A stretch of DNA of 53,769 nt from an uncultured Gemmatimonadaceae bacterium (GTDB taxonomy: Bacteria; Gemmatimonadota; Gemmatimonadetes; Gemmatimonadales; Gemmatimonadaceae): positions 1 through 53,769 of the forward strand of contig CBHWBX010000001.1 of the NCBI GenBank assembly GCA_966111935.1, in the 5' to 3' direction. The notes below the pieces were generated by a model. It had not been told where the DNA came from, did not search any database, and was given only the letters and a program-made list of their open reading frames with translations. Positions 1 to 53,769 of this stretch are shown here, piece by piece. Position numbers and translations under genes: made by a program. Position 1 is the stretch's first letter, and each line of letters opens with the position of its first letter.

Positions 1-2
1 TG

Positions 3-575
3 GCGCGGCATCCGACGGCAATCGTCGCCGCGTCGCGCGATGCCTCCGCGGCCATCGTCGTGCAGGAGGCGTTGAGCAGCGCGAGCTTCCGCGTGTACAC
101 CAGCGACGACGTGACGGGCGTCGAGCTCGGCGGCGCGCTCAAGAACGTCATGGCCGTCGCGACCGGGATCGTCGAGGGCGTGGGGCTCGGCTTCAACTCG
201 CGCGCGGCGCTGATCACGCGCGGCCTGCACGAGATGACGCGGCTCGGCGTCGCGCTCGGCGCGAATGCGACGACCTTCGCCGGTTTGGCCGGCGTCGGGG
301 ATCTCGTGCTCACGTGCACCGGCGGCTTGAGCCGCAACCGCGCGGTCGGCATCGAGATCGGGAAGGGGGCGTCGCTCGAGGCGGCGCTCGCCGGAAAGGA
401 GACCGTGGCCGAGGGCGTGACGACCACCGTGAGCGCGCTCGAGCTCGCGCGCACCCTCGATGTCGACATGCCGATCGTCGGAATGGCGCACCGCATTCTC
501 TTCGAGGGCCAGTCGGCTCGAGATGCCGTTCCCCAGCTGATGGCGCGCGAACTTCGAGCGGAGCAAGACCTGTGA
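3..575 (+). CDS. gpsA: glycerol-3-phosphate dehydrogenase [NAD(P)+], C-terminal part; 5' end outside the window
   Basis: Frame is open to the window edge. GVELGGALKNVMAVATGI and GDLVLTCTGGLSRNR are typical of the GpsA C-terminal domain. Stop TGA at 573-575. Confidence 0.9.
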   Translation, partial: ARHPTAIVAASRDASAAIVVQEALSSASFRVYTSDDVTGVELGGALKNVMAVATGIVEGVGLGFNSRAALITRGLHEMTRLGVALGANATTFAGLAGVGDLVLTCTGGLSRNRAVGIEIGKGASLEAALAGKETVAEGVTTTVSALELARTLDVDMPIVGMAHRILFEGQSARDAVPQLMARELRAEQDL

Positions 576-940
576 GCCCAGCGTCGGAGCCTGTCCAGGA
601 GTTCTTCTCGATCGGCGAGGTCTGCGACCTCACCGGCCTCAAGCCGCACGTGCTGCGCTACTGGGAGAGCCAGTTCCGTTTCCTGAGCCCGGCAAAGAAC
701 CGCTCGGGGAATCGCGTCTACCAACGGAAGGAGGTCGAGCTGATCATGCTCGTGAAGCACCTCCTGTACGAGGAGAAGTACACCATCGACGGCGCGCGCC
801 AGAAGGTCGACGAGCATCGGAAGGGCGGCGATCTGAAGGCGGTCGCGCGCGGGGCACTGACGGTGCAGGCGCTCGAGTCGCTGGAGTCGGAGCTGAAGGA
901 TCTCGTCGCGGGGCTCGAGGACACGGACATCAACGCGTAG
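572..940 (+). CDS. MerR-family transcriptional regulator
   Basis: HTH FSIGEVCDLTGLKPHVLRYWESQF followed by a coiled-coil tail. GTG at 572 overlaps the gpsA stop (GTGA). The 314-571 part of the tracked ORF is an Arg-rich alternative frame of gpsA. Confidence 0.8.
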   Translation: MSPASEPVQEFFSIGEVCDLTGLKPHVLRYWESQFRFLSPAKNRSGNRVYQRKEVELIMLVKHLLYEEKYTIDGARQKVDEHRKGGDLKAVARGALTVQALESLESELKDLVAGLEDTDINA

Positions 941-972
941 GACAGAGGTCCTTCGCTGCCGCTCAGGGTGAC

Positions 973-1734
973 ATGCGCTTTCTGATTACGAACGACGACG
1001 GAATTCTCGCGCAGGGGATCGAATGCCTGGCCGCGGCCGCTGAGCCGCTCGGTGAGGTGTTCGTCGTCGCGCCCGATCGCGAGCAGAGCGCGACGAGCCA
1101 TTCGCTGACGCTCCATCACCCGCTGCGTCCGGTAAAGCGCGGCGAGCGGAAGTGGCAGGTCGACGGAACGCCGACCGACTGCGTGATGCTCGCACTCGAG
1201 GCGCTGATGCCGGATCGGCCGGATTTCGTGCTGAGCGGCATCAATCACGGGCAGAACATGGGCGAGGACGTGCTCTACTCGGGCACCGTCGCGGCCGCCA
1301 TGGAAGGGCTCGCGCTGGGAATTCCGTCGATCGCCATTTCGTACGCCGGCGGCGACCTGCGAACGGACGTGAGCCGGTTGCAGGAACAAGTGAAGGTGCT
1401 CACGCCGATTCTCGCGCATCTCACGTCGCTTCCGCACTTCCCGCGCGATACGCTGCTCAACGTGAATCTTCCGCCGCGCACCGCCGACCAGGTGAAGGGC
1501 GTGAAGCTCACGCGCCTCGGACGCCGCGTGTACTCGCAGTCCGTCGCACCGATGAAGGATCCGTGGGGCCGTCAGATCTACTGGATCGGTGGGGGAGAGA
1601 TCTCGTGGAGCGGTGAGCCCGACTCCGATTTCCGCGCGATCGAAGAAGGCTATGTTTCCGTGACTCCGCTGCATCTGGACCTCACGCATTACCACGCGTT
1701 GGAAGGAGCAAATCGTTGGTGGCGCGACCTGTAG
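973..1734 (+). CDS. surE: 5'/3'-nucleotidase SurE
   Basis: MRFLITNDDG, DGTPTDCV, SGINHGQNMGEDVLYSGTVAAAMEG. Classic surE-pcm pairing. Confidence 0.93.
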   Translation: MRFLITNDDGILAQGIECLAAAAEPLGEVFVVAPDREQSATSHSLTLHHPLRPVKRGERKWQVDGTPTDCVMLALEALMPDRPDFVLSGINHGQNMGEDVLYSGTVAAAMEGLALGIPSIAISYAGGDLRTDVSRLQEQVKVLTPILAHLTSLPHFPRDTLLNVNLPPRTADQVKGVKLTRLGRRVYSQSVAPMKDPWGRQIYWIGGGEISWSGEPDSDFRAIEEGYVSVTPLHLDLTHYHALEGANRWWRDL

Positions 1735-2384
1735 ACAACGAGCTCCGCGGTGCGCGGCAGCGACTGATCGAGACGCTCCAGTCGAAGGGCATTCGCGACC
1801 TGTCCGTGCTGCGCGCGATCGAGATGACGCCGCGCCACGCCTTCGTCCCGACGGGGCTCCGCCATCGCGCCTATGAAGACGCGCCGCTGCCGATCGGCAA
1901 CGGCCAGACGATCTCGCAGCCGTGGGTGCACGCGCGCTATCTCGAGATCCTCCAGCTCACGGGAAAGGAACGCGTGCTCGAGATCGGCACGGGCTCCGGC
2001 TACCAGACGGTGCTGCTCGCGCATCTCGCATCGCAGGTCTTCTCGATCGAGCGGATTCCGGCGCTCCTCCAGCAGGCGCGCGACAACATCCGCCAGGCCG
2101 GCGTGAACAACGTCTCGGTGCTGCTCGGCGACGGGACGATCGGATGGCGCGAGTACGCGCCGTACGACGCGATTCTCGTCGGCGCCGGTTCGCCGTCGAT
2201 CCCTCAGCCGCTGCTCGACCAGCTCGCCGAAGGCGGACGTCTGCTCATTCCGATCGGCGATCGCGAGGAGCAGAAGCTCATCGTCGCCGAGCGGCGGGGC
2301 GGGCAGATCGTGAAGCGGGAGGAAGCGCCGGTGCGCTTCGTTCCGCTGATCGGCCATCACGGCTGGGACAAAGAGGGGAACTGA
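1716..2384 (+). CDS. pcm: protein-L-isoaspartate O-methyltransferase
   Basis: QTISQPWV and the SAM motif [12 protein letters not shown]. Overlaps the surE 3' end. The start is TTG 1716 or GTG 1719, so it is uncertain. Confidence 0.92.
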
Positions 2385-2653
2385 TGCGCCTTCACGCCGT
2401 GGTGCGCGGACGCGTGCAGGGCGTGGGCTTTCGCTGGTTCGTGCGCGAGACGGCAACGGCGCTCGGCCTCGCCGGACGCGTGCGGAACCGGTCGGACGGC
2501 ACCGTCGAAGTCGAGGCGGAAGGGGATGACGCCGCGATCGCCGACCTGCGACGCGAGCTTGCGAAAGGTCCGCGGGGCGCCGCCGTCGAAGCGGTCGACG
2601 AGCTCAGCCCGGGCGCGCAGCCGCTCGAACGTCCATTCTCGATCGAGAGGTAA
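2384..2653 (+). CDS. acyP: acylphosphatase
   Basis: [13 protein letters not shown] and [20 protein letters not shown] 2384 overlaps the pcm stop (TGATG). 89 aa. Confidence 0.85.
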
Positions 2654-2659
2654 CTCCGC

Positions 2660-3205
2660 ATGGCGACAGCGCAAAGCGCGAATCAGCTCGAGGAGCAGGT
2701 GAAGCGGCTGATTCGGGACATTCCCGACTATCCGAAGCCCGGGATCATCTTCAAGGACATCACGCCGCTGCTCGCCGACGCGCGCGGATTCGCGCAGGCG
2801 ACCGATGCGATGGCCGCGCCGTTCGCGAGCGCGGGCATCACCCACGTCGTCGCGATCGAGAGCCGGGGCTTCATCCTGGGCGGTCCGGTCGCGCAGCGAC
2901 TCGGGGCGGGGTTCATCCCGGTGCGGAAGCCGGGGAAGCTGCCGTCTGAAACGCGCCGGGAAGAATACGAGCTGGAATACGGCACCGACGCCCTCGAGAT
3001 CCACGCCGACGCCTGCGGGGACGGCGCGCGGGTTCTGATTGTCGACGACGTGCTGGCTACTGGCGGAACCGCCGCCGCGACGTGCAAGCTGGTGGAGTCG
3101 ATCGGCGCGACGGTTGTCGGGTTCTCGTTCCTTCTTACTCTGAGCTTCCTTCCGGGGCTCGAGCGCCTCAACGGGCGGCGGGTGGCGCGAGTAATCGAGT
3201 ATTGA
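2660..3205 (+). CDS. apt: adenine phosphoribosyltransferase
   Basis: FKDITPLL, ESRGFILG, and the PRPP motif VLIVDDVLATGGTA. Confidence 0.93.
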   Translation: MATAQSANQLEEQVKRLIRDIPDYPKPGIIFKDITPLLADARGFAQATDAMAAPFASAGITHVVAIESRGFILGGPVAQRLGAGFIPVRKPGKLPSETRREEYELEYGTDALEIHADACGDGARVLIVDDVLATGGTAAATCKLVESIGATVVGFSFLLTLSFLPGLERLNGRRVARVIEY

Positions 3206-3254
3206 CCGCGTATTGATCGCGTAATCGATCGTTTATTGATCGATTTATTGATCG
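3200..3254. promoter_or_regulatory. five direct TATTGATCG-like repeats with 11-12 bp phasing in the apt-dctA spacer
   Basis: Repeat starts at 3200, 3211, 3222 (variant TAATCGATC), 3234 and 3246. AT-rich island upstream of dctA. Each unit carries a GATC core or a near variant. Confidence 0.5.
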
Positions 3255-3327
3255 CTCCTCCCTTCGGCGCTGCGCACCTCCGGTCGGAGTGCCGCGGTTG
3301 AGAGTCATCCCCCTCCGCCACCCACGC

Positions 3328-4605
3328 ATGCGAAAAATCTATCGCAACCTCACCTTCCAGGTGCTCACGGCGATCCTGCTCGGCGCGCTGCTCGGCGCAC
3401 TCGCGCCGGACATCGGCCGGAAGATGAAGCCCGTCGGCGACACCTTCGTGAACCTCGTGAAGATGGTGATCGCGCCGGTGATCTTCCTGACGATCGTCAC
3501 GGGCATCGCGAGCATGCACGACCTGAAGAAGGTCGGGCGGGTCGGCGGGAAGGCGCTCCTCTATTTCGAGATCGTAACGACGTTCGCGCTCCTGATCGGG
3601 CTTGTCGTCGTGAACCTCTTCAAGCCGGGCGTCGGGCTGTCGACGGCGACGCTGGCGAAGGGGGACATCTCGTCGTTCGTGACGCAGGGGAAGGCGATGA
3701 ACTTCGCCGACTTCGTGACGCACATCGTGCCGTCGAGCATGTTCGACGCCTTCGCGAAGGGCGACGTCCTCCAGGTGGTGTTCGTCGCGGTGCTGTTCGG
3801 TGCGGCGCTGGCGATGCTCGGCGAGACCGGGCGACCGGTGCTCAACCTGCTCGAGCTGCTCTCGAAGGTCTTCTTCAAGATCGTCGGCATCGTGATGATC
3901 GTCGCGCCCCTCGGTGCGTTCGGCGCGATGGCTTATACCATCGGTGCGTTCGGCCTCTCGGCGCTCCTGCCGCTCGGGCGTTTGATGCTGTGCGTGTACA
4001 CGACGATGGCGGTGTTCATCTTCGTCGTGCTGAACCTGATCCTTCGCGCGTACGGCTTCAGTCTCTGGGAGTACCTGAAGTTCATCCGCGAAGAGATCCT
4101 GATCGTGCTCGGGACGTCGTCGTCGGAAGCGGCGCTGCCGCGGATGCTCGCGAAGATGGAGCGCTATGGCTGCCCGAAGCCGGTGGTCGGTCTGGTCATT
4201 CCGGCGGGGTACTCGTTCAACCTCGATGGCACGTCGATCTATCTCTCGATGGCGTCGATCTTCATCGCGCAGGCGTTCAACATTCACCTGAGCGTGGTGC
4301 AGCAGATCGAGCTGCTCGGCGTGCTGATGCTGACGTCGAAGGGGGCGGCCGGGGTGACCGGATCGGGCTTCATCGTGCTCGCGAGCACGCTCTCGGCGCT
4401 GCAGGTGATCCCGGTGGAAGGGGTGGCGCTTGTGCTGGGCGTCGACCGCTTCATGAGCGAGGCACGGTCAATCACGAACCTGATCGGGAACGGCGCGGCG
4501 ACCCTCGTGATCTCGCGGAGCGAGAGGGCGTTCGACGAGGAACAGCGCCGGCGCGCGGTGGACGAGGTCCACACGGAACGGGTGCTGGCGGCGAAGGCTG
4601 CCTAG
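3328..4605 (+). CDS. dctA: C4-dicarboxylate / amino acid:cation symporter (DAACS family)
   Basis: Near-collinear resemblance to E. coli DctA: YFEIV, LGTSSSE(A)ALPRM, GYSFNLDGTSIYL, SKGAAGVTGSGFIVLA, DRFMSEAR. Start chosen at the MRKIY Met, which is uncertain. Confidence 0.9.
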   Translation: MRKIYRNLTFQVLTAILLGALLGALAPDIGRKMKPVGDTFVNLVKMVIAPVIFLTIVTGIASMHDLKKVGRVGGKALLYFEIVTTFALLIGLVVVNLFKPGVGLSTATLAKGDISSFVTQGKAMNFADFVTHIVPSSMFDAFAKGDVLQVVFVAVLFGAALAMLGETGRPVLNLLELLSKVFFKIVGIVMIVAPLGAFGAMAYTIGAFGLSALLPLGRLMLCVYTTMAVFIFVVLNLILRAYGFSLWEYLKFIREEILIVLGTSSSEAALPRMLAKMERYGCPKPVVGLVIPAGYSFNLDGTSIYLSMASIFIAQAFNIHLSVVQQIELLGVLMLTSKGAAGVTGSGFIVLASTLSALQVIPVEGVALVLGVDRFMSEARSITNLIGNGAATLVISRSERAFDEEQRRRAVDEVHTERVLAAKAA

Positions 4606-4610
4606 GCGGC

Positions 4611-5498
4611 ATGAAGCGATACATCCTGACCCTGTGGGCAGCGCTCGCGTGCGCGTTGCCGCGTGTGGCGGCGGCGCACCCCGGCACGGGCATCGTCGTC
4701 GACCGCAAGGGAAACGTCTATTTCGTCGATATGGTCTCCGGCGTGTGGCGCGTCGATTCCGCCGGCGTGCTCACGCATGTCAACGGGCCTGCCTTTCACT
4801 GGCTGGCGCTCGACGAGAACGACCGTCTCGCGCGGGTGACGCTGCCATCGGGCACCTCGGGCGACATCGTCCGACTCGGCAACGCTCCGACGCTCCTGCT
4901 TGCGAGCGATGTTCCGGTCGCAACGCGGCGAGATGGGGCACTGTATTATCCGTCGCGGAGCGGGAATCGCCCGATCGACATCATTCGTCTGATGCCGAAC
5001 GGCCAGGCATCGACATTTGCTACACTGCCGGCTGGTCCGGTATCGCATCCGCTACGCTGGGTGAATGGACTCGCGGCGGCCGGCGACGGTTCGGTCTACT
5101 ATGCGGAAGACGCGGCGGTGCGGCGCATCGACGCCCGCGGCCGGCTCTCCACGCTCGCGGAGCGCATCGCTCCAACGAATTGCCGCTCCGTTCCCGGGAT
5201 TTCAGCGGCGGACGGCCCTTTGCTCCGTGGTCTGGTCGTCGATAGCGGGGGCGTCGTGTATGTCGCCGCCACCGGCTGCGCGAGCGTTCTGCGCATCCAT
5301 CCGAGTGGAAACATCCAGACGATCTATCGATCGGAGGGCGAGTGGTCGCCGACCGGTGTTGCTCAGCTCGGCTCGCGCATCTACGTGCTCGAGTTTCTCG
5401 GCGCCGGATCGGATGATCGTCAGGCGATGCTGCCGCGTGTTCGGGTGATCGAGCCGACCGGGACACGCGTCATTGCAACCGTTCATCGAGGGAAATGA
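4611..5498 (+). CDS. secreted beta-propeller (NHL/SMP-30-like repeat) protein
   Basis: Signal peptide MKRYILTLWAALACALPRVAAA. Repeated G-x-VY-V-D/A blades (GNVYFVD, GSVYYAED, GVVYVAA). The upstream part of the 3990 ORF is out of frame with dctA. Confidence 0.6.
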   Translation: MKRYILTLWAALACALPRVAAAHPGTGIVVDRKGNVYFVDMVSGVWRVDSAGVLTHVNGPAFHWLALDENDRLARVTLPSGTSGDIVRLGNAPTLLLASDVPVATRRDGALYYPSRSGNRPIDIIRLMPNGQASTFATLPAGPVSHPLRWVNGLAAAGDGSVYYAEDAAVRRIDARGRLSTLAERIAPTNCRSVPGISAADGPLLRGLVVDSGGVVYVAATGCASVLRIHPSGNIQTIYRSEGEWSPTGVAQLGSRIYVLEFLGAGSDDRQAMLPRVRVIEPTGTRVIATVHRGK

Positions 5499-5770
5499 TC
5501 TGGTCGTGCCGTATCAAGACGACCGGGGGCGGGAGCACCGGGCGCCCTTGCTACCGTGCAGAGCGAGATGGCGTTAGGTTCATGTGCTTGTACGCTGCCG
5601 CCTCCGGTACGGCAATCGTGCCGTGACGTACCGAGATTGTGGGGCAAACCTGGGGCAAGACCAGCCGAGAAATCGGCGGACTTGTCGGCACGTGCCGAGA
5701 AAGAACACGCCGTAGGCGACAAGTGCTAAGTTGTTGCAGTACAAGCTAATTCAAGAGTTGGCTATCACTT

Positions 5771-5844
5771 GCCCCTGTAGCTCAGATGGATAGAGCAGCG
5801 GTTTCCTAAACCGTTGGTCGCGTGTTCGACTCACGCCAGGGGCA
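5771..5844 (+). tRNA. tRNA-Arg (anticodon CCU)
   Basis: 74-nt cloverleaf folded by hand. Acceptor GCCCCTG/CAGGGGC, D arm GCTC-AGATGGATA-GAGC, anticodon arm GCGGT-TTCCTAA-ACCGT, T arm GCGTG-TTCGACT-CACGC, discriminator A. No CCA is encoded. Confidence 0.9.
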
Positions 5845-5887
5845 CCTTCGCAGTCGCCCTGATCAGCTTTTTCATTTCCGTCCTCCC

Positions 5888-6565
5888 ATGACCACTCCAA
5901 CCGTCACCAGCCAGCCGCAAGCCACGAAGTCCGCCGAGGATCACGCCCAGACCTTCCTCGACTGGACGAAGATCAACTCCAAGGCGCTGACCGCCGGGGC
6001 AGTGGTCGTGCTCGTCGCCGCGGGCGCGTTCTGGTTCTACCAGCGGTCGCAGCAGATCCAGGCCGCGAACGCCCAGAAGGCGCTGCTGAACGCGAAGCAG
6101 TCGCTGTCGGCCGGCAACCTCCAGCTGGCGCAGACGGACCTCCAGACCGTCTACTCGCGGTACGGCTCGACCGAAGCGGGCGTCGAGGCGGCGATGCTGC
6201 TGGCGCAGGTTCAGTACGACGCCGGCAAGCCGCAGGACGCGGTGACGATGCTGGACAAGGTCGCGGGCACGCGGGCGGCGTCGAGCGTCGAAGGGACGGT
6301 CCGGAGCCTCGAGGGCGACGGCTATGCCCAGATGGGCAAGCTGGCGGACGCGGCCAAGCAGTACGAGACGGCGGCGAACGCGACGACGCTCGAGAACGAA
6401 AAGGCGTTCTATCAGGGCAAAGCGGCGCGGACGTACCAGGCCGCCGGCGACACGGCCAAGGCGCGTCAGATCTGGCAGGCGCTGGCAGCGGCGCCGAACG
6501 GACCGCTGGCGGCCGAGGCGAAGGTGCGCCTGGGCGAGCTCGAGGCGACCGCGGTCAAGAAGTGA
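5888..6565 (+). CDS. membrane-anchored TPR protein (YfgM-like architecture)
   Basis: One N-terminal TM (LTAGAVVVLVAAGAFWFY) followed by Ala/Gln-rich TPR-like helices. ATG at 5888. Confidence 0.65.
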   Translation: MTTPTVTSQPQATKSAEDHAQTFLDWTKINSKALTAGAVVVLVAAGAFWFYQRSQQIQAANAQKALLNAKQSLSAGNLQLAQTDLQTVYSRYGSTEAGVEAAMLLAQVQYDAGKPQDAVTMLDKVAGTRAASSVEGTVRSLEGDGYAQMGKLADAAKQYETAANATTLENEKAFYQGKAARTYQAAGDTAKARQIWQALAAAPNGPLAAEAKVRLGELEATAVKK

Positions 6566-6641
6566 TCGCTGGTGGCTCGGCGTTCGACGGTCGAGTCTGA
6601 TTTTGAACGGTTGGAACTGCGAGGACGCAGCGCTAGCAGAG

Positions 6642-6683
6642 GGCCGCAGAGGACACCGGGAACGGTGAAATCTGCGGCCTTTT
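6642..6683 (+). terminator. rho-independent terminator after the TPR gene
   Basis: GGCCGCAGA (6642-6650) pairs with TCTGCGGCC (6671-6679). Inner stem CACCG/CGGTG. Followed by TTTT at 6680-6683. Confidence 0.6.
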
Positions 6684-6763
6684 CGTGCCCCCGACCGCCA
6701 TTGCAGAATGACGACAGAGTGCCGCCATCATCGAATGTCGGGTTGGTGTCGCGTTCAATATGT

Positions 6764-6793
6764 AGTACGTATAAGATGTATCTTATCCACCAT
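6764..6793. other. host-phage junction (attL-like); putative dif/cer-like recombination site
   Basis: AGTACGTATAA-GATGTATC-TTATCCACCAT. Contains the palindrome ATAAGAT-GT-ATCTTAT (6771-6786). Identity with the phage-phage junction starts at 6770. Confidence 0.3.
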
Positions 6794-6852
6794 CGCGACA
6801 CCAACATGAGTCATCTCTGATTGGTGTTCTGTCATAACCCCTGTCGCGAGCA

Positions 6853-7176
6853 TCACGCGGCAACCCCCGTGTTCGGCAGTTTGGCGAATTCCGCGTCGCA
6901 GTGGCGACAGCGGCCCAGCGTCTGGATCAGCTTCGGCGAGAGCGCGACGCGACGGATCGCGGGCGGGATGCGCTCGCCACACAGCGCGCGCTCTTCCTCG
7001 TAGACGGCCACGCCGACGCGGTGCACCAGGCTCAGGTCATCGGTGCGGCCGAAGCGGACTTCCGACCACGCGACGCTGTGCCCGAGTTCCAGCGGGGCGT
7101 CAGCAATCGCCAGCGCGTCCTTGCGGGCGCTTTCTTCGATCTCGCGGAGCGAGTTCCAGCGTTCGTGCTCTCTCAT
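6853..7176 (-). CDS. hypothetical protein (107 aa) with a C-terminal Cys pair
   Basis: ATGA coupling to the upstream gene at 7173-7176. C..(n)..CRHC motif. Last gene before the unit boundary. Confidence 0.55.
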   Translation of the reverse strand: MREHERWNSLREIEESARKDALAIADAPLELGHSVAWSEVRFGRTDDLSLVHRVGVAVYEEERALCGERIPPAIRRVALSPKLIQTLGRCRHCDAEFAKLPNTGVAA

Positions 7177-7409
7177 TCTTCGTCCCTCACGAGCTGAATC
7201 TTCGGGTTCAGCAGCGCTTCACGCGCTGCGGTCCAATCGGTCTGCGCGGTGCGACTCGCCTCGACAATCGCGCTCACCGCGGTCCTGAGTTGCTTGTCCT
7301 GCTCGCACCAGTAGTCCACCAGAGACTGCGCGGCCTGTCGGCCCTCGGGTGCGAGTTGCTGCTCAATCGCGAAGCGGATCGCGGTCACGATGATGTCCCG
7401 CTGCGTCAC
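7173..7409 (-). CDS. hypothetical protein (78 aa)
   Basis: GTG 7409 overlaps the XRE gene stop (GTGA). The N-terminal part of the tracked 7173..7532 ORF looks non-coding. Confidence 0.55.
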   Translation of the reverse strand: MTQRDIIVTAIRFAIEQQLAPEGRQAAQSLVDYWCEQDKQLRTAVSAIVEASRTAQTDWTAAREALLNPKIQLVRDEE

Positions 7410-7972
7410 TCGCGCTCGGCCCGCATCAACTCCAAGCGGAGCTGGTGGCTCGTCGCCATCGCACGGAGTGTCGTGGCCATCAGGCGTCGGAAGTCCTCCG
7501 AATCGGCGTGCTCGACTCCGTTCGCGATCCACCGCAGCGCGTCGGGCGTGTGCCAGAATGAGCCGAGAACCGCCATCGTTACCGGATCTGCTTCGGTCGC
7601 CGCCTCGCCGGCGTCTCCAGTCCCGTAGTGCAGTTCCTTCGGGGACATGCGGAGCTTGTCGGCAATGGCGATGATGTCCGATTGGCGCGGCATAAAGGCG
7701 CCCTGCCTCCAGCGCGAGACGGTGTTGTACGAAACGCCGACCGCCCGAGCGAGTTCGATATTGGACACCTTCTCTCGCTTCATCGCAGCGACCAGCCGCG
7801 CACCGAAAGACGGCACCGACGGACTCTTACCGTCCGGCTCCTCGCGCTCTTGCCCTCGCGGCTCAGCGATTCGATGCGAAGCCGACGAGTGCTCGTCCGC
7901 ATCTAGAGGCGCCCTCATGGGCGTGGGATTGGTGCCGCCCTTGGTGTATTCGTGCCAGTGGCGTTCGCTCAT
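7406..7972 (-). CDS. XRE-family HTH regulator with a C-terminal domain (188 aa)
   Basis: HTH FGARLVAAMKREKVSNIELARAVGVSYNTVSRWRQG. The MSERHW start overlaps the upstream stop (ATGA at 7969-7972). Confidence 0.8.
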   Translation of the reverse strand: MSERHWHEYTKGGTNPTPMRAPLDADEHSSASHRIAEPRGQEREEPDGKSPSVPSFGARLVAAMKREKVSNIELARAVGVSYNTVSRWRQGAFMPRQSDIIAIADKLRMSPKELHYGTGDAGEAATEADPVTMAVLGSFWHTPDALRWIANGVEHADSEDFRRLMATTLRAMATSHQLRLELMRAERE

Positions 7973-8157
7973 TCGCTCGCCTCCGCAACGCGCAACAGGC
8001 GTTGCATCGTCGCGCGCTCGTTCGACTGCTCGCGGTGCGCGTTCGTGATGTGAAGAACCACCGCGACGAGATTGGCGATCGCCGCAGGCCAGTAGCCCCG
8101 CGACGCGCACGCGCCTGCCACCGCCGCGTTGACTGCGACTCCAATGCAGTACCACAT
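7969..8157 (-). CDS. small hydrophobic protein (62 aa)
   Basis: MWYCIGVAVNAAVAGACASRGYWPAAIANLVAVVL suggests two TM-like segments. Coupled to the XRE gene. Confidence 0.5.
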   Translation of the reverse strand: MWYCIGVAVNAAVAGACASRGYWPAAIANLVAVVLHITNAHREQSNERATMQRLLRVAEASE

Positions 8158-8163
8158 GGCTAT

Positions 8164-8547
8164 TCACTTGCCTCCGCGGTGGGCGGGGTGGAGCGAGCGG
8201 CGTCGGCGCGATGATCCTCGACGGCCTTCGCGGCGATCTTGAAGGCCGAGTTCTCGTCCTTCCCGTCGAAGCGCGAATGCGGCGCTATAGACTTCGAGGA
8301 TCTGACCGATGACCGTTTCGCGATCCGGCATCTCGTCCTCTCGGGACTCGACCGACGAGAGGGGAGCGGGCTGATGAGCGACGCGAAGCGCGGCGAGCAC
8401 GCTGCGAATGTGCGTCGCGGTCACGTCGCAGTGCCGGATCGCCATGATGAGCGATTCACCGTTTGCGTCGCGCCATTTCAGCATTTTCTCGAGCGCGAGC
8501 ACGGCGCCGCCGACTTCGCGCGGCGTCAGTTCGGTTGTATCGCTCAC
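8164..8547 (-). CDS. hypothetical protein (127 aa)
   Basis: GTG 8547 overlaps the upstream stop (GTGA). Protein-like composition. Confidence 0.5.
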
Positions 8548-15798: not shown

Positions 15799-16628
15799 AC
15801 CGGTCCCCGCTCGGGTTTGAATTGGATTTTCTCGACCTCGTAAGCGCCGGCGTCGATCGTCACGAGCACGCCACCGATCCCCGCCATCGAATCAGCCGCG
15901 ACCTTGTGCACATGACTCGTCGCGAGCTGCCACGCGCCCGAGGTCACGACGCGCGTGGGACAGGCGTCGTAGCTGTCGTTGAAGCGGTGGTGATGTCCGC
16001 GCAAGCAGAGGTCCGGATGCCGGTCCCCGTCCTTCGCGTGGCTCAGGAAGATGTCGTGCGCATGGAGCACCGCGGCCGAGCCTCGGGTATGTTCGCGCTG
16101 CCCCGTGCGGCCGTGATGCGTGATGTCCACGCGAACGCCCTGCATCTCACCGCGAAAGTGCCACCAGCTCGCCGTGCGCGTCTCGGGGTCACTGATGACC
16201 GGGCGCTTGTCCCGCCGCAGGCCGTCCGCAATGCGCTCCTCGGCGCTCGCGCTCTGGCCGACATGCGCTTCGGTGCCGCGAACGACCAGGATCCGGTCCG
16301 GCTTCAAGGCCAGCGGGATCGCCATGCAGGCGGTGACGACGGCCGCTTGCGCGTTCGGGTTCTCAGAGATGATCTGCGTCGTGCGGTGGTGCGCGCCTTC
16401 GACGAGATCGCCGTTGAACACGGCGTAGAGATCCGCATGCAGCTCGCGCCGCTTCGCTTCGGCTTTCGCCCAATACTGTTCCCAGCACTGGAACAGCCAG
16501 CGCTGGGGCTTCGAGGCGTGGTACTCGCCGCCATCATCGTAGGAAACCGATGCAGGGCACAGGGCCGTCGTCCCGCCCGCGTGGATGTCGGACACGTGGG
16601 CCAGAACGACGGGTCGGGTCCGGCCCAC
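15786..16628 (-). CDS. calcineurin-like metallophosphoesterase
   Basis: Motifs HVSDIHAG, NGDLVEG, RGTEAHV, ITHHG, GHHHRF in the canonical order. Confidence 0.75.
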   Translation of the reverse strand: MGRTRPVVLAHVSDIHAGGTTALCPASVSYDDGGEYHASKPQRWLFQCWEQYWAKAEAKRRELHADLYAVFNGDLVEGAHHRTTQIISENPNAQAAVVTACMAIPLALKPDRILVVRGTEAHVGQSASAEERIADGLRRDKRPVISDPETRTASWWHFRGEMQGVRVDITHHGRTGQREHTRGSAAVLHAHDIFLSHAKDGDRHPDLCLRGHHHRFNDSYDACPTRVVTSGAWQLATSHVHKVAADSMAGIGGVLVTIDAGAYEVEKIQFKPERGPVWKL

Positions 16629-16834
16629 TACTGCGCCGCGCCGGACGCCTTGTTCGCGAGCGCGTCGGTGATCTGATGGAGCGCATCGCGGATGCCAGCG
16701 ACGGCGAGCAAGCCCGACGCCGCGCCGATCGCGTGCTTCGCGTCGATGACCGGCAACGTGGTCAGCCAGGTCAACACACCGCCGGCGGCACCGATCACGG
16801 TCTTGGAGCCGAGCAGTCGAAGAAACTTGTCCAT
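16628..16834 (-). CDS. holin-like small membrane protein (68 aa)
   Basis: Two hydrophobic segments (TVIGAAGGVLTWLTTLPVI, AIGAASGLLAVAGI). Directly downstream of the endolysin. Confidence 0.5.
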   Translation of the reverse strand: MDKFLRLLGSKTVIGAAGGVLTWLTTLPVIDAKHAIGAASGLLAVAGIRDALHQITDALANKASGAAQ

Positions 16835-16841
16835 AGGGTCC

Positions 16842-17345
16842 TCAGTCGATCGCGTGGAGCTCGCGCCAAACAGCCTGCACACCACCACTCGCGAGCAGCG
16901 CGGCGGCGTGGTCGGACGGGGAGACGTGCATGCCGTTGCAGTACCACTGGACATGCGGCTTGTCCTGCATCTTCCATTGCCCGCCCCACGTCAGCCCGCG
17001 GCGCAGACAGACGTCGCCGAGATCGCGGAAAAACTGGGCGAGCTCGCTGCCACTCGGGTAGCGCTTGTCGCCGATGTCGACGGCGAGGCCGTAGTGGTGC
17101 CAGGTCTTGAGGGCGTTCGGGGCGTTCGTCACGATGCCGCGCCCATCGTCGTAGGCGCGACCGAAGCCGTAGAGCCACGCCGCGCGTTCGGTCGAGCGAA
17201 CGGTCTCGCGCAACACGGGACGCCACCCGAGCGCGTCGAGGTCGAAGAGCACGGACGCAATCGCGGCGCGGAACTTCGGCGCGAGGCCATCCGTGCTCGA
17301 GATGACGGACGGCTCATGGGGCGCGGGCGGAAGTTTCGCGCTCAT
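16842..17345 (-). CDS. endolysin, peptidase M15 (VanY/L-Ala-D-Glu peptidase-like)
   Basis: WHHYGLAVDI (H-x6-D) and DKPHVQW zinc-ligand motifs. Lysis-cassette position. Confidence 0.75.
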   Translation of the reverse strand: MSAKLPPAPHEPSVISSTDGLAPKFRAAIASVLFDLDALGWRPVLRETVRSTERAAWLYGFGRAYDDGRGIVTNAPNALKTWHHYGLAVDIGDKRYPSGSELAQFFRDLGDVCLRRGLTWGGQWKMQDKPHVQWYCNGMHVSPSDHAAALLASGGVQAVWRELHAID

Positions 17346-17773
17346 GCGGACCGCCGACGCTTGGGTGTCTTCTGCGTCTTTTCGAGCGCGGCAAGGCGGT
17401 CGTTGATCCTCCGCTCGGCCACTTCACGCTTCCCGAGCGCCGCATGCAGGGAGTCATTCTGGTTGCGCTGCGCCGTCTGCACCTCCTCGACGGTCTGCTG
17501 TAACCGCTTCACGTCGCCGCGGACCCCGTTCGTGCCGCCGTCGCCAGTCAGGATGTATTCCTGCTTCGCGATGCGGGGCAGGACGCCTTTCTCGGGGTCC
17601 ATGAGCGCCTTCACATCGCCGTGCATGTCGCGGATGGAATCGCCCTGGGAGCGCCAATCCCCGGCGATGCGCCAGAGGAACACGACGACCGGAACGGTCA
17701 AAAGGGTGCCGAACGCGGCCCCCGCAAAGCGGAGGACCTCGACGGTCGGAGCGGACGGATCGGGAGCGAGCAT
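17342..17773 (-). CDS. membrane-anchored coiled-coil protein (holin or i-spanin-like)
   Basis: N-terminal TM GAAFGTLLTVPVVVFLW, then a coiled coil. ATGA-type overlap with the endolysin. Confidence 0.45.
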   Translation of the reverse strand: MLAPDPSAPTVEVLRFAGAAFGTLLTVPVVVFLWRIAGDWRSQGDSIRDMHGDVKALMDPEKGVLPRIAKQEYILTGDGGTNGVRGDVKRLQQTVEEVQTAQRNQNDSLHAALGKREVAERRINDRLAALEKTQKTPKRRRSA

Positions 17774-17812
17774 GTCAGACCAGGAGGGAGGGAAACAGCA
17801 CCAGTGCGCGCA

Positions 17813-17822
17813 GGGGGGGGGG
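17813..17822. repeat. G10 (C10 on the coding strand) homopolymer between tailspike and lysis genes
   Basis: Read directly at 17813-17822. Confidence 0.9.
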
Positions 17823-17854
17823 AGGCGCGCGCCGGGACGAAGGAGGGACGCCGC

Positions 17855-19756
17855 TTACGCGGCCGTGACGGTGCCGGCGATGCCGGTGCCGTCGACGTAC
17901 ATCTGACACAGGTTCGTGTTGCCCGCGCCCGCGCCGTTGCCGCACGTGTAGGTGATCACCACCGACGAACCGGAGTAGGTCGCGACGAAGTCGCCCGTCG
18001 CGACCTGGAAGTTGCCGGTGCTCCCGTTCAGCAACGCGGTTGCCGTCATGCCGCCGAGTGAGAACCCGTCGCCAGCGTGAGCAATGTCGAGCTTGAGCAA
18101 CGCGCGCAGGTTCGCACTGCCCTCGAAGTAGACTTCGACGAACACTTTCAGCAGCGACGGCTGGCTGTTCAGGACCGGGATCGTCGTCACCATCGTCCCG
18201 CTGCGTAAAATCCCCGTCTTCGTCACCACCTGCGGCCAGCCCGCGCCGGTGCGGTAGTTCAGGTTCGACTTCGTGCGCCAGTGCGCGCCGCTCGTGAGGA
18301 TCGGGTCCTTCGCCGAGCTCGACACGTACATCGTGAGATCGACCGCGCCGCAGTTGCTGGTCATCTCGACGGTGTTGGTGCGCGCCGTGAGATCGCCGCC
18401 GTCGACGACGGCGTGCGACACGCGATCCAGAATCAGCGCCGACTTGCCGGACAGGTTGTTCGATCCGGCGAGTACGCGCGGGTGAGTCACGGACACCGTC
18501 GTGGTCGTCGCATTCGCGTCGCTGCCAAGCCACATGTCGGCGTCGCCGTTGTCTTCGAAGTACGGGTCGGTCAGCGAGATCGCGCCGTAGCGGCCACGAA
18601 AGCCGTATGCGCCCGTCTGCGTTCCGCCAGAACCGGCCGACTCGGACGTCAACCCGAAGAAGTCGATCGAGAGGCCCGCGACGTCGAAGTTCGGACCCGC
18701 CTGACACGCGCTGAAGTACACCTGCTCGCCGCGGACCGTGGTCGAGATGCTGGCCGGACTACCGATGTAGAGCCCGGCGTCGCCCTTGCACTCCGCACCG
18801 CGTACGTGATTCAGCGTAATGCCGACCGCATCCTCGATGTGCAGGAGATGGCCGCCCGCCTGATTCAGCGACACATTCTCAGCGACGAAGTCGACGACAC
18901 CGTACGTCGCGACGAGGTGTCGGCAGGACTTCGCCGTGTCGGTGAAGTCGAGCGTCGTGGCCTTGATGTCGCGGATGGCCCCGCCGTAGCCGAAGCCCGA
19001 CGCTTGGACGTACCCGCTCGCGTTCCGGTCCCAGGTCAGCGCGTCGACCGTGTTCGCGAGCTTGAACACGAGGACCGTTGTCCAGAGCCCGTCGCCTTCG
19101 ATCGTCACCCCGGGATAGCAGGTCATGGCCGAGGTACAGAGATAGGTGCCCGCCGGGAAATAGATCGAGGCGCCATACCGCCGCTTGTACCCGGAGCCCG
19201 CCACAATCGCATTGGCCGCAGCCACGGCGGCGAGGATCGCGGTGGTGTCGGCCGTCACCCCATCGTCGCCGGCGCCTGTGGCGCCCCACCACTGCGGGAA
19301 AATCTTGTCGGGGCGCCACGTGCCGAACCGGATGGACCCGCCCGCCGACGGATCGAAGCACTGCGCGAGCGGCACCGCCAGCGGAGCGTTCAGCGTGATC
19401 GTGACCCCGCTCGCCGGTTTGAGCTTGGCGCCCAGCGCGAGCAGGATGGGGCTCGTGATAGTGAGGTTCGACGAGATCAGGTAGGTGCCAGGCGGCACGT
19501 AGAGAAAGCCGCTGGTACCGCACGCCGTCTGCGCAGCGACGAACGCATGCCGATCGTCCGTGAGGCCCGTGCCCACGGCGCCATAGGACGGCGCCAGGAC
19601 GTTGTAGGCGCCATGGCCGACGAACGACGATTCGAGGATGTATTCCGCGAGGTCGTCCGGGCTGAATAGCAACTCGTTCGAGTTGTCCAGATCGAGCGCA
19701 TTCGCCCAGAGCGCGCCGAAGCGATGGGCACTCGTGAGAGGATTGCGCAGCGTCAT
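17855..19756 (-). CDS. tailspike with pectate-lyase-like beta-helix (putative depolymerase), 633 aa
   Basis: Two Pectate_lyase_3-like heads (YGAVGTGLTDDRHAF..YVPPGTYLI and WGATGAGDDGVTADTTAI..IYFPAGTYL). Last structural gene. Confidence 0.75.
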   Translation of the reverse strand: MTLRNPLTSAHRFGALWANALDLDNSNELLFSPDDLAEYILESSFVGHGAYNVLAPSYGAVGTGLTDDRHAFVAAQTACGTSGFLYVPPGTYLISSNLTITSPILLALGAKLKPASGVTITLNAPLAVPLAQCFDPSAGGSIRFGTWRPDKIFPQWWGATGAGDDGVTADTTAILAAVAAANAIVAGSGYKRRYGASIYFPAGTYLCTSAMTCYPGVTIEGDGLWTTVLVFKLANTVDALTWDRNASGYVQASGFGYGGAIRDIKATTLDFTDTAKSCRHLVATYGVVDFVAENVSLNQAGGHLLHIEDAVGITLNHVRGAECKGDAGLYIGSPASISTTVRGEQVYFSACQAGPNFDVAGLSIDFFGLTSESAGSGGTQTGAYGFRGRYGAISLTDPYFEDNGDADMWLGSDANATTTTVSVTHPRVLAGSNNLSGKSALILDRVSHAVVDGGDLTARTNTVEMTSNCGAVDLTMYVSSSAKDPILTSGAHWRTKSNLNYRTGAGWPQVVTKTGILRSGTMVTTIPVLNSQPSLLKVFVEVYFEGSANLRALLKLDIAHAGDGFSLGGMTATALLNGSTGNFQVATGDFVATYSGSSVVITYTCGNGAGAGNTNLCQMYVDGTGIAGTVTAA

Positions 19757-20295
19757 GCGCGAATCCTCCCGATTCCGTCACCCCACTCGGCCGGCGCGCG
19801 ACGGAGCCGCCCCGGCTCGCCGCGGATCATGTATCCCGGGGGAACGTCCTTCGTGACGATCGCGCCCGCGGCCACCCGCGCCCCGGCGCCGATCCGCACG
19901 CCCGGCAATAAAATCGCCCCGGCTCCCACCGAGGCGTTGTCTTCGATCACGGGCGGCTTCGCGTCGTACGGCGGGTCGCCGGGCTGCGGCACCCGGGGAT
20001 GCCGGTCGTCGGTGCAGACCACGCCGGGGCCGAGGAAGACGTCGCAGCCGACCGTTGCGTTGGGCGGGAGAAAGACGTTGGCGCTGATGCGCGAGCGCGC
20101 GCCGATCGTCGAGCCGCGGCCGATCTCCGCACCGCCGCCGATGGAGACGCCTTCGCCCAACACGACGTCTTGCATGACGCGGGCGAAGTGCCAAATCGAA
20201 ACCCCACGGCCGATGTTCACCGTGGGGTCGACGAAGGCGAAGCCCGTTTCAGTCAGATACTGCATGTGGATGCGATGCGTCGGCGCGTCGCTCAT
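19753..20295 (-). CDS. left-handed beta-helix (hexapeptide-repeat) acetyltransferase
   Basis: Hexapeptide repeats VSIGGGAEIGRGSTIGARSRISANVFL..VGAGAILLPGVRIGAGARVAAGAIV. Stop overlaps the tailspike start (ATGA). Confidence 0.8.
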   Translation of the reverse strand: MSDAPTHRIHMQYLTETGFAFVDPTVNIGRGVSIWHFARVMQDVVLGEGVSIGGGAEIGRGSTIGARSRISANVFLPPNATVGCDVFLGPGVVCTDDRHPRVPQPGDPPYDAKPPVIEDNASVGAGAILLPGVRIGAGARVAAGAIVTKDVPPGYMIRGEPGRLRRAPAEWGDGIGRIRA

Positions 20296-20305
20296 GACGG
20301 AATCC

Positions 20306-21298
20306 TCACAGAATCCTCTCGTAGATCGCTTGCATGGCGGTGGCGGTCTCGCGGATGTCCTGCACAGGCGCTTTCGCCCGCGGCTCAACGTGTCCCGAGC
20401 AGATCGCGATCAGCTCACGCGCCATGTCGCGCTGATCGCCTTCGGTGATCCAGTAGTCGGCGTGGGGATTGCCGCGGTAGGAGATCGTCGTCGCGCCCGA
20501 GGCATTCGCCTGGAGCGACAGCATGTTCAGATCCCCGTAGCGCACGAGGCCGATCGTGTAGTCGGTCGACCGGAAGGCGTTCCGCAGCCCGTCCCGGTCG
20601 AACGTCATCGGCGAGAAGAACCCGTAGTAGCTCGCATCCAGCCGATAGAGCCACGGGTAGAACACGCTGTGCATGTCCCGCGGCAGATAGATGCCGTGGA
20701 GCTTCGCCATGCCCCTGGGCAACGCCTCGGCCACCTCGGCCCAGAGCGTAACCAGGTCATAGGGCCACTTGATGTAATGCGGGTTCTCCGCCGTGAAGAC
20801 CGACGGCGCGCCGTCGAACTTCCCGCGCGATTCCCCGGGGCACCAAAACGCGGTGTCGACGCCGAGCGGGATGCAGTCGACGACCGTGTGGCGATCGACG
20901 TAGCGCTGGTAGATCCACTGGTGACGCTCCCAGAACGTGACCACCGCGTCGGCGCGTTGCAGCCAGTGGTTCATGAGCATCAGCGGTTCTGGGTGCCCAT
21001 AGCCACCGGACTGCGCATACTCGACGGAGCTCTGAAAGACATGGTCCGGCGTCCCGTGCCCGATCCACACCGTCTTGGCCGTGCGACCCATGCGGCGCAG
21101 TCGGTCCTGCACCGGGTTCGGCAGATGGGAGTGCACCACGTGCACGTCCGCCTCGAGCGCAGCCTCCCACGCCGGCGTCTCGACCGTCGAGTCGAGCAAC
21201 ACCGACGTGAGGCCCGCGCGCTGCTCGGCCTCGCACAGCGACGACGCGACGCCGTGGAGGCCTGAGCCGTTGGTCAGCGACCAATGCGCGATGTGCAA
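20306..21298 (-). CDS. probable GT-B fold glycosyltransferase (GT4-like)
   Basis: N-terminus MHIAHW..GSG..V...L is GT4-like. The C-terminal half has an E/D..(7)..A.ASGA-type segment. Weak, motif-level call only. Confidence 0.5.
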   Translation of the reverse strand: MHIAHWSLTNGSGLHGVASSLCEAEQRAGLTSVLLDSTVETPAWEAALEADVHVVHSHLPNPVQDRLRRMGRTAKTVWIGHGTPDHVFQSSVEYAQSGGYGHPEPLMLMNHWLQRADAVVTFWERHQWIYQRYVDRHTVVDCIPLGVDTAFWCPGESRGKFDGAPSVFTAENPHYIKWPYDLVTLWAEVAEALPRGMAKLHGIYLPRDMHSVFYPWLYRLDASYYGFFSPMTFDRDGLRNAFRSTDYTIGLVRYGDLNMLSLQANASGATTISYRGNPHADYWITEGDQRDMARELIAICSGHVEPRAKAPVQDIRETATAMQAIYERIL

Positions 21299-21303
21299 CG
21301 CGG

Positions 21304-21954
21304 TTACCAGCCCGCCGACGTCGTGCGGGAGTCGAGCCGCGAGAGCTTCGCGGCGACCGAGACGCCCTTAGAATCCGCCGTGCTGGCGTTGACCGACCCG
21401 GCAAGAGCCTTCGAGTCGGCCGCGCTCGTGTTGATCGATCCCGAGAGCGCGCGACTGTCCGCCTTCGACGTAGTGCTCGATCCGGAGACGACCTTGCTCA
21501 GCGCCACGCTGCCGTTGAGCGAGACCGAGAGCGCTTTCGAGTCCGCGACGCTGCCCGCGCTGCCGCTGCTCACGGCTTTGGAATCCGCCGTGCTGGCGAG
21601 CGTCGATACGCTGAGCGCCTTTGAGTCGGCGACGCTGGCGCGCGTGCTGGCGCTCACGCCTTTCGAGTCCGCGACGCTCGTGTCGGTCGACGCGACCGTG
21701 ACCGTCGAGAGGGCGGCCGAGGTGTTCACCCCGTTCGACACGCCTTTCGAATCCGCGACGCTGTCCGCCGTCCCCGCGCTCGTCGCCCTGCTGCTGGTGA
21801 TCGAAACGTTGAGGGAGACGGAGAGCGCCTTGGAGTCGGCGACGGCCGGCGGCAGGTTCTGGGCACGGGACAGCGCGGTACTCAGCGCGGCGCCGTGCGA
21901 GGTCGCTTTGGAATCCGCGACGGAAATGGCGAGTGATCGGGCCTGTGCACCCAT
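21304..21954 (-). CDS. Ser/Thr/Ala-rich fibrous protein with ADSK-x-S repeats (fibre paralogue 1)
   Basis: Repeating ..S.ADSKA.S.S.. units of about 14 aa. C-terminus SRTTSAGW. Confidence 0.65.
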   Translation of the reverse strand: MGAQARSLAISVADSKATSHGAALSTALSRAQNLPPAVADSKALSVSLNVSITSSRATSAGTADSVADSKGVSNGVNTSAALSTVTVASTDTSVADSKGVSASTRASVADSKALSVSTLASTADSKAVSSGSAGSVADSKALSVSLNGSVALSKVVSGSSTTSKADSRALSGSINTSAADSKALAGSVNASTADSKGVSVAAKLSRLDSRTTSAGW

Positions 21955-21967
21955 GGGTTAGGCCTCC

Positions 21968-22642
21968 TTACTTGCCGGCAGAGGTGAGACGCGAATCGAT
22001 GTTCGACGCCTTCGTGGCGACCGACGTGGCCTTGGAGTCGGCGGTCGAGACGTTCGTCGACACGCTCCCTGTCTTCGAGTCAGCGATGCTGGTGTTGACC
22101 GAGACCGAGAGGGCCTTGGAGTCGGCGGCGCTGGTGTTCGTCGAGACCGACAGCGCCTTTGAGTCGGTCGCGCTGGTATTGGTCGACGTCGACACGGCCT
22201 TCGAGTCGGCGACGCTCGCCGCGCTCCCGGCGCTCGTGCCCTTCGAGTCGGCGGTACTGGTGAGCGTGCTCACCGACAGCGCCTTGGAGTCCGCCGTGCT
22301 CGCGCGGGTCGTGGCCGATGTGGCCTTGGAATCCGACGTCGTGACGTTCGACGTCACCGAGACGGCGGCACTGGCGGCGCTCGATCCACTGGCCGATGAC
22401 GACACGGCCTTCGAGTCGGCGGTGCTCGCCGCAGTGCCCGCGCTCACGCCCTTGGAATCGGCGGTACTGGTGAGCGTCGAGACGGAGAGGGCTTTCGAGT
22501 CGGCCGTCGATGCGGCGGCAGAGCCGACCGATGCCGCACTCGTTGCCGTCGAGGTTGCAGTGGAGAGGGTCGTCGACGCTGCCGTGGCAGCAGAGGCGGC
22601 CTTGGAGTCCGCTTTCGAGGCGGAATTCGAGAGAATGGACAT
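21968..22642 (-). CDS. Ser/Thr/Ala-rich fibrous protein with 14-residue ADSK repeats (fibre paralogue 2)
   Basis: At least 11 units such as TADSKALSVSTLTS. C-terminus SRLTSAGK parallels paralogue 1. Confidence 0.65.
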   Translation of the reverse strand: MSILSNSASKADSKAASAATAASTTLSTATSTATSAASVGSAAASTADSKALSVSTLTSTADSKGVSAGTAASTADSKAVSSSASGSSAASAAVSVTSNVTTSDSKATSATTRASTADSKALSVSTLTSTADSKGTSAGSAASVADSKAVSTSTNTSATDSKALSVSTNTSAADSKALSVSVNTSIADSKTGSVSTNVSTADSKATSVATKASNIDSRLTSAGK

Positions 22643-22698
22643 GCGAGAGCTCCAACGCCCGTCGGGGGCGCGTTCGAGAGGGAGGGTATCTGTTCGAG

Positions 22699-24177
22699 TT
22701 AGGGCTGTTGCGGGAACAACAACCCGCGCATGGCGGGGATCGCCGCTGAAGCGGTCGGCGCGACGAGGCGCGTCACACCCTGGTCCTGCGGGAGCGATTG
22801 CATGATCTGATCGACCAACTGAGGACCGCCGGGCTTGGCGACGAGCCGGGCGACGGCGTCCGCTGCCCCGGCCTTGTTGGTGAGGACCTTGTCGATGAGC
22901 TCCATCACGGCGCCACGGCCGGCGCTCGGCAATGAACCGCCGAGCGAGCCGGAGGTGGCGCCGTACGCCGCGTTGGCCGAATAGTTCGCCCGCGACTGCT
23001 GCACGGTCTTGAGCGCGCGGTCTGTGCGCTCCAACTGCTGCATCACGATCGCGTATGGCTTATCGAGCTGTTCGAACTGCGGTGCGTGCGTGTAGAGGTA
23101 GTCTTGCAGCGCGTCCTTGGCTTCGGTGATCGCGTGGAGCCGCACGCCGTTCGCGTTCACCCCGGACTTCGCGGCCATGCGCGCATCGGCGCGCAATTCC
23201 GAGAGCGCAGTGCGCAGATCCTGAATGGGCATCGTCGGCGAGGCCTTCGGTGCGTTCTTGCCCAACACCTTCGCCGCCTTCATCACTGCGTCGCGGCCCT
23301 GTGGCGTCACCGGGATGTCGCCCGTCAGCGCGTCCATCTTGGCGCCGAGCGCACTCCGGGCCGCGCCGAGCGCGCCTTTCTGGTCGAGGAAGTTCTGCTC
23401 GGCCGACGCCGCCGCTTCGGGGCTGGCACCCGTCGCACGGAGCATCGGGAGGAAGCGCGACGTTTTGTCGCCAGTCGCCGGAATCGCGGTCGTCGCGATG
23501 GACGCACCGCCGGGGGCGATCTGGTCCACCTCGGCGAGCTTGGCGGCGACAGACGGGTCAATGAGGCTTGCCGCGGCCCGCTTTACGGCGCGCTCCGGCT
23601 TGAACCGGTCGACGAGCTTCCCGATCACGCTGCCCGCGCCCTTCGCCACACCGTAGGAGGCGGCACCGCCGGCGGCGCCCAAGGCACCGCCCTTCAAGCC
23701 GGAGACGATGCGGTCGACGACCGAGCCTTCGGATTCGCCAGCGCCGGAGAGCATGCCGGTCGCTCCGCCGAGCGCTGCGGCGCCGAGGGCGGACGTCCCG
23801 AGCGCGGGTGCTGCGGCCACCGCCGCCGCGGGCGCCGCGAGTCCGCCAAGCATCCGGCCGGCGAAGTTCGCGATGGGATGCTCGGCGGCAAACGCTTTGT
23901 CGGCCTCGCGATTCACAAGCCCCATCTCGTCGCCGAAGCCAAACGTGGCGCCTTGCGTGATGGACCGACCGATGTTGCGGAACGAAAGGTCGGTGCTCGA
24001 CGGAGACGGGAGAGGCGTCGGCGTGGCGCTCGACAGCGAGTCTTCGTGTTGCAGGTACGCGAGCACGTCCGATTCCGGCGCACCCGCCGCACGCATTTTC
24101 GCAACGTTCGCTTTCACGCGCTGCACATCGGCGAGCGACGGTTGGCCGCTCGGCACGGGCATTACACTGACGCCCAT
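22699..24177 (-). CDS. internal virion/ejection-type protein (492 aa), Gly/Ala-rich
   Basis: Positioned after the tail genes, as in podovirus internal-protein blocks. Hydrophobic Gly/Ala segment LGGLAAPAAAVAAAPALGTSALGAAALGGATG. Confidence 0.45.
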   Translation of the reverse strand: MGVSVMPVPSGQPSLADVQRVKANVAKMRAAGAPESDVLAYLQHEDSLSSATPTPLPSPSSTDLSFRNIGRSITQGATFGFGDEMGLVNREADKAFAAEHPIANFAGRMLGGLAAPAAAVAAAPALGTSALGAAALGGATGMLSGAGESEGSVVDRIVSGLKGGALGAAGGAASYGVAKGAGSVIGKLVDRFKPERAVKRAAASLIDPSVAAKLAEVDQIAPGGASIATTAIPATGDKTSRFLPMLRATGASPEAAASAEQNFLDQKGALGAARSALGAKMDALTGDIPVTPQGRDAVMKAAKVLGKNAPKASPTMPIQDLRTALSELRADARMAAKSGVNANGVRLHAITEAKDALQDYLYTHAPQFEQLDKPYAIVMQQLERTDRALKTVQQSRANYSANAAYGATSGSLGGSLPSAGRGAVMELIDKVLTNKAGAADAVARLVAKPGGPQLVDQIMQSLPQDQGVTRLVAPTASAAIPAMRGLLFPQQP

Positions 24178-24178
24178 G

Positions 24179-26104
24179 TCAGGACTTGGGCGTCAGGTTG
24201 TACTTCTTGTATAGGTCCGTCGCGTTTGACATGCCGTCCAGCGTCTTCGCTTGATCTTCATGCAGTTGCCGCGCATACGCATTCGCCGACGGGACATCAC
24301 GGAAGACGCCGAGATGCTTACCCGTGCGGTGGTACAGAGCGATCGCGTCCTTGTCCGAGAGGATTCGTCCGTCATCGCTAACGGTCGGGATCAAGATCTC
24401 CTTCCCGTTCTCGCCGAACGACATGCTGCGCACAGTCGAAATGGAGCCGTCCGGATTCCGCACACGTGGGCGATTCGCCAGGTCGACGTTGCCGGGCGTA
24501 AGCAGTCCGGCCACCTGAGGCGCGCCGGTCTGCGCCGGACGTGGCGCATCATCCTCGATGCCAGGGAAGTTCGCCGGATCCACTCCCCATTGCTTTGCGC
24601 GCCTCTGGTAGTAGCTCGAACGCTCGTCGATGTAGTCCTTCGTGGACGTCAAGCGACGCTGCATCAGGCCCGTCATTGCGTCGATCATCTCCTTCGGGAC
24701 CGCCGCCGACTTCCCAGTCTGGAGATACTTGTCGATCATCTGCTGGGCGCGGGCGCGAAGGGAGGCGCCCGCTTGCACCAAACCGATCTCGCCCTCACGG
24801 ACCGCCGAGTTCGGGTCCATCGCGTTCACGAACGCGTACAGAATGTTGACCTGCGAAGCGCCGTCACCCTTCAACGCTTGCGGCGCTTCACTGATGGCGT
24901 TGCGCAACTTCATCGACAGTTCGCGGTACGACTTCGTGTCCTTGTTGTAGTCGTCCGAGAGCTGCTGCTCGCGCTGGAACATCCGCTGGTCGCGGAGCTG
25001 CGAGGCCGTGTCCGGCGCGTTCGGATCACGCGGCGACGGGTTGATGGGAAAGGATCCTACTTTCTGCATCGTGTCAGGATCGAGCAACTCGACGTGATCG
25101 CCGAGCCGCATCTCGATCGGCGGCTTCTTCGCGACGGGCTTCGGGCCTTCGAGGACGTTGCCCATCGACTTGAGGACTTCGCCCATCTTGCCCGCCATCT
25201 CGGTATCGCCCGCCCGTGAGTAGGCGGTGAACATCGACATCAGACGTTGCGCCTGCTGCTGCGGCGACGCGCTGTCGGGGAGTTCGGGGAACCGGTCGGC
25301 GATGTGCTGACGGTTGGCGAGCATCGCCTGCTGCGCGGCCTTCGCCTTCTTCATCTCGTCGAGCTGTGCGGCGAACTGCTTCATCTCGACGAGCCGGTTC
25401 AGATTCTCGCGGTAGTGCGTTTCCGGCGAGGCCGCATTCGGACCGCCGATGAACGCGGAGAGCAGCGAGGGGCGCGCGCGCTGGATCTCGTCCGCGCTCA
25501 GCAACCCTTCGTACCCCCCCGGCGCGTCCATCCCGGGTGTGTGGTCAACGAGCCAGTCGTGAATGCGGCTCATCATGTTGGGCTGCTTCGGCGCCACGAT
25601 GGTCGGCATCGGTGCCGCCTGCGGAGCCGGGGCGGTAATCCCACCGACATTCACGGGCCCCTGACTCGGCGGAGTAGCCGGTGCCGCTGGTCCGCCCGAT
25701 TGCGCGACACCGCCATCGCTGCCCGGAAGCGGCGCCGGGCTGGCGCTCAACCGCTCGAGGAGCGAGGCGATGGCAGACGGTGAGCCCGGCAGGCTGTTGT
25801 CCTGCGCGAGCAGTCCCATGCCGGGCATCGCCATGTCCGGGAGGGCGGGTATGGATGCGTGACTCATCGGCGCGGCGACGGAATGCACAGCGGGCAACGC
25901 GTGTGCCCCACCGACGCCACTGGGCCCACCCTGCGCTGTGGTCACGACCGGCGCGAGCATATGGGCGCGTGGCGCCGCTTCGCTCGTCACCATCGGCGGC
26001 AGTGTCCTGGCCTGCGCTAACAGCGGCTGACCCTGACGCAGCGCGGGGATGATGTCTTCGAGCGACAGCAGCGCGCGATCGCGATCAAAGAGGGATGTTC
26101 CCAT
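24179..26104 (-). CDS. internal virion/ejection-type protein (about 641 aa)
   Basis: Largest gene of the block. Conserved-looking C-terminal module GNVDLANRPRVRNPDGSISTV..GKEILIPTVSDDGRIL. Start at 26104 (TAA-T-ATG), or 26125 in the track. Confidence 0.45.
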   Translation of the reverse strand: MGTSLFDRDRALLSLEDIIPALRQGQPLLAQARTLPPMVTSEAAPRAHMLAPVVTTAQGGPSGVGGAHALPAVHSVAAPMSHASIPALPDMAMPGMGLLAQDNSLPGSPSAIASLLERLSASPAPLPGSDGGVAQSGGPAAPATPPSQGPVNVGGITAPAPQAAPMPTIVAPKQPNMMSRIHDWLVDHTPGMDAPGGYEGLLSADEIQRARPSLLSAFIGGPNAASPETHYRENLNRLVEMKQFAAQLDEMKKAKAAQQAMLANRQHIADRFPELPDSASPQQQAQRLMSMFTAYSRAGDTEMAGKMGEVLKSMGNVLEGPKPVAKKPPIEMRLGDHVELLDPDTMQKVGSFPINPSPRDPNAPDTASQLRDQRMFQREQQLSDDYNKDTKSYRELSMKLRNAISEAPQALKGDGASQVNILYAFVNAMDPNSAVREGEIGLVQAGASLRARAQQMIDKYLQTGKSAAVPKEMIDAMTGLMQRRLTSTKDYIDERSSYYQRRAKQWGVDPANFPGIEDDAPRPAQTGAPQVAGLLTPGNVDLANRPRVRNPDGSISTVRSMSFGENGKEILIPTVSDDGRILSDKDAIALYHRTGKHLGVFRDVPSANAYARQLHEDQAKTLDGMSNATDLYKKYNLTPKS

Positions 26105-26105
26105 A

Positions 26106-26771
26106 TTACTGGCCGCTCCCGCCACTCAGAAAGGGAATCGAGAAGCCCGCCTGCGTGCCGAGCGTCGAGCCCGACGTGTTCGACTGCGACCCTGTCGGCA
26201 TGAGAAAGCCCCGCTTGAGCATCTGAAGCATCCACTGTTGCGGCGAGCCGATGCCGCCCATCCCGAGGTTCGCGTTGGCCCCAGCGCCGGCGAAGCCCAT
26301 CCCGGCGAGATTGCCCGCGCGGTTCATGGTATTGTCGTACCCGGTGTTCAGCAGGCCCGCGATGTTCGAATTGAGGTCGCGCGCGTTCTGCGCGAGCGCG
26401 ACACCCGTCGCCACGCCCTGCCGTGTCCCGCCGAACGCACCGGCCCTGGTCGCGGCATCGTTCAGCGTGTTGATGGTGTTCTGATCCGTGACCGCGCCTT
26501 CCTTCCGCATCGCGTCGATGACGTTCGTCTGATACGGGTTCATCAGCTTCGAGACCGCCGACGGATCGCCCGCCAGCGCACCCAAGCCGGTGCGGCCGGC
26601 GTCCATCGTCGCGGTGTTGTAGTCGGTCGCGCCACCGACCAACGGCGAGGGCCCAGCCGCTCCGGCGTGCTGGGCCCACTGCATGATCTGTTTGAGGTAG
26701 TCTTGCGTCGTCCCATCGAGACTCTGCGTGCTCGCTTGTGTCGATCGTTGCCCGCCGGCGCTTTTACTCAT
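26106..26771 (-). CDS. internal virion-type protein (221 aa), Gly/Asn-rich
   Basis: Position and composition only. Confidence 0.4.
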   Translation of the reverse strand: MSKSAGGQRSTQASTQSLDGTTQDYLKQIMQWAQHAGAAGPSPLVGGATDYNTATMDAGRTGLGALAGDPSAVSKLMNPYQTNVIDAMRKEGAVTDQNTINTLNDAATRAGAFGGTRQGVATGVALAQNARDLNSNIAGLLNTGYDNTMNRAGNLAGMGFAGAGANANLGMGGIGSPQQWMLQMLKRGFLMPTGSQSNTSGSTLGTQAGFSIPFLSGGSGQ

Positions 26772-27150
26772 CGTTCATCCTCGTCAAATCTTTGGCGTAC
26801 ATCACGAGACTCGGCTCCCAGCCCTGCGCACGGATGAACGTGCGTTGCCACCCCTTGCGGCCAGTGAAGGTCGCGGACGTACACCCCTCGGCGACGGCCC
26901 AGTGCAGGATCGTCGGGAGCATGATCTGGATCTCCCCCAACCTGCCGGCCGTCAGAAACACGTTGAGCACGGTGCGCTGCGGATACCGCACGATCTCGGT
27001 CACCATGCAGGAATGCGGCGCGGGCCAGAACTGCGCCTCGCCATTCGCGACCATCGCGACGACGTCGGCGTAGGTATGCGTGCCGCCGGCGTACTTGAGC
27101 GCGGATTCAATCTCCGAGCGGTACGTCGGCATTGTAGTGGTCTCGGCCAT
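26764..27150 (-). CDS. small protein, possibly GNAT-fold acetyltransferase (128 aa)
   Basis: TGRKGWQRTFIRAQGW resembles the GNAT motif A R/Q-x-x-G-x-G/A. Start taken at the MAETTT Met 27150. Weak call. Confidence 0.3.
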   Translation of the reverse strand: MAETTTMPTYRSEIESALKYAGGTHTYADVVAMVANGEAQFWPAPHSCMVTEIVRYPQRTVLNVFLTAGRLGEIQIMLPTILHWAVAEGCTSATFTGRKGWQRTFIRAQGWEPSLVMYAKDLTRMNDE

Positions 27151-27158
27151 GGGGATTC

Positions 27159-28730
27159 TCAGAGCTCCGATGACTTCGTGCCGCTGATGTCTTCGTGCAG
27201 GTGCCAGACGGCGATCTGACTCGCCGTCGCGCCGGCCTTGGCCGTCGTGAACGCGAGGAACTTCGTCGCCGACAGGGTCGTCGTGTCGCTGACGCTGCCG
27301 CTCAGGAATTGCGCATTGCCGGCGACGCTCGGGGCATACGTGGCCTCGACCGCGAAGTTTGCCCCGCGGCGCCATGTGACACGCACGTGCGCCCCGCCGT
27401 CGACCAGCGGGAAAACCAAGTCGATGAATGGCGACGCCCCGCCATCGGCGAGCTGCACGCGGAGCGTGTTGTCGGTCGCGCCCGCGGTCGAGCAGACGAC
27501 GTAGAACTCGATCACGCGGTCGTTGTAGTCGAACGGCTCCGCAATACGCGTCGTCGCGTCAACCGGAGAACCGTCGGTGAGCAGGAAATTCCCGGCCACC
27601 GAGCTCGCCCGGCCACGATACACGCTGCGTGGGGCGATCACGCGCCCGCCGGTCGACGACGCGTGTGCGAACGGGCTGGCGTTCTCGCCCCACCACGGCA
27701 GGTTCGACCAGATCGAGGCCTGATCGACGACGACGATCCCGCCGTCCATCCGCGCGAATTTGTTGGCGTTCCACGCCCCGCGTCCGTTGCGGAACTGCAC
27801 GGTGCCGGAGACGTTGTGCAACCAATAGTTCTCGCTGACAGACAGCGCCATGAAGCCGTCGACGAGGATGTGGGCGCCGTCATTGTAGATGAAGCAATCC
27901 GAGATCAGCTCGAACGAGATGTTTTTGAGCGAGATGATCCCATCGGTCAGGACGTTCACGGCGGTGAGAAACCGCGCGCTGTTGTCCGTGATGATGTTGG
28001 TCAGGTAGAGATGGTACCCGTCCGCCGTCGATCCATTCATGTACAACGCCTGCCCGCTGCATTCCGAGAGCACGCTGTCGCTGATGCACATGTGCGCGCC
28101 CGCGTCCGAGCCGACCGTCGCGAAGTCGTAGTAGACGTGCGTCGTGTTCAGCCGGAAATTGCAGCCGATGATCTTCGTGTTGTACGTGTGATAGCCGTAG
28201 TAGATCGCCCGATCGGAGTTGAGCAGATCGCAGAACGCGATCGCGCAGCCGCGGCCCTGGTCATCCTGCGTGGCGCCGTAGTCGACGCTCACGGCATCGA
28301 AGACGAGCCCCGAGATCAGGTGATAGTCGGCCGCACTCGTCGTCGTCCCAGTCACCCGGAACCGACGTTGCGTGCCATCCGTGCTCTTGATGGTCGACTT
28401 GTCGCCGCCGAGCCCCACCGGCAGCACAGTCCTCGGACAGTCGACGTCGGCGCCGACGAGGAACACCCCATCCGGAAAGAGGAGCTGTCCGCCGCCGGCC
28501 GCGTCGACTTCCGTGATGGCGGCGGCAATGGCTGCCGTGTCCTCGTATCCCTTGCCGACCGACGAACCGAAGTCGGTGATGTCGTACATCGGCAGGTTTA
28601 CATCCTTGCGCGTCGTCGCTTTCTGGATCGCCTCGAAGGCAGCGCGACGGAACGCCTGCTCGTCGACCTGGCTGTACTGCGGCTGCGGCGGCGCAAACGG
28701 CTGCGCGCTGTGGATTTCCCGCGTCGTCAT
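27159..28730 (-). CDS. second tailspike with pectate-lyase-like beta-helix (523 aa)
   Basis: DITDFGSSVGKGYEDTAAIAAAITEVDAAGGGQLLFPDGVFLV head and a repetitive beta-helix body. ATG 28730 overlaps the upstream stop (ATGA). Confidence 0.7.
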   Translation of the reverse strand: MTTREIHSAQPFAPPQPQYSQVDEQAFRRAAFEAIQKATTRKDVNLPMYDITDFGSSVGKGYEDTAAIAAAITEVDAAGGGQLLFPDGVFLVGADVDCPRTVLPVGLGGDKSTIKSTDGTQRRFRVTGTTTSAADYHLISGLVFDAVSVDYGATQDDQGRGCAIAFCDLLNSDRAIYYGYHTYNTKIIGCNFRLNTTHVYYDFATVGSDAGAHMCISDSVLSECSGQALYMNGSTADGYHLYLTNIITDNSARFLTAVNVLTDGIISLKNISFELISDCFIYNDGAHILVDGFMALSVSENYWLHNVSGTVQFRNGRGAWNANKFARMDGGIVVVDQASIWSNLPWWGENASPFAHASSTGGRVIAPRSVYRGRASSVAGNFLLTDGSPVDATTRIAEPFDYNDRVIEFYVVCSTAGATDNTLRVQLADGGASPFIDLVFPLVDGGAHVRVTWRRGANFAVEATYAPSVAGNAQFLSGSVSDTTTLSATKFLAFTTAKAGATASQIAVWHLHEDISGTKSSEL

Positions 28731-29656
28731 CGACGGCCCGCCAATACGATGCCGAGCCGGATCACCCCGACGCGCCAACTCGTCGCATTGACCTCATCGA
28801 GCCGCAACCGGATTTGCCTAGCCGTGAGCCGGATCGGCGTCGGATTGCTCAGCGTGTACGGCCCATTCAGCGTCTCTGACTGGTCCGGGTAGAACGAGGT
28901 ATAGAGGTAGGCCCGCACATCGCCGAGCGTTTCGTCGTCGGGCACGATGCGCTGCACCCGCATGACCCGGTCGCCGTTCCCCATTTCGATGGGGCCGCTC
29001 TGGAGCGAGGGTGTCGCGCCACCGTGCGCGGCGCCCGTCTCGTGATCGTAGATGTTGCCCGACGAGTCGATGAGGACCGGTCCTACCAACGTGGCGCCTG
29101 GGATGCGCGACACGCCGCAGGCGCGATCCAGCTCGCCGAAGACCCAGTGGTCCTCGACGTAGTTGTAGGTGACGTACCGATCGGTGTGCGTCGTCGCACT
29201 CGCGCTCGGGTAGTACCAAGTGATCTCGTTGAATTGCGGGTTCGCGACCGCCCAGACGAGATGCGACAGCGACTGCTTGAAACTGCCGAAGACGTAGTCG
29301 TTGACCTCGCACGGCAATGTCCGCACGAACCCGTCGTAGTGGTGGAACTTGCCGAAGCCCATCCAGTACGCGCCGGTATCGAGCAACACGAAGGCGCGCT
29401 GCGAGATGATCCCGCAGTTCGTGCCTTCCTTGCGGAAGCCGTAATAGAATGGCTGGCCGATGTAGGTCGCCGACCACAGGTCCGTCGTCGTGAACAACAG
29501 CGTCGCGGTCTTGGTGCGAACGCCGCACATGATCGAACCATCGGTCGCGATGTCGAAGGCGCCCGCCGAGTTGGTGGCGTTCGGCATCCAGTCGGTGACA
29601 GTTTCCTGCGAGGCCCAGTAGACCCGCCGCACCGACACGTTAGGAGTTCCGGACAT
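28727..29656 (-). CDS. tail (nozzle/tubular B-like) protein, C-terminal segment (309 aa)
   Basis: Aromatic-rich beta protein after the adaptor. TAATG junction with the preceding ORF. Confidence 0.5.
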   Translation of the reverse strand: MSGTPNVSVRRVYWASQETVTDWMPNATNSAGAFDIATDGSIMCGVRTKTATLLFTTTDLWSATYIGQPFYYGFRKEGTNCGIISQRAFVLLDTGAYWMGFGKFHHYDGFVRTLPCEVNDYVFGSFKQSLSHLVWAVANPQFNEITWYYPSASATTHTDRYVTYNYVEDHWVFGELDRACGVSRIPGATLVGPVLIDSSGNIYDHETGAAHGGATPSLQSGPIEMGNGDRVMRVQRIVPDDETLGDVRAYLYTSFYPDQSETLNGPYTLSNPTPIRLTARQIRLRLDEVNATSWRVGVIRLGIVLAGRR

Positions 29657-30273
29657 TAGTCGACCATGTCTCCGATCTCCGAGCCTGAGCGATCAGCGCG
29701 GAATTGCCGCGGGGCGCCGCCGCCGAGCGTAAGCGGGTCCGAGCCGCGCAGCATGAAGGCGAACCGCTCGGACGTCGTGACGACGCCGAAGCTTTGGAAC
29801 GGCGCGTCAAGAACAGTGGTGTCGATCGCCACCGCGAAGGTCGACGGATCGCCTTCCCAATAGAACATGTTGTTCACACCAACGGGGTTCGTCCCGGTGC
29901 CGTTGTACGTGGCGAGCAGGTACGAGCCGAACGTGTCGAGCTGCCAATAGGCCGACTGCCCACCGTTATTGAACGCGGTCGGTGTAATGTCGTACAGCAC
30001 GTTCGTGCTGTTCTTGAGCACATAGAGTCCACCGGTGGAACCGATGGCCAGCCAACTCACGCCGGCATTGTCCTGCCACGCGACCGCGGCATTAGGCGTC
30101 CCGGAGATCGTCGCCCCGGTGATCGTGCGTTGGGTCCACCCGCCGACGGGCTGCACCGTGCCCTGTGAGAACCGGACGAGGTTCCCCGAGAACCACCGGC
30201 CCTTCGACTGATACGTCGTGCCGTTGTTCAGAAACCCCGGCGGGAGCTTGAGTGGGACGAGATCTTCGCGCAT
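29656..30273 (-). CDS. tail (nozzle/tubular B-like) protein, N-terminal segment (205 aa)
   Basis: Follows the adaptor-like gene (TGATG coupling at 30271-30275). Confidence 0.5.
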   Translation of the reverse strand: MREDLVPLKLPPGFLNNGTTYQSKGRWFSGNLVRFSQGTVQPVGGWTQRTITGATISGTPNAAVAWQDNAGVSWLAIGSTGGLYVLKNSTNVLYDITPTAFNNGGQSAYWQLDTFGSYLLATYNGTGTNPVGVNNMFYWEGDPSTFAVAIDTTVLDAPFQSFGVVTTSERFAFMLRGSDPLTLGGGAPRQFRADRSGSEIGDMVD

Positions 30274-30911
30274 CAGCCGAACACCATGGGAAGACGGGCC
30301 GGGTGGAGGCTCGCGGCAAACTCTTCGCGCTCGCGCACGTCGTTTAGGCTCCGGATCGCCGCGGCGAACTTGGATTCCCAGAGCGGCACGCGTTCGTCAT
30401 CCTCGAGATACGGCGCCGCCTCAAGCAACGTCCCGTACAGGTACGCATCCGGCGCTTCCTGCAACACCGCGTTCGTCGTGTTCGCATTCGAGAGCGGCGT
30501 CAGGGCGGTGAAGTAGACGATTTCCGCCGTGTAGGTCTGGTCCGGCGCCGGCGCGAAGAGTAACTGCCCCGCGACATACGCCACATCCGTCGGGCGCCCC
30601 GTGACGCCAGCGCTGCGGGCGCGCCGTTCGGCGACCATCTCCGCCGTTCCGACGCGGATCGGCACATCGTTCGAGGGCGAACCGGAGACGAGATAGATCG
30701 AGCGCAGCTCGGCCATGTCCGTCGGCGGCGTCACGGCTTCGTCGTCGATCGTGATCGTCGTTCGCGTCGAGGACCGCCGGAGCTCGCGTTTGATCCGCGA
30801 TTCACACAGCGTGATCATATCGGGGATCTGCAACGCCAGGTCCGAATCGTTCTCGCGGTTGAGCCACTTGAGCACTGCGGTCTGCAACGCGGAGTAGGTA
30901 TTGAGCGCCAT
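30273..30911 (-). CDS. head-tail adaptor / tail tubular A-like protein (212 aa)
   Basis: N-terminus MALNTYSALQTAVLKWLNRENDSDL..IPDMITLCESRIKRELR is typical of podovirus adaptor proteins as I recall them. Position fits. Confidence 0.5.
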   Translation of the reverse strand: MALNTYSALQTAVLKWLNRENDSDLALQIPDMITLCESRIKRELRRSSTRTTITIDDEAVTPPTDMAELRSIYLVSGSPSNDVPIRVGTAEMVAERRARSAGVTGRPTDVAYVAGQLLFAPAPDQTYTAEIVYFTALTPLSNANTTNAVLQEAPDAYLYGTLLEAAPYLEDDERVPLWESKFAAAIRSLNDVREREEFAASLHPARLPMVFG

Positions 30912-30914
30912 CCG

Positions 30915-31559
30915 TCAGGCCCCGCCGTGGGAGAGCATACTGTCGCGCGTCATGCAGGCATGCTCGGGCGCGAACGGCACTTCGCCGAGGTGCCGAACCT
31001 CTTTCGAGAGGTCCTGATCGACGAACGTGACGAAGCCCGCCTGCCGCGCCTGCCGGCAGAAGAACACATCTTCGCCGACCCAGCCGTCATCGCTGCGGCT
31101 GTACCCCAAGGCGAAGTACGGCTTGCTGAGCGTCGCGAAAACCTCCATGCGGGTGAGCAGGAAGCCCATCCCGATGTGGGAGACTTCAACGAGGCCCGTC
31201 GCATCGGGCGTCGTGAAGAGATGGCCGTGCTCGGCGTGCTGCGCCGTCGGGAGGATCGGCGGTCGGCGCGTCGAGTAGTTCGCGCCAACGATCGCCGTGT
31301 CGTGCGCCAAGAGTCGCAGCAACCCGTCCTTCGGGAAGCGCATGTCGGCGTCGATCCAGAGTAGATGCGAGGCGTCCGCGGCCTTCGCGTTCTCGACGAG
31401 CGTGCTGCGCTGCTGCGGCAACAGCGTGCCTTTGAGCTGCATCAGCACGAGCTCGTGCCCGCCGGCGAGCGTCGTATGACCGACGAGCTTCGCCAAATCG
31501 AGGGCATAGCCCGCCGCGACCTGATCCTGGCAGGGCGTCGCGATGACGATGCGCGCCAT
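30915..31559 (-). CDS. probable GT-A fold glycosyltransferase (GT2-like)
   Basis: MARIVIATP start and the DxD-type motif LLWIDADMRF. About 214 aa. Embedded between the capsid and adaptor genes. Confidence 0.5.
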   Translation of the reverse strand: MARIVIATPCQDQVAAGYALDLAKLVGHTTLAGGHELVLMQLKGTLLPQQRSTLVENAKAADASHLLWIDADMRFPKDGLLRLLAHDTAIVGANYSTRRPPILPTAQHAEHGHLFTTPDATGLVEVSHIGMGFLLTRMEVFATLSKPYFALGYSRSDDGWVGEDVFFCRQARQAGFVTFVDQDLSKEVRHLGEVPFAPEHACMTRDSMLSHGGA

Positions 31560-31897
31560 CAGACGACCCCCGGCCGCGTGCGGAACAGTCGGTTATCGCG
31601 GTCGTTCAGCCAGCGGCGGAAGCGCACGGGATCGAGCAGCTTGCCGCCGGTGGTCATGATGCCGTCTTTCGCGAGTTGTTCCATGATCACCGCGGGGATC
31701 GACGCGATGTGCGACCACTCACCGAAGCGGAGCGGGGCGTCGTTGAAGAGCGCTTTGTTGACTTCGAGGATGGGCGACACGTCCTGCCGGCGCTCGATCG
31801 AGAAACCGCCGGTGTCCGTGTCGTAGTGGAACAGCTCGACGATCCCCGTGAGCGGGTCGGCATCGAGCAACCGGGCATCAGTGATGGACTGGCTCAC
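31559..31897 (-). CDS. hypothetical head-module protein (112 aa)
   Basis: Directly downstream of the major capsid gene. 1-nt stop/start overlap with the GT gene. Confidence 0.5.
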   Translation of the reverse strand: MSQSITDARLLDADPLTGIVELFHYDTDTGGFSIERRQDVSPILEVNKALFNDAPLRFGEWSHIASIPAVIMEQLAKDGIMTTGGKLLDPVRFRRWLNDRDNRLFRTRPGVV

Positions 31898-31915
31898 GGG
31901 AATCGTCGCGCCGGC

Positions 31916-32881
31916 TTACGTGTTCGGCGTGAGATCGACGGCCACGCCTTCGGCCTTCTCGTTCTTCACGCGGAGGCCCCACTCGGCGATCAGCATGCGC
32001 TTCTCGGCGTCGCCGGTCTTGGCGAGCGGCACCTGCTTGAACGGCCGCAGGTAGTCGACCGAGATGTAGTCCCAGTCGAGCACGAACATCGTGCTGGTCC
32101 GCTGGAAGCGGTTCGGCACCACCGTGAGCGTGCCGAAGTCCGAGACGTAGGCGTCCGCGGCGCCGATGATCTGCGCCGGGCCGGTCTTCGTCTGCTGCTT
32201 CGTGAGCTCGACGACGCCGTTGAACGTCGAGATCTGCTGCTTGCCGAGCGCGCCGACCATGATCGTCGTCGGCTGGGCGCCGTTCGTCCAGCACTGCTGG
32301 ATGACGTCCTTGAGGATCGTCTCCGTCAGCGTGCGGGCGGTGCCGTCCGTCCAGACGTCCGTCGGGATGTTGGTGTAGACCGGCGCCGTGCCGTCGTTCG
32401 CCTTGCTGATGTTCGTCTTGAGGAAGGCGAGCAGCTTGCCCGTGACACGCGCCGCTGACGTCGAGCCCGCGACCGCGCCCTTGTTCGAGCAGATCGCCGC
32501 CTCCATGTCGCGCTTCATCTCCTTGCCCTTCTTCGCGAGCTGGTAGGCGATTTCCGAGTTGCGGCCCGCCTTGTCGACGACCTCCTCGGTGTCGGAGATG
32601 ATCAGCGTCTTGCGGGTGATCTCGGTGTAGTTGCCGAGGCGAACCGTCGGCGTCACCGCGTCGAAGGCCGTGACGTCGTCACCTTCGATCTGCTGGTTCG
32701 TGGTCGACGCCGTGGCGAGGGCGTCGGTCTGCCACTCGAAGAACGTCTGGTCGGCCTTGCCACGGCCGGCGTTGTTGAGGACCGGGGTGTCGGTCGGGGA
32801 GATGTTGTAGATGATGTCCGAGAGGTCTTCCCGGACGGCCACCGCATCGAAGCGGGTAAACGTATTCGCAATCGCAGACAT
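31916..32881 (-). CDS. major capsid protein (HK97 fold, SU10/DUF5309-like)
   Basis: REDLSDIIYNISPTDTPVL..FEWQTD N-terminal signature. 321 aa. Follows the scaffold gene. Confidence 0.8.
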   Translation of the reverse strand: MSAIANTFTRFDAVAVREDLSDIIYNISPTDTPVLNNAGRGKADQTFFEWQTDALATASTTNQQIEGDDVTAFDAVTPTVRLGNYTEITRKTLIISDTEEVVDKAGRNSEIAYQLAKKGKEMKRDMEAAICSNKGAVAGSTSAARVTGKLLAFLKTNISKANDGTAPVYTNIPTDVWTDGTARTLTETILKDVIQQCWTNGAQPTTIMVGALGKQQISTFNGVVELTKQQTKTGPAQIIGAADAYVSDFGTLTVVPNRFQRTSTMFVLDWDYISVDYLRPFKQVPLAKTGDAEKRMLIAEWGLRVKNEKAEGVAVDLTPNT

Positions 32882-32946
32882 AATCGGTTCCTCGCCGCCC
32901 GCGTGGGGCGTCGATGACAGGGTTCAGATTGTTGGGTGAGTCGTGC

Positions 32947-34005
32947 TTAGAGGCGGGTCAGGATCGCCGCGGCGGCATCTTCGACGCGCCCGGTCTTCTG
33001 GAGACGCGCCATCGCCTGTTCGCCCTTCGAGGCCTTGGGCTGATTCGCCTTGGAGCCGCCGGGGGCGGTCGTGGCGATGGCCTTCTCGATCTTCGTCTTG
33101 ATCGCCGGCGCCTTGCTCTGCGCGTCGCGATAGCGCATCGCGTCGCGGAGCAGGAGGACTAGCCGATGATCGGCGACGCCGGTCAATTCCTCGTCGGAGA
33201 ACCCCCGTTCCTTGGCGAACGCGCTCAGCGCCTTGCCAAGCTCCGGGGCCTTCGTGGGATCGCCGAAGTCCGGGTCTGCCTCGATGAGCTTCGCGCGCTG
33301 CGCGTCGACGTGCGCGCTGTAGCCCTTCTTCGCGTCCTCGGCCTGCTGCGCTTCGACGCGGGCGCGCTCTTCCCGAATGGCCGTGACGCGCTTCTGCGTG
33401 TCGTCCCATTCGTCGCGCTTCGCCACGTACTCGTCGGGGCTCACCTGAGCCCGAAGGATGGCCCAATCGGGTTCCTTCGGATGAAACAGCGTGATCGCCT
33501 CTTCGAGTTTCGTCAGCGTCTGCCGGTACTGCTCGCGTTCCTGCCGCACCGCGGCGACTTCGGTCTCTTCGAAGCTCTTCCGAGCCTGCGCGAGCGCCAT
33601 CGTCTTCCGCGTGTAGTCCTGCGTCCGCGAGTAGCCCCGCACCAACTCGTCTTCGGGCACCTGCTCGTCCTTGCCGTCGATCTTGACGGTGAACAGGCGC
33701 GGTGCCGACGTGTCGGACGGCTCGTCGGTGCCTTCGGTAGTGCTGTCGGCCGGCTCGCTCTCGCGCGAGGGATCCTGCTCCTCGGCGGTCGCGGCCGGCG
33801 CCTGCTCGGCGGCGGGAGACTCCTGCGTGTCGCTCGTCTCGCTGGTGCTGCTCGTCTCCGGCCGCTGCTCCGGCTGGCGGGTCGACGGCTCCGCTGTATC
33901 GCGCGTGTTGTCGCGCGAGAGGAGGCCGAGGATCGCCTGCGATGCGCCCGAAACGCTTCCGTCGTGTGACGAAGTGGCGGATTCGGGCGCGATCGATGTG
34001 CTCAT
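32947..34005 (-). CDS. scaffolding protein
   Basis: Acidic, low-complexity N-terminus and a long coiled coil. Lies between the portal and capsid genes. Confidence 0.65.
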   Translation of the reverse strand: MSTSIAPESATSSHDGSVSGASQAILGLLSRDNTRDTAEPSTRQPEQRPETSSTSETSDTQESPAAEQAPAATAEEQDPSRESEPADSTTEGTDEPSDTSAPRLFTVKIDGKDEQVPEDELVRGYSRTQDYTRKTMALAQARKSFEETEVAAVRQEREQYRQTLTKLEEAITLFHPKEPDWAILRAQVSPDEYVAKRDEWDDTQKRVTAIREERARVEAQQAEDAKKGYSAHVDAQRAKLIEADPDFGDPTKAPELGKALSAFAKERGFSDEELTGVADHRLVLLLRDAMRYRDAQSKAPAIKTKIEKAIATTAPGGSKANQPKASKGEQAMARLQKTGRVEDAAAAILTRL

Positions 34006-34011
34006 AGGGCA

Positions 34012-34320
34012 TTACTCCTGGCTGGCAGGGCGCTGGGCCTCGGCGGCGCGCTCTTCCGCGCGCTCGCGTTTCTGGCGTTCGAGGGCCTCGCGTTCCCCTG
34101 CGGAAATCACGGTGCGCAGTTGGTGCATGACATCGTCGAGCACCAAGCTTTTTGCCTGCGCGCGCTGGAGCTGCTCGGGCGTACTCGCCCGCTTGAAATC
34201 GTCGTAGTGCTGCTGCTCGACCAGTTTGAGGATCACCCCGCCCACCGGACTGTCGAGCAAATCGCGAAAGCGCTGGCAATCGCGGATGACTTGATCGACC
34301 GGGAAGAGGTCGAGGCTCAC
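34012..34320 (-). CDS. hypothetical protein (102 aa)
   Basis: ATGA-type overlap with the portal stop. Helical and charged. Confidence 0.5.
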   Translation of the reverse strand: MSLDLFPVDQVIRDCQRFRDLLDSPVGGVILKLVEQQHYDDFKRASTPEQLQRAQAKSLVLDDVMHQLRTVISAGEREALERQKRERAEERAAEAQRPASQE

Positions 34321-36578
34321 TCGGCTCCCTCACTGTCGGTCGACACGGTGAGCGCGGCATCGGCCGTATCCGCCGCGCGGCGATCCATTGCCTGATCGTG
34401 GGCGAAGCGGTCACGCTCAAGCGCGTGGCCGGTGATCTGGTCATGCGCCGCGAGCGTGAGCTCGGTTTCCTTCACTTCCTGCACGGCCGCGCGGTCGAGA
34501 TCCGCCTGGTTCGCGTCGAAGGTGTACTTTGCTTCGATCTCAAGCCGCTTGAGCGCGACGTCGTCGGCGTGCTGCTTGACCTTGAACCAGAACTCGCGCT
34601 CGTCGTTCTCGGCCTGGGCCTTGAGCTTGTCCTGCTCGATGGTCAGTTCCTTGATGACCTTGAGCCGGTTCATCTCGTGCTCGGCATGGATCGCCATCGT
34701 CGTCGGATCGGGCGGCGTCGGCGGCGGCGGCGGCGGCTGCCATCCCACTTGCAGCACGTCGGCGTTGTAGTAGGTACCGAAGTCCTTGATGCCTTGGAGC
34801 GACAGGATCTTCTGTCGCGTACCCATGATCTTCGGGAGCGGGACCACCGGACTATAGATCCCGCCGGTGGCTGCGGCGATCTCCTTCTGATCAGCCGCCA
34901 CGGCCATCAGCGTCGCGACCTTCTTGTCGACGAACGTGGTGCCGAGACCGATGTTGACCGTGACGTCCATGTCGGCGTCCCAGACCGATGGGTCGATCTC
35001 GACCCACGACCCGCGGAGGCGAATCATGCGCTTCCGCTGCTGGCGGGCCCTCACGACCCTAAGCAGTCCCTTGAAGAGCGGCTTGAGCGTCGTCTCGGCG
35101 AACACGCGAGCGATCATCTCGAGCTGTTCCTGGCTACCGCTCAACACGGCCCCGACAGCTTCCTTGCCCGTCGACTGGAGCGCATCGGCATCGAGGCCCG
35201 CGGTGCCCTTGTTGCGGCCCGTCCGGCGTTCGATGATCTCCTGCATCATCGCCACCAGCGGGATGGCATCCTTGCCGGTGAAGGGCACTTCGATCGGGCG
35301 AATGGCCGCGTTGACGTCACCACGCACGCGAATCGGCGCGCCGATCGCGGTGTTCATGATGTCCGCGACCGAGACGTTGCCTTCCGAGTACGCCGTGCGC
35401 GGGAAGATCGCCGCCGAGAGCGAATCGAGCGTCCCGCGCAGGAGCGAGGACGTAATGCGCTGCATGTCCATCGTCCGGTCAGCCACGGACCCGCCCAGGA
35501 GCGTATGCGGCTCGGGGTAGGGACTGAACGCGGCGAAGCCCATCGTGTCGTCGGCAGGCTCCCAGCTCACCGGGTAGTGCGTGGGCCCGATGCAGCACAC
35601 GCGACGCAGTTCCGCGACCCCGTCCCCGTCGACATCGATGTGCATCAACGCTTCGGTGTAGAGGATCTTCGCGTTGGCGGGGCCCATCTCCGGATCGGTC
35701 GTGTAGCCGAACCCCGCCGAGCGGCCGACGCCGGCGATGTCGCGGCGCGCGATCGCTTCGGCGTTCCCTTGCAGCGAGGCGTCCGTGCTGCCACTCCCCG
35801 CGCCGGCGTGCTCGTCGATGTCCTTCGCCGAGATGCCCATCGCGAGCAGTTCGCCACGGGTCTTGTCGGTGCGGTGCGCGCGGATCAACGCTTCATCGAG
35901 CGAGCGCGCTTCGCGGTTGAACACGAACTCTTCCGGCGGCAGATCCCACACGCGGACCTTGCCCTCGGTCTTGCGCGTGAGATCGACATTTCGCAGGCCA
36001 TCGGGCCGCTCTTCGAGTGCGCTGATCTCCACGGCATCGTCGGCGGCGAGCAGTTCGACCTGTTGCGGGTCGATGCCTTCGATGCGATACGCTTTCGTCT
36101 CGCTCGTCTCGTCCCACGCCCACTTGAAGACGCCGATCTTCCGCACCATGCCGTCTTTCAGTACGCACAGCGTCTTCAGGAACCCGCCGTTTTCCTCTTC
36201 GAACAGGTAGCGGATGTAGTCGGTGGCCTGCGCGGCCTGCTCGACCTGACTGGGGTTCGTCGGAACGAACTCGACGACATGCTCGGAACCGAAGAACACA
36301 CGGAGGAGGGACGGGAGCATCCCATCGACCGCGTCGCGCACTTCGGTGAGCACCACCTGCGAGCGGCCTTCCTCTTCGTTGCCGAACGGCTTGCCGAGGT
36401 AGTAGTTGGTCGCTTGCGCGCGTTCGTCCGACAGTTCGGTGTCGACGAATTGCACGCTTTGCGCGAGGGCGCTGCTGACGACGGCCCGAATGTCATCCTT
36501 CGCCATGGGCCCGTCGCCCTTCCGGGCCAAATACTCGGGCGGCGGCGAGCGGTCCGCCGTGCGATCCTGATAGGCCAA
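34317..36578 (-). CDS. portal protein (753 aa)
   Basis: Size and position between terL and scaffold. N-terminal YYLGKPFGNEEEGRSQVVLTEVRDAVDGMLPSLLRVF is portal-like. Confidence 0.8.
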   Translation of the reverse strand: MAYQDRTADRSPPPEYLARKGDGPMAKDDIRAVVSSALAQSVQFVDTELSDERAQATNYYLGKPFGNEEEGRSQVVLTEVRDAVDGMLPSLLRVFFGSEHVVEFVPTNPSQVEQAAQATDYIRYLFEEENGGFLKTLCVLKDGMVRKIGVFKWAWDETSETKAYRIEGIDPQQVELLAADDAVEISALEERPDGLRNVDLTRKTEGKVRVWDLPPEEFVFNREARSLDEALIRAHRTDKTRGELLAMGISAKDIDEHAGAGSGSTDASLQGNAEAIARRDIAGVGRSAGFGYTTDPEMGPANAKILYTEALMHIDVDGDGVAELRRVCCIGPTHYPVSWEPADDTMGFAAFSPYPEPHTLLGGSVADRTMDMQRITSSLLRGTLDSLSAAIFPRTAYSEGNVSVADIMNTAIGAPIRVRGDVNAAIRPIEVPFTGKDAIPLVAMMQEIIERRTGRNKGTAGLDADALQSTGKEAVGAVLSGSQEQLEMIARVFAETTLKPLFKGLLRVVRARQQRKRMIRLRGSWVEIDPSVWDADMDVTVNIGLGTTFVDKKVATLMAVAADQKEIAAATGGIYSPVVPLPKIMGTRQKILSLQGIKDFGTYYNADVLQVGWQPPPPPPTPPDPTTMAIHAEHEMNRLKVIKELTIEQDKLKAQAENDEREFWFKVKQHADDVALKRLEIEAKYTFDANQADLDRAAVQEVKETELTLAAHDQITGHALERDRFAHDQAMDRRAADTADAALTVSTDSEGAE

Positions 36579-36586
36579 CGGAATCC

Positions 36587-37015
36587 CTAGTCGTCGCGAC
36601 GGTGGAAGTGCGGAATGAACGCCTCGATGGCGTCGATCGCGGTCCTATGCGTCGTATCAGGGCGGGTCACCGCCGCGTTGAGCTGCGTCGAGCGGTAGCA
36701 CTCGGCCGACCGCTTCTCGATGCGGGCCCCGACCGGCAGGCGGGACGCCACGTCGCTCTTCGGGAGCAGCGTGATGCCTTCCGGCGTCACCAGGACCGCC
36801 CCTTCGGTCGTGACCACGATCTTCGACGGCACGCCCGCGAAATCGAGCATGTGCCCGCGGCGTGTCGGTGGCTCGGCGGGCGGGGCACCGACCACCGCCG
36901 GCGCTGGCGGCGCCTCGGGCGCGAGCAGGCGATCAACCGCCGCGGCCTGCGGCCGATTCCGGCGTGGCGACTGCTTCGGTGCGTGATGGATCGGCACGGG
37001 GGTCGGCTCGTCCAT
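36587..37015 (-). CDS. hypothetical protein (142 aa)
   Basis: Lies between terL and the portal gene. 1-nt overlap with the terL stop. Confidence 0.45.
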   Translation of the reverse strand: MDEPTPVPIHHAPKQSPRRNRPQAAAVDRLLAPEAPPAPAVVGAPPAEPPTRRGHMLDFAGVPSKIVVTTEGAVLVTPEGITLLPKSDVASRLPVGARIEKRSAECYRSTQLNAAVTRPDTTHRTAIDAIEAFIPHFHRRDD

Positions 37016-38436
37016 CAGACAATCCCGCCGATCTTGCGTTTCAGCGGCTCATTCCAGCTCGTCGCCGACTTGGAGCCGCCGATCGCGCTCACGGACTGGC
37101 CCGCGAGGGTCAGGAGCAGCGCATCGGCGCGATTCGGCGACTTCACGCCGCGCTTTTTCATCTCATCCTTCGATTCGACGAGGATTTTGCCGTTCGAGTG
37201 GTACTTGAAGCGGGGCATGACGAGCTCCGCGCCCGTCTCTTCATCGCCGCAGAGGTTGCAATCCTTCGCCTCGAGCCATTCGCGCGCCTTGAACCACAAC
37301 TCCGCGCGCAGGTTCGCGTACCGCTCCGTAAACACCGACGGTGATTCGGCGACATTCACCCCACGCGCCGGCACGCCGAGCTCGCGCAACCGATCCAGGA
37401 CGCCGGCGCCGATGCCGATGACGTCGACCAGCACTTCCGATGGCCGGTCCGAGGGTGCGCAGGCGTCGTATTCGCTCTTGACCCAGCCCGCGACGCGCAT
37501 GGTGTCCCAGCCCTTCTTCTCTTCGACGGGCCGGGAGAGGGCATTGCCGCGCCGGCGCGCCAAGGCACTCGAATCGTTACCGAACCGGGCGCAGTCGACA
37601 CCCCAGATTTCACGCACGTGCAGTGGCCGGACATCGCGCTTCAAGGCCGACTCCATCAGCTCGAACGGGATCACCGTGTCGTCGTCGCCCGTCGGGAACT
37701 CCCCGAGGACGCGCACCCGATAGGCGTTCGAGTCGGCGCCGTACTGCGCCTTCAACTGCGCGATGAAGTCCGGCGAGACGTTCGGGTGGTCTTCGCAGCT
37801 CACGTGCTGCGTCTTCCACAGCCCGCGGGCCCGGTGGAACGCGTGAAAGAAGAACCCGGTCGTGCGGACCGGGTTGCCTGCCATGATCGTCGTCGCGTTG
37901 TGCCCCGACATCGAGCCGGAGGCCGCTTCGAACACCGGATCCGGAATGCCGGACGCCTCGTCCGGGATCAACAGCACGTAGCCCGGGGAGTGCACCCCAG
38001 CCATCGCCTCGGGCGTCTCCGACTTCGACACGCGGAACGAGATAAACGACTCGTCCGGCGCCGCCTTGAGGTAGATCCCCTCGCTCTGAATGTCCAAGAG
38101 CGATGACAACGCCGGCGGCAACCCCTTCAACACCGCCTTCACTTCGGCCGCGAGCGCGTCCCAGAGCTGCGGCGCCGACGCCGAGGTGATCACCGTCTTC
38201 TGCGGGAACCGGCAGAGGATGTGATGCGCCGCGATCCACGCCAAACACGCCGATTTCCCGACGCCATGGCCCGACCGCTTCGCGATCCGACGCTCGCCCT
38301 GCCCGTACCACTGCAAAATTTCGATCTGGTCCGGGAACGGCTCTTTCCCAACCACCTCCCGGACAAACGCCACGGGATCGCGACCATACCGATCGAGAAA
38401 TTCCCCGAACGGATTCGACTGCGCGGCAGCACCCAA
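37015..38436 (-). CDS. terL: terminase large subunit
   Basis: Walker A-like RSGHGVGKSA and Walker B LLIPDEASG. The C-terminal nuclease half has WGVDCARFGND. TTG start at 38436. Confidence 0.9.
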   Translation of the reverse strand: MGAAAQSNPFGEFLDRYGRDPVAFVREVVGKEPFPDQIEILQWYGQGERRIAKRSGHGVGKSACLAWIAAHHILCRFPQKTVITSASAPQLWDALAAEVKAVLKGLPPALSSLLDIQSEGIYLKAAPDESFISFRVSKSETPEAMAGVHSPGYVLLIPDEASGIPDPVFEAASGSMSGHNATTIMAGNPVRTTGFFFHAFHRARGLWKTQHVSCEDHPNVSPDFIAQLKAQYGADSNAYRVRVLGEFPTGDDDTVIPFELMESALKRDVRPLHVREIWGVDCARFGNDSSALARRRGNALSRPVEEKKGWDTMRVAGWVKSEYDACAPSDRPSEVLVDVIGIGAGVLDRLRELGVPARGVNVAESPSVFTERYANLRAELWFKAREWLEAKDCNLCGDEETGAELVMPRFKYHSNGKILVESKDEMKKRGVKSPNRADALLLTLAGQSVSAIGGSKSATSWNEPLKRKIGGIV

Positions 38437-38440
38437 TGTC

Positions 38441-38875
38441 TTAGAGCGCCGTCAGGTTGATGAACATCGCGCCGGCCGTCCCGCCCGACTTCACCCGCAC
38501 TTGCCCACCCGGAGCACCCGCCAGATCCCACACGCCGGACCCATACTTCACGTCCGCCCCCGTCGCCGTCGCCGAGCTCCCCGCCGGGAAAACCACCTTG
38601 CCCGCGTAGTAGTAGTCCGACGACGTCAGCCCGGACTGACTGTTGGTCGCATCGAAGAGCCGCGGAAGCCACAGCTCCGCCGACACCCCGTTCGGCACCT
38701 GACTCGCCGTCCCCTCGATCCAGATCATCACCCGGTGGTACGACTGCGCCACCACCCCCGCCGGCACTCCTCCGAAGGTGATCACCTCGGTCGCGTAATC
38801 CCCGGACGCCGCCGGCACATTCACCTGCTGCCGATGCTGCGACTTCACCGGCAACGCCACGTTGTGTGCGCTCAT
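38441..38875 (-). CDS. hypothetical beta-rich protein (144 aa) between terS and terL
   Basis: Protein-like composition. Its stop lies 4 nt before the terL start. Confidence 0.5.
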   Translation of the reverse strand: MSAHNVALPVKSQHRQQVNVPAASGDYATEVITFGGVPAGVVAQSYHRVMIWIEGTASQVPNGVSAELWLPRLFDATNSQSGLTSSDYYYAGKVVFPAGSSATATGADVKYGSGVWDLAGAPGGQVRVKSGGTAGAMFINLTAL

Positions 38876-38911
38876 ACGCTCAGACTCTCAGGACCTAAGT
38901 GAACCACAGGT

Positions 38912-38923
38912 GAAAAATTTTTC
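38912..38923. promoter_or_regulatory. AT-rich perfect palindrome GAAAAATTTTTC upstream of gene 38441..38875
   Basis: Read directly. Conspicuous in GC-rich DNA. Lies in the 234-bp terS-downstream gap. Confidence 0.35.
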
Positions 38924-39109
38924 CGACCCTACCGACACCCGGCGATGAGGAACAGCGAGCCCGCAGGGTACCTGCCCGCTCCACCGGCCCGGCCCTCCGT
39001 CGAGCAGGGGGGGGGCTTTCGCCGATCCGACCCTGAGCCCCACGACCCCAGATCGGCTACTCGCCCGGCTGCGCATCGTCCCAGGTTTACAGAATGCAGC
39101 TTGTGCGTA

Positions 39110-39706
39110 CTACTCTGCGCTAACTGACGCAATGGCAACGTGTTGCGTACTGTCCGCCCCCTCCCCTCCAAGCACCGTCGCCACGCCGTGCAGGGCACTG
39201 GTTACTTTCGCCGCCCGAGAGCGCAAGGCGTCCAGGTGCAGCGAACCTATTGACACGTTGACACTTACGCCGTTCTTCTGGCCGAAGGCGCTCGGGTTGA
39301 AGCGCTCCGCGGTCCAGTGGCGTGTCGAGACGCGCAGCCTGGCTTTGGCGACCTCGCCGGCGACTCCGTCGACCGTGTCCGCGATCGATTGCGCCTCATC
39401 GACCATGCTATAGCTCGCGCGTGTACGTGCGTGCGTGAGCCGTTCGTCGACCGCGTCGAATCCGAACTGTTGACCCAAGTACCGTCGGATCATCTCGCCG
39501 GAGATCGTCCAGACTTCCTCGGGCTGGAGGTCGTACGGTCTGGTGTCCTTGGTGACCAGGTCTGCCAGCTCCTTGAGGGTGTGACCACTGGAGATCCAGA
39601 AGTCGACGTAGTCCAGGAGCGTAGCGTCTGGCTGGTCCTCCATCTCCATGGCGGCACGACGAGTGAGGTCGACGACCATGGCGGTGCGGCGAGGGCGGCC
39701 GGGCAT
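39110..39706 (-). CDS. terS: terminase small subunit-like protein
   Basis: KARLRVSTRHWTAERFNPSAFGQK resembles the conserved terS segment (K.R.d.rkW.a.k..P..YG.K). ATG 39706 is coupled (TAATG) to a small upstream ORF. Confidence 0.55.
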   Translation of the reverse strand: MPGRPRRTAMVVDLTRRAAMEMEDQPDATLLDYVDFWISSGHTLKELADLVTKDTRPYDLQPEEVWTISGEMIRRYLGQQFGFDAVDERLTHARTRASYSMVDEAQSIADTVDGVAGEVAKARLRVSTRHWTAERFNPSAFGQKNGVSVNVSIGSLHLDALRSRAAKVTSALHGVATVLGGEGADSTQHVAIASVSAE

Positions 39707-39798
39707 TAGCGACGCGGCGAGCAGCAGAGGCCGAGCAGGAGTCCGACGCCGGCGAGAAGACACAGCGCAGGAGTGATCGGGAGGATGACCGACAGCAT
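39706..39798 (-). CDS. possible small membrane peptide (30 aa)
   Basis: MLSVILPITPALCLLAGVGLLLGLCCSPRR. Its stop overlaps the terS-like start. Below the ORF-track cutoff as an independent ORF. Confidence 0.25.
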   Translation of the reverse strand: MLSVILPITPALCLLAGVGLLLGLCCSPRR

Positions 39799-39859
39799 CA
39801 GCGATACGGCGACCCGAAGGCCAGCCAGAGGAGGCAGAGGAACAGCGTCGCTAGATGCT

Positions 39860-40045
39860 TCACAGGTTCGGACCGGAGAAGCGGTGCGGCTGGGCGGAGG
39901 AGCAGTCAGCCGAGGCTTTGAGACCTGTGCCGGCACAGTCCGGGCAGTCGGTGCGTTCGATCGACGCGGGGAGTTGCTGGAGGCGGACGCCGCGACCGCG
40001 GCAGGCCGAGCAGTGCACATCGAGCACGACGCGACGCGGGATCAC
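39860..40045 (-). CDS. DnaJ-type zinc-finger mini-protein (61 aa)
   Basis: Two CxxCxGxG units (CSACRGRG, CPDCAGTG). GTG start overlaps the upstream stop (GTGA). Confidence 0.55.
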   Translation of the reverse strand: MIPRRVVLDVHCSACRGRGVRLQQLPASIERTDCPDCAGTGLKASADCSSAQPHRFSGPNL

Positions 40046-40263
40046 GGGAGCGCCTTCCCCGGGCGTCCGCGCTTCTTTCGGCCCGCACGATCGGCGAATC
40101 TGGCCTTGGCGACGCGGCCCTGATCGGCCAATCGCTCAAGATTGGGCCAGCGATTGAACGTCACCAGAGCGCCAGTCAGACGGTGCGAGGGGATGCGACG
40201 CTGGCGGGCGATGATCTCGTCATTCACGTTCGGGTACATAAAGCGCGTGACGAGGAAGCCCAT
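40042..40263 (-). CDS. hypothetical basic protein (73 aa)
   Basis: TAATG coupling at 40261-40265. Confidence 0.45.
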   Translation of the reverse strand: MGFLVTRFMYPNVNDEIIARQRRIPSHRLTGALVTFNRWPNLERLADQGRVAKARFADRAGRKKRGRPGKALP

Positions 40264-40553
40264 TATACCGCCGCAATCGCGCGAGAAAGCCCGCTGTGCC
40301 CCGAACGAAGCGCCTTGCGACGGAGTTCCTTCCGGCGGATCGCCTGCCGGCTCAGCGTGTCACGGGCGATGTCTGGGGCGAGTGCGCCGGGCGGGTTCGC
40401 CGAAGCGTTGAAGCGATCCCAGTTGAGCTGCGCGAGCCGGAGCCGGAGCCCGTCGACCGCGCGCAGCCGGTCCGTCAACGCCTGCGCGTCCTGCACATCC
40501 TGCCGTTCGATCTCGGCCGGCTCCTGCGAGCCAATGCGGGAACGTGATGTCAA
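40263..40553 (-). CDS. hypothetical protein (up to 96 aa)
   Basis: The TTG start at 40553 is uncertain. Coupled downstream. Confidence 0.4.
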   Translation of the reverse strand: MTSRSRIGSQEPAEIERQDVQDAQALTDRLRAVDGLRLRLAQLNWDRFNASANPPGALAPDIARDTLSRQAIRRKELRRKALRSGHSGLSRAIAAV

Positions 40554-40615
40554 GGTGCACGTAGTATGGCGTTCTCCGCAGCCACTGTCGCGCCCGCAAG
40601 ACTACGGGCACGGCA

Positions 40616-40849
40616 TTACGCCGCATCGGCCTTTGCTGGGTGCTGCCGCTCATAGCGTTCCACCCATCGAGCGATCACGCGCCGACGCGATTTGCGGCCC
40701 TTGCCGACGCCGATCTTTTTGCCGATGCGGTCAAGATAGTCTTGGACGGTCCGCGGGGAGATGCCGAGAATGTCGCCGATCAGCTTGTCGCTCAGGTCTT
40801 CGGCGACGAGGCGAGCGACCTCGAGCTCGCGGGCGGAAAGAGGGCCCAT
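40616..40849 (-). CDS. LuxR/GerE-type HTH regulator (77 aa)
   Basis: LSARELEVARLVAEDLSDKLIGDILGISPRTVQDYLDRIGKKIGV. Candidate late-gene activator by position. Confidence 0.7.
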   Translation of the reverse strand: MGPLSARELEVARLVAEDLSDKLIGDILGISPRTVQDYLDRIGKKIGVGKGRKSRRRVIARWVERYERQHPAKADAA

Positions 40850-40853
40850 GAGG

Positions 40854-41072
40854 TCAGGGAGTTTGAGAGAGACGCGCGATTTCAGCATCCAGCCGGCGCA
40901 CTTCGGCGCGGGCGAGGTATTCGGCGGCGAGATCGCGACGGTGTTTGGCTTCGATGACGCACATTGCCCAGCGGGCGCGCTCACCGTTGAGGGCGATGGA
41001 CTGGCGAGTGTGGTCGAGGATGGCTTGCAGTCGCCGCAGACTATCGAGGTGCGCTGTCGTCGTTTCAGCCAC
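40854..41072 (-). CDS. hypothetical coiled-coil protein (72 aa)
   Basis: Its stop lies 4 nt before the LuxR-type start. Confidence 0.45.
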   Translation of the reverse strand: MAETTTAHLDSLRRLQAILDHTRQSIALNGERARWAMCVIEAKHRRDLAAEYLARAEVRRLDAEIARLSQTP

Positions 41073-41208
41073 GGGGATCCCCGGACGGCAGTTTCGTCTC
41101 AGCCTTCATCGCGGCAGCGAACGCCTTGTCGGAGACGTACCTGAGCGTGCCGAAGCCGCTCACCGAATAGCCGATGAGTTGCGCGAACTGCTCCCAATCC
41201 TCGCGCAT
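41065..41208 (-). CDS. possible small protein (47 aa)
   Basis: MREDWEQFAQLIGYSVSGFGTLRYVSDKAF. The upstream part of the tracked ORF is Arg-rich and looks non-coding. Confidence 0.3.
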   Translation of the reverse strand: MREDWEQFAQLIGYSVSGFGTLRYVSDKAFAAAMKAETKLPSGDPRG

Positions 41209-41221
41209 CGAAGCGTCGGGG

Positions 41222-41398
41222 ATGTCCCTCCGACGCTTCGCTGAGCGCGTCCTGAGCCGCGATGAGCGGACGATCCGGCGCTGGGTGTCGGGCGCGATCC
41301 CCATCCCCGTCATCGCTCGGCGCTGGCTCACCTGGTTCGTCGGGATCTCCGAGCCGATGCGAGGCCGGCTCATGGCCGTCCTTGACCGCGACGACTGA
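41222..41398 (+). CDS. small HTH protein on the opposite strand (58 aa)
   Basis: MSLRRFAERVLSRDERTIRRWVSGAIPIPVIARRWL is far more protein-like than the antisense minus-strand frame. Confidence 0.4.
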   Translation: MSLRRFAERVLSRDERTIRRWVSGAIPIPVIARRWLTWFVGISEPMRGRLMAVLDRDD

Positions 41399-41416
41399 GC
41401 ATCCCCCGGGAACGTC

Positions 41417-41728
41417 TCACGCATCGGCGTTCTTCTCCTGCGGTGTCGGGGCGGGCGGCGCATCTTCGAGCTGGCGAATCCTCAGCGCCATCTGCTCAAT
41501 CGCGTCGGGCAGGTCGTAGAATTCGTCCATGATCCCGGCGATGCCGGTGTTGTCGAGCGCCTGCTGGGCGCGCTCCAACTCGTCGCGATCCCGGAAGGTC
41601 TCAAACAGGCCGCGCAGATTCTTCGTCTGCCGCTCCATCAGCCACTGCCAAAGCAGCGCGAGAAGGAGGAACGCGCAGCAGGCCCAGAGGGGCAGCGTGA
41701 TCGTATGGTTCCAGACGCTTTCTCGCAT
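41417..41728 (-). CDS. membrane protein (103 aa)
   Basis: TM ITLPLWACCAFLLLALLWQWL. ATG 41728 is coupled to the Lar stop (TGATG). Confidence 0.5.
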   Translation of the reverse strand: MRESVWNHTITLPLWACCAFLLLALLWQWLMERQTKNLRGLFETFRDRDELERAQQALDNTGIAGIMDEFYDLPDAIEQMALRIRQLEDAPPAPTPQEKNADA

Positions 41729-41970
41729 CAGGCGTTCTCCTGCGGTGGCGTTCCTGTGGGGGAGACGCGGGTGTTCCACCAGCGACGCGCGCCGCTCTCG
41801 GACTTCGCCCAGCCGCCTTCCGCCGCGCAGGCGTGGCAGGCGACCGAGTGCGCGTAGGCGTCGGGATCGTCGCGGAAGTTCTCGTAGCCGTCGCGCAGAA
41901 CCTTGCGCGGCATCGCCGCGTCGCCGCCGCAGAACGGGCACGGGAGCAACTTGTCGGGCGTCTCAGCCAT
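41728..41970 (-). CDS. Lar-family restriction alleviation protein
   Basis: LLPCPFCGG..(n)..VACHACAAEG..ARRWWNTR, the Lar-like zinc-ribbon pattern. Confidence 0.7.
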   Translation of the reverse strand: MAETPDKLLPCPFCGGDAAMPRKVLRDGYENFRDDPDAYAHSVACHACAAEGGWAKSESGARRWWNTRVSPTGTPPQENA

Positions 41971-42230
41971 CGGTCGTCTCCGTGTTCGTCGTTCCCGTCG
42001 GGGCGGGGGTGGACAGCGCGGCGTCGTACACCTCCTCAGCGATCAGCGAGAATGCCTCCCCCTGCTCGCCGCGCACGAACGGTAGGAACTCTGTGTGGTC
42101 GATTCCGGCGAGGTCGCGGGTCTCAGCCATCGGTCGTCTCCGTGTTCGTCGTTCCCGTCGGGGCGGAGGTGTACGACGCCGCGCACGAACGGTAGGAACT
42201 CTGTGTGGTCGATTCCGGCGAGGTCGCGGG
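41960..42230. repeat. imperfect tandem duplication (units of 160 and 110 bp) with an internal 18-nt inverted segment
   Basis: 41961-42006 = 42121-42166 (46 nt). 42068-42120 = 42178-42230 (53 nt). 42018-42035 is the reverse complement of 42165-42182. Confidence 0.9.
41963..42130 (-). CDS. chimeric small ORF created by the duplication (55 aa)
   Basis: MAET (the Lar start) fused to RDLAGIDHTEFLPFVRGEQGEAFSLIAEEVYDAALSTPAPTGTTNTETTDG. Translated by hand. Confidence 0.3.
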   Translation of the reverse strand: MAETRDLAGIDHTEFLPFVRGEQGEAFSLIAEEVYDAALSTPAPTGTTNTETTDG

Positions 42231-43164
42231 CTGCGCGGAGGAACGTCATGTGCGATGATCCGTTCAGTTCATTCCACTCGGATTGCGCAGGCCAGTTATT
42301 CGGCTCACCCGCCTCGCGCAGTTCTGCGTTGCGAAGGCGCAGCGCATAGACGGCGGCGGCGATGTTCAGCGCGTACGCCCAGCGCCACAGCCGTCGCGTG
42401 TCCTCTCCGGGATCGCCGGATGGGGCGGAGCGGGCGGCAAGGAGTCGGCGCTGCACCAACGCCAGCCAGTCGTAACCGTCCGGCAAACCGGCGTCGACGC
42501 AATGCGTCCGCAGCGCCGTGTACGTCTCTGGCGACAGCGGGCCGACTGTGTCCGTCGCTTCGCTCGTCTCGACGGACGACGACGAGGAGGAGGAGCGGAG
42601 CAGGCGATCCGACGCGAGATTCAACGCCCAGTGCATTGCGGCAGGGGCGAAATGCCGGATCTCGCCGAGCGCGTCGGCCAGCGCGCCGTTGTCGGTCGCT
42701 TCGTGCAGACGAAGGTCGCTCTTCGCGGCCTCGGCAAACCACGCCTCTTTTCGCGCCAGCAACGCCTCGTACTGCTGTTGCGGTGTCGCTTCGGAGACTG
42801 ACGGCGGGGTGCTGGCTTCTGCTCCGGGGGCGCGAGCGGGTTGCGGCGCTGCTGTCGCGCCTCCGGTGTCCCCGGAACGCGCGGCGCGAAGTTCGGCGAG
42901 CAGCCATGCGATGTCGTCGGGCGCGTTGGCGATGAAGCGCGCCGTGTCGTCCACGCGAGCCGGGCTGGTGAGATCCGGCGCGGCGACCGTGCGCAGAATG
43001 CCGTCGGTTGCCGCGCCGCAGTCCGCGACGTTGTACATCGCGTTCCAGTAGCGACAGACCTTCCACGGTCCCGGCGTCGCCGCCTGCAACCGCGCTTCGA
43101 TCTCGCGGAGCCGCGCCTCGAAGGCGTCCGTCGTCCGCCCGCTCTCGTGTCCTGGGAGGGTCAT
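42043..43164 (-). CDS. Ead/Ea22-like protein with a frame-shifted tail (373 aa as tracked)
   Basis: ATPGPW..FIANAPDDIAWLLAEL motif and a poly-Ser tract. The last ~60 codons read through the duplicated segment in a different frame from copy 1. Confidence 0.55.
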   Translation of the reverse strand: MTLPGHESGRTTDAFEARLREIEARLQAATPGPWKVCRYWNAMYNVADCGAATDGILRTVAAPDLTSPARVDDTARFIANAPDDIAWLLAELRAARSGDTGGATAAPQPARAPGAEASTPPSVSEATPQQQYEALLARKEAWFAEAAKSDLRLHEATDNGALADALGEIRHFAPAAMHWALNLASDRLLRSSSSSSSVETSEATDTVGPLSPETYTALRTHCVDAGLPDGYDWLALVQRRLLAARSAPSGDPGEDTRRLWRWAYALNIAAAVYALRLRNAELREAGEPNNWPAQSEWNELNGSSHMTFLRAARDLAGIDHTEFLPFVRGVVHLRPDGNDEHGDDRWLRPATSPESTTQSSYRSCAASRGRHSR

Positions 43165-43514
43165 GACCGAGCCTCGTTGCTGACGGTGATCTTGAGTTTC
43201 CCGCCGAGCACCGCGTCGCGAATGCGCTTCGCGCGCTCGATGTCAAGCGGGTTGTCGAACTGCGGCGTCTCGGCGGCGAGCTTCGAGACGGCGAGGAGCA
43301 TCGCACGGAGCTGCTGGATGATCCCGCAGTACGAGTTGGCGCATCTCTCGCCAAAGTCGCCCGTCTCAAGGTCCACGGTGTGCGCGAACCACTCGCAGCC
43401 GCAGTGCTCGCACGGCGCTTCACCGGCGAATGCGCTCGGGCGAGGCTTGGGCGTGCTCGGCATCCTGCGCGTCGCGCGCTTCTGGGTCTTCGCCTGCTTG
43501 CTGGGGAGGGTCAT
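43161..43514 (-). CDS. hypothetical Cys-rich protein (117 aa)
   Basis: CEHCGC..(n)..C..YC. ATGA-type overlaps at both ends. Confidence 0.5.
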   Translation of the reverse strand: MTLPSKQAKTQKRATRRMPSTPKPRPSAFAGEAPCEHCGCEWFAHTVDLETGDFGERCANSYCGIIQQLRAMLLAVSKLAAETPQFDNPLDIERAKRIRDAVLGGKLKITVSNEARS

Positions 43515-44113
43515 ACCGACGAGCCCTCCGCGAGCACAGCGTCAATCGCAGCGAGGCGCGGCGCGTTCTTCGTGTAGATCTTCCACTCGTTATACTGCTC
43601 GCCAGCGATGTTCTTCCGCATCCGCTCGACCTCGGCGTCGAAGTCGGCGCGCTCGGACTCAGTAAGCAGATCGACGCGCAGCGCTTCGCGCGTGATCGGC
43701 CAGTCTCCGTAAATCGCATCACTCGCCGCGCCGCGCCCGACGTCGACCATACCCATGTGCGCGCGGCGGTCATAGAACGCTGCCTTGTAGAAGACCGCCA
43801 CACGACGGATGCCGCGCTCGTCCACTATGTACGACCACATGGCGTGATCGCTCCCTTCGCGCTTCCAGCCCGTCGGCAGCGTCGCGGGGCGGAACAGCGG
43901 GTCGTCCGCGAACGGCTCGCCGAAGGTGAAGCCGAGCGCGATCATCGCGTCGACGTCGCGGCAATCCGTCGGCAGCGATGCGCTCTCCAGCAACTGCGCC
44001 TGCCCGCGCCGCTCCTGCGCCTCGATGCCGCCGCCGAATCCCGTCTCGACGAGCGTGCGCAGCGGGTTTTCATGCGAGGTGCGTTCGGTGTTCTCGACTC
44101 GATTCTGTCTCAT
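43511..44113 (-). CDS. hypothetical protein (200 aa)
   Basis: Protein-like composition. Preceded by copy A of the 38-bp repeat. Confidence 0.55.
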   Translation of the reverse strand: MRQNRVENTERTSHENPLRTLVETGFGGGIEAQERRGQAQLLESASLPTDCRDVDAMIALGFTFGEPFADDPLFRPATLPTGWKREGSDHAMWSYIVDERGIRRVAVFYKAAFYDRRAHMGMVDVGRGAASDAIYGDWPITREALRVDLLTESERADFDAEVERMRKNIAGEQYNEWKIYTKNAPRLAAIDAVLAEGSSV

Positions 44114-44145
44114 GTCTGTTCTCTCGGGTGTCTCAGGTCAGGGGG
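44108..44145. repeat. 38-bp intergenic repeat, copy A
   Basis: TCTCATGTCTGTTCTCTCGGGTGTCTCAGGTCAGGGGG. Covers the ATG and 5' leader of gene 43511..44113. Confidence 0.9.
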
Positions 44146-44149
44146 TGGG

Positions 44150-44854
44150 CTAGGCGGCAGAGCGCGCGGCGAGATGCGCTAGCAGTTGCTTGCCGAGGTA
44201 TTCGGTGTAGGCCGGCGGGATCGACTCGGCGACTTCGCGCCAGCTCATCCAGTCCACGCCGCCCATCGCCTCGCTGGCCTGTTCGACGGAGCGGGGCGCG
44301 CGAAGTTCGGAGCCATCCTTGCGCGTCGTGAGGCGCCGGCCATCAGGCCGTTCGCCGTAGACGCCGATAATCGGGCGTGTGACCGGACGAAGCGGGGCGG
44401 CGACGAGCGGGACGTTCGACTCGAACAGCCGCGGACGATCGACGCCGAGGCCGAACATCGCGCCGCGAAGGAGTACCGGGTTGCGGAGTTCGCGACGCGC
44501 ACCGACGACGTTTTCGATGATGTACGGCCTGCCGCTCGCGACGAGCAGGTCGCGCACCTCGCCAATGAGTTTCGGATGCGAGTCCGCGACGCCACCCTTC
44601 CCGCGATAGCGGTTGCTCATCTGCGTGTAGCCTTGGCAGGGCGGCGACGCGTGGATCGCCGCGGCGCGCAACTCCGGCGCGAGTTTCAATTCCTCGCGCA
44701 GATAGTTGAGTGCGTCCGCCTGCTCAAAGTGAAACGGGTAGTTCGGCTGCGGATTGATGTCCACGCCGAGGATGTCGAAGCCGGCGCGGTAGTAGCCCAT
44801 GCCGGCGCCACCCGCGCAGCAAAACAGGTCGAGGAGTAACGGACGATCACGCAT
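44150..44854 (-). CDS. DNA (cytosine-5)-methyltransferase (short, 234 aa)
   Basis: Motif I DLFCCAGGAGMGY, motif IV SPPCQGYT, motif VI IIENV. Confidence 0.85.
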   Translation of the reverse strand: MRDRPLLLDLFCCAGGAGMGYYRAGFDILGVDINPQPNYPFHFEQADALNYLREELKLAPELRAAAIHASPPCQGYTQMSNRYRGKGGVADSHPKLIGEVRDLLVASGRPYIIENVVGARRELRNPVLLRGAMFGLGVDRPRLFESNVPLVAAPLRPVTRPIIGVYGERPDGRRLTTRKDGSELRAPRSVEQASEAMGGVDWMSWREVAESIPPAYTEYLGKQLLAHLAARSAA

Positions 44855-45113
44855 CCGACGCCCTCTCCTCGCATCCTGGGCAACCGGCCTTCCCGCCCGG
44901 GCGAACCGGCTGGGCGCCCGTCGATCCGAACGACGCGCCAGGCGCCTTGATGTGAACCCGGCCACATTCGCAGCGACGCCAGCGCCTCATGGGGAAGAAG
45001 TTCATGATGGCACCGCATGCGCACTTCGTACGCTTCGCCTGCGCCGGGTGGCAGTAGCCGCTCTTGGCCGGGTTGATCTCGGAGACATCCAAGCCCGCAT
45101 AGCCTTTAGGCAT
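44847..45113 (-). CDS. hypothetical Cys-rich protein (88 aa)
   Basis: C.C..(n)..C.C..(n)..C..C pattern. 8-nt overlap with the methylase start. Confidence 0.4.
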   Translation of the reverse strand: MPKGYAGLDVSEINPAKSGYCHPAQAKRTKCACGAIMNFFPMRRWRRCECGRVHIKAPGASFGSTGAQPVRPGGKAGCPGCEERASDA

Positions 45114-45152
45114 TGCTCAATTCCTCGTTGTAGTAGGCTCCCAAGGGTTGTC

Positions 45153-45248
45153 CGCTCATCCCACCTCTCCCATCGGGCGGGACCCGGCAGTGGTCGTGAA
45201 GTCGGAAAACAGCTCACGACGCCAATCGGCCTCAGCGTGTTCTCTCAT
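45153..45248 (-). CDS. possible small ORF (31 aa) behind repeat copy B
   Basis: MREHAEADWRRELFSDFTTTAGSRPMGEVG, translated by hand. Shares its ATGAGA start context with gene 43511..44113. Confidence 0.2.
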
Positions 45249-45280
45249 GTCTGTTCTCTCGGGTGTCTCAGGTCAGGGGG
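45243..45280. repeat. 38-bp intergenic repeat, copy B
   Basis: Identical to 44108-44145. Followed by one extra G (G6 versus G5). Confidence 0.9.
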
Positions 45281-45296
45281 GTGCTGCGCGCCGGCG

Positions 45297-46031
45297 CTAT
45301 CGAACGTGTTTCCAAGTCCGCCCCACGACCGCGGAGCGGAGGGACGATTCACTCACACCGAACTCGCGGGCCATCTCAGAGATGTTGCGATAGCCGCTCG
45401 CCGCGCGAGCGCGTGCCTGTCGCACGATTTCGGGTGTCAGCTTCGCAGCGTGATGACGCTCGCCGTGCTCTACCCGGCGCTTCTCGGACGCGTCGCGCAT
45501 GTTCTCGCGATGGGTGCCGAGAAAGAGATGATCCGGACGGACGCACGGTGGGTTATCACAGCGGTGGCAGACTTCCATGCCGTCGGGGATCGGCCCGATG
45601 TGCAGCTGGTAGGACCAACGGTGGGCCTTGAGGCGGCGGCCATACAGTGACGCCGCACCGTAACCACGGACGTCGCGCGGTCCCGTCCATTCCCAACACT
45701 CGGCATCCTTGACGACCTTGCGCCAAAACCGCTCGGTCGGGGACAGCCCCACAGTGCCGTAGTCTCGGCGTCCGGCGCGAATCGCATTCGCAACGGTTGC
45801 GGGGGATTTCGCTATGCCGTGAATGGCGCAGGCCGAGCGGGCACCGGTAACCGTCAGCCCAACCGCACTAGCGAGCTCGCGCCACGACATCGTGTCGATG
45901 TTGAGACGGAGGAACACCAACGTTTCTGCCAGCGCACGAGGCTGGTAGCAGGTACGGCAGCGAGCAGCGCGAGTGTCCTTCGGCTTGCCGCAGGTTGGAC
46001 ACGAATCGGAGGAAGTATGCGAGCGTTCCAT
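45297..46031 (-). CDS. HNH homing-type endonuclease with a C-terminal HTH
   Basis: CWEWTG..GYG and CHRCDNPPCVRPDHLFLGTHRENMRD (HNH_3-like). ISEMAREFGVSESSL HTH. Confidence 0.8.
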   Translation of the reverse strand: MERSHTSSDSCPTCGKPKDTRAARCRTCYQPRALAETLVFLRLNIDTMSWRELASAVGLTVTGARSACAIHGIAKSPATVANAIRAGRRDYGTVGLSPTERFWRKVVKDAECWEWTGPRDVRGYGAASLYGRRLKAHRWSYQLHIGPIPDGMEVCHRCDNPPCVRPDHLFLGTHRENMRDASEKRRVEHGERHHAAKLTPEIVRQARARAASGYRNISEMAREFGVSESSLRSAVVGRTWKHVR

Positions 46032-46058
46032 AGGGGGAATTTAGCGTTCTCTAATCAC

Positions 46059-46445
46059 TTATGAAACAGACAATGTGGCGGAATAGGACTGCCACGCGCG
46101 GTGTGTATCTTCGGCAACGATCGCCGCGGTGAATCGGTATTTCGCCTGGAAGGAATGGCGCCCAGTGCCGTGCCACTCCTGATGACAGCGACGGCAAAGC
46201 GGGATGATGAGCGAGAAGTGCGCTTTGCGTCCCATCCCGTCGCCGGTGATGTGATGGCATTCGCACGGGCCGCCGTCACAGGCCGTGCAGGGCCGACGCG
46301 ATAGCCAGTCGCGAAACGCCTCGGGGCCGTAGATGCGCGCCGTTTCTGACGCCTTCCGCTTGCCGCGCTTCGGCTTCGACGAGCGCTGCATCATCGCCCC
46401 GCGGGCCATCGGCTTCGTGCGCGGGGGCATGGGGGTGCGTTTCAC
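46059..46445 (-). CDS. zinc-binding HNH/DUF968-like nuclease-type protein
   Basis: CTAC..CECHH..(n)..IPLCRRCHQEWH Cys/His pattern. Basic N-terminus. Confidence 0.5.
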   Translation of the reverse strand: MKRTPMPPRTKPMARGAMMQRSSKPKRGKRKASETARIYGPEAFRDWLSRRPCTACDGGPCECHHITGDGMGRKAHFSLIIPLCRRCHQEWHGTGRHSFQAKYRFTAAIVAEDTHRAWQSYSATLSVS

Positions 46446-46855
46446 TTGAGTACCCGCCGCAGCATTTCTTCCGTCCCGCGCGTCGTCAGCTTCTCCGGCG
46501 TGACGCGCAGCACCCGCCAGCCGAGCACCGCCGCCGCGTTGTACTTCTCCATGTCCTTCACGAAACCCGAGCCGCGGGTGTGCCGACCCTGTGTCCAGAC
46601 GCCGCCCTCGACCTCGAGCGCGATGCGGTGCTCAGGCCACGCGTAGTCGAACCGCCACATCCGTTCAGGGTGGAAGTGGTGTTCCGGGGTCGGGTGCGGG
46701 AGCTTGGCGCGCGCGATCACGGCCAAGAACGCGTCACGACGCTGGCGTTCCTCCTCGGCACGAATGGCGCGCGCGACTTCCTTGCTGCGCTTCGTGCCCG
46801 TCAGCTTGCGACGAACGCGCGGCGGAAGATCGGAGAGCTTTACCGCTGCGCTCAC
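46442..46855 (-). CDS. PD-(D/E)XK endonuclease, Vsr/DUF559-like
   Basis: FDYAWPEHRIALEVEGG..H..(n)..D.EKYNAAAVLGWRVLR arrangement. Confidence 0.55.
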   Translation of the reverse strand: MSAAVKLSDLPPRVRRKLTGTKRSKEVARAIRAEEERQRRDAFLAVIARAKLPHPTPEHHFHPERMWRFDYAWPEHRIALEVEGGVWTQGRHTRGSGFVKDMEKYNAAAVLGWRVLRVTPEKLTTRGTEEMLRRVLK

Positions 46856-47064
46856 GTCGTCACCTCACTCGGCTCGACGCCGTAGGCGTTCTGGTCGAGG
46901 ATCCAGCGGAGCGCGGCGGCACGGCGCACGAAGCGCGGGGATGCCGGGAACTTCGCGTAGGACATGGCGCTGGCTTCGTATTCGCGCGCCAGTTCGCGCA
47001 GTTCGGCGAGATGGTCGTCAGGCGTCCGGGTCGCGACGCTTGGATGGGTCATGGTGTCCGTCAT
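46852..47064 (-). CDS. hypothetical protein (70 aa)
   Basis: ATG 47064 is coupled to the helicase stop (TGATG). Confidence 0.45.
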   Translation of the reverse strand: MTDTMTHPSVATRTPDDHLAELRELAREYEASAMSYAKFPASPRFVRRAAALRWILDQNAYGVEPSEVTT

Positions 47065-48143
47065 CAGATCACCTTCCGGATGATGCCGTGGGCGGTGGTG
47101 TACTGGTCGCGTTCCGCGATCTCCGAGAGTCGGCCGTGGTGGACGTGCAGCTTGCAGCGCTCGCCGTCTTTGCCCGACGTGCGATGCTTGAGGCAAACAA
47201 TCGCCATCGTGTTCGGCTCCGTGACCTCGCGGGGCTCGATGTCGCCGCGGGACGCCGCGGCAAGCTGGTACTTGTAGTCGTCGGCCGTTTCGTCGGGCTT
47301 CTTCATCCGGATCGGACGCCAGAGCCCGAGCACGACGTCGGCTTCGTGCTCCTTCGCGGACCCGCCCTGCATGTGGTGGAGCTGCGGCGGGCGATAGACT
47401 GCAAGCCGGTCCCCCTCGCGTCCTTTGCGGTTCACCTGCGACGCGACGATCATCACCAGACCGCAATCGCGGGCGAGCTCCTTCAGGCGGCGAATGATCC
47501 GCTTGAGCGCCAAGTATTCGTTGTCCTGCGCGCCCGTCTCTACACGGTCGATATGGTCGACAATGAGCACCTGACTACCGCGGCGCTCCGCATCCTTCGC
47601 GGCCCGCTCGATCTTTTCGAGCGTGATGAACTTGTCGGGGTGGAACAGAATGCGTTCGCCGTACGCAGTGTCGATCCGCTCGAGCTCCACCCCAACCGCA
47701 TCCTGCCACGCATCGCCTTCGCGGTACTCGTCCCATTCGAGGTTGATCGCGACATGCGCCGGCACATCGACGCGCAGGCACGCCCACTTCGTGCGGAGCT
47801 CGTCCGGCTCCTGCTCAGTCCCGAGGTAGTCGACACTCATCCCGGCGTCGGCCCAGCGGTCGAGCAGGTCGAGCATGAACGTCGTTTTGCCCTGACCGGT
47901 ATTCGCCATCACAAATACGAGGCGTCCAGGCGCCACGCGCCCGACGATGCGATGCACGGACGGGTAGGGGAACCGAATCGCGGTGCCGGGATCTGCCACC
48001 AGCTTTCGCAGGGCGACACTCGTCTGCGCGCCGGACAGAATCTGCGCGTCAACACGGCGGCTCTCCCGCGCCTTCGCGACCGGAAGCGCATCCTCCATCG
48101 CACGCAGCATGGCGGCAGTGGCATCAGAAGCGGGTTTCGTCAT
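47064..48143 (-). CDS. DnaB-like replicative helicase (RecA-fold ATPase)
   Basis: Walker A MANTGQGKTTF and Walker B VLIVDHID. ATG 48143 overlaps the initiator stop (ATGA). Confidence 0.8.
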   Translation of the reverse strand: MTKPASDATAAMLRAMEDALPVAKARESRRVDAQILSGAQTSVALRKLVADPGTAIRFPYPSVHRIVGRVAPGRLVFVMANTGQGKTTFMLDLLDRWADAGMSVDYLGTEQEPDELRTKWACLRVDVPAHVAINLEWDEYREGDAWQDAVGVELERIDTAYGERILFHPDKFITLEKIERAAKDAERRGSQVLIVDHIDRVETGAQDNEYLALKRIIRRLKELARDCGLVMIVASQVNRKGREGDRLAVYRPPQLHHMQGGSAKEHEADVVLGLWRPIRMKKPDETADDYKYQLAAASRGDIEPREVTEPNTMAIVCLKHRTSGKDGERCKLHVHHGRLSEIAERDQYTTAHGIIRKVI

Positions 48144-48943
48144 GCGGCCAGCACCCGCGCCATGCGTCCACGCTCCGTCGGCATGCCCCACTCATCGACG
48201 AGATCCATCGCACCGAGGCGCACCCAATTCGGCAGCTCGGACGCAAAGCGTTTGATGGTCCACTTGCCCTGAAACCGCGGATCGTCCGAGGACTTCCCGT
48301 CGTAAAACGCTTCGACGGCGTTCGCGATCTGCTCGGCGGTGAACCGCTCGTGCTGCGCCTGGAACACGGGCAGCAATTCCTTGCGGAAACGGCTGTACGT
48401 CATCGCGCCCATCTTCTGGGCCCACCGGTCATACCCGGCGTCGCACGTCGCTTTCGGGAACGCGCGCAGGTTCGCCGCCGACGCGCTAGCGTCGGAAGCA
48501 GTAGCTCTTACTGCTTTAACTGCTTCTATCTTGTGCCCCTGCTGTGCCCCTGCTATGCCCTTACCTGTGCCCTTCGCCTCAGACGAGGCTTGGTAAGCAT
48601 CATATTTCGTAATGAGATAGAGCGTTCCGGCTGTGTGCCCTCCCTGTGCCCTCACGCGATCCGATTTTTCGAGATGCGCGAGGTAGGTGCGGACCTTTTT
48701 CACAGACCAGGACCAGCGCTTTGCAAGGAACCGCAGTGACGCGACGAACTGGCCGCGCTTGAGCGGGATCACGCCGCCGGCCGTGCGGTAGTTGCTATCC
48801 TTCCACGCGGCGAGCTGGATCAGGTCAATCCACGCTTCCCAGCGGGAGAACTCTCGTTCTTCCATCCAGAACGGATCTCCGTGTTCAGCGTCGAACACTT
48901 TCCGAGACACTTTGATGTGTCCCGATGGTGGGGCGTCGATCAT
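48140..48943 (-). CDS. probable replication initiator / helicase loader (winged-helix N-terminus)
   Basis: Immediately upstream of and coupled to the helicase. N-terminal wHTH-like LKRGQFVASLRFLAKRWSWSVKKVRTYLAHLEK. Confidence 0.45.
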   Translation of the reverse strand: MIDAPPSGHIKVSRKVFDAEHGDPFWMEEREFSRWEAWIDLIQLAAWKDSNYRTAGGVIPLKRGQFVASLRFLAKRWSWSVKKVRTYLAHLEKSDRVRAQGGHTAGTLYLITKYDAYQASSEAKGTGKGIAGAQQGHKIEAVKAVRATASDASASAANLRAFPKATCDAGYDRWAQKMGAMTYSRFRKELLPVFQAQHERFTAEQIANAVEAFYDGKSSDDPRFQGKWTIKRFASELPNWVRLGAMDLVDEWGMPTERGRMARVLAA

Positions 48944-49173
48944 GCGGCAGCGCGCTCCTTCGCAGCCTTGGCTTCCGCCAGGTGCGTCAACGTCAACAGC
49001 GCAATCATGCGCTGGAACTGTTCAGCGATTTCCGCGAGCTCGTCGCGGCTCAGCGTGACCGTCGGCCCATCGCCCGCGGCGGCGCGCTTCTCAAGGCGCT
49101 CGCCGGCCACAGAGGCAGCAATGAGCATGTTCGCGCGGTCGCGGAAGAAATCGTTCAGCGGTCGTTCGCTCAC
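48940..49173 (-). CDS. hypothetical protein (77 aa)
   Basis: 4-nt overlaps at both ends. Confidence 0.45.
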   Translation of the reverse strand: MSERPLNDFFRDRANMLIAASVAGERLEKRAAAGDGPTVTLSRDELAEIAEQFQRMIALLTLTHLAEAKAAKERAAA

Positions 49174-49379
49174 GGCGTCCCCCGGTCACGGGAGCGCGCG
49201 GGGAAGCAGTCCGGCGCAAGCCTGATCGCGTTCGCGACGTTGACGGCGGCGCAGACCACCATCAACACGCAGGTCCAGAGGCGGGGCGTCTGGGCCGCCA
49301 GCGTGATCGCCACGACGGCCGTGACGATCGACATGCCGCAGACGACGCGGATGAAGGTCGTGAGGGTCCGCTCACGCAT
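49170..49379 (-). CDS. small membrane protein (about 69 aa)
   Basis: FIRVVCGMSIVTAVVAITLAA and LWTCVLMVVCAAVNVANAI segments. Confidence 0.45.
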   Translation of the reverse strand: MRERTLTTFIRVVCGMSIVTAVVAITLAAQTPRLWTCVLMVVCAAVNVANAIRLAPDCFPARSRDRGTP

Positions 49380-49674
49380 CGCGCACCTCTCGGGGGGAGC
49401 CCCCGGCGAGCAAGCACGCACCGATCACGCGCCCGTCGTTGAGATGCGTTTCGCGACACGCGAGGCCGGGACCCTCCTCGGGGCCGTGGTTGTGTGCGAC
49501 GTGCGGACGGACGCGACGCAGCAACGCAGCGGCGTGGCGGTAATGCTCCGCGAGGCGCGCGAACTCTGGATTGCGGTCGCACATCGCCGCGCGACCGTCC
49601 ATTTCGGCGGCAGCCCAGTCGATCGCGGCCTGTGTCGGCGCGGTCGCGGCGGCGGGGAGTGGGGAGGCGATCAT
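49372..49674 (-). CDS. hypothetical protein (100 aa)
   Basis: ATG 49674 overlaps the DUF5131 stop (ATGA). Confidence 0.45.
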   Translation of the reverse strand: MIASPLPAAATAPTQAAIDWAAAEMDGRAAMCDRNPEFARLAEHYRHAAALLRRVRPHVAHNHGPEEGPGLACRETHLNDGRVIGACLLAGGSPREVRDA

Positions 49675-50417
49675 CGAGGCATCTCCACATGACGCACGCC
49701 GTCGAGCAGCGCCGCATCCGCGCCGCGCTTGTCGCGCACGCCACCGAGTTGTTTGAGGAAGAACGCCGCGCCAGAATCCGCGCACTCGTCGCGAAGCGAT
49801 CGTGCCCAATCGATGTCCATCGGGCGAGCGCCGGGGCCACTCTCACCGCCGACAATCAGCCAGTCGATCTCCCACGCCTGCCCGCCGAGATCGAAGCGGC
49901 CAAGCAACGGCTCGGCGCTGACGAAGCGCACGACAGCGGGAACGAACTTCAAGTACTCGACGCGGTAGGCGTAGTCCTGCGACTCGACAGACGTCCCAAG
50001 CCACACGTTCGCGTAGCCGTTGCCCCAATCGCTCGGCAGGTTCGCGGCGATGCGCTCGGGACGCTTCGTGAGCAGTTGCCAATCGAGCCACGGTGTCGCG
50101 CGGATCAGCGGCCACAGCTTCTCGCGCTCGGCGTCGATCGTCGGATGGTCCTCGAACACATCGCACATCGAGGAGCAGAACACGCGACGGCGTACGCCGT
50201 CCATTTCGGCTTTCGCGTTCCACTTCAACGGCTCCGCCCAATGCTTGTCGCCGAACGTGCGGCGCGCGGTCGTTTTCGGCGGGCCCCACACGTCATGCCC
50301 GTAGCGGCGCGAGAGCGTATCCGCGTAGCAATGCGCGCAACCCGGCGAGACCTTGAAGCAGCCCCACGCGATGTTGAACGTGTGGTCAGTCCATTCGATG
50401 CCCGTTTTCTCGCTCAC
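49671..50417 (-). CDS. DUF5131 (phage Gp37/Gp68) family protein
   Basis: TGIEWTDHTFNIAWGCFKVSPGCAHCYA, WLGTSVE, VSAEPLL, DWLIVGGESG. Confidence 0.8.
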   Translation of the reverse strand: MSEKTGIEWTDHTFNIAWGCFKVSPGCAHCYADTLSRRYGHDVWGPPKTTARRTFGDKHWAEPLKWNAKAEMDGVRRRVFCSSMCDVFEDHPTIDAEREKLWPLIRATPWLDWQLLTKRPERIAANLPSDWGNGYANVWLGTSVESQDYAYRVEYLKFVPAVVRFVSAEPLLGRFDLGGQAWEIDWLIVGGESGPGARPMDIDWARSLRDECADSGAAFFLKQLGGVRDKRGADAALLDGVRHVEMPR

Positions 50418-50626
50418 CCCTCCTCCCGGTCTGCGTCGGGACGGGAAGCGAAGGCGTCAGGCGCGCACGCGGGGCAAGTTTTGCCAGTCACCTCGAACGG
50501 CGAGCCGCAGGGGCACGGATGCCAGCGGCCCGGATCGGCGCTCGATAGCATCGACTCCTCGCAGCCGTCGCAGCCTTCGTGATACGTCACGCCGTGCTCG
50601 ACGCACTCCCATCCAGATTCGCTCAC
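50414..50626 (-). CDS. Cys-rich small protein (70 aa)
   Basis: GTG 50626 overlaps the upstream stop (GTGA). C..H..C..C..(n)..C.C..(n)..C..C pattern. Confidence 0.45.
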   Translation of the reverse strand: MSESGWECVEHGVTYHEGCDGCEESMLSSADPGRWHPCPCGSPFEVTGKTCPACAPDAFASRPDADREEG

Positions 50627-50922
50627 GACGCGGCCTCCACCGAGTTGAGGGATTCGATGGCGCTCTGCACCAGTAGCGCGTCGTTTAGGTTGTCCGCCGC
50701 CATCTGGATTTCGGCGCACGCAGCGCGGGCGCGGGCGAGGAGGCGCGACGGGTCGGCGTTCTCCGCTCGCCATGCGACCGATTCAAGCGTGGAGAACAGC
50801 TTCTGCGCGGCATCTTCCACGCGACCCTTCGCCGCGCGCTTGCCCGCCTTGATGAGCGGCTCGCGGCCGACCAGCTCCGCGAGGCGATCCAGCGTTTCCT
50901 TTTCGTTCATCGCTTCGCTCAT
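50623..50922 (-). CDS. hypothetical helical protein (99 aa)
   Basis: Coupled on both sides. Confidence 0.5.
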   Translation of the reverse strand: MSEAMNEKETLDRLAELVGREPLIKAGKRAAKGRVEDAAQKLFSTLESVAWRAENADPSRLLARARAACAEIQMAADNLNDALLVQSAIESLNSVEAAS

Positions 50923-51308
50923 ACCCCGTCCTCCCGTCCGCCGTCATCGGGGAGCGAGACCATGGGATTGGCGAGGAGGTCGGCCCAGAGGGCGACACGC
51001 TCTGGCGTGGGATGGAAACCGAACACACCAGCGTTGAGATCGACGTGCGTCGAGTTAGCGATTCGACGCACGTGCAATGAGCGGCCAACGATGGTCCACT
51101 CGAATGATTCGTGCGGGTCCTTCTCGACGCGCGGGCGCTCGACCATCGGGAGCGGGTAGCGCGCGACCTCCTCGTAGGCGGCGTAGTTCGCGTCGCCCTG
51201 ATCCATGAACTGAGCGGCCTTGGCGAACGCCGCCGTGAATCCCGCGCGAAACGCCTTCCGTTCCCGCAGGACCGCCGCCCGCTCGGACACCATCGGGGCG
51301 GCGCTCAT
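50919..51308 (-). CDS. hypothetical protein (129 aa), first gene after the unit junction
   Basis: Protein-like composition. 203 bp downstream (minus sense) of the junction. Confidence 0.5.
   Translation of the reverse strand: MSAAPMVSERAAVLRERKAFRAGFTAAFAKAAQFMDQGDANYAAYEEVARYPLPMVERPRVEKDPHESFEWTIVGRSLHVRRIANSTHVDLNAGVFGFHPTPERVALWADLLANPMVSLPDDGGREDGV

Positions 51309-53769: not shown

Follow-up and report, generated by a model that had tools for sequence, protein, structure and literature searches.

The window, by which we mean the whole stretch of DNA analysed here, is one whole contig of 53,769 bp. Bases 1-6769 are chromosomal and encode gpsA, a MerR regulator, surE, pcm, apt, a dicarboxylate symporter, a tRNA-Arg and a TPR_21 protein, and a phage unit of 44,742 bp begins at 6770 (Table 1). 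From 51512 to the window end, the sequence is an exact copy of 6770-9027, with the identity between the two copies beginning precisely at 6770/51512. The initial annotation had described a host-phage and a phage-phage junction, and both were recovered as described (6764-6793, AGTACGTATAAGATGTATCTTATCCACCAT; 51506-51535, AGTGCATATAAGATGTATCTTATCCACCAT), as was the palindrome ATAAGAT-GT-ATCTTAT at 6771-6786, a 7-bp inverted repeat around GT. The second copy had also been taken as a sign of a tandem array. The attP-type phage-phage joint behind this proposal stands, but the array is only one of two readings: since the contig ends within the second copy, the joint proves an attP-type junction and not by itself a chromosomal tandem array. 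A single prophage and excised circular forms merged by the assembler would yield an identical contig, and the joint is attP either way. The contig terminus lies inside a GC-rich tandem repeat of the second phage copy, which probably broke the assembly; the repeat encodes part of a phage protein with a long (D/A)AAWAAA(R) tandem repeat (8762-9535, minus strand, and 53500-53769).

Table 1. Coordinates of the main features in the window.
Feature	Position	Strand	Remarks
tRNA-Arg(CCT)	5771-5846	+	Syntenic in L161-L163
TPR_21 protein	5888-6565	+	Syntenic in L161-L163
attL, hybrid site	6764-6791	+	Matches to the L162 dif: XerC arm 11/11, centre 6/6
attL, host XerC arm	6764-6774		AGTACGTATAA
attL, centre	6775-6780		GATGTA
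attL, phage degenerate XerD side	6781-6791		TCTTATCCACC
Phage unit, one copy	6770-51511	-	Nearly all genes on the minus strand
107-aa protein	6853-7176	-	Conserved His/Cys residues; last gene before attP
HTH_3 (Cro/CI-type) regulator	7406-7900	-	0.6 kb from attP
Small HTH gene	12734-13015	-	Divergent from the CI-like repressor gene; AT-rich island at 13040
CI-like HTH repressor	13068-13439	+
Acyltransferase_3	14076-15317	+	Pfam
Endolysin (M15)	16842-17345	-	Pfam/PHROGs
Tailspike, pectate-lyase fold	17855-19756	-	Pfam/PHROGs
Packaging and head module	31916-39763	-
Major capsid	31916-32881	-	Pfam/PHROGs
Scaffold	32947-34005	-	Pfam/PHROGs
Portal	34317-36578	-	Pfam/PHROGs
TerL	37015-38436	-	Pfam/PHROGs
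TerS (Sf6-like)	39110-39763	-	Pfam/PHROGs
Replication module	47064-48943	-
DnaB-like helicase	47064-48191	-
DnaD-like loader	48140-48943	-
129-aa protein	50919-51308	-	First gene across attP
attP region, non-coding	51373-51651	.	Six GCGACA/TGTCGC hexamers
attP-type joint, phage right end/left end	51506-51533	+	AGTGCATATAA-GATGTA-TCTTATCCACC
Second phage copy, start of (identical)	51512-53769	-	0 mismatches over 2258 bp

The phage gene map, based on GC3-guided calls with Pfam and PHROGs searches of the 64 called phage ORFs, contains no gap larger than 470 bp. Terminase, portal, HK97-type capsid, tailspike, lysis, replication and immunity genes are all present in one unit, along with genes for other virion proteins, and further early genes encode a methyltransferase, HNH nucleases, a LuxR/sigma-like regulator, a DUF5131 protein and a Gp157 protein (Pfam/PHROGs). 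The CI-like repressor and the divergent small HTH gene likely form the immunity switch, and the acyltransferase is likely a lysogenic-conversion gene. The portal shares approximately 40% identity with its counterpart in Sinorhizobium phage phiM5 and approximately 32% with those of Pseudomonas podoviruses such as UFV-P2 and NV1. A near-identity search of GenBank phages revealed no close DNA relative, and three proteins of the window, looked up by exact sequence, had no recorded match. Judging from its gene content, the element appears to be a complete tailed phage (Caudoviricetes), temperate and podovirus-like. It also carries a tRNA-like gene (11533-11607, minus strand; 42 bits to the Rfam tRNA model), to which ARAGORN did not assign an anticodon, and two neighbouring genes for Ser/Ala/Thr-rich proteins with ADSKA(L/V)S-type repeats (21304-21954 and 21968-22642, minus strand), located between the tail genes and a cluster of glycosyltransferase-like and hexapeptide transferase genes.

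The prophage had initially been described as lacking a recognisable integrase, and profile searches for the tyrosine, serine and DDE families likewise found none in or beside the element. At a threshold of E<=0.05, Pfam and PHROGs yielded no integrase, resolvase or DDE transposase among the 64 called phage ORFs, 10 alternative ORFs from weakly called regions and the ORFs of the host flank. The same called, alternative and host-flank ORFs include no FtsK-gamma homologue, and no ORF had a XafT/DUF3653 match at E<=0.05. Two other modes of integration were considered and rejected. A Mu-like transposable phage is contradicted by the lack of a transposase, by the phage-phage joint and by the site-specific junction, and the PHROG 'Mu Gam-like' match corresponds to Pfam Sipho_Gp157. 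Integration into the tRNA-Arg gene does not fit a junction that lies 920 bp downstream, beyond a conserved host gene.

The host dif and the crossover interval

With the TPR protein as query, we retrieved three Gemmatimonadaceae MAG loci (L161, L162 and L163), which share the gene order gpsA-surE-pcm-apt-tRNA-Arg-TPR with the window. All three contain an empty site, namely an uninterrupted 28-mer, AGT(A/T)CGTATAA-GATGTA-TTATGTAAACT, located 100-270 bp after the TPR gene and syntenic with the window junction. The 28-mer has exactly the same XerD arm as the B. subtilis dif and the dif predicted for Gemmatimonas aurantiaca, and its centre and XerD arm recurred in six unrelated contigs in a metagenome scan. 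The G. aurantiaca site, AATGCGTATAATACATGTTATGTAAACT, was predicted in strain T-27 of the type species of the phylum (PMC3025954). Furthermore, the left flank of the window aligns with the flank upstream of the L162 site. Based on the identity of the XerD arm, the recurrence in six metagenome contigs and this flank alignment, the 28-mer reads as a canonical, bona fide host dif. The GC skew of the 10-kb flanks of L161-L163 displays no clear switch at the 10-kb scale, so that the location of the terminus rests on the sequence of the site and its conservation only.

The phage insertion splits this dif: the host XerC arm (11/11) and the centre (6/6) are followed by phage DNA. The initial annotation had suggested looking for an empty site in related genomes and had named a host dif lying elsewhere, with an unrelated sequence, as evidence against its proposal; the intact 28-bp dif occupies the syntenic place in L161-L163, exactly at the insertion point. 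Since the junction coincides with a host dif defined by three relatives, it is no chance AT-rich island. The junction sites had previously been compared with the E. coli dif, and the counts given (8/11 for the XerC arm in each left arm, 6/11 for the XerD arm) are correct, but the E. coli arms are the wrong yardstick, the relevant reference being the dif of Gemmatimonadaceae. The terminator placed before the junction was found as a terminator-like hairpin, GGCCGCAGA...TCTGCGGCC, followed by TTTTCG, at approximately 6642-6684.

When aligned with the host dif in a 6-bp register, the phage attP matches 9 of 11 positions of the XerC arm, all 6 of the centre and 5 of 11 on the XerD side. The crossover interval common to dif and attP is TATAAGATGTAT, a 12-bp identity that includes both borders of the centre. 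XerC and XerD cleave at the borders of the central region, and the observed attL, as far as can be judged from its sequence, is exactly the product expected of a Xer crossover. The 8-bp, cer-like centre proposed initially is disfavoured by the relatives, in which the 6-bp register prevails: the host dif and the attPs of the family share the 6-bp GATGTA centre, TTAT at the 8-bp spacing is peculiar to the phage of the window, and in two related phages (L180 and L181) the XerD-arm bases GTAAAC stand where the 6-bp register places them, which argues against an 8-bp centre. The attP architecture is that of the TLCphi/GGI type of Xer-exploiting sites.

Several further features were observed around the junction. 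A perfect 12-bp inverted repeat spans it, with one half in the host (GTTGGTGTCGCG, 6742-6753) and the other in the phage (CGCGACACCAAC, 6794-6805). The phage half lies within the conserved attP frame described below, whereas L162 retains the host half only in part; a TGTCGC-like motif is also found upstream of dif in L161 and L162. We treat the perfect match of the repeat across attL as partly fortuitous; it may reflect mimicry, a relic or chance. Downstream of the host dif, the relatives contain a conserved element of approximately 120 bp (L161, 10795-10915; L162, 10940-11060; L163, 10854-10975), with a GGGGAAA motif, a hairpin (CTGTGGAGAAC..GTTCTCCACAG) and the terminus GGCTATATCTCTGAAAGT; in the genome of the window, this element would lie beyond attR. 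Compared with L162 and L163, the window contains an extra 2.4 kb between apt and tRNA-Arg (3289-5770), consisting of an SDF-family symporter gene and approximately 1.1 kb devoid of a convincing ORF or Pfam match.

A conserved module at the attachment site

Seven further attP variants were identified in other metagenomes (L175-178, L179, L180, L181, L170/171, L185 and L186). In 6 of the 6 lineages with a readable gene, the dif-like site lies, in the same orientation, 3' of a gene of the same family as that of the 107-aa protein. The distance from gene to site is approximately 90-100 bp, except for approximately 400 bp in L170/171, where an HNH gene has been inserted. In L170, whose helicase is the most similar to that of the window (79% identity), the 107-aa-family gene and the site are separated by a gene for an HNH_3 endonuclease (6970-7608), and the XerC arm of the site is weakened (GGTTCGTGTAA). 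The lineage L185 was found in IMG/VR by means of a pattern derived from the conserved frame; its contig is cut 97 nt from the site, apparently inside the end of the 107-aa-family gene, and the 54-kb IMG/VR contig behind it has no terminal repeat. The exact attP 22-mer had no match in IMG/VR. The 107-aa protein matched no Pfam or PHROG family, and the AlphaFold2 model of the protein and its family reached a pLDDT of 59, too poor for a fold search. Its homologues in contigs from other samples are 43-60% identical, and a profile search of IMG/VR detected none.

Across the eight variants, including the window, the XerC arms match at 8-10 of 11 positions, the centres at 5-6 of 6 and the XerD sides at 3-7 of 11, with the window falling within these ranges. 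In an alignment of five lineages (A1), the XerC arm and the centre are nearly invariant and the XerD side has no invariant column (0/11), a pattern that points to selection on the XerC arm and the centre only. The retention of a dif mimic in eight phage lineages marks it as a conserved module and no accident.

The site is also embedded in an array of short motifs. GCGACA/TGTCGC occurs 6 times within 300 bp at the attP of the window, against 0.34 expected, and is also present in 6795-6850; within 150 bp of every attP in the family it is enriched 6- to 18-fold, with clusters around the sites of L175, L179, L180, L185 and L186 as well. Two of the hexamers make up a conserved inverted frame, CGGTGTC...GCGACAC, which brackets the 28-mer and is represented in the window by GGTGTC (51492) and GACACC (51539). 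The hexamers may be binding sites for an accessory protein, and the 107-aa protein is a candidate recombination accessory factor.

The 129-aa gene across attP shows no specific linkage to the dif-like site in relatives, and no dif-like site was found in the DNA fetched for the helicase relatives L173 and L174 or for the 129-aa-gene relatives L182 and L184. The last of these encodes a 569-aa large serine recombinase (6701-8410). Its ready recovery in the equivalent early region demonstrates that such genes are detectable in this phage group and suggests that, within the group, the integrase module and the dif mimic are two alternative means to the same end. L184 additionally carries an IS605 OrfB/TnpB-like gene (14012-15088). 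A complete canonical dif-like 28-mer, ACTGCGTATAA-TATACA-TTATGTAAACC, is present at positions 697-724, directly after terS, in two IMG/VR podophage contigs (L082/L087) with a 71% identical capsid, which may represent another Xer-using tailed phage with attP elsewhere in the genome.

Probable integration by the host Xer recombinases

The locus shows the hallmarks of an IMEX: insertion in the host dif, a dif-like attP with a pairing centre and no own integrase or transposase found. Xer-mediated integration of the TLC/GGI type at the host dif is the best explanation for this integrase-less tailed prophage, and we consider it likely. The core idea of the initial annotation, Xer-dependent lysogeny at a dif-like site, is supported by dif as the insertion point, by the crossover interval, by the absence of a recognisable recombinase and by the conserved mimic, all of which are established here together with the site identities.

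From these observations we infer as follows which enzymes act, in what order the strands are exchanged and what part the accessory gene and motifs play. The XerC and XerD of the host would bring attP and the chromosomal dif together in a synapse and exchange strands at both edges of the centre common to the two sites. On the left, this would produce an attL composed of the host XerC arm, the centre and the degenerate phage arm, as seen at 6764-6791. On the right, the predicted attR would combine the phage XerC arm, the centre and the host XerD arm into a working dif, AGTGCATATAAGATGTATTATGTAAACT, outside the contig, with a joint in which GGTGTCACCACGTAAGTGCATATAAGATGTA is directly followed by TTATGTAAACT and then by the conserved host element. 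The contig does not carry xerC, xerD or ftsK of the host either. As dif would be regenerated on the right, a second copy could integrate there, giving the attP-type joint at 51506. The centre being fully homologous, both strand pairs could be exchanged, as in TLCphi and GGI, and in principle the reaction would run both ways. A phage factor replacing FtsK and/or the missing XerD arm would set its direction, the candidates being the conserved 107-aa protein beside attP and the GCGACA/TGTCGC array framing the site. In the circular form, gene order suggests an early leftward operon running from the immunity region through attP into the replication genes. Because this operon crosses attP, integration would part the immunity region from the replication genes, and a tandem copy or excision would restore the link.

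A search of metagenomes for the predicted attR returned six matches, all of which are dif variants of other taxa. The locus L165 was considered as a possible attR of a relative and rejected, as its 170-bp flank has no significant similarity to phage right ends. Between the host flank on the left of dif and the phage right end there is weak similarity (z <= 3.9), for which a relic or the capture of attP from the host flank was considered.

The dif-like site could instead serve mainly for multimer resolution, in the manner of cer or psi, in a phage that is maintained as a circular plasmid or a replicative form, with integration at dif as an occasional by-product. Xer sites with accessory sequences serve plasmid dimer resolution (PMC9226527, PMC5357621), and here, too, attP is flanked by an array of repeated motifs, the contigs of the seven other lineages are in the phage-phage (attP) configuration, and the related L082/L087 carry a complete dif-like site inside the phage. 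We nevertheless regard this reading as quite improbable. Genes for partition or plasmid maintenance did not emerge from the Pfam and PHROGs searches of the phage ORFs; the degenerate XerD arm sets the site apart from cer and psi and resembles that of TLCphi and GGI; the centre is an exact copy of that of the host dif, a feature that is relevant to recombination with the chromosome but not to recombination between two copies of the phage; and in the window the phage is integrated and has a CI-like immunity region and a conversion gene. One role does not preclude the other.

About equally improbable, in our view, is a phage-encoded, unrecognised site-specific recombinase that targets the dif region of the host, with Xer not being the catalyst. 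Candidates would have to be sought among the unassigned phage proteins, which include a 373-aa ORF (42043-43164), a 280-aa ORF (15786-16628) and the two proteins encoded next to attP (107 aa and 129 aa). A dedicated enzyme, or one of its subunits, would likewise account for the conserved linkage between the 107-aa gene and the site. However, a length of 107 aa is too small for any known recombinase catalytic domain, no tyrosine, serine or DDE family was matched at E<=0.05, and integrase-carrying relatives were recognised at once. Moreover, the conserved part of attP consists of the XerC arm and the host dif centre, as binding and cleavage by the host Xer proteins require, and a private integrase would have no need to copy half of dif. 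Finally, that the host-phage joint is an assembly chimera or the outcome of illegitimate recombination in an AT-rich stretch is very improbable: the contig is metagenome-style, ends in a repeat and traverses the phage sequence twice, but the joint falls within a 12-bp identity too short to mislead a k-mer assembler, it lies precisely in the host dif core, where Xer exchange is expected, and its phage side is a dif mimic conserved in eight lineages, three independent features the coincidence of which is not credible as an artefact.

Beyond Xer-mediated integration as such, we tentatively propose that in a lineage of Gemmatimonadota tailed phages the integrase module may have been replaced by a TLC/GGI-like dif mimic and a new accessory system, comprising the 107-aa His/Cys protein and the GCGACA array, which would recruit or activate XerCD independently of FtsK or a XerD arm. 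If so, the phages would be the first IMEXs among Caudoviricetes and would solve, in a second and unrelated way, the problem handled by XafT in TLCphi.

Comparison with known Xer-exploiting elements and temperate podoviruses

The general assumption is that a tailed phage either depends on an integrase or transposase of its own or persists as a plasmid, and the integrase serves as a marker in prophage finders and lifestyle predictors. Xer-exploiting integration has been described mostly in Proteobacteria, and gokushoviruses also use it. In full-text searches of the literature accessible without subscription, we found no report of a Caudoviricetes IMEX and none of an IMEX in Gemmatimonadota. The IMEXs recovered by these searches are inoviruses, TLCphi, double jelly-roll (DJR) phages and genomic islands only (PMC12715192, PMC9226527, PMC5357621), and a 2025 survey contrasts non-tailed phages of the dif type with integrase-encoding tailed phages (PMC12715192). 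Judged against these reports, the class of mechanism is known; what appears to be new is the kind of element, the phylum of its host and the accessory module. If the proposed integration is true, the need of tailed phages for an own integrase, a transposase or a plasmid state is not universal, some virome calls of the type "integrase-less, therefore virulent" are wrong, and, in a soil phylum that has received little study, dif is a hot spot for large viral insertions. The attP module, with a small gene, half a dif and a motif array in eight lineages, offers a testable route to a new mechanism of Xer activation.

The closest parallel in site architecture is TLCphi, a satellite phage of Vibrio cholerae, which likewise combines a good XerC arm and the very centre of the host dif with a strongly divergent XerD arm; the latter deviates at 8 of 11 bp in TLCphi and at 6 of 11 here (PMC9226527, PMC5357621). 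Integration of TLCphi regenerates dif on one side and allows arrays (PMC9226527, PMC5357621), and Xer-exploiting elements build arrays by repeated integration (PMC12715192, PMC9226527). However, TLCphi is a small satellite of a filamentous phage, whereas the present element is a 44.7-kb tailed dsDNA phage in Gemmatimonadota, and TLCphi encodes the XerD activator XafT, whereas here no XafT/DUF3653 homologue was found and the site is accompanied by a different conserved neighbour, the 107-aa protein, and by the GCGACA array. The GGI of Neisseria is comparable in being a large dsDNA element (57 kb), and its difGGI site has a homologous XerC arm and centre and a divergent XerD arm (PMC5357621). 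Unlike the phage described here, GGI is a type IV secretion island, for which FtsK-dependent integration is described, and has no virion, lysis or immunity genes.

The inoviruses CTXphi and VGJphi and the dif-type DJR vibriophages are also integrase-less, use XerCD at dif and are frequently found in tandem arrays, and their attP is flanked by a repressor gene and a small accessory gene, rstR/xafT or p16/p15 (PMC12715192). These phages are non-tailed, and sizes below 16 kb are described for tailless and filamentous prophages of Vibrio (PMC11630473). In the CTX and VGJ types, exchange is XerC-only because the centre is non-homologous on the XerD side, whereas here the centre is identical at 6 of 6 positions. 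Conversely, integrase-encoding temperate podoviruses with P22-like or Sf6-like packaging resemble the phage of the window in their virion and packaging genes, in the tailspike gene beside a conversion acyltransferase and in the CI/Cro-type switch, but use their own tyrosine or serine integrase; none was found in the phage of the window, the attP of which mimics dif.
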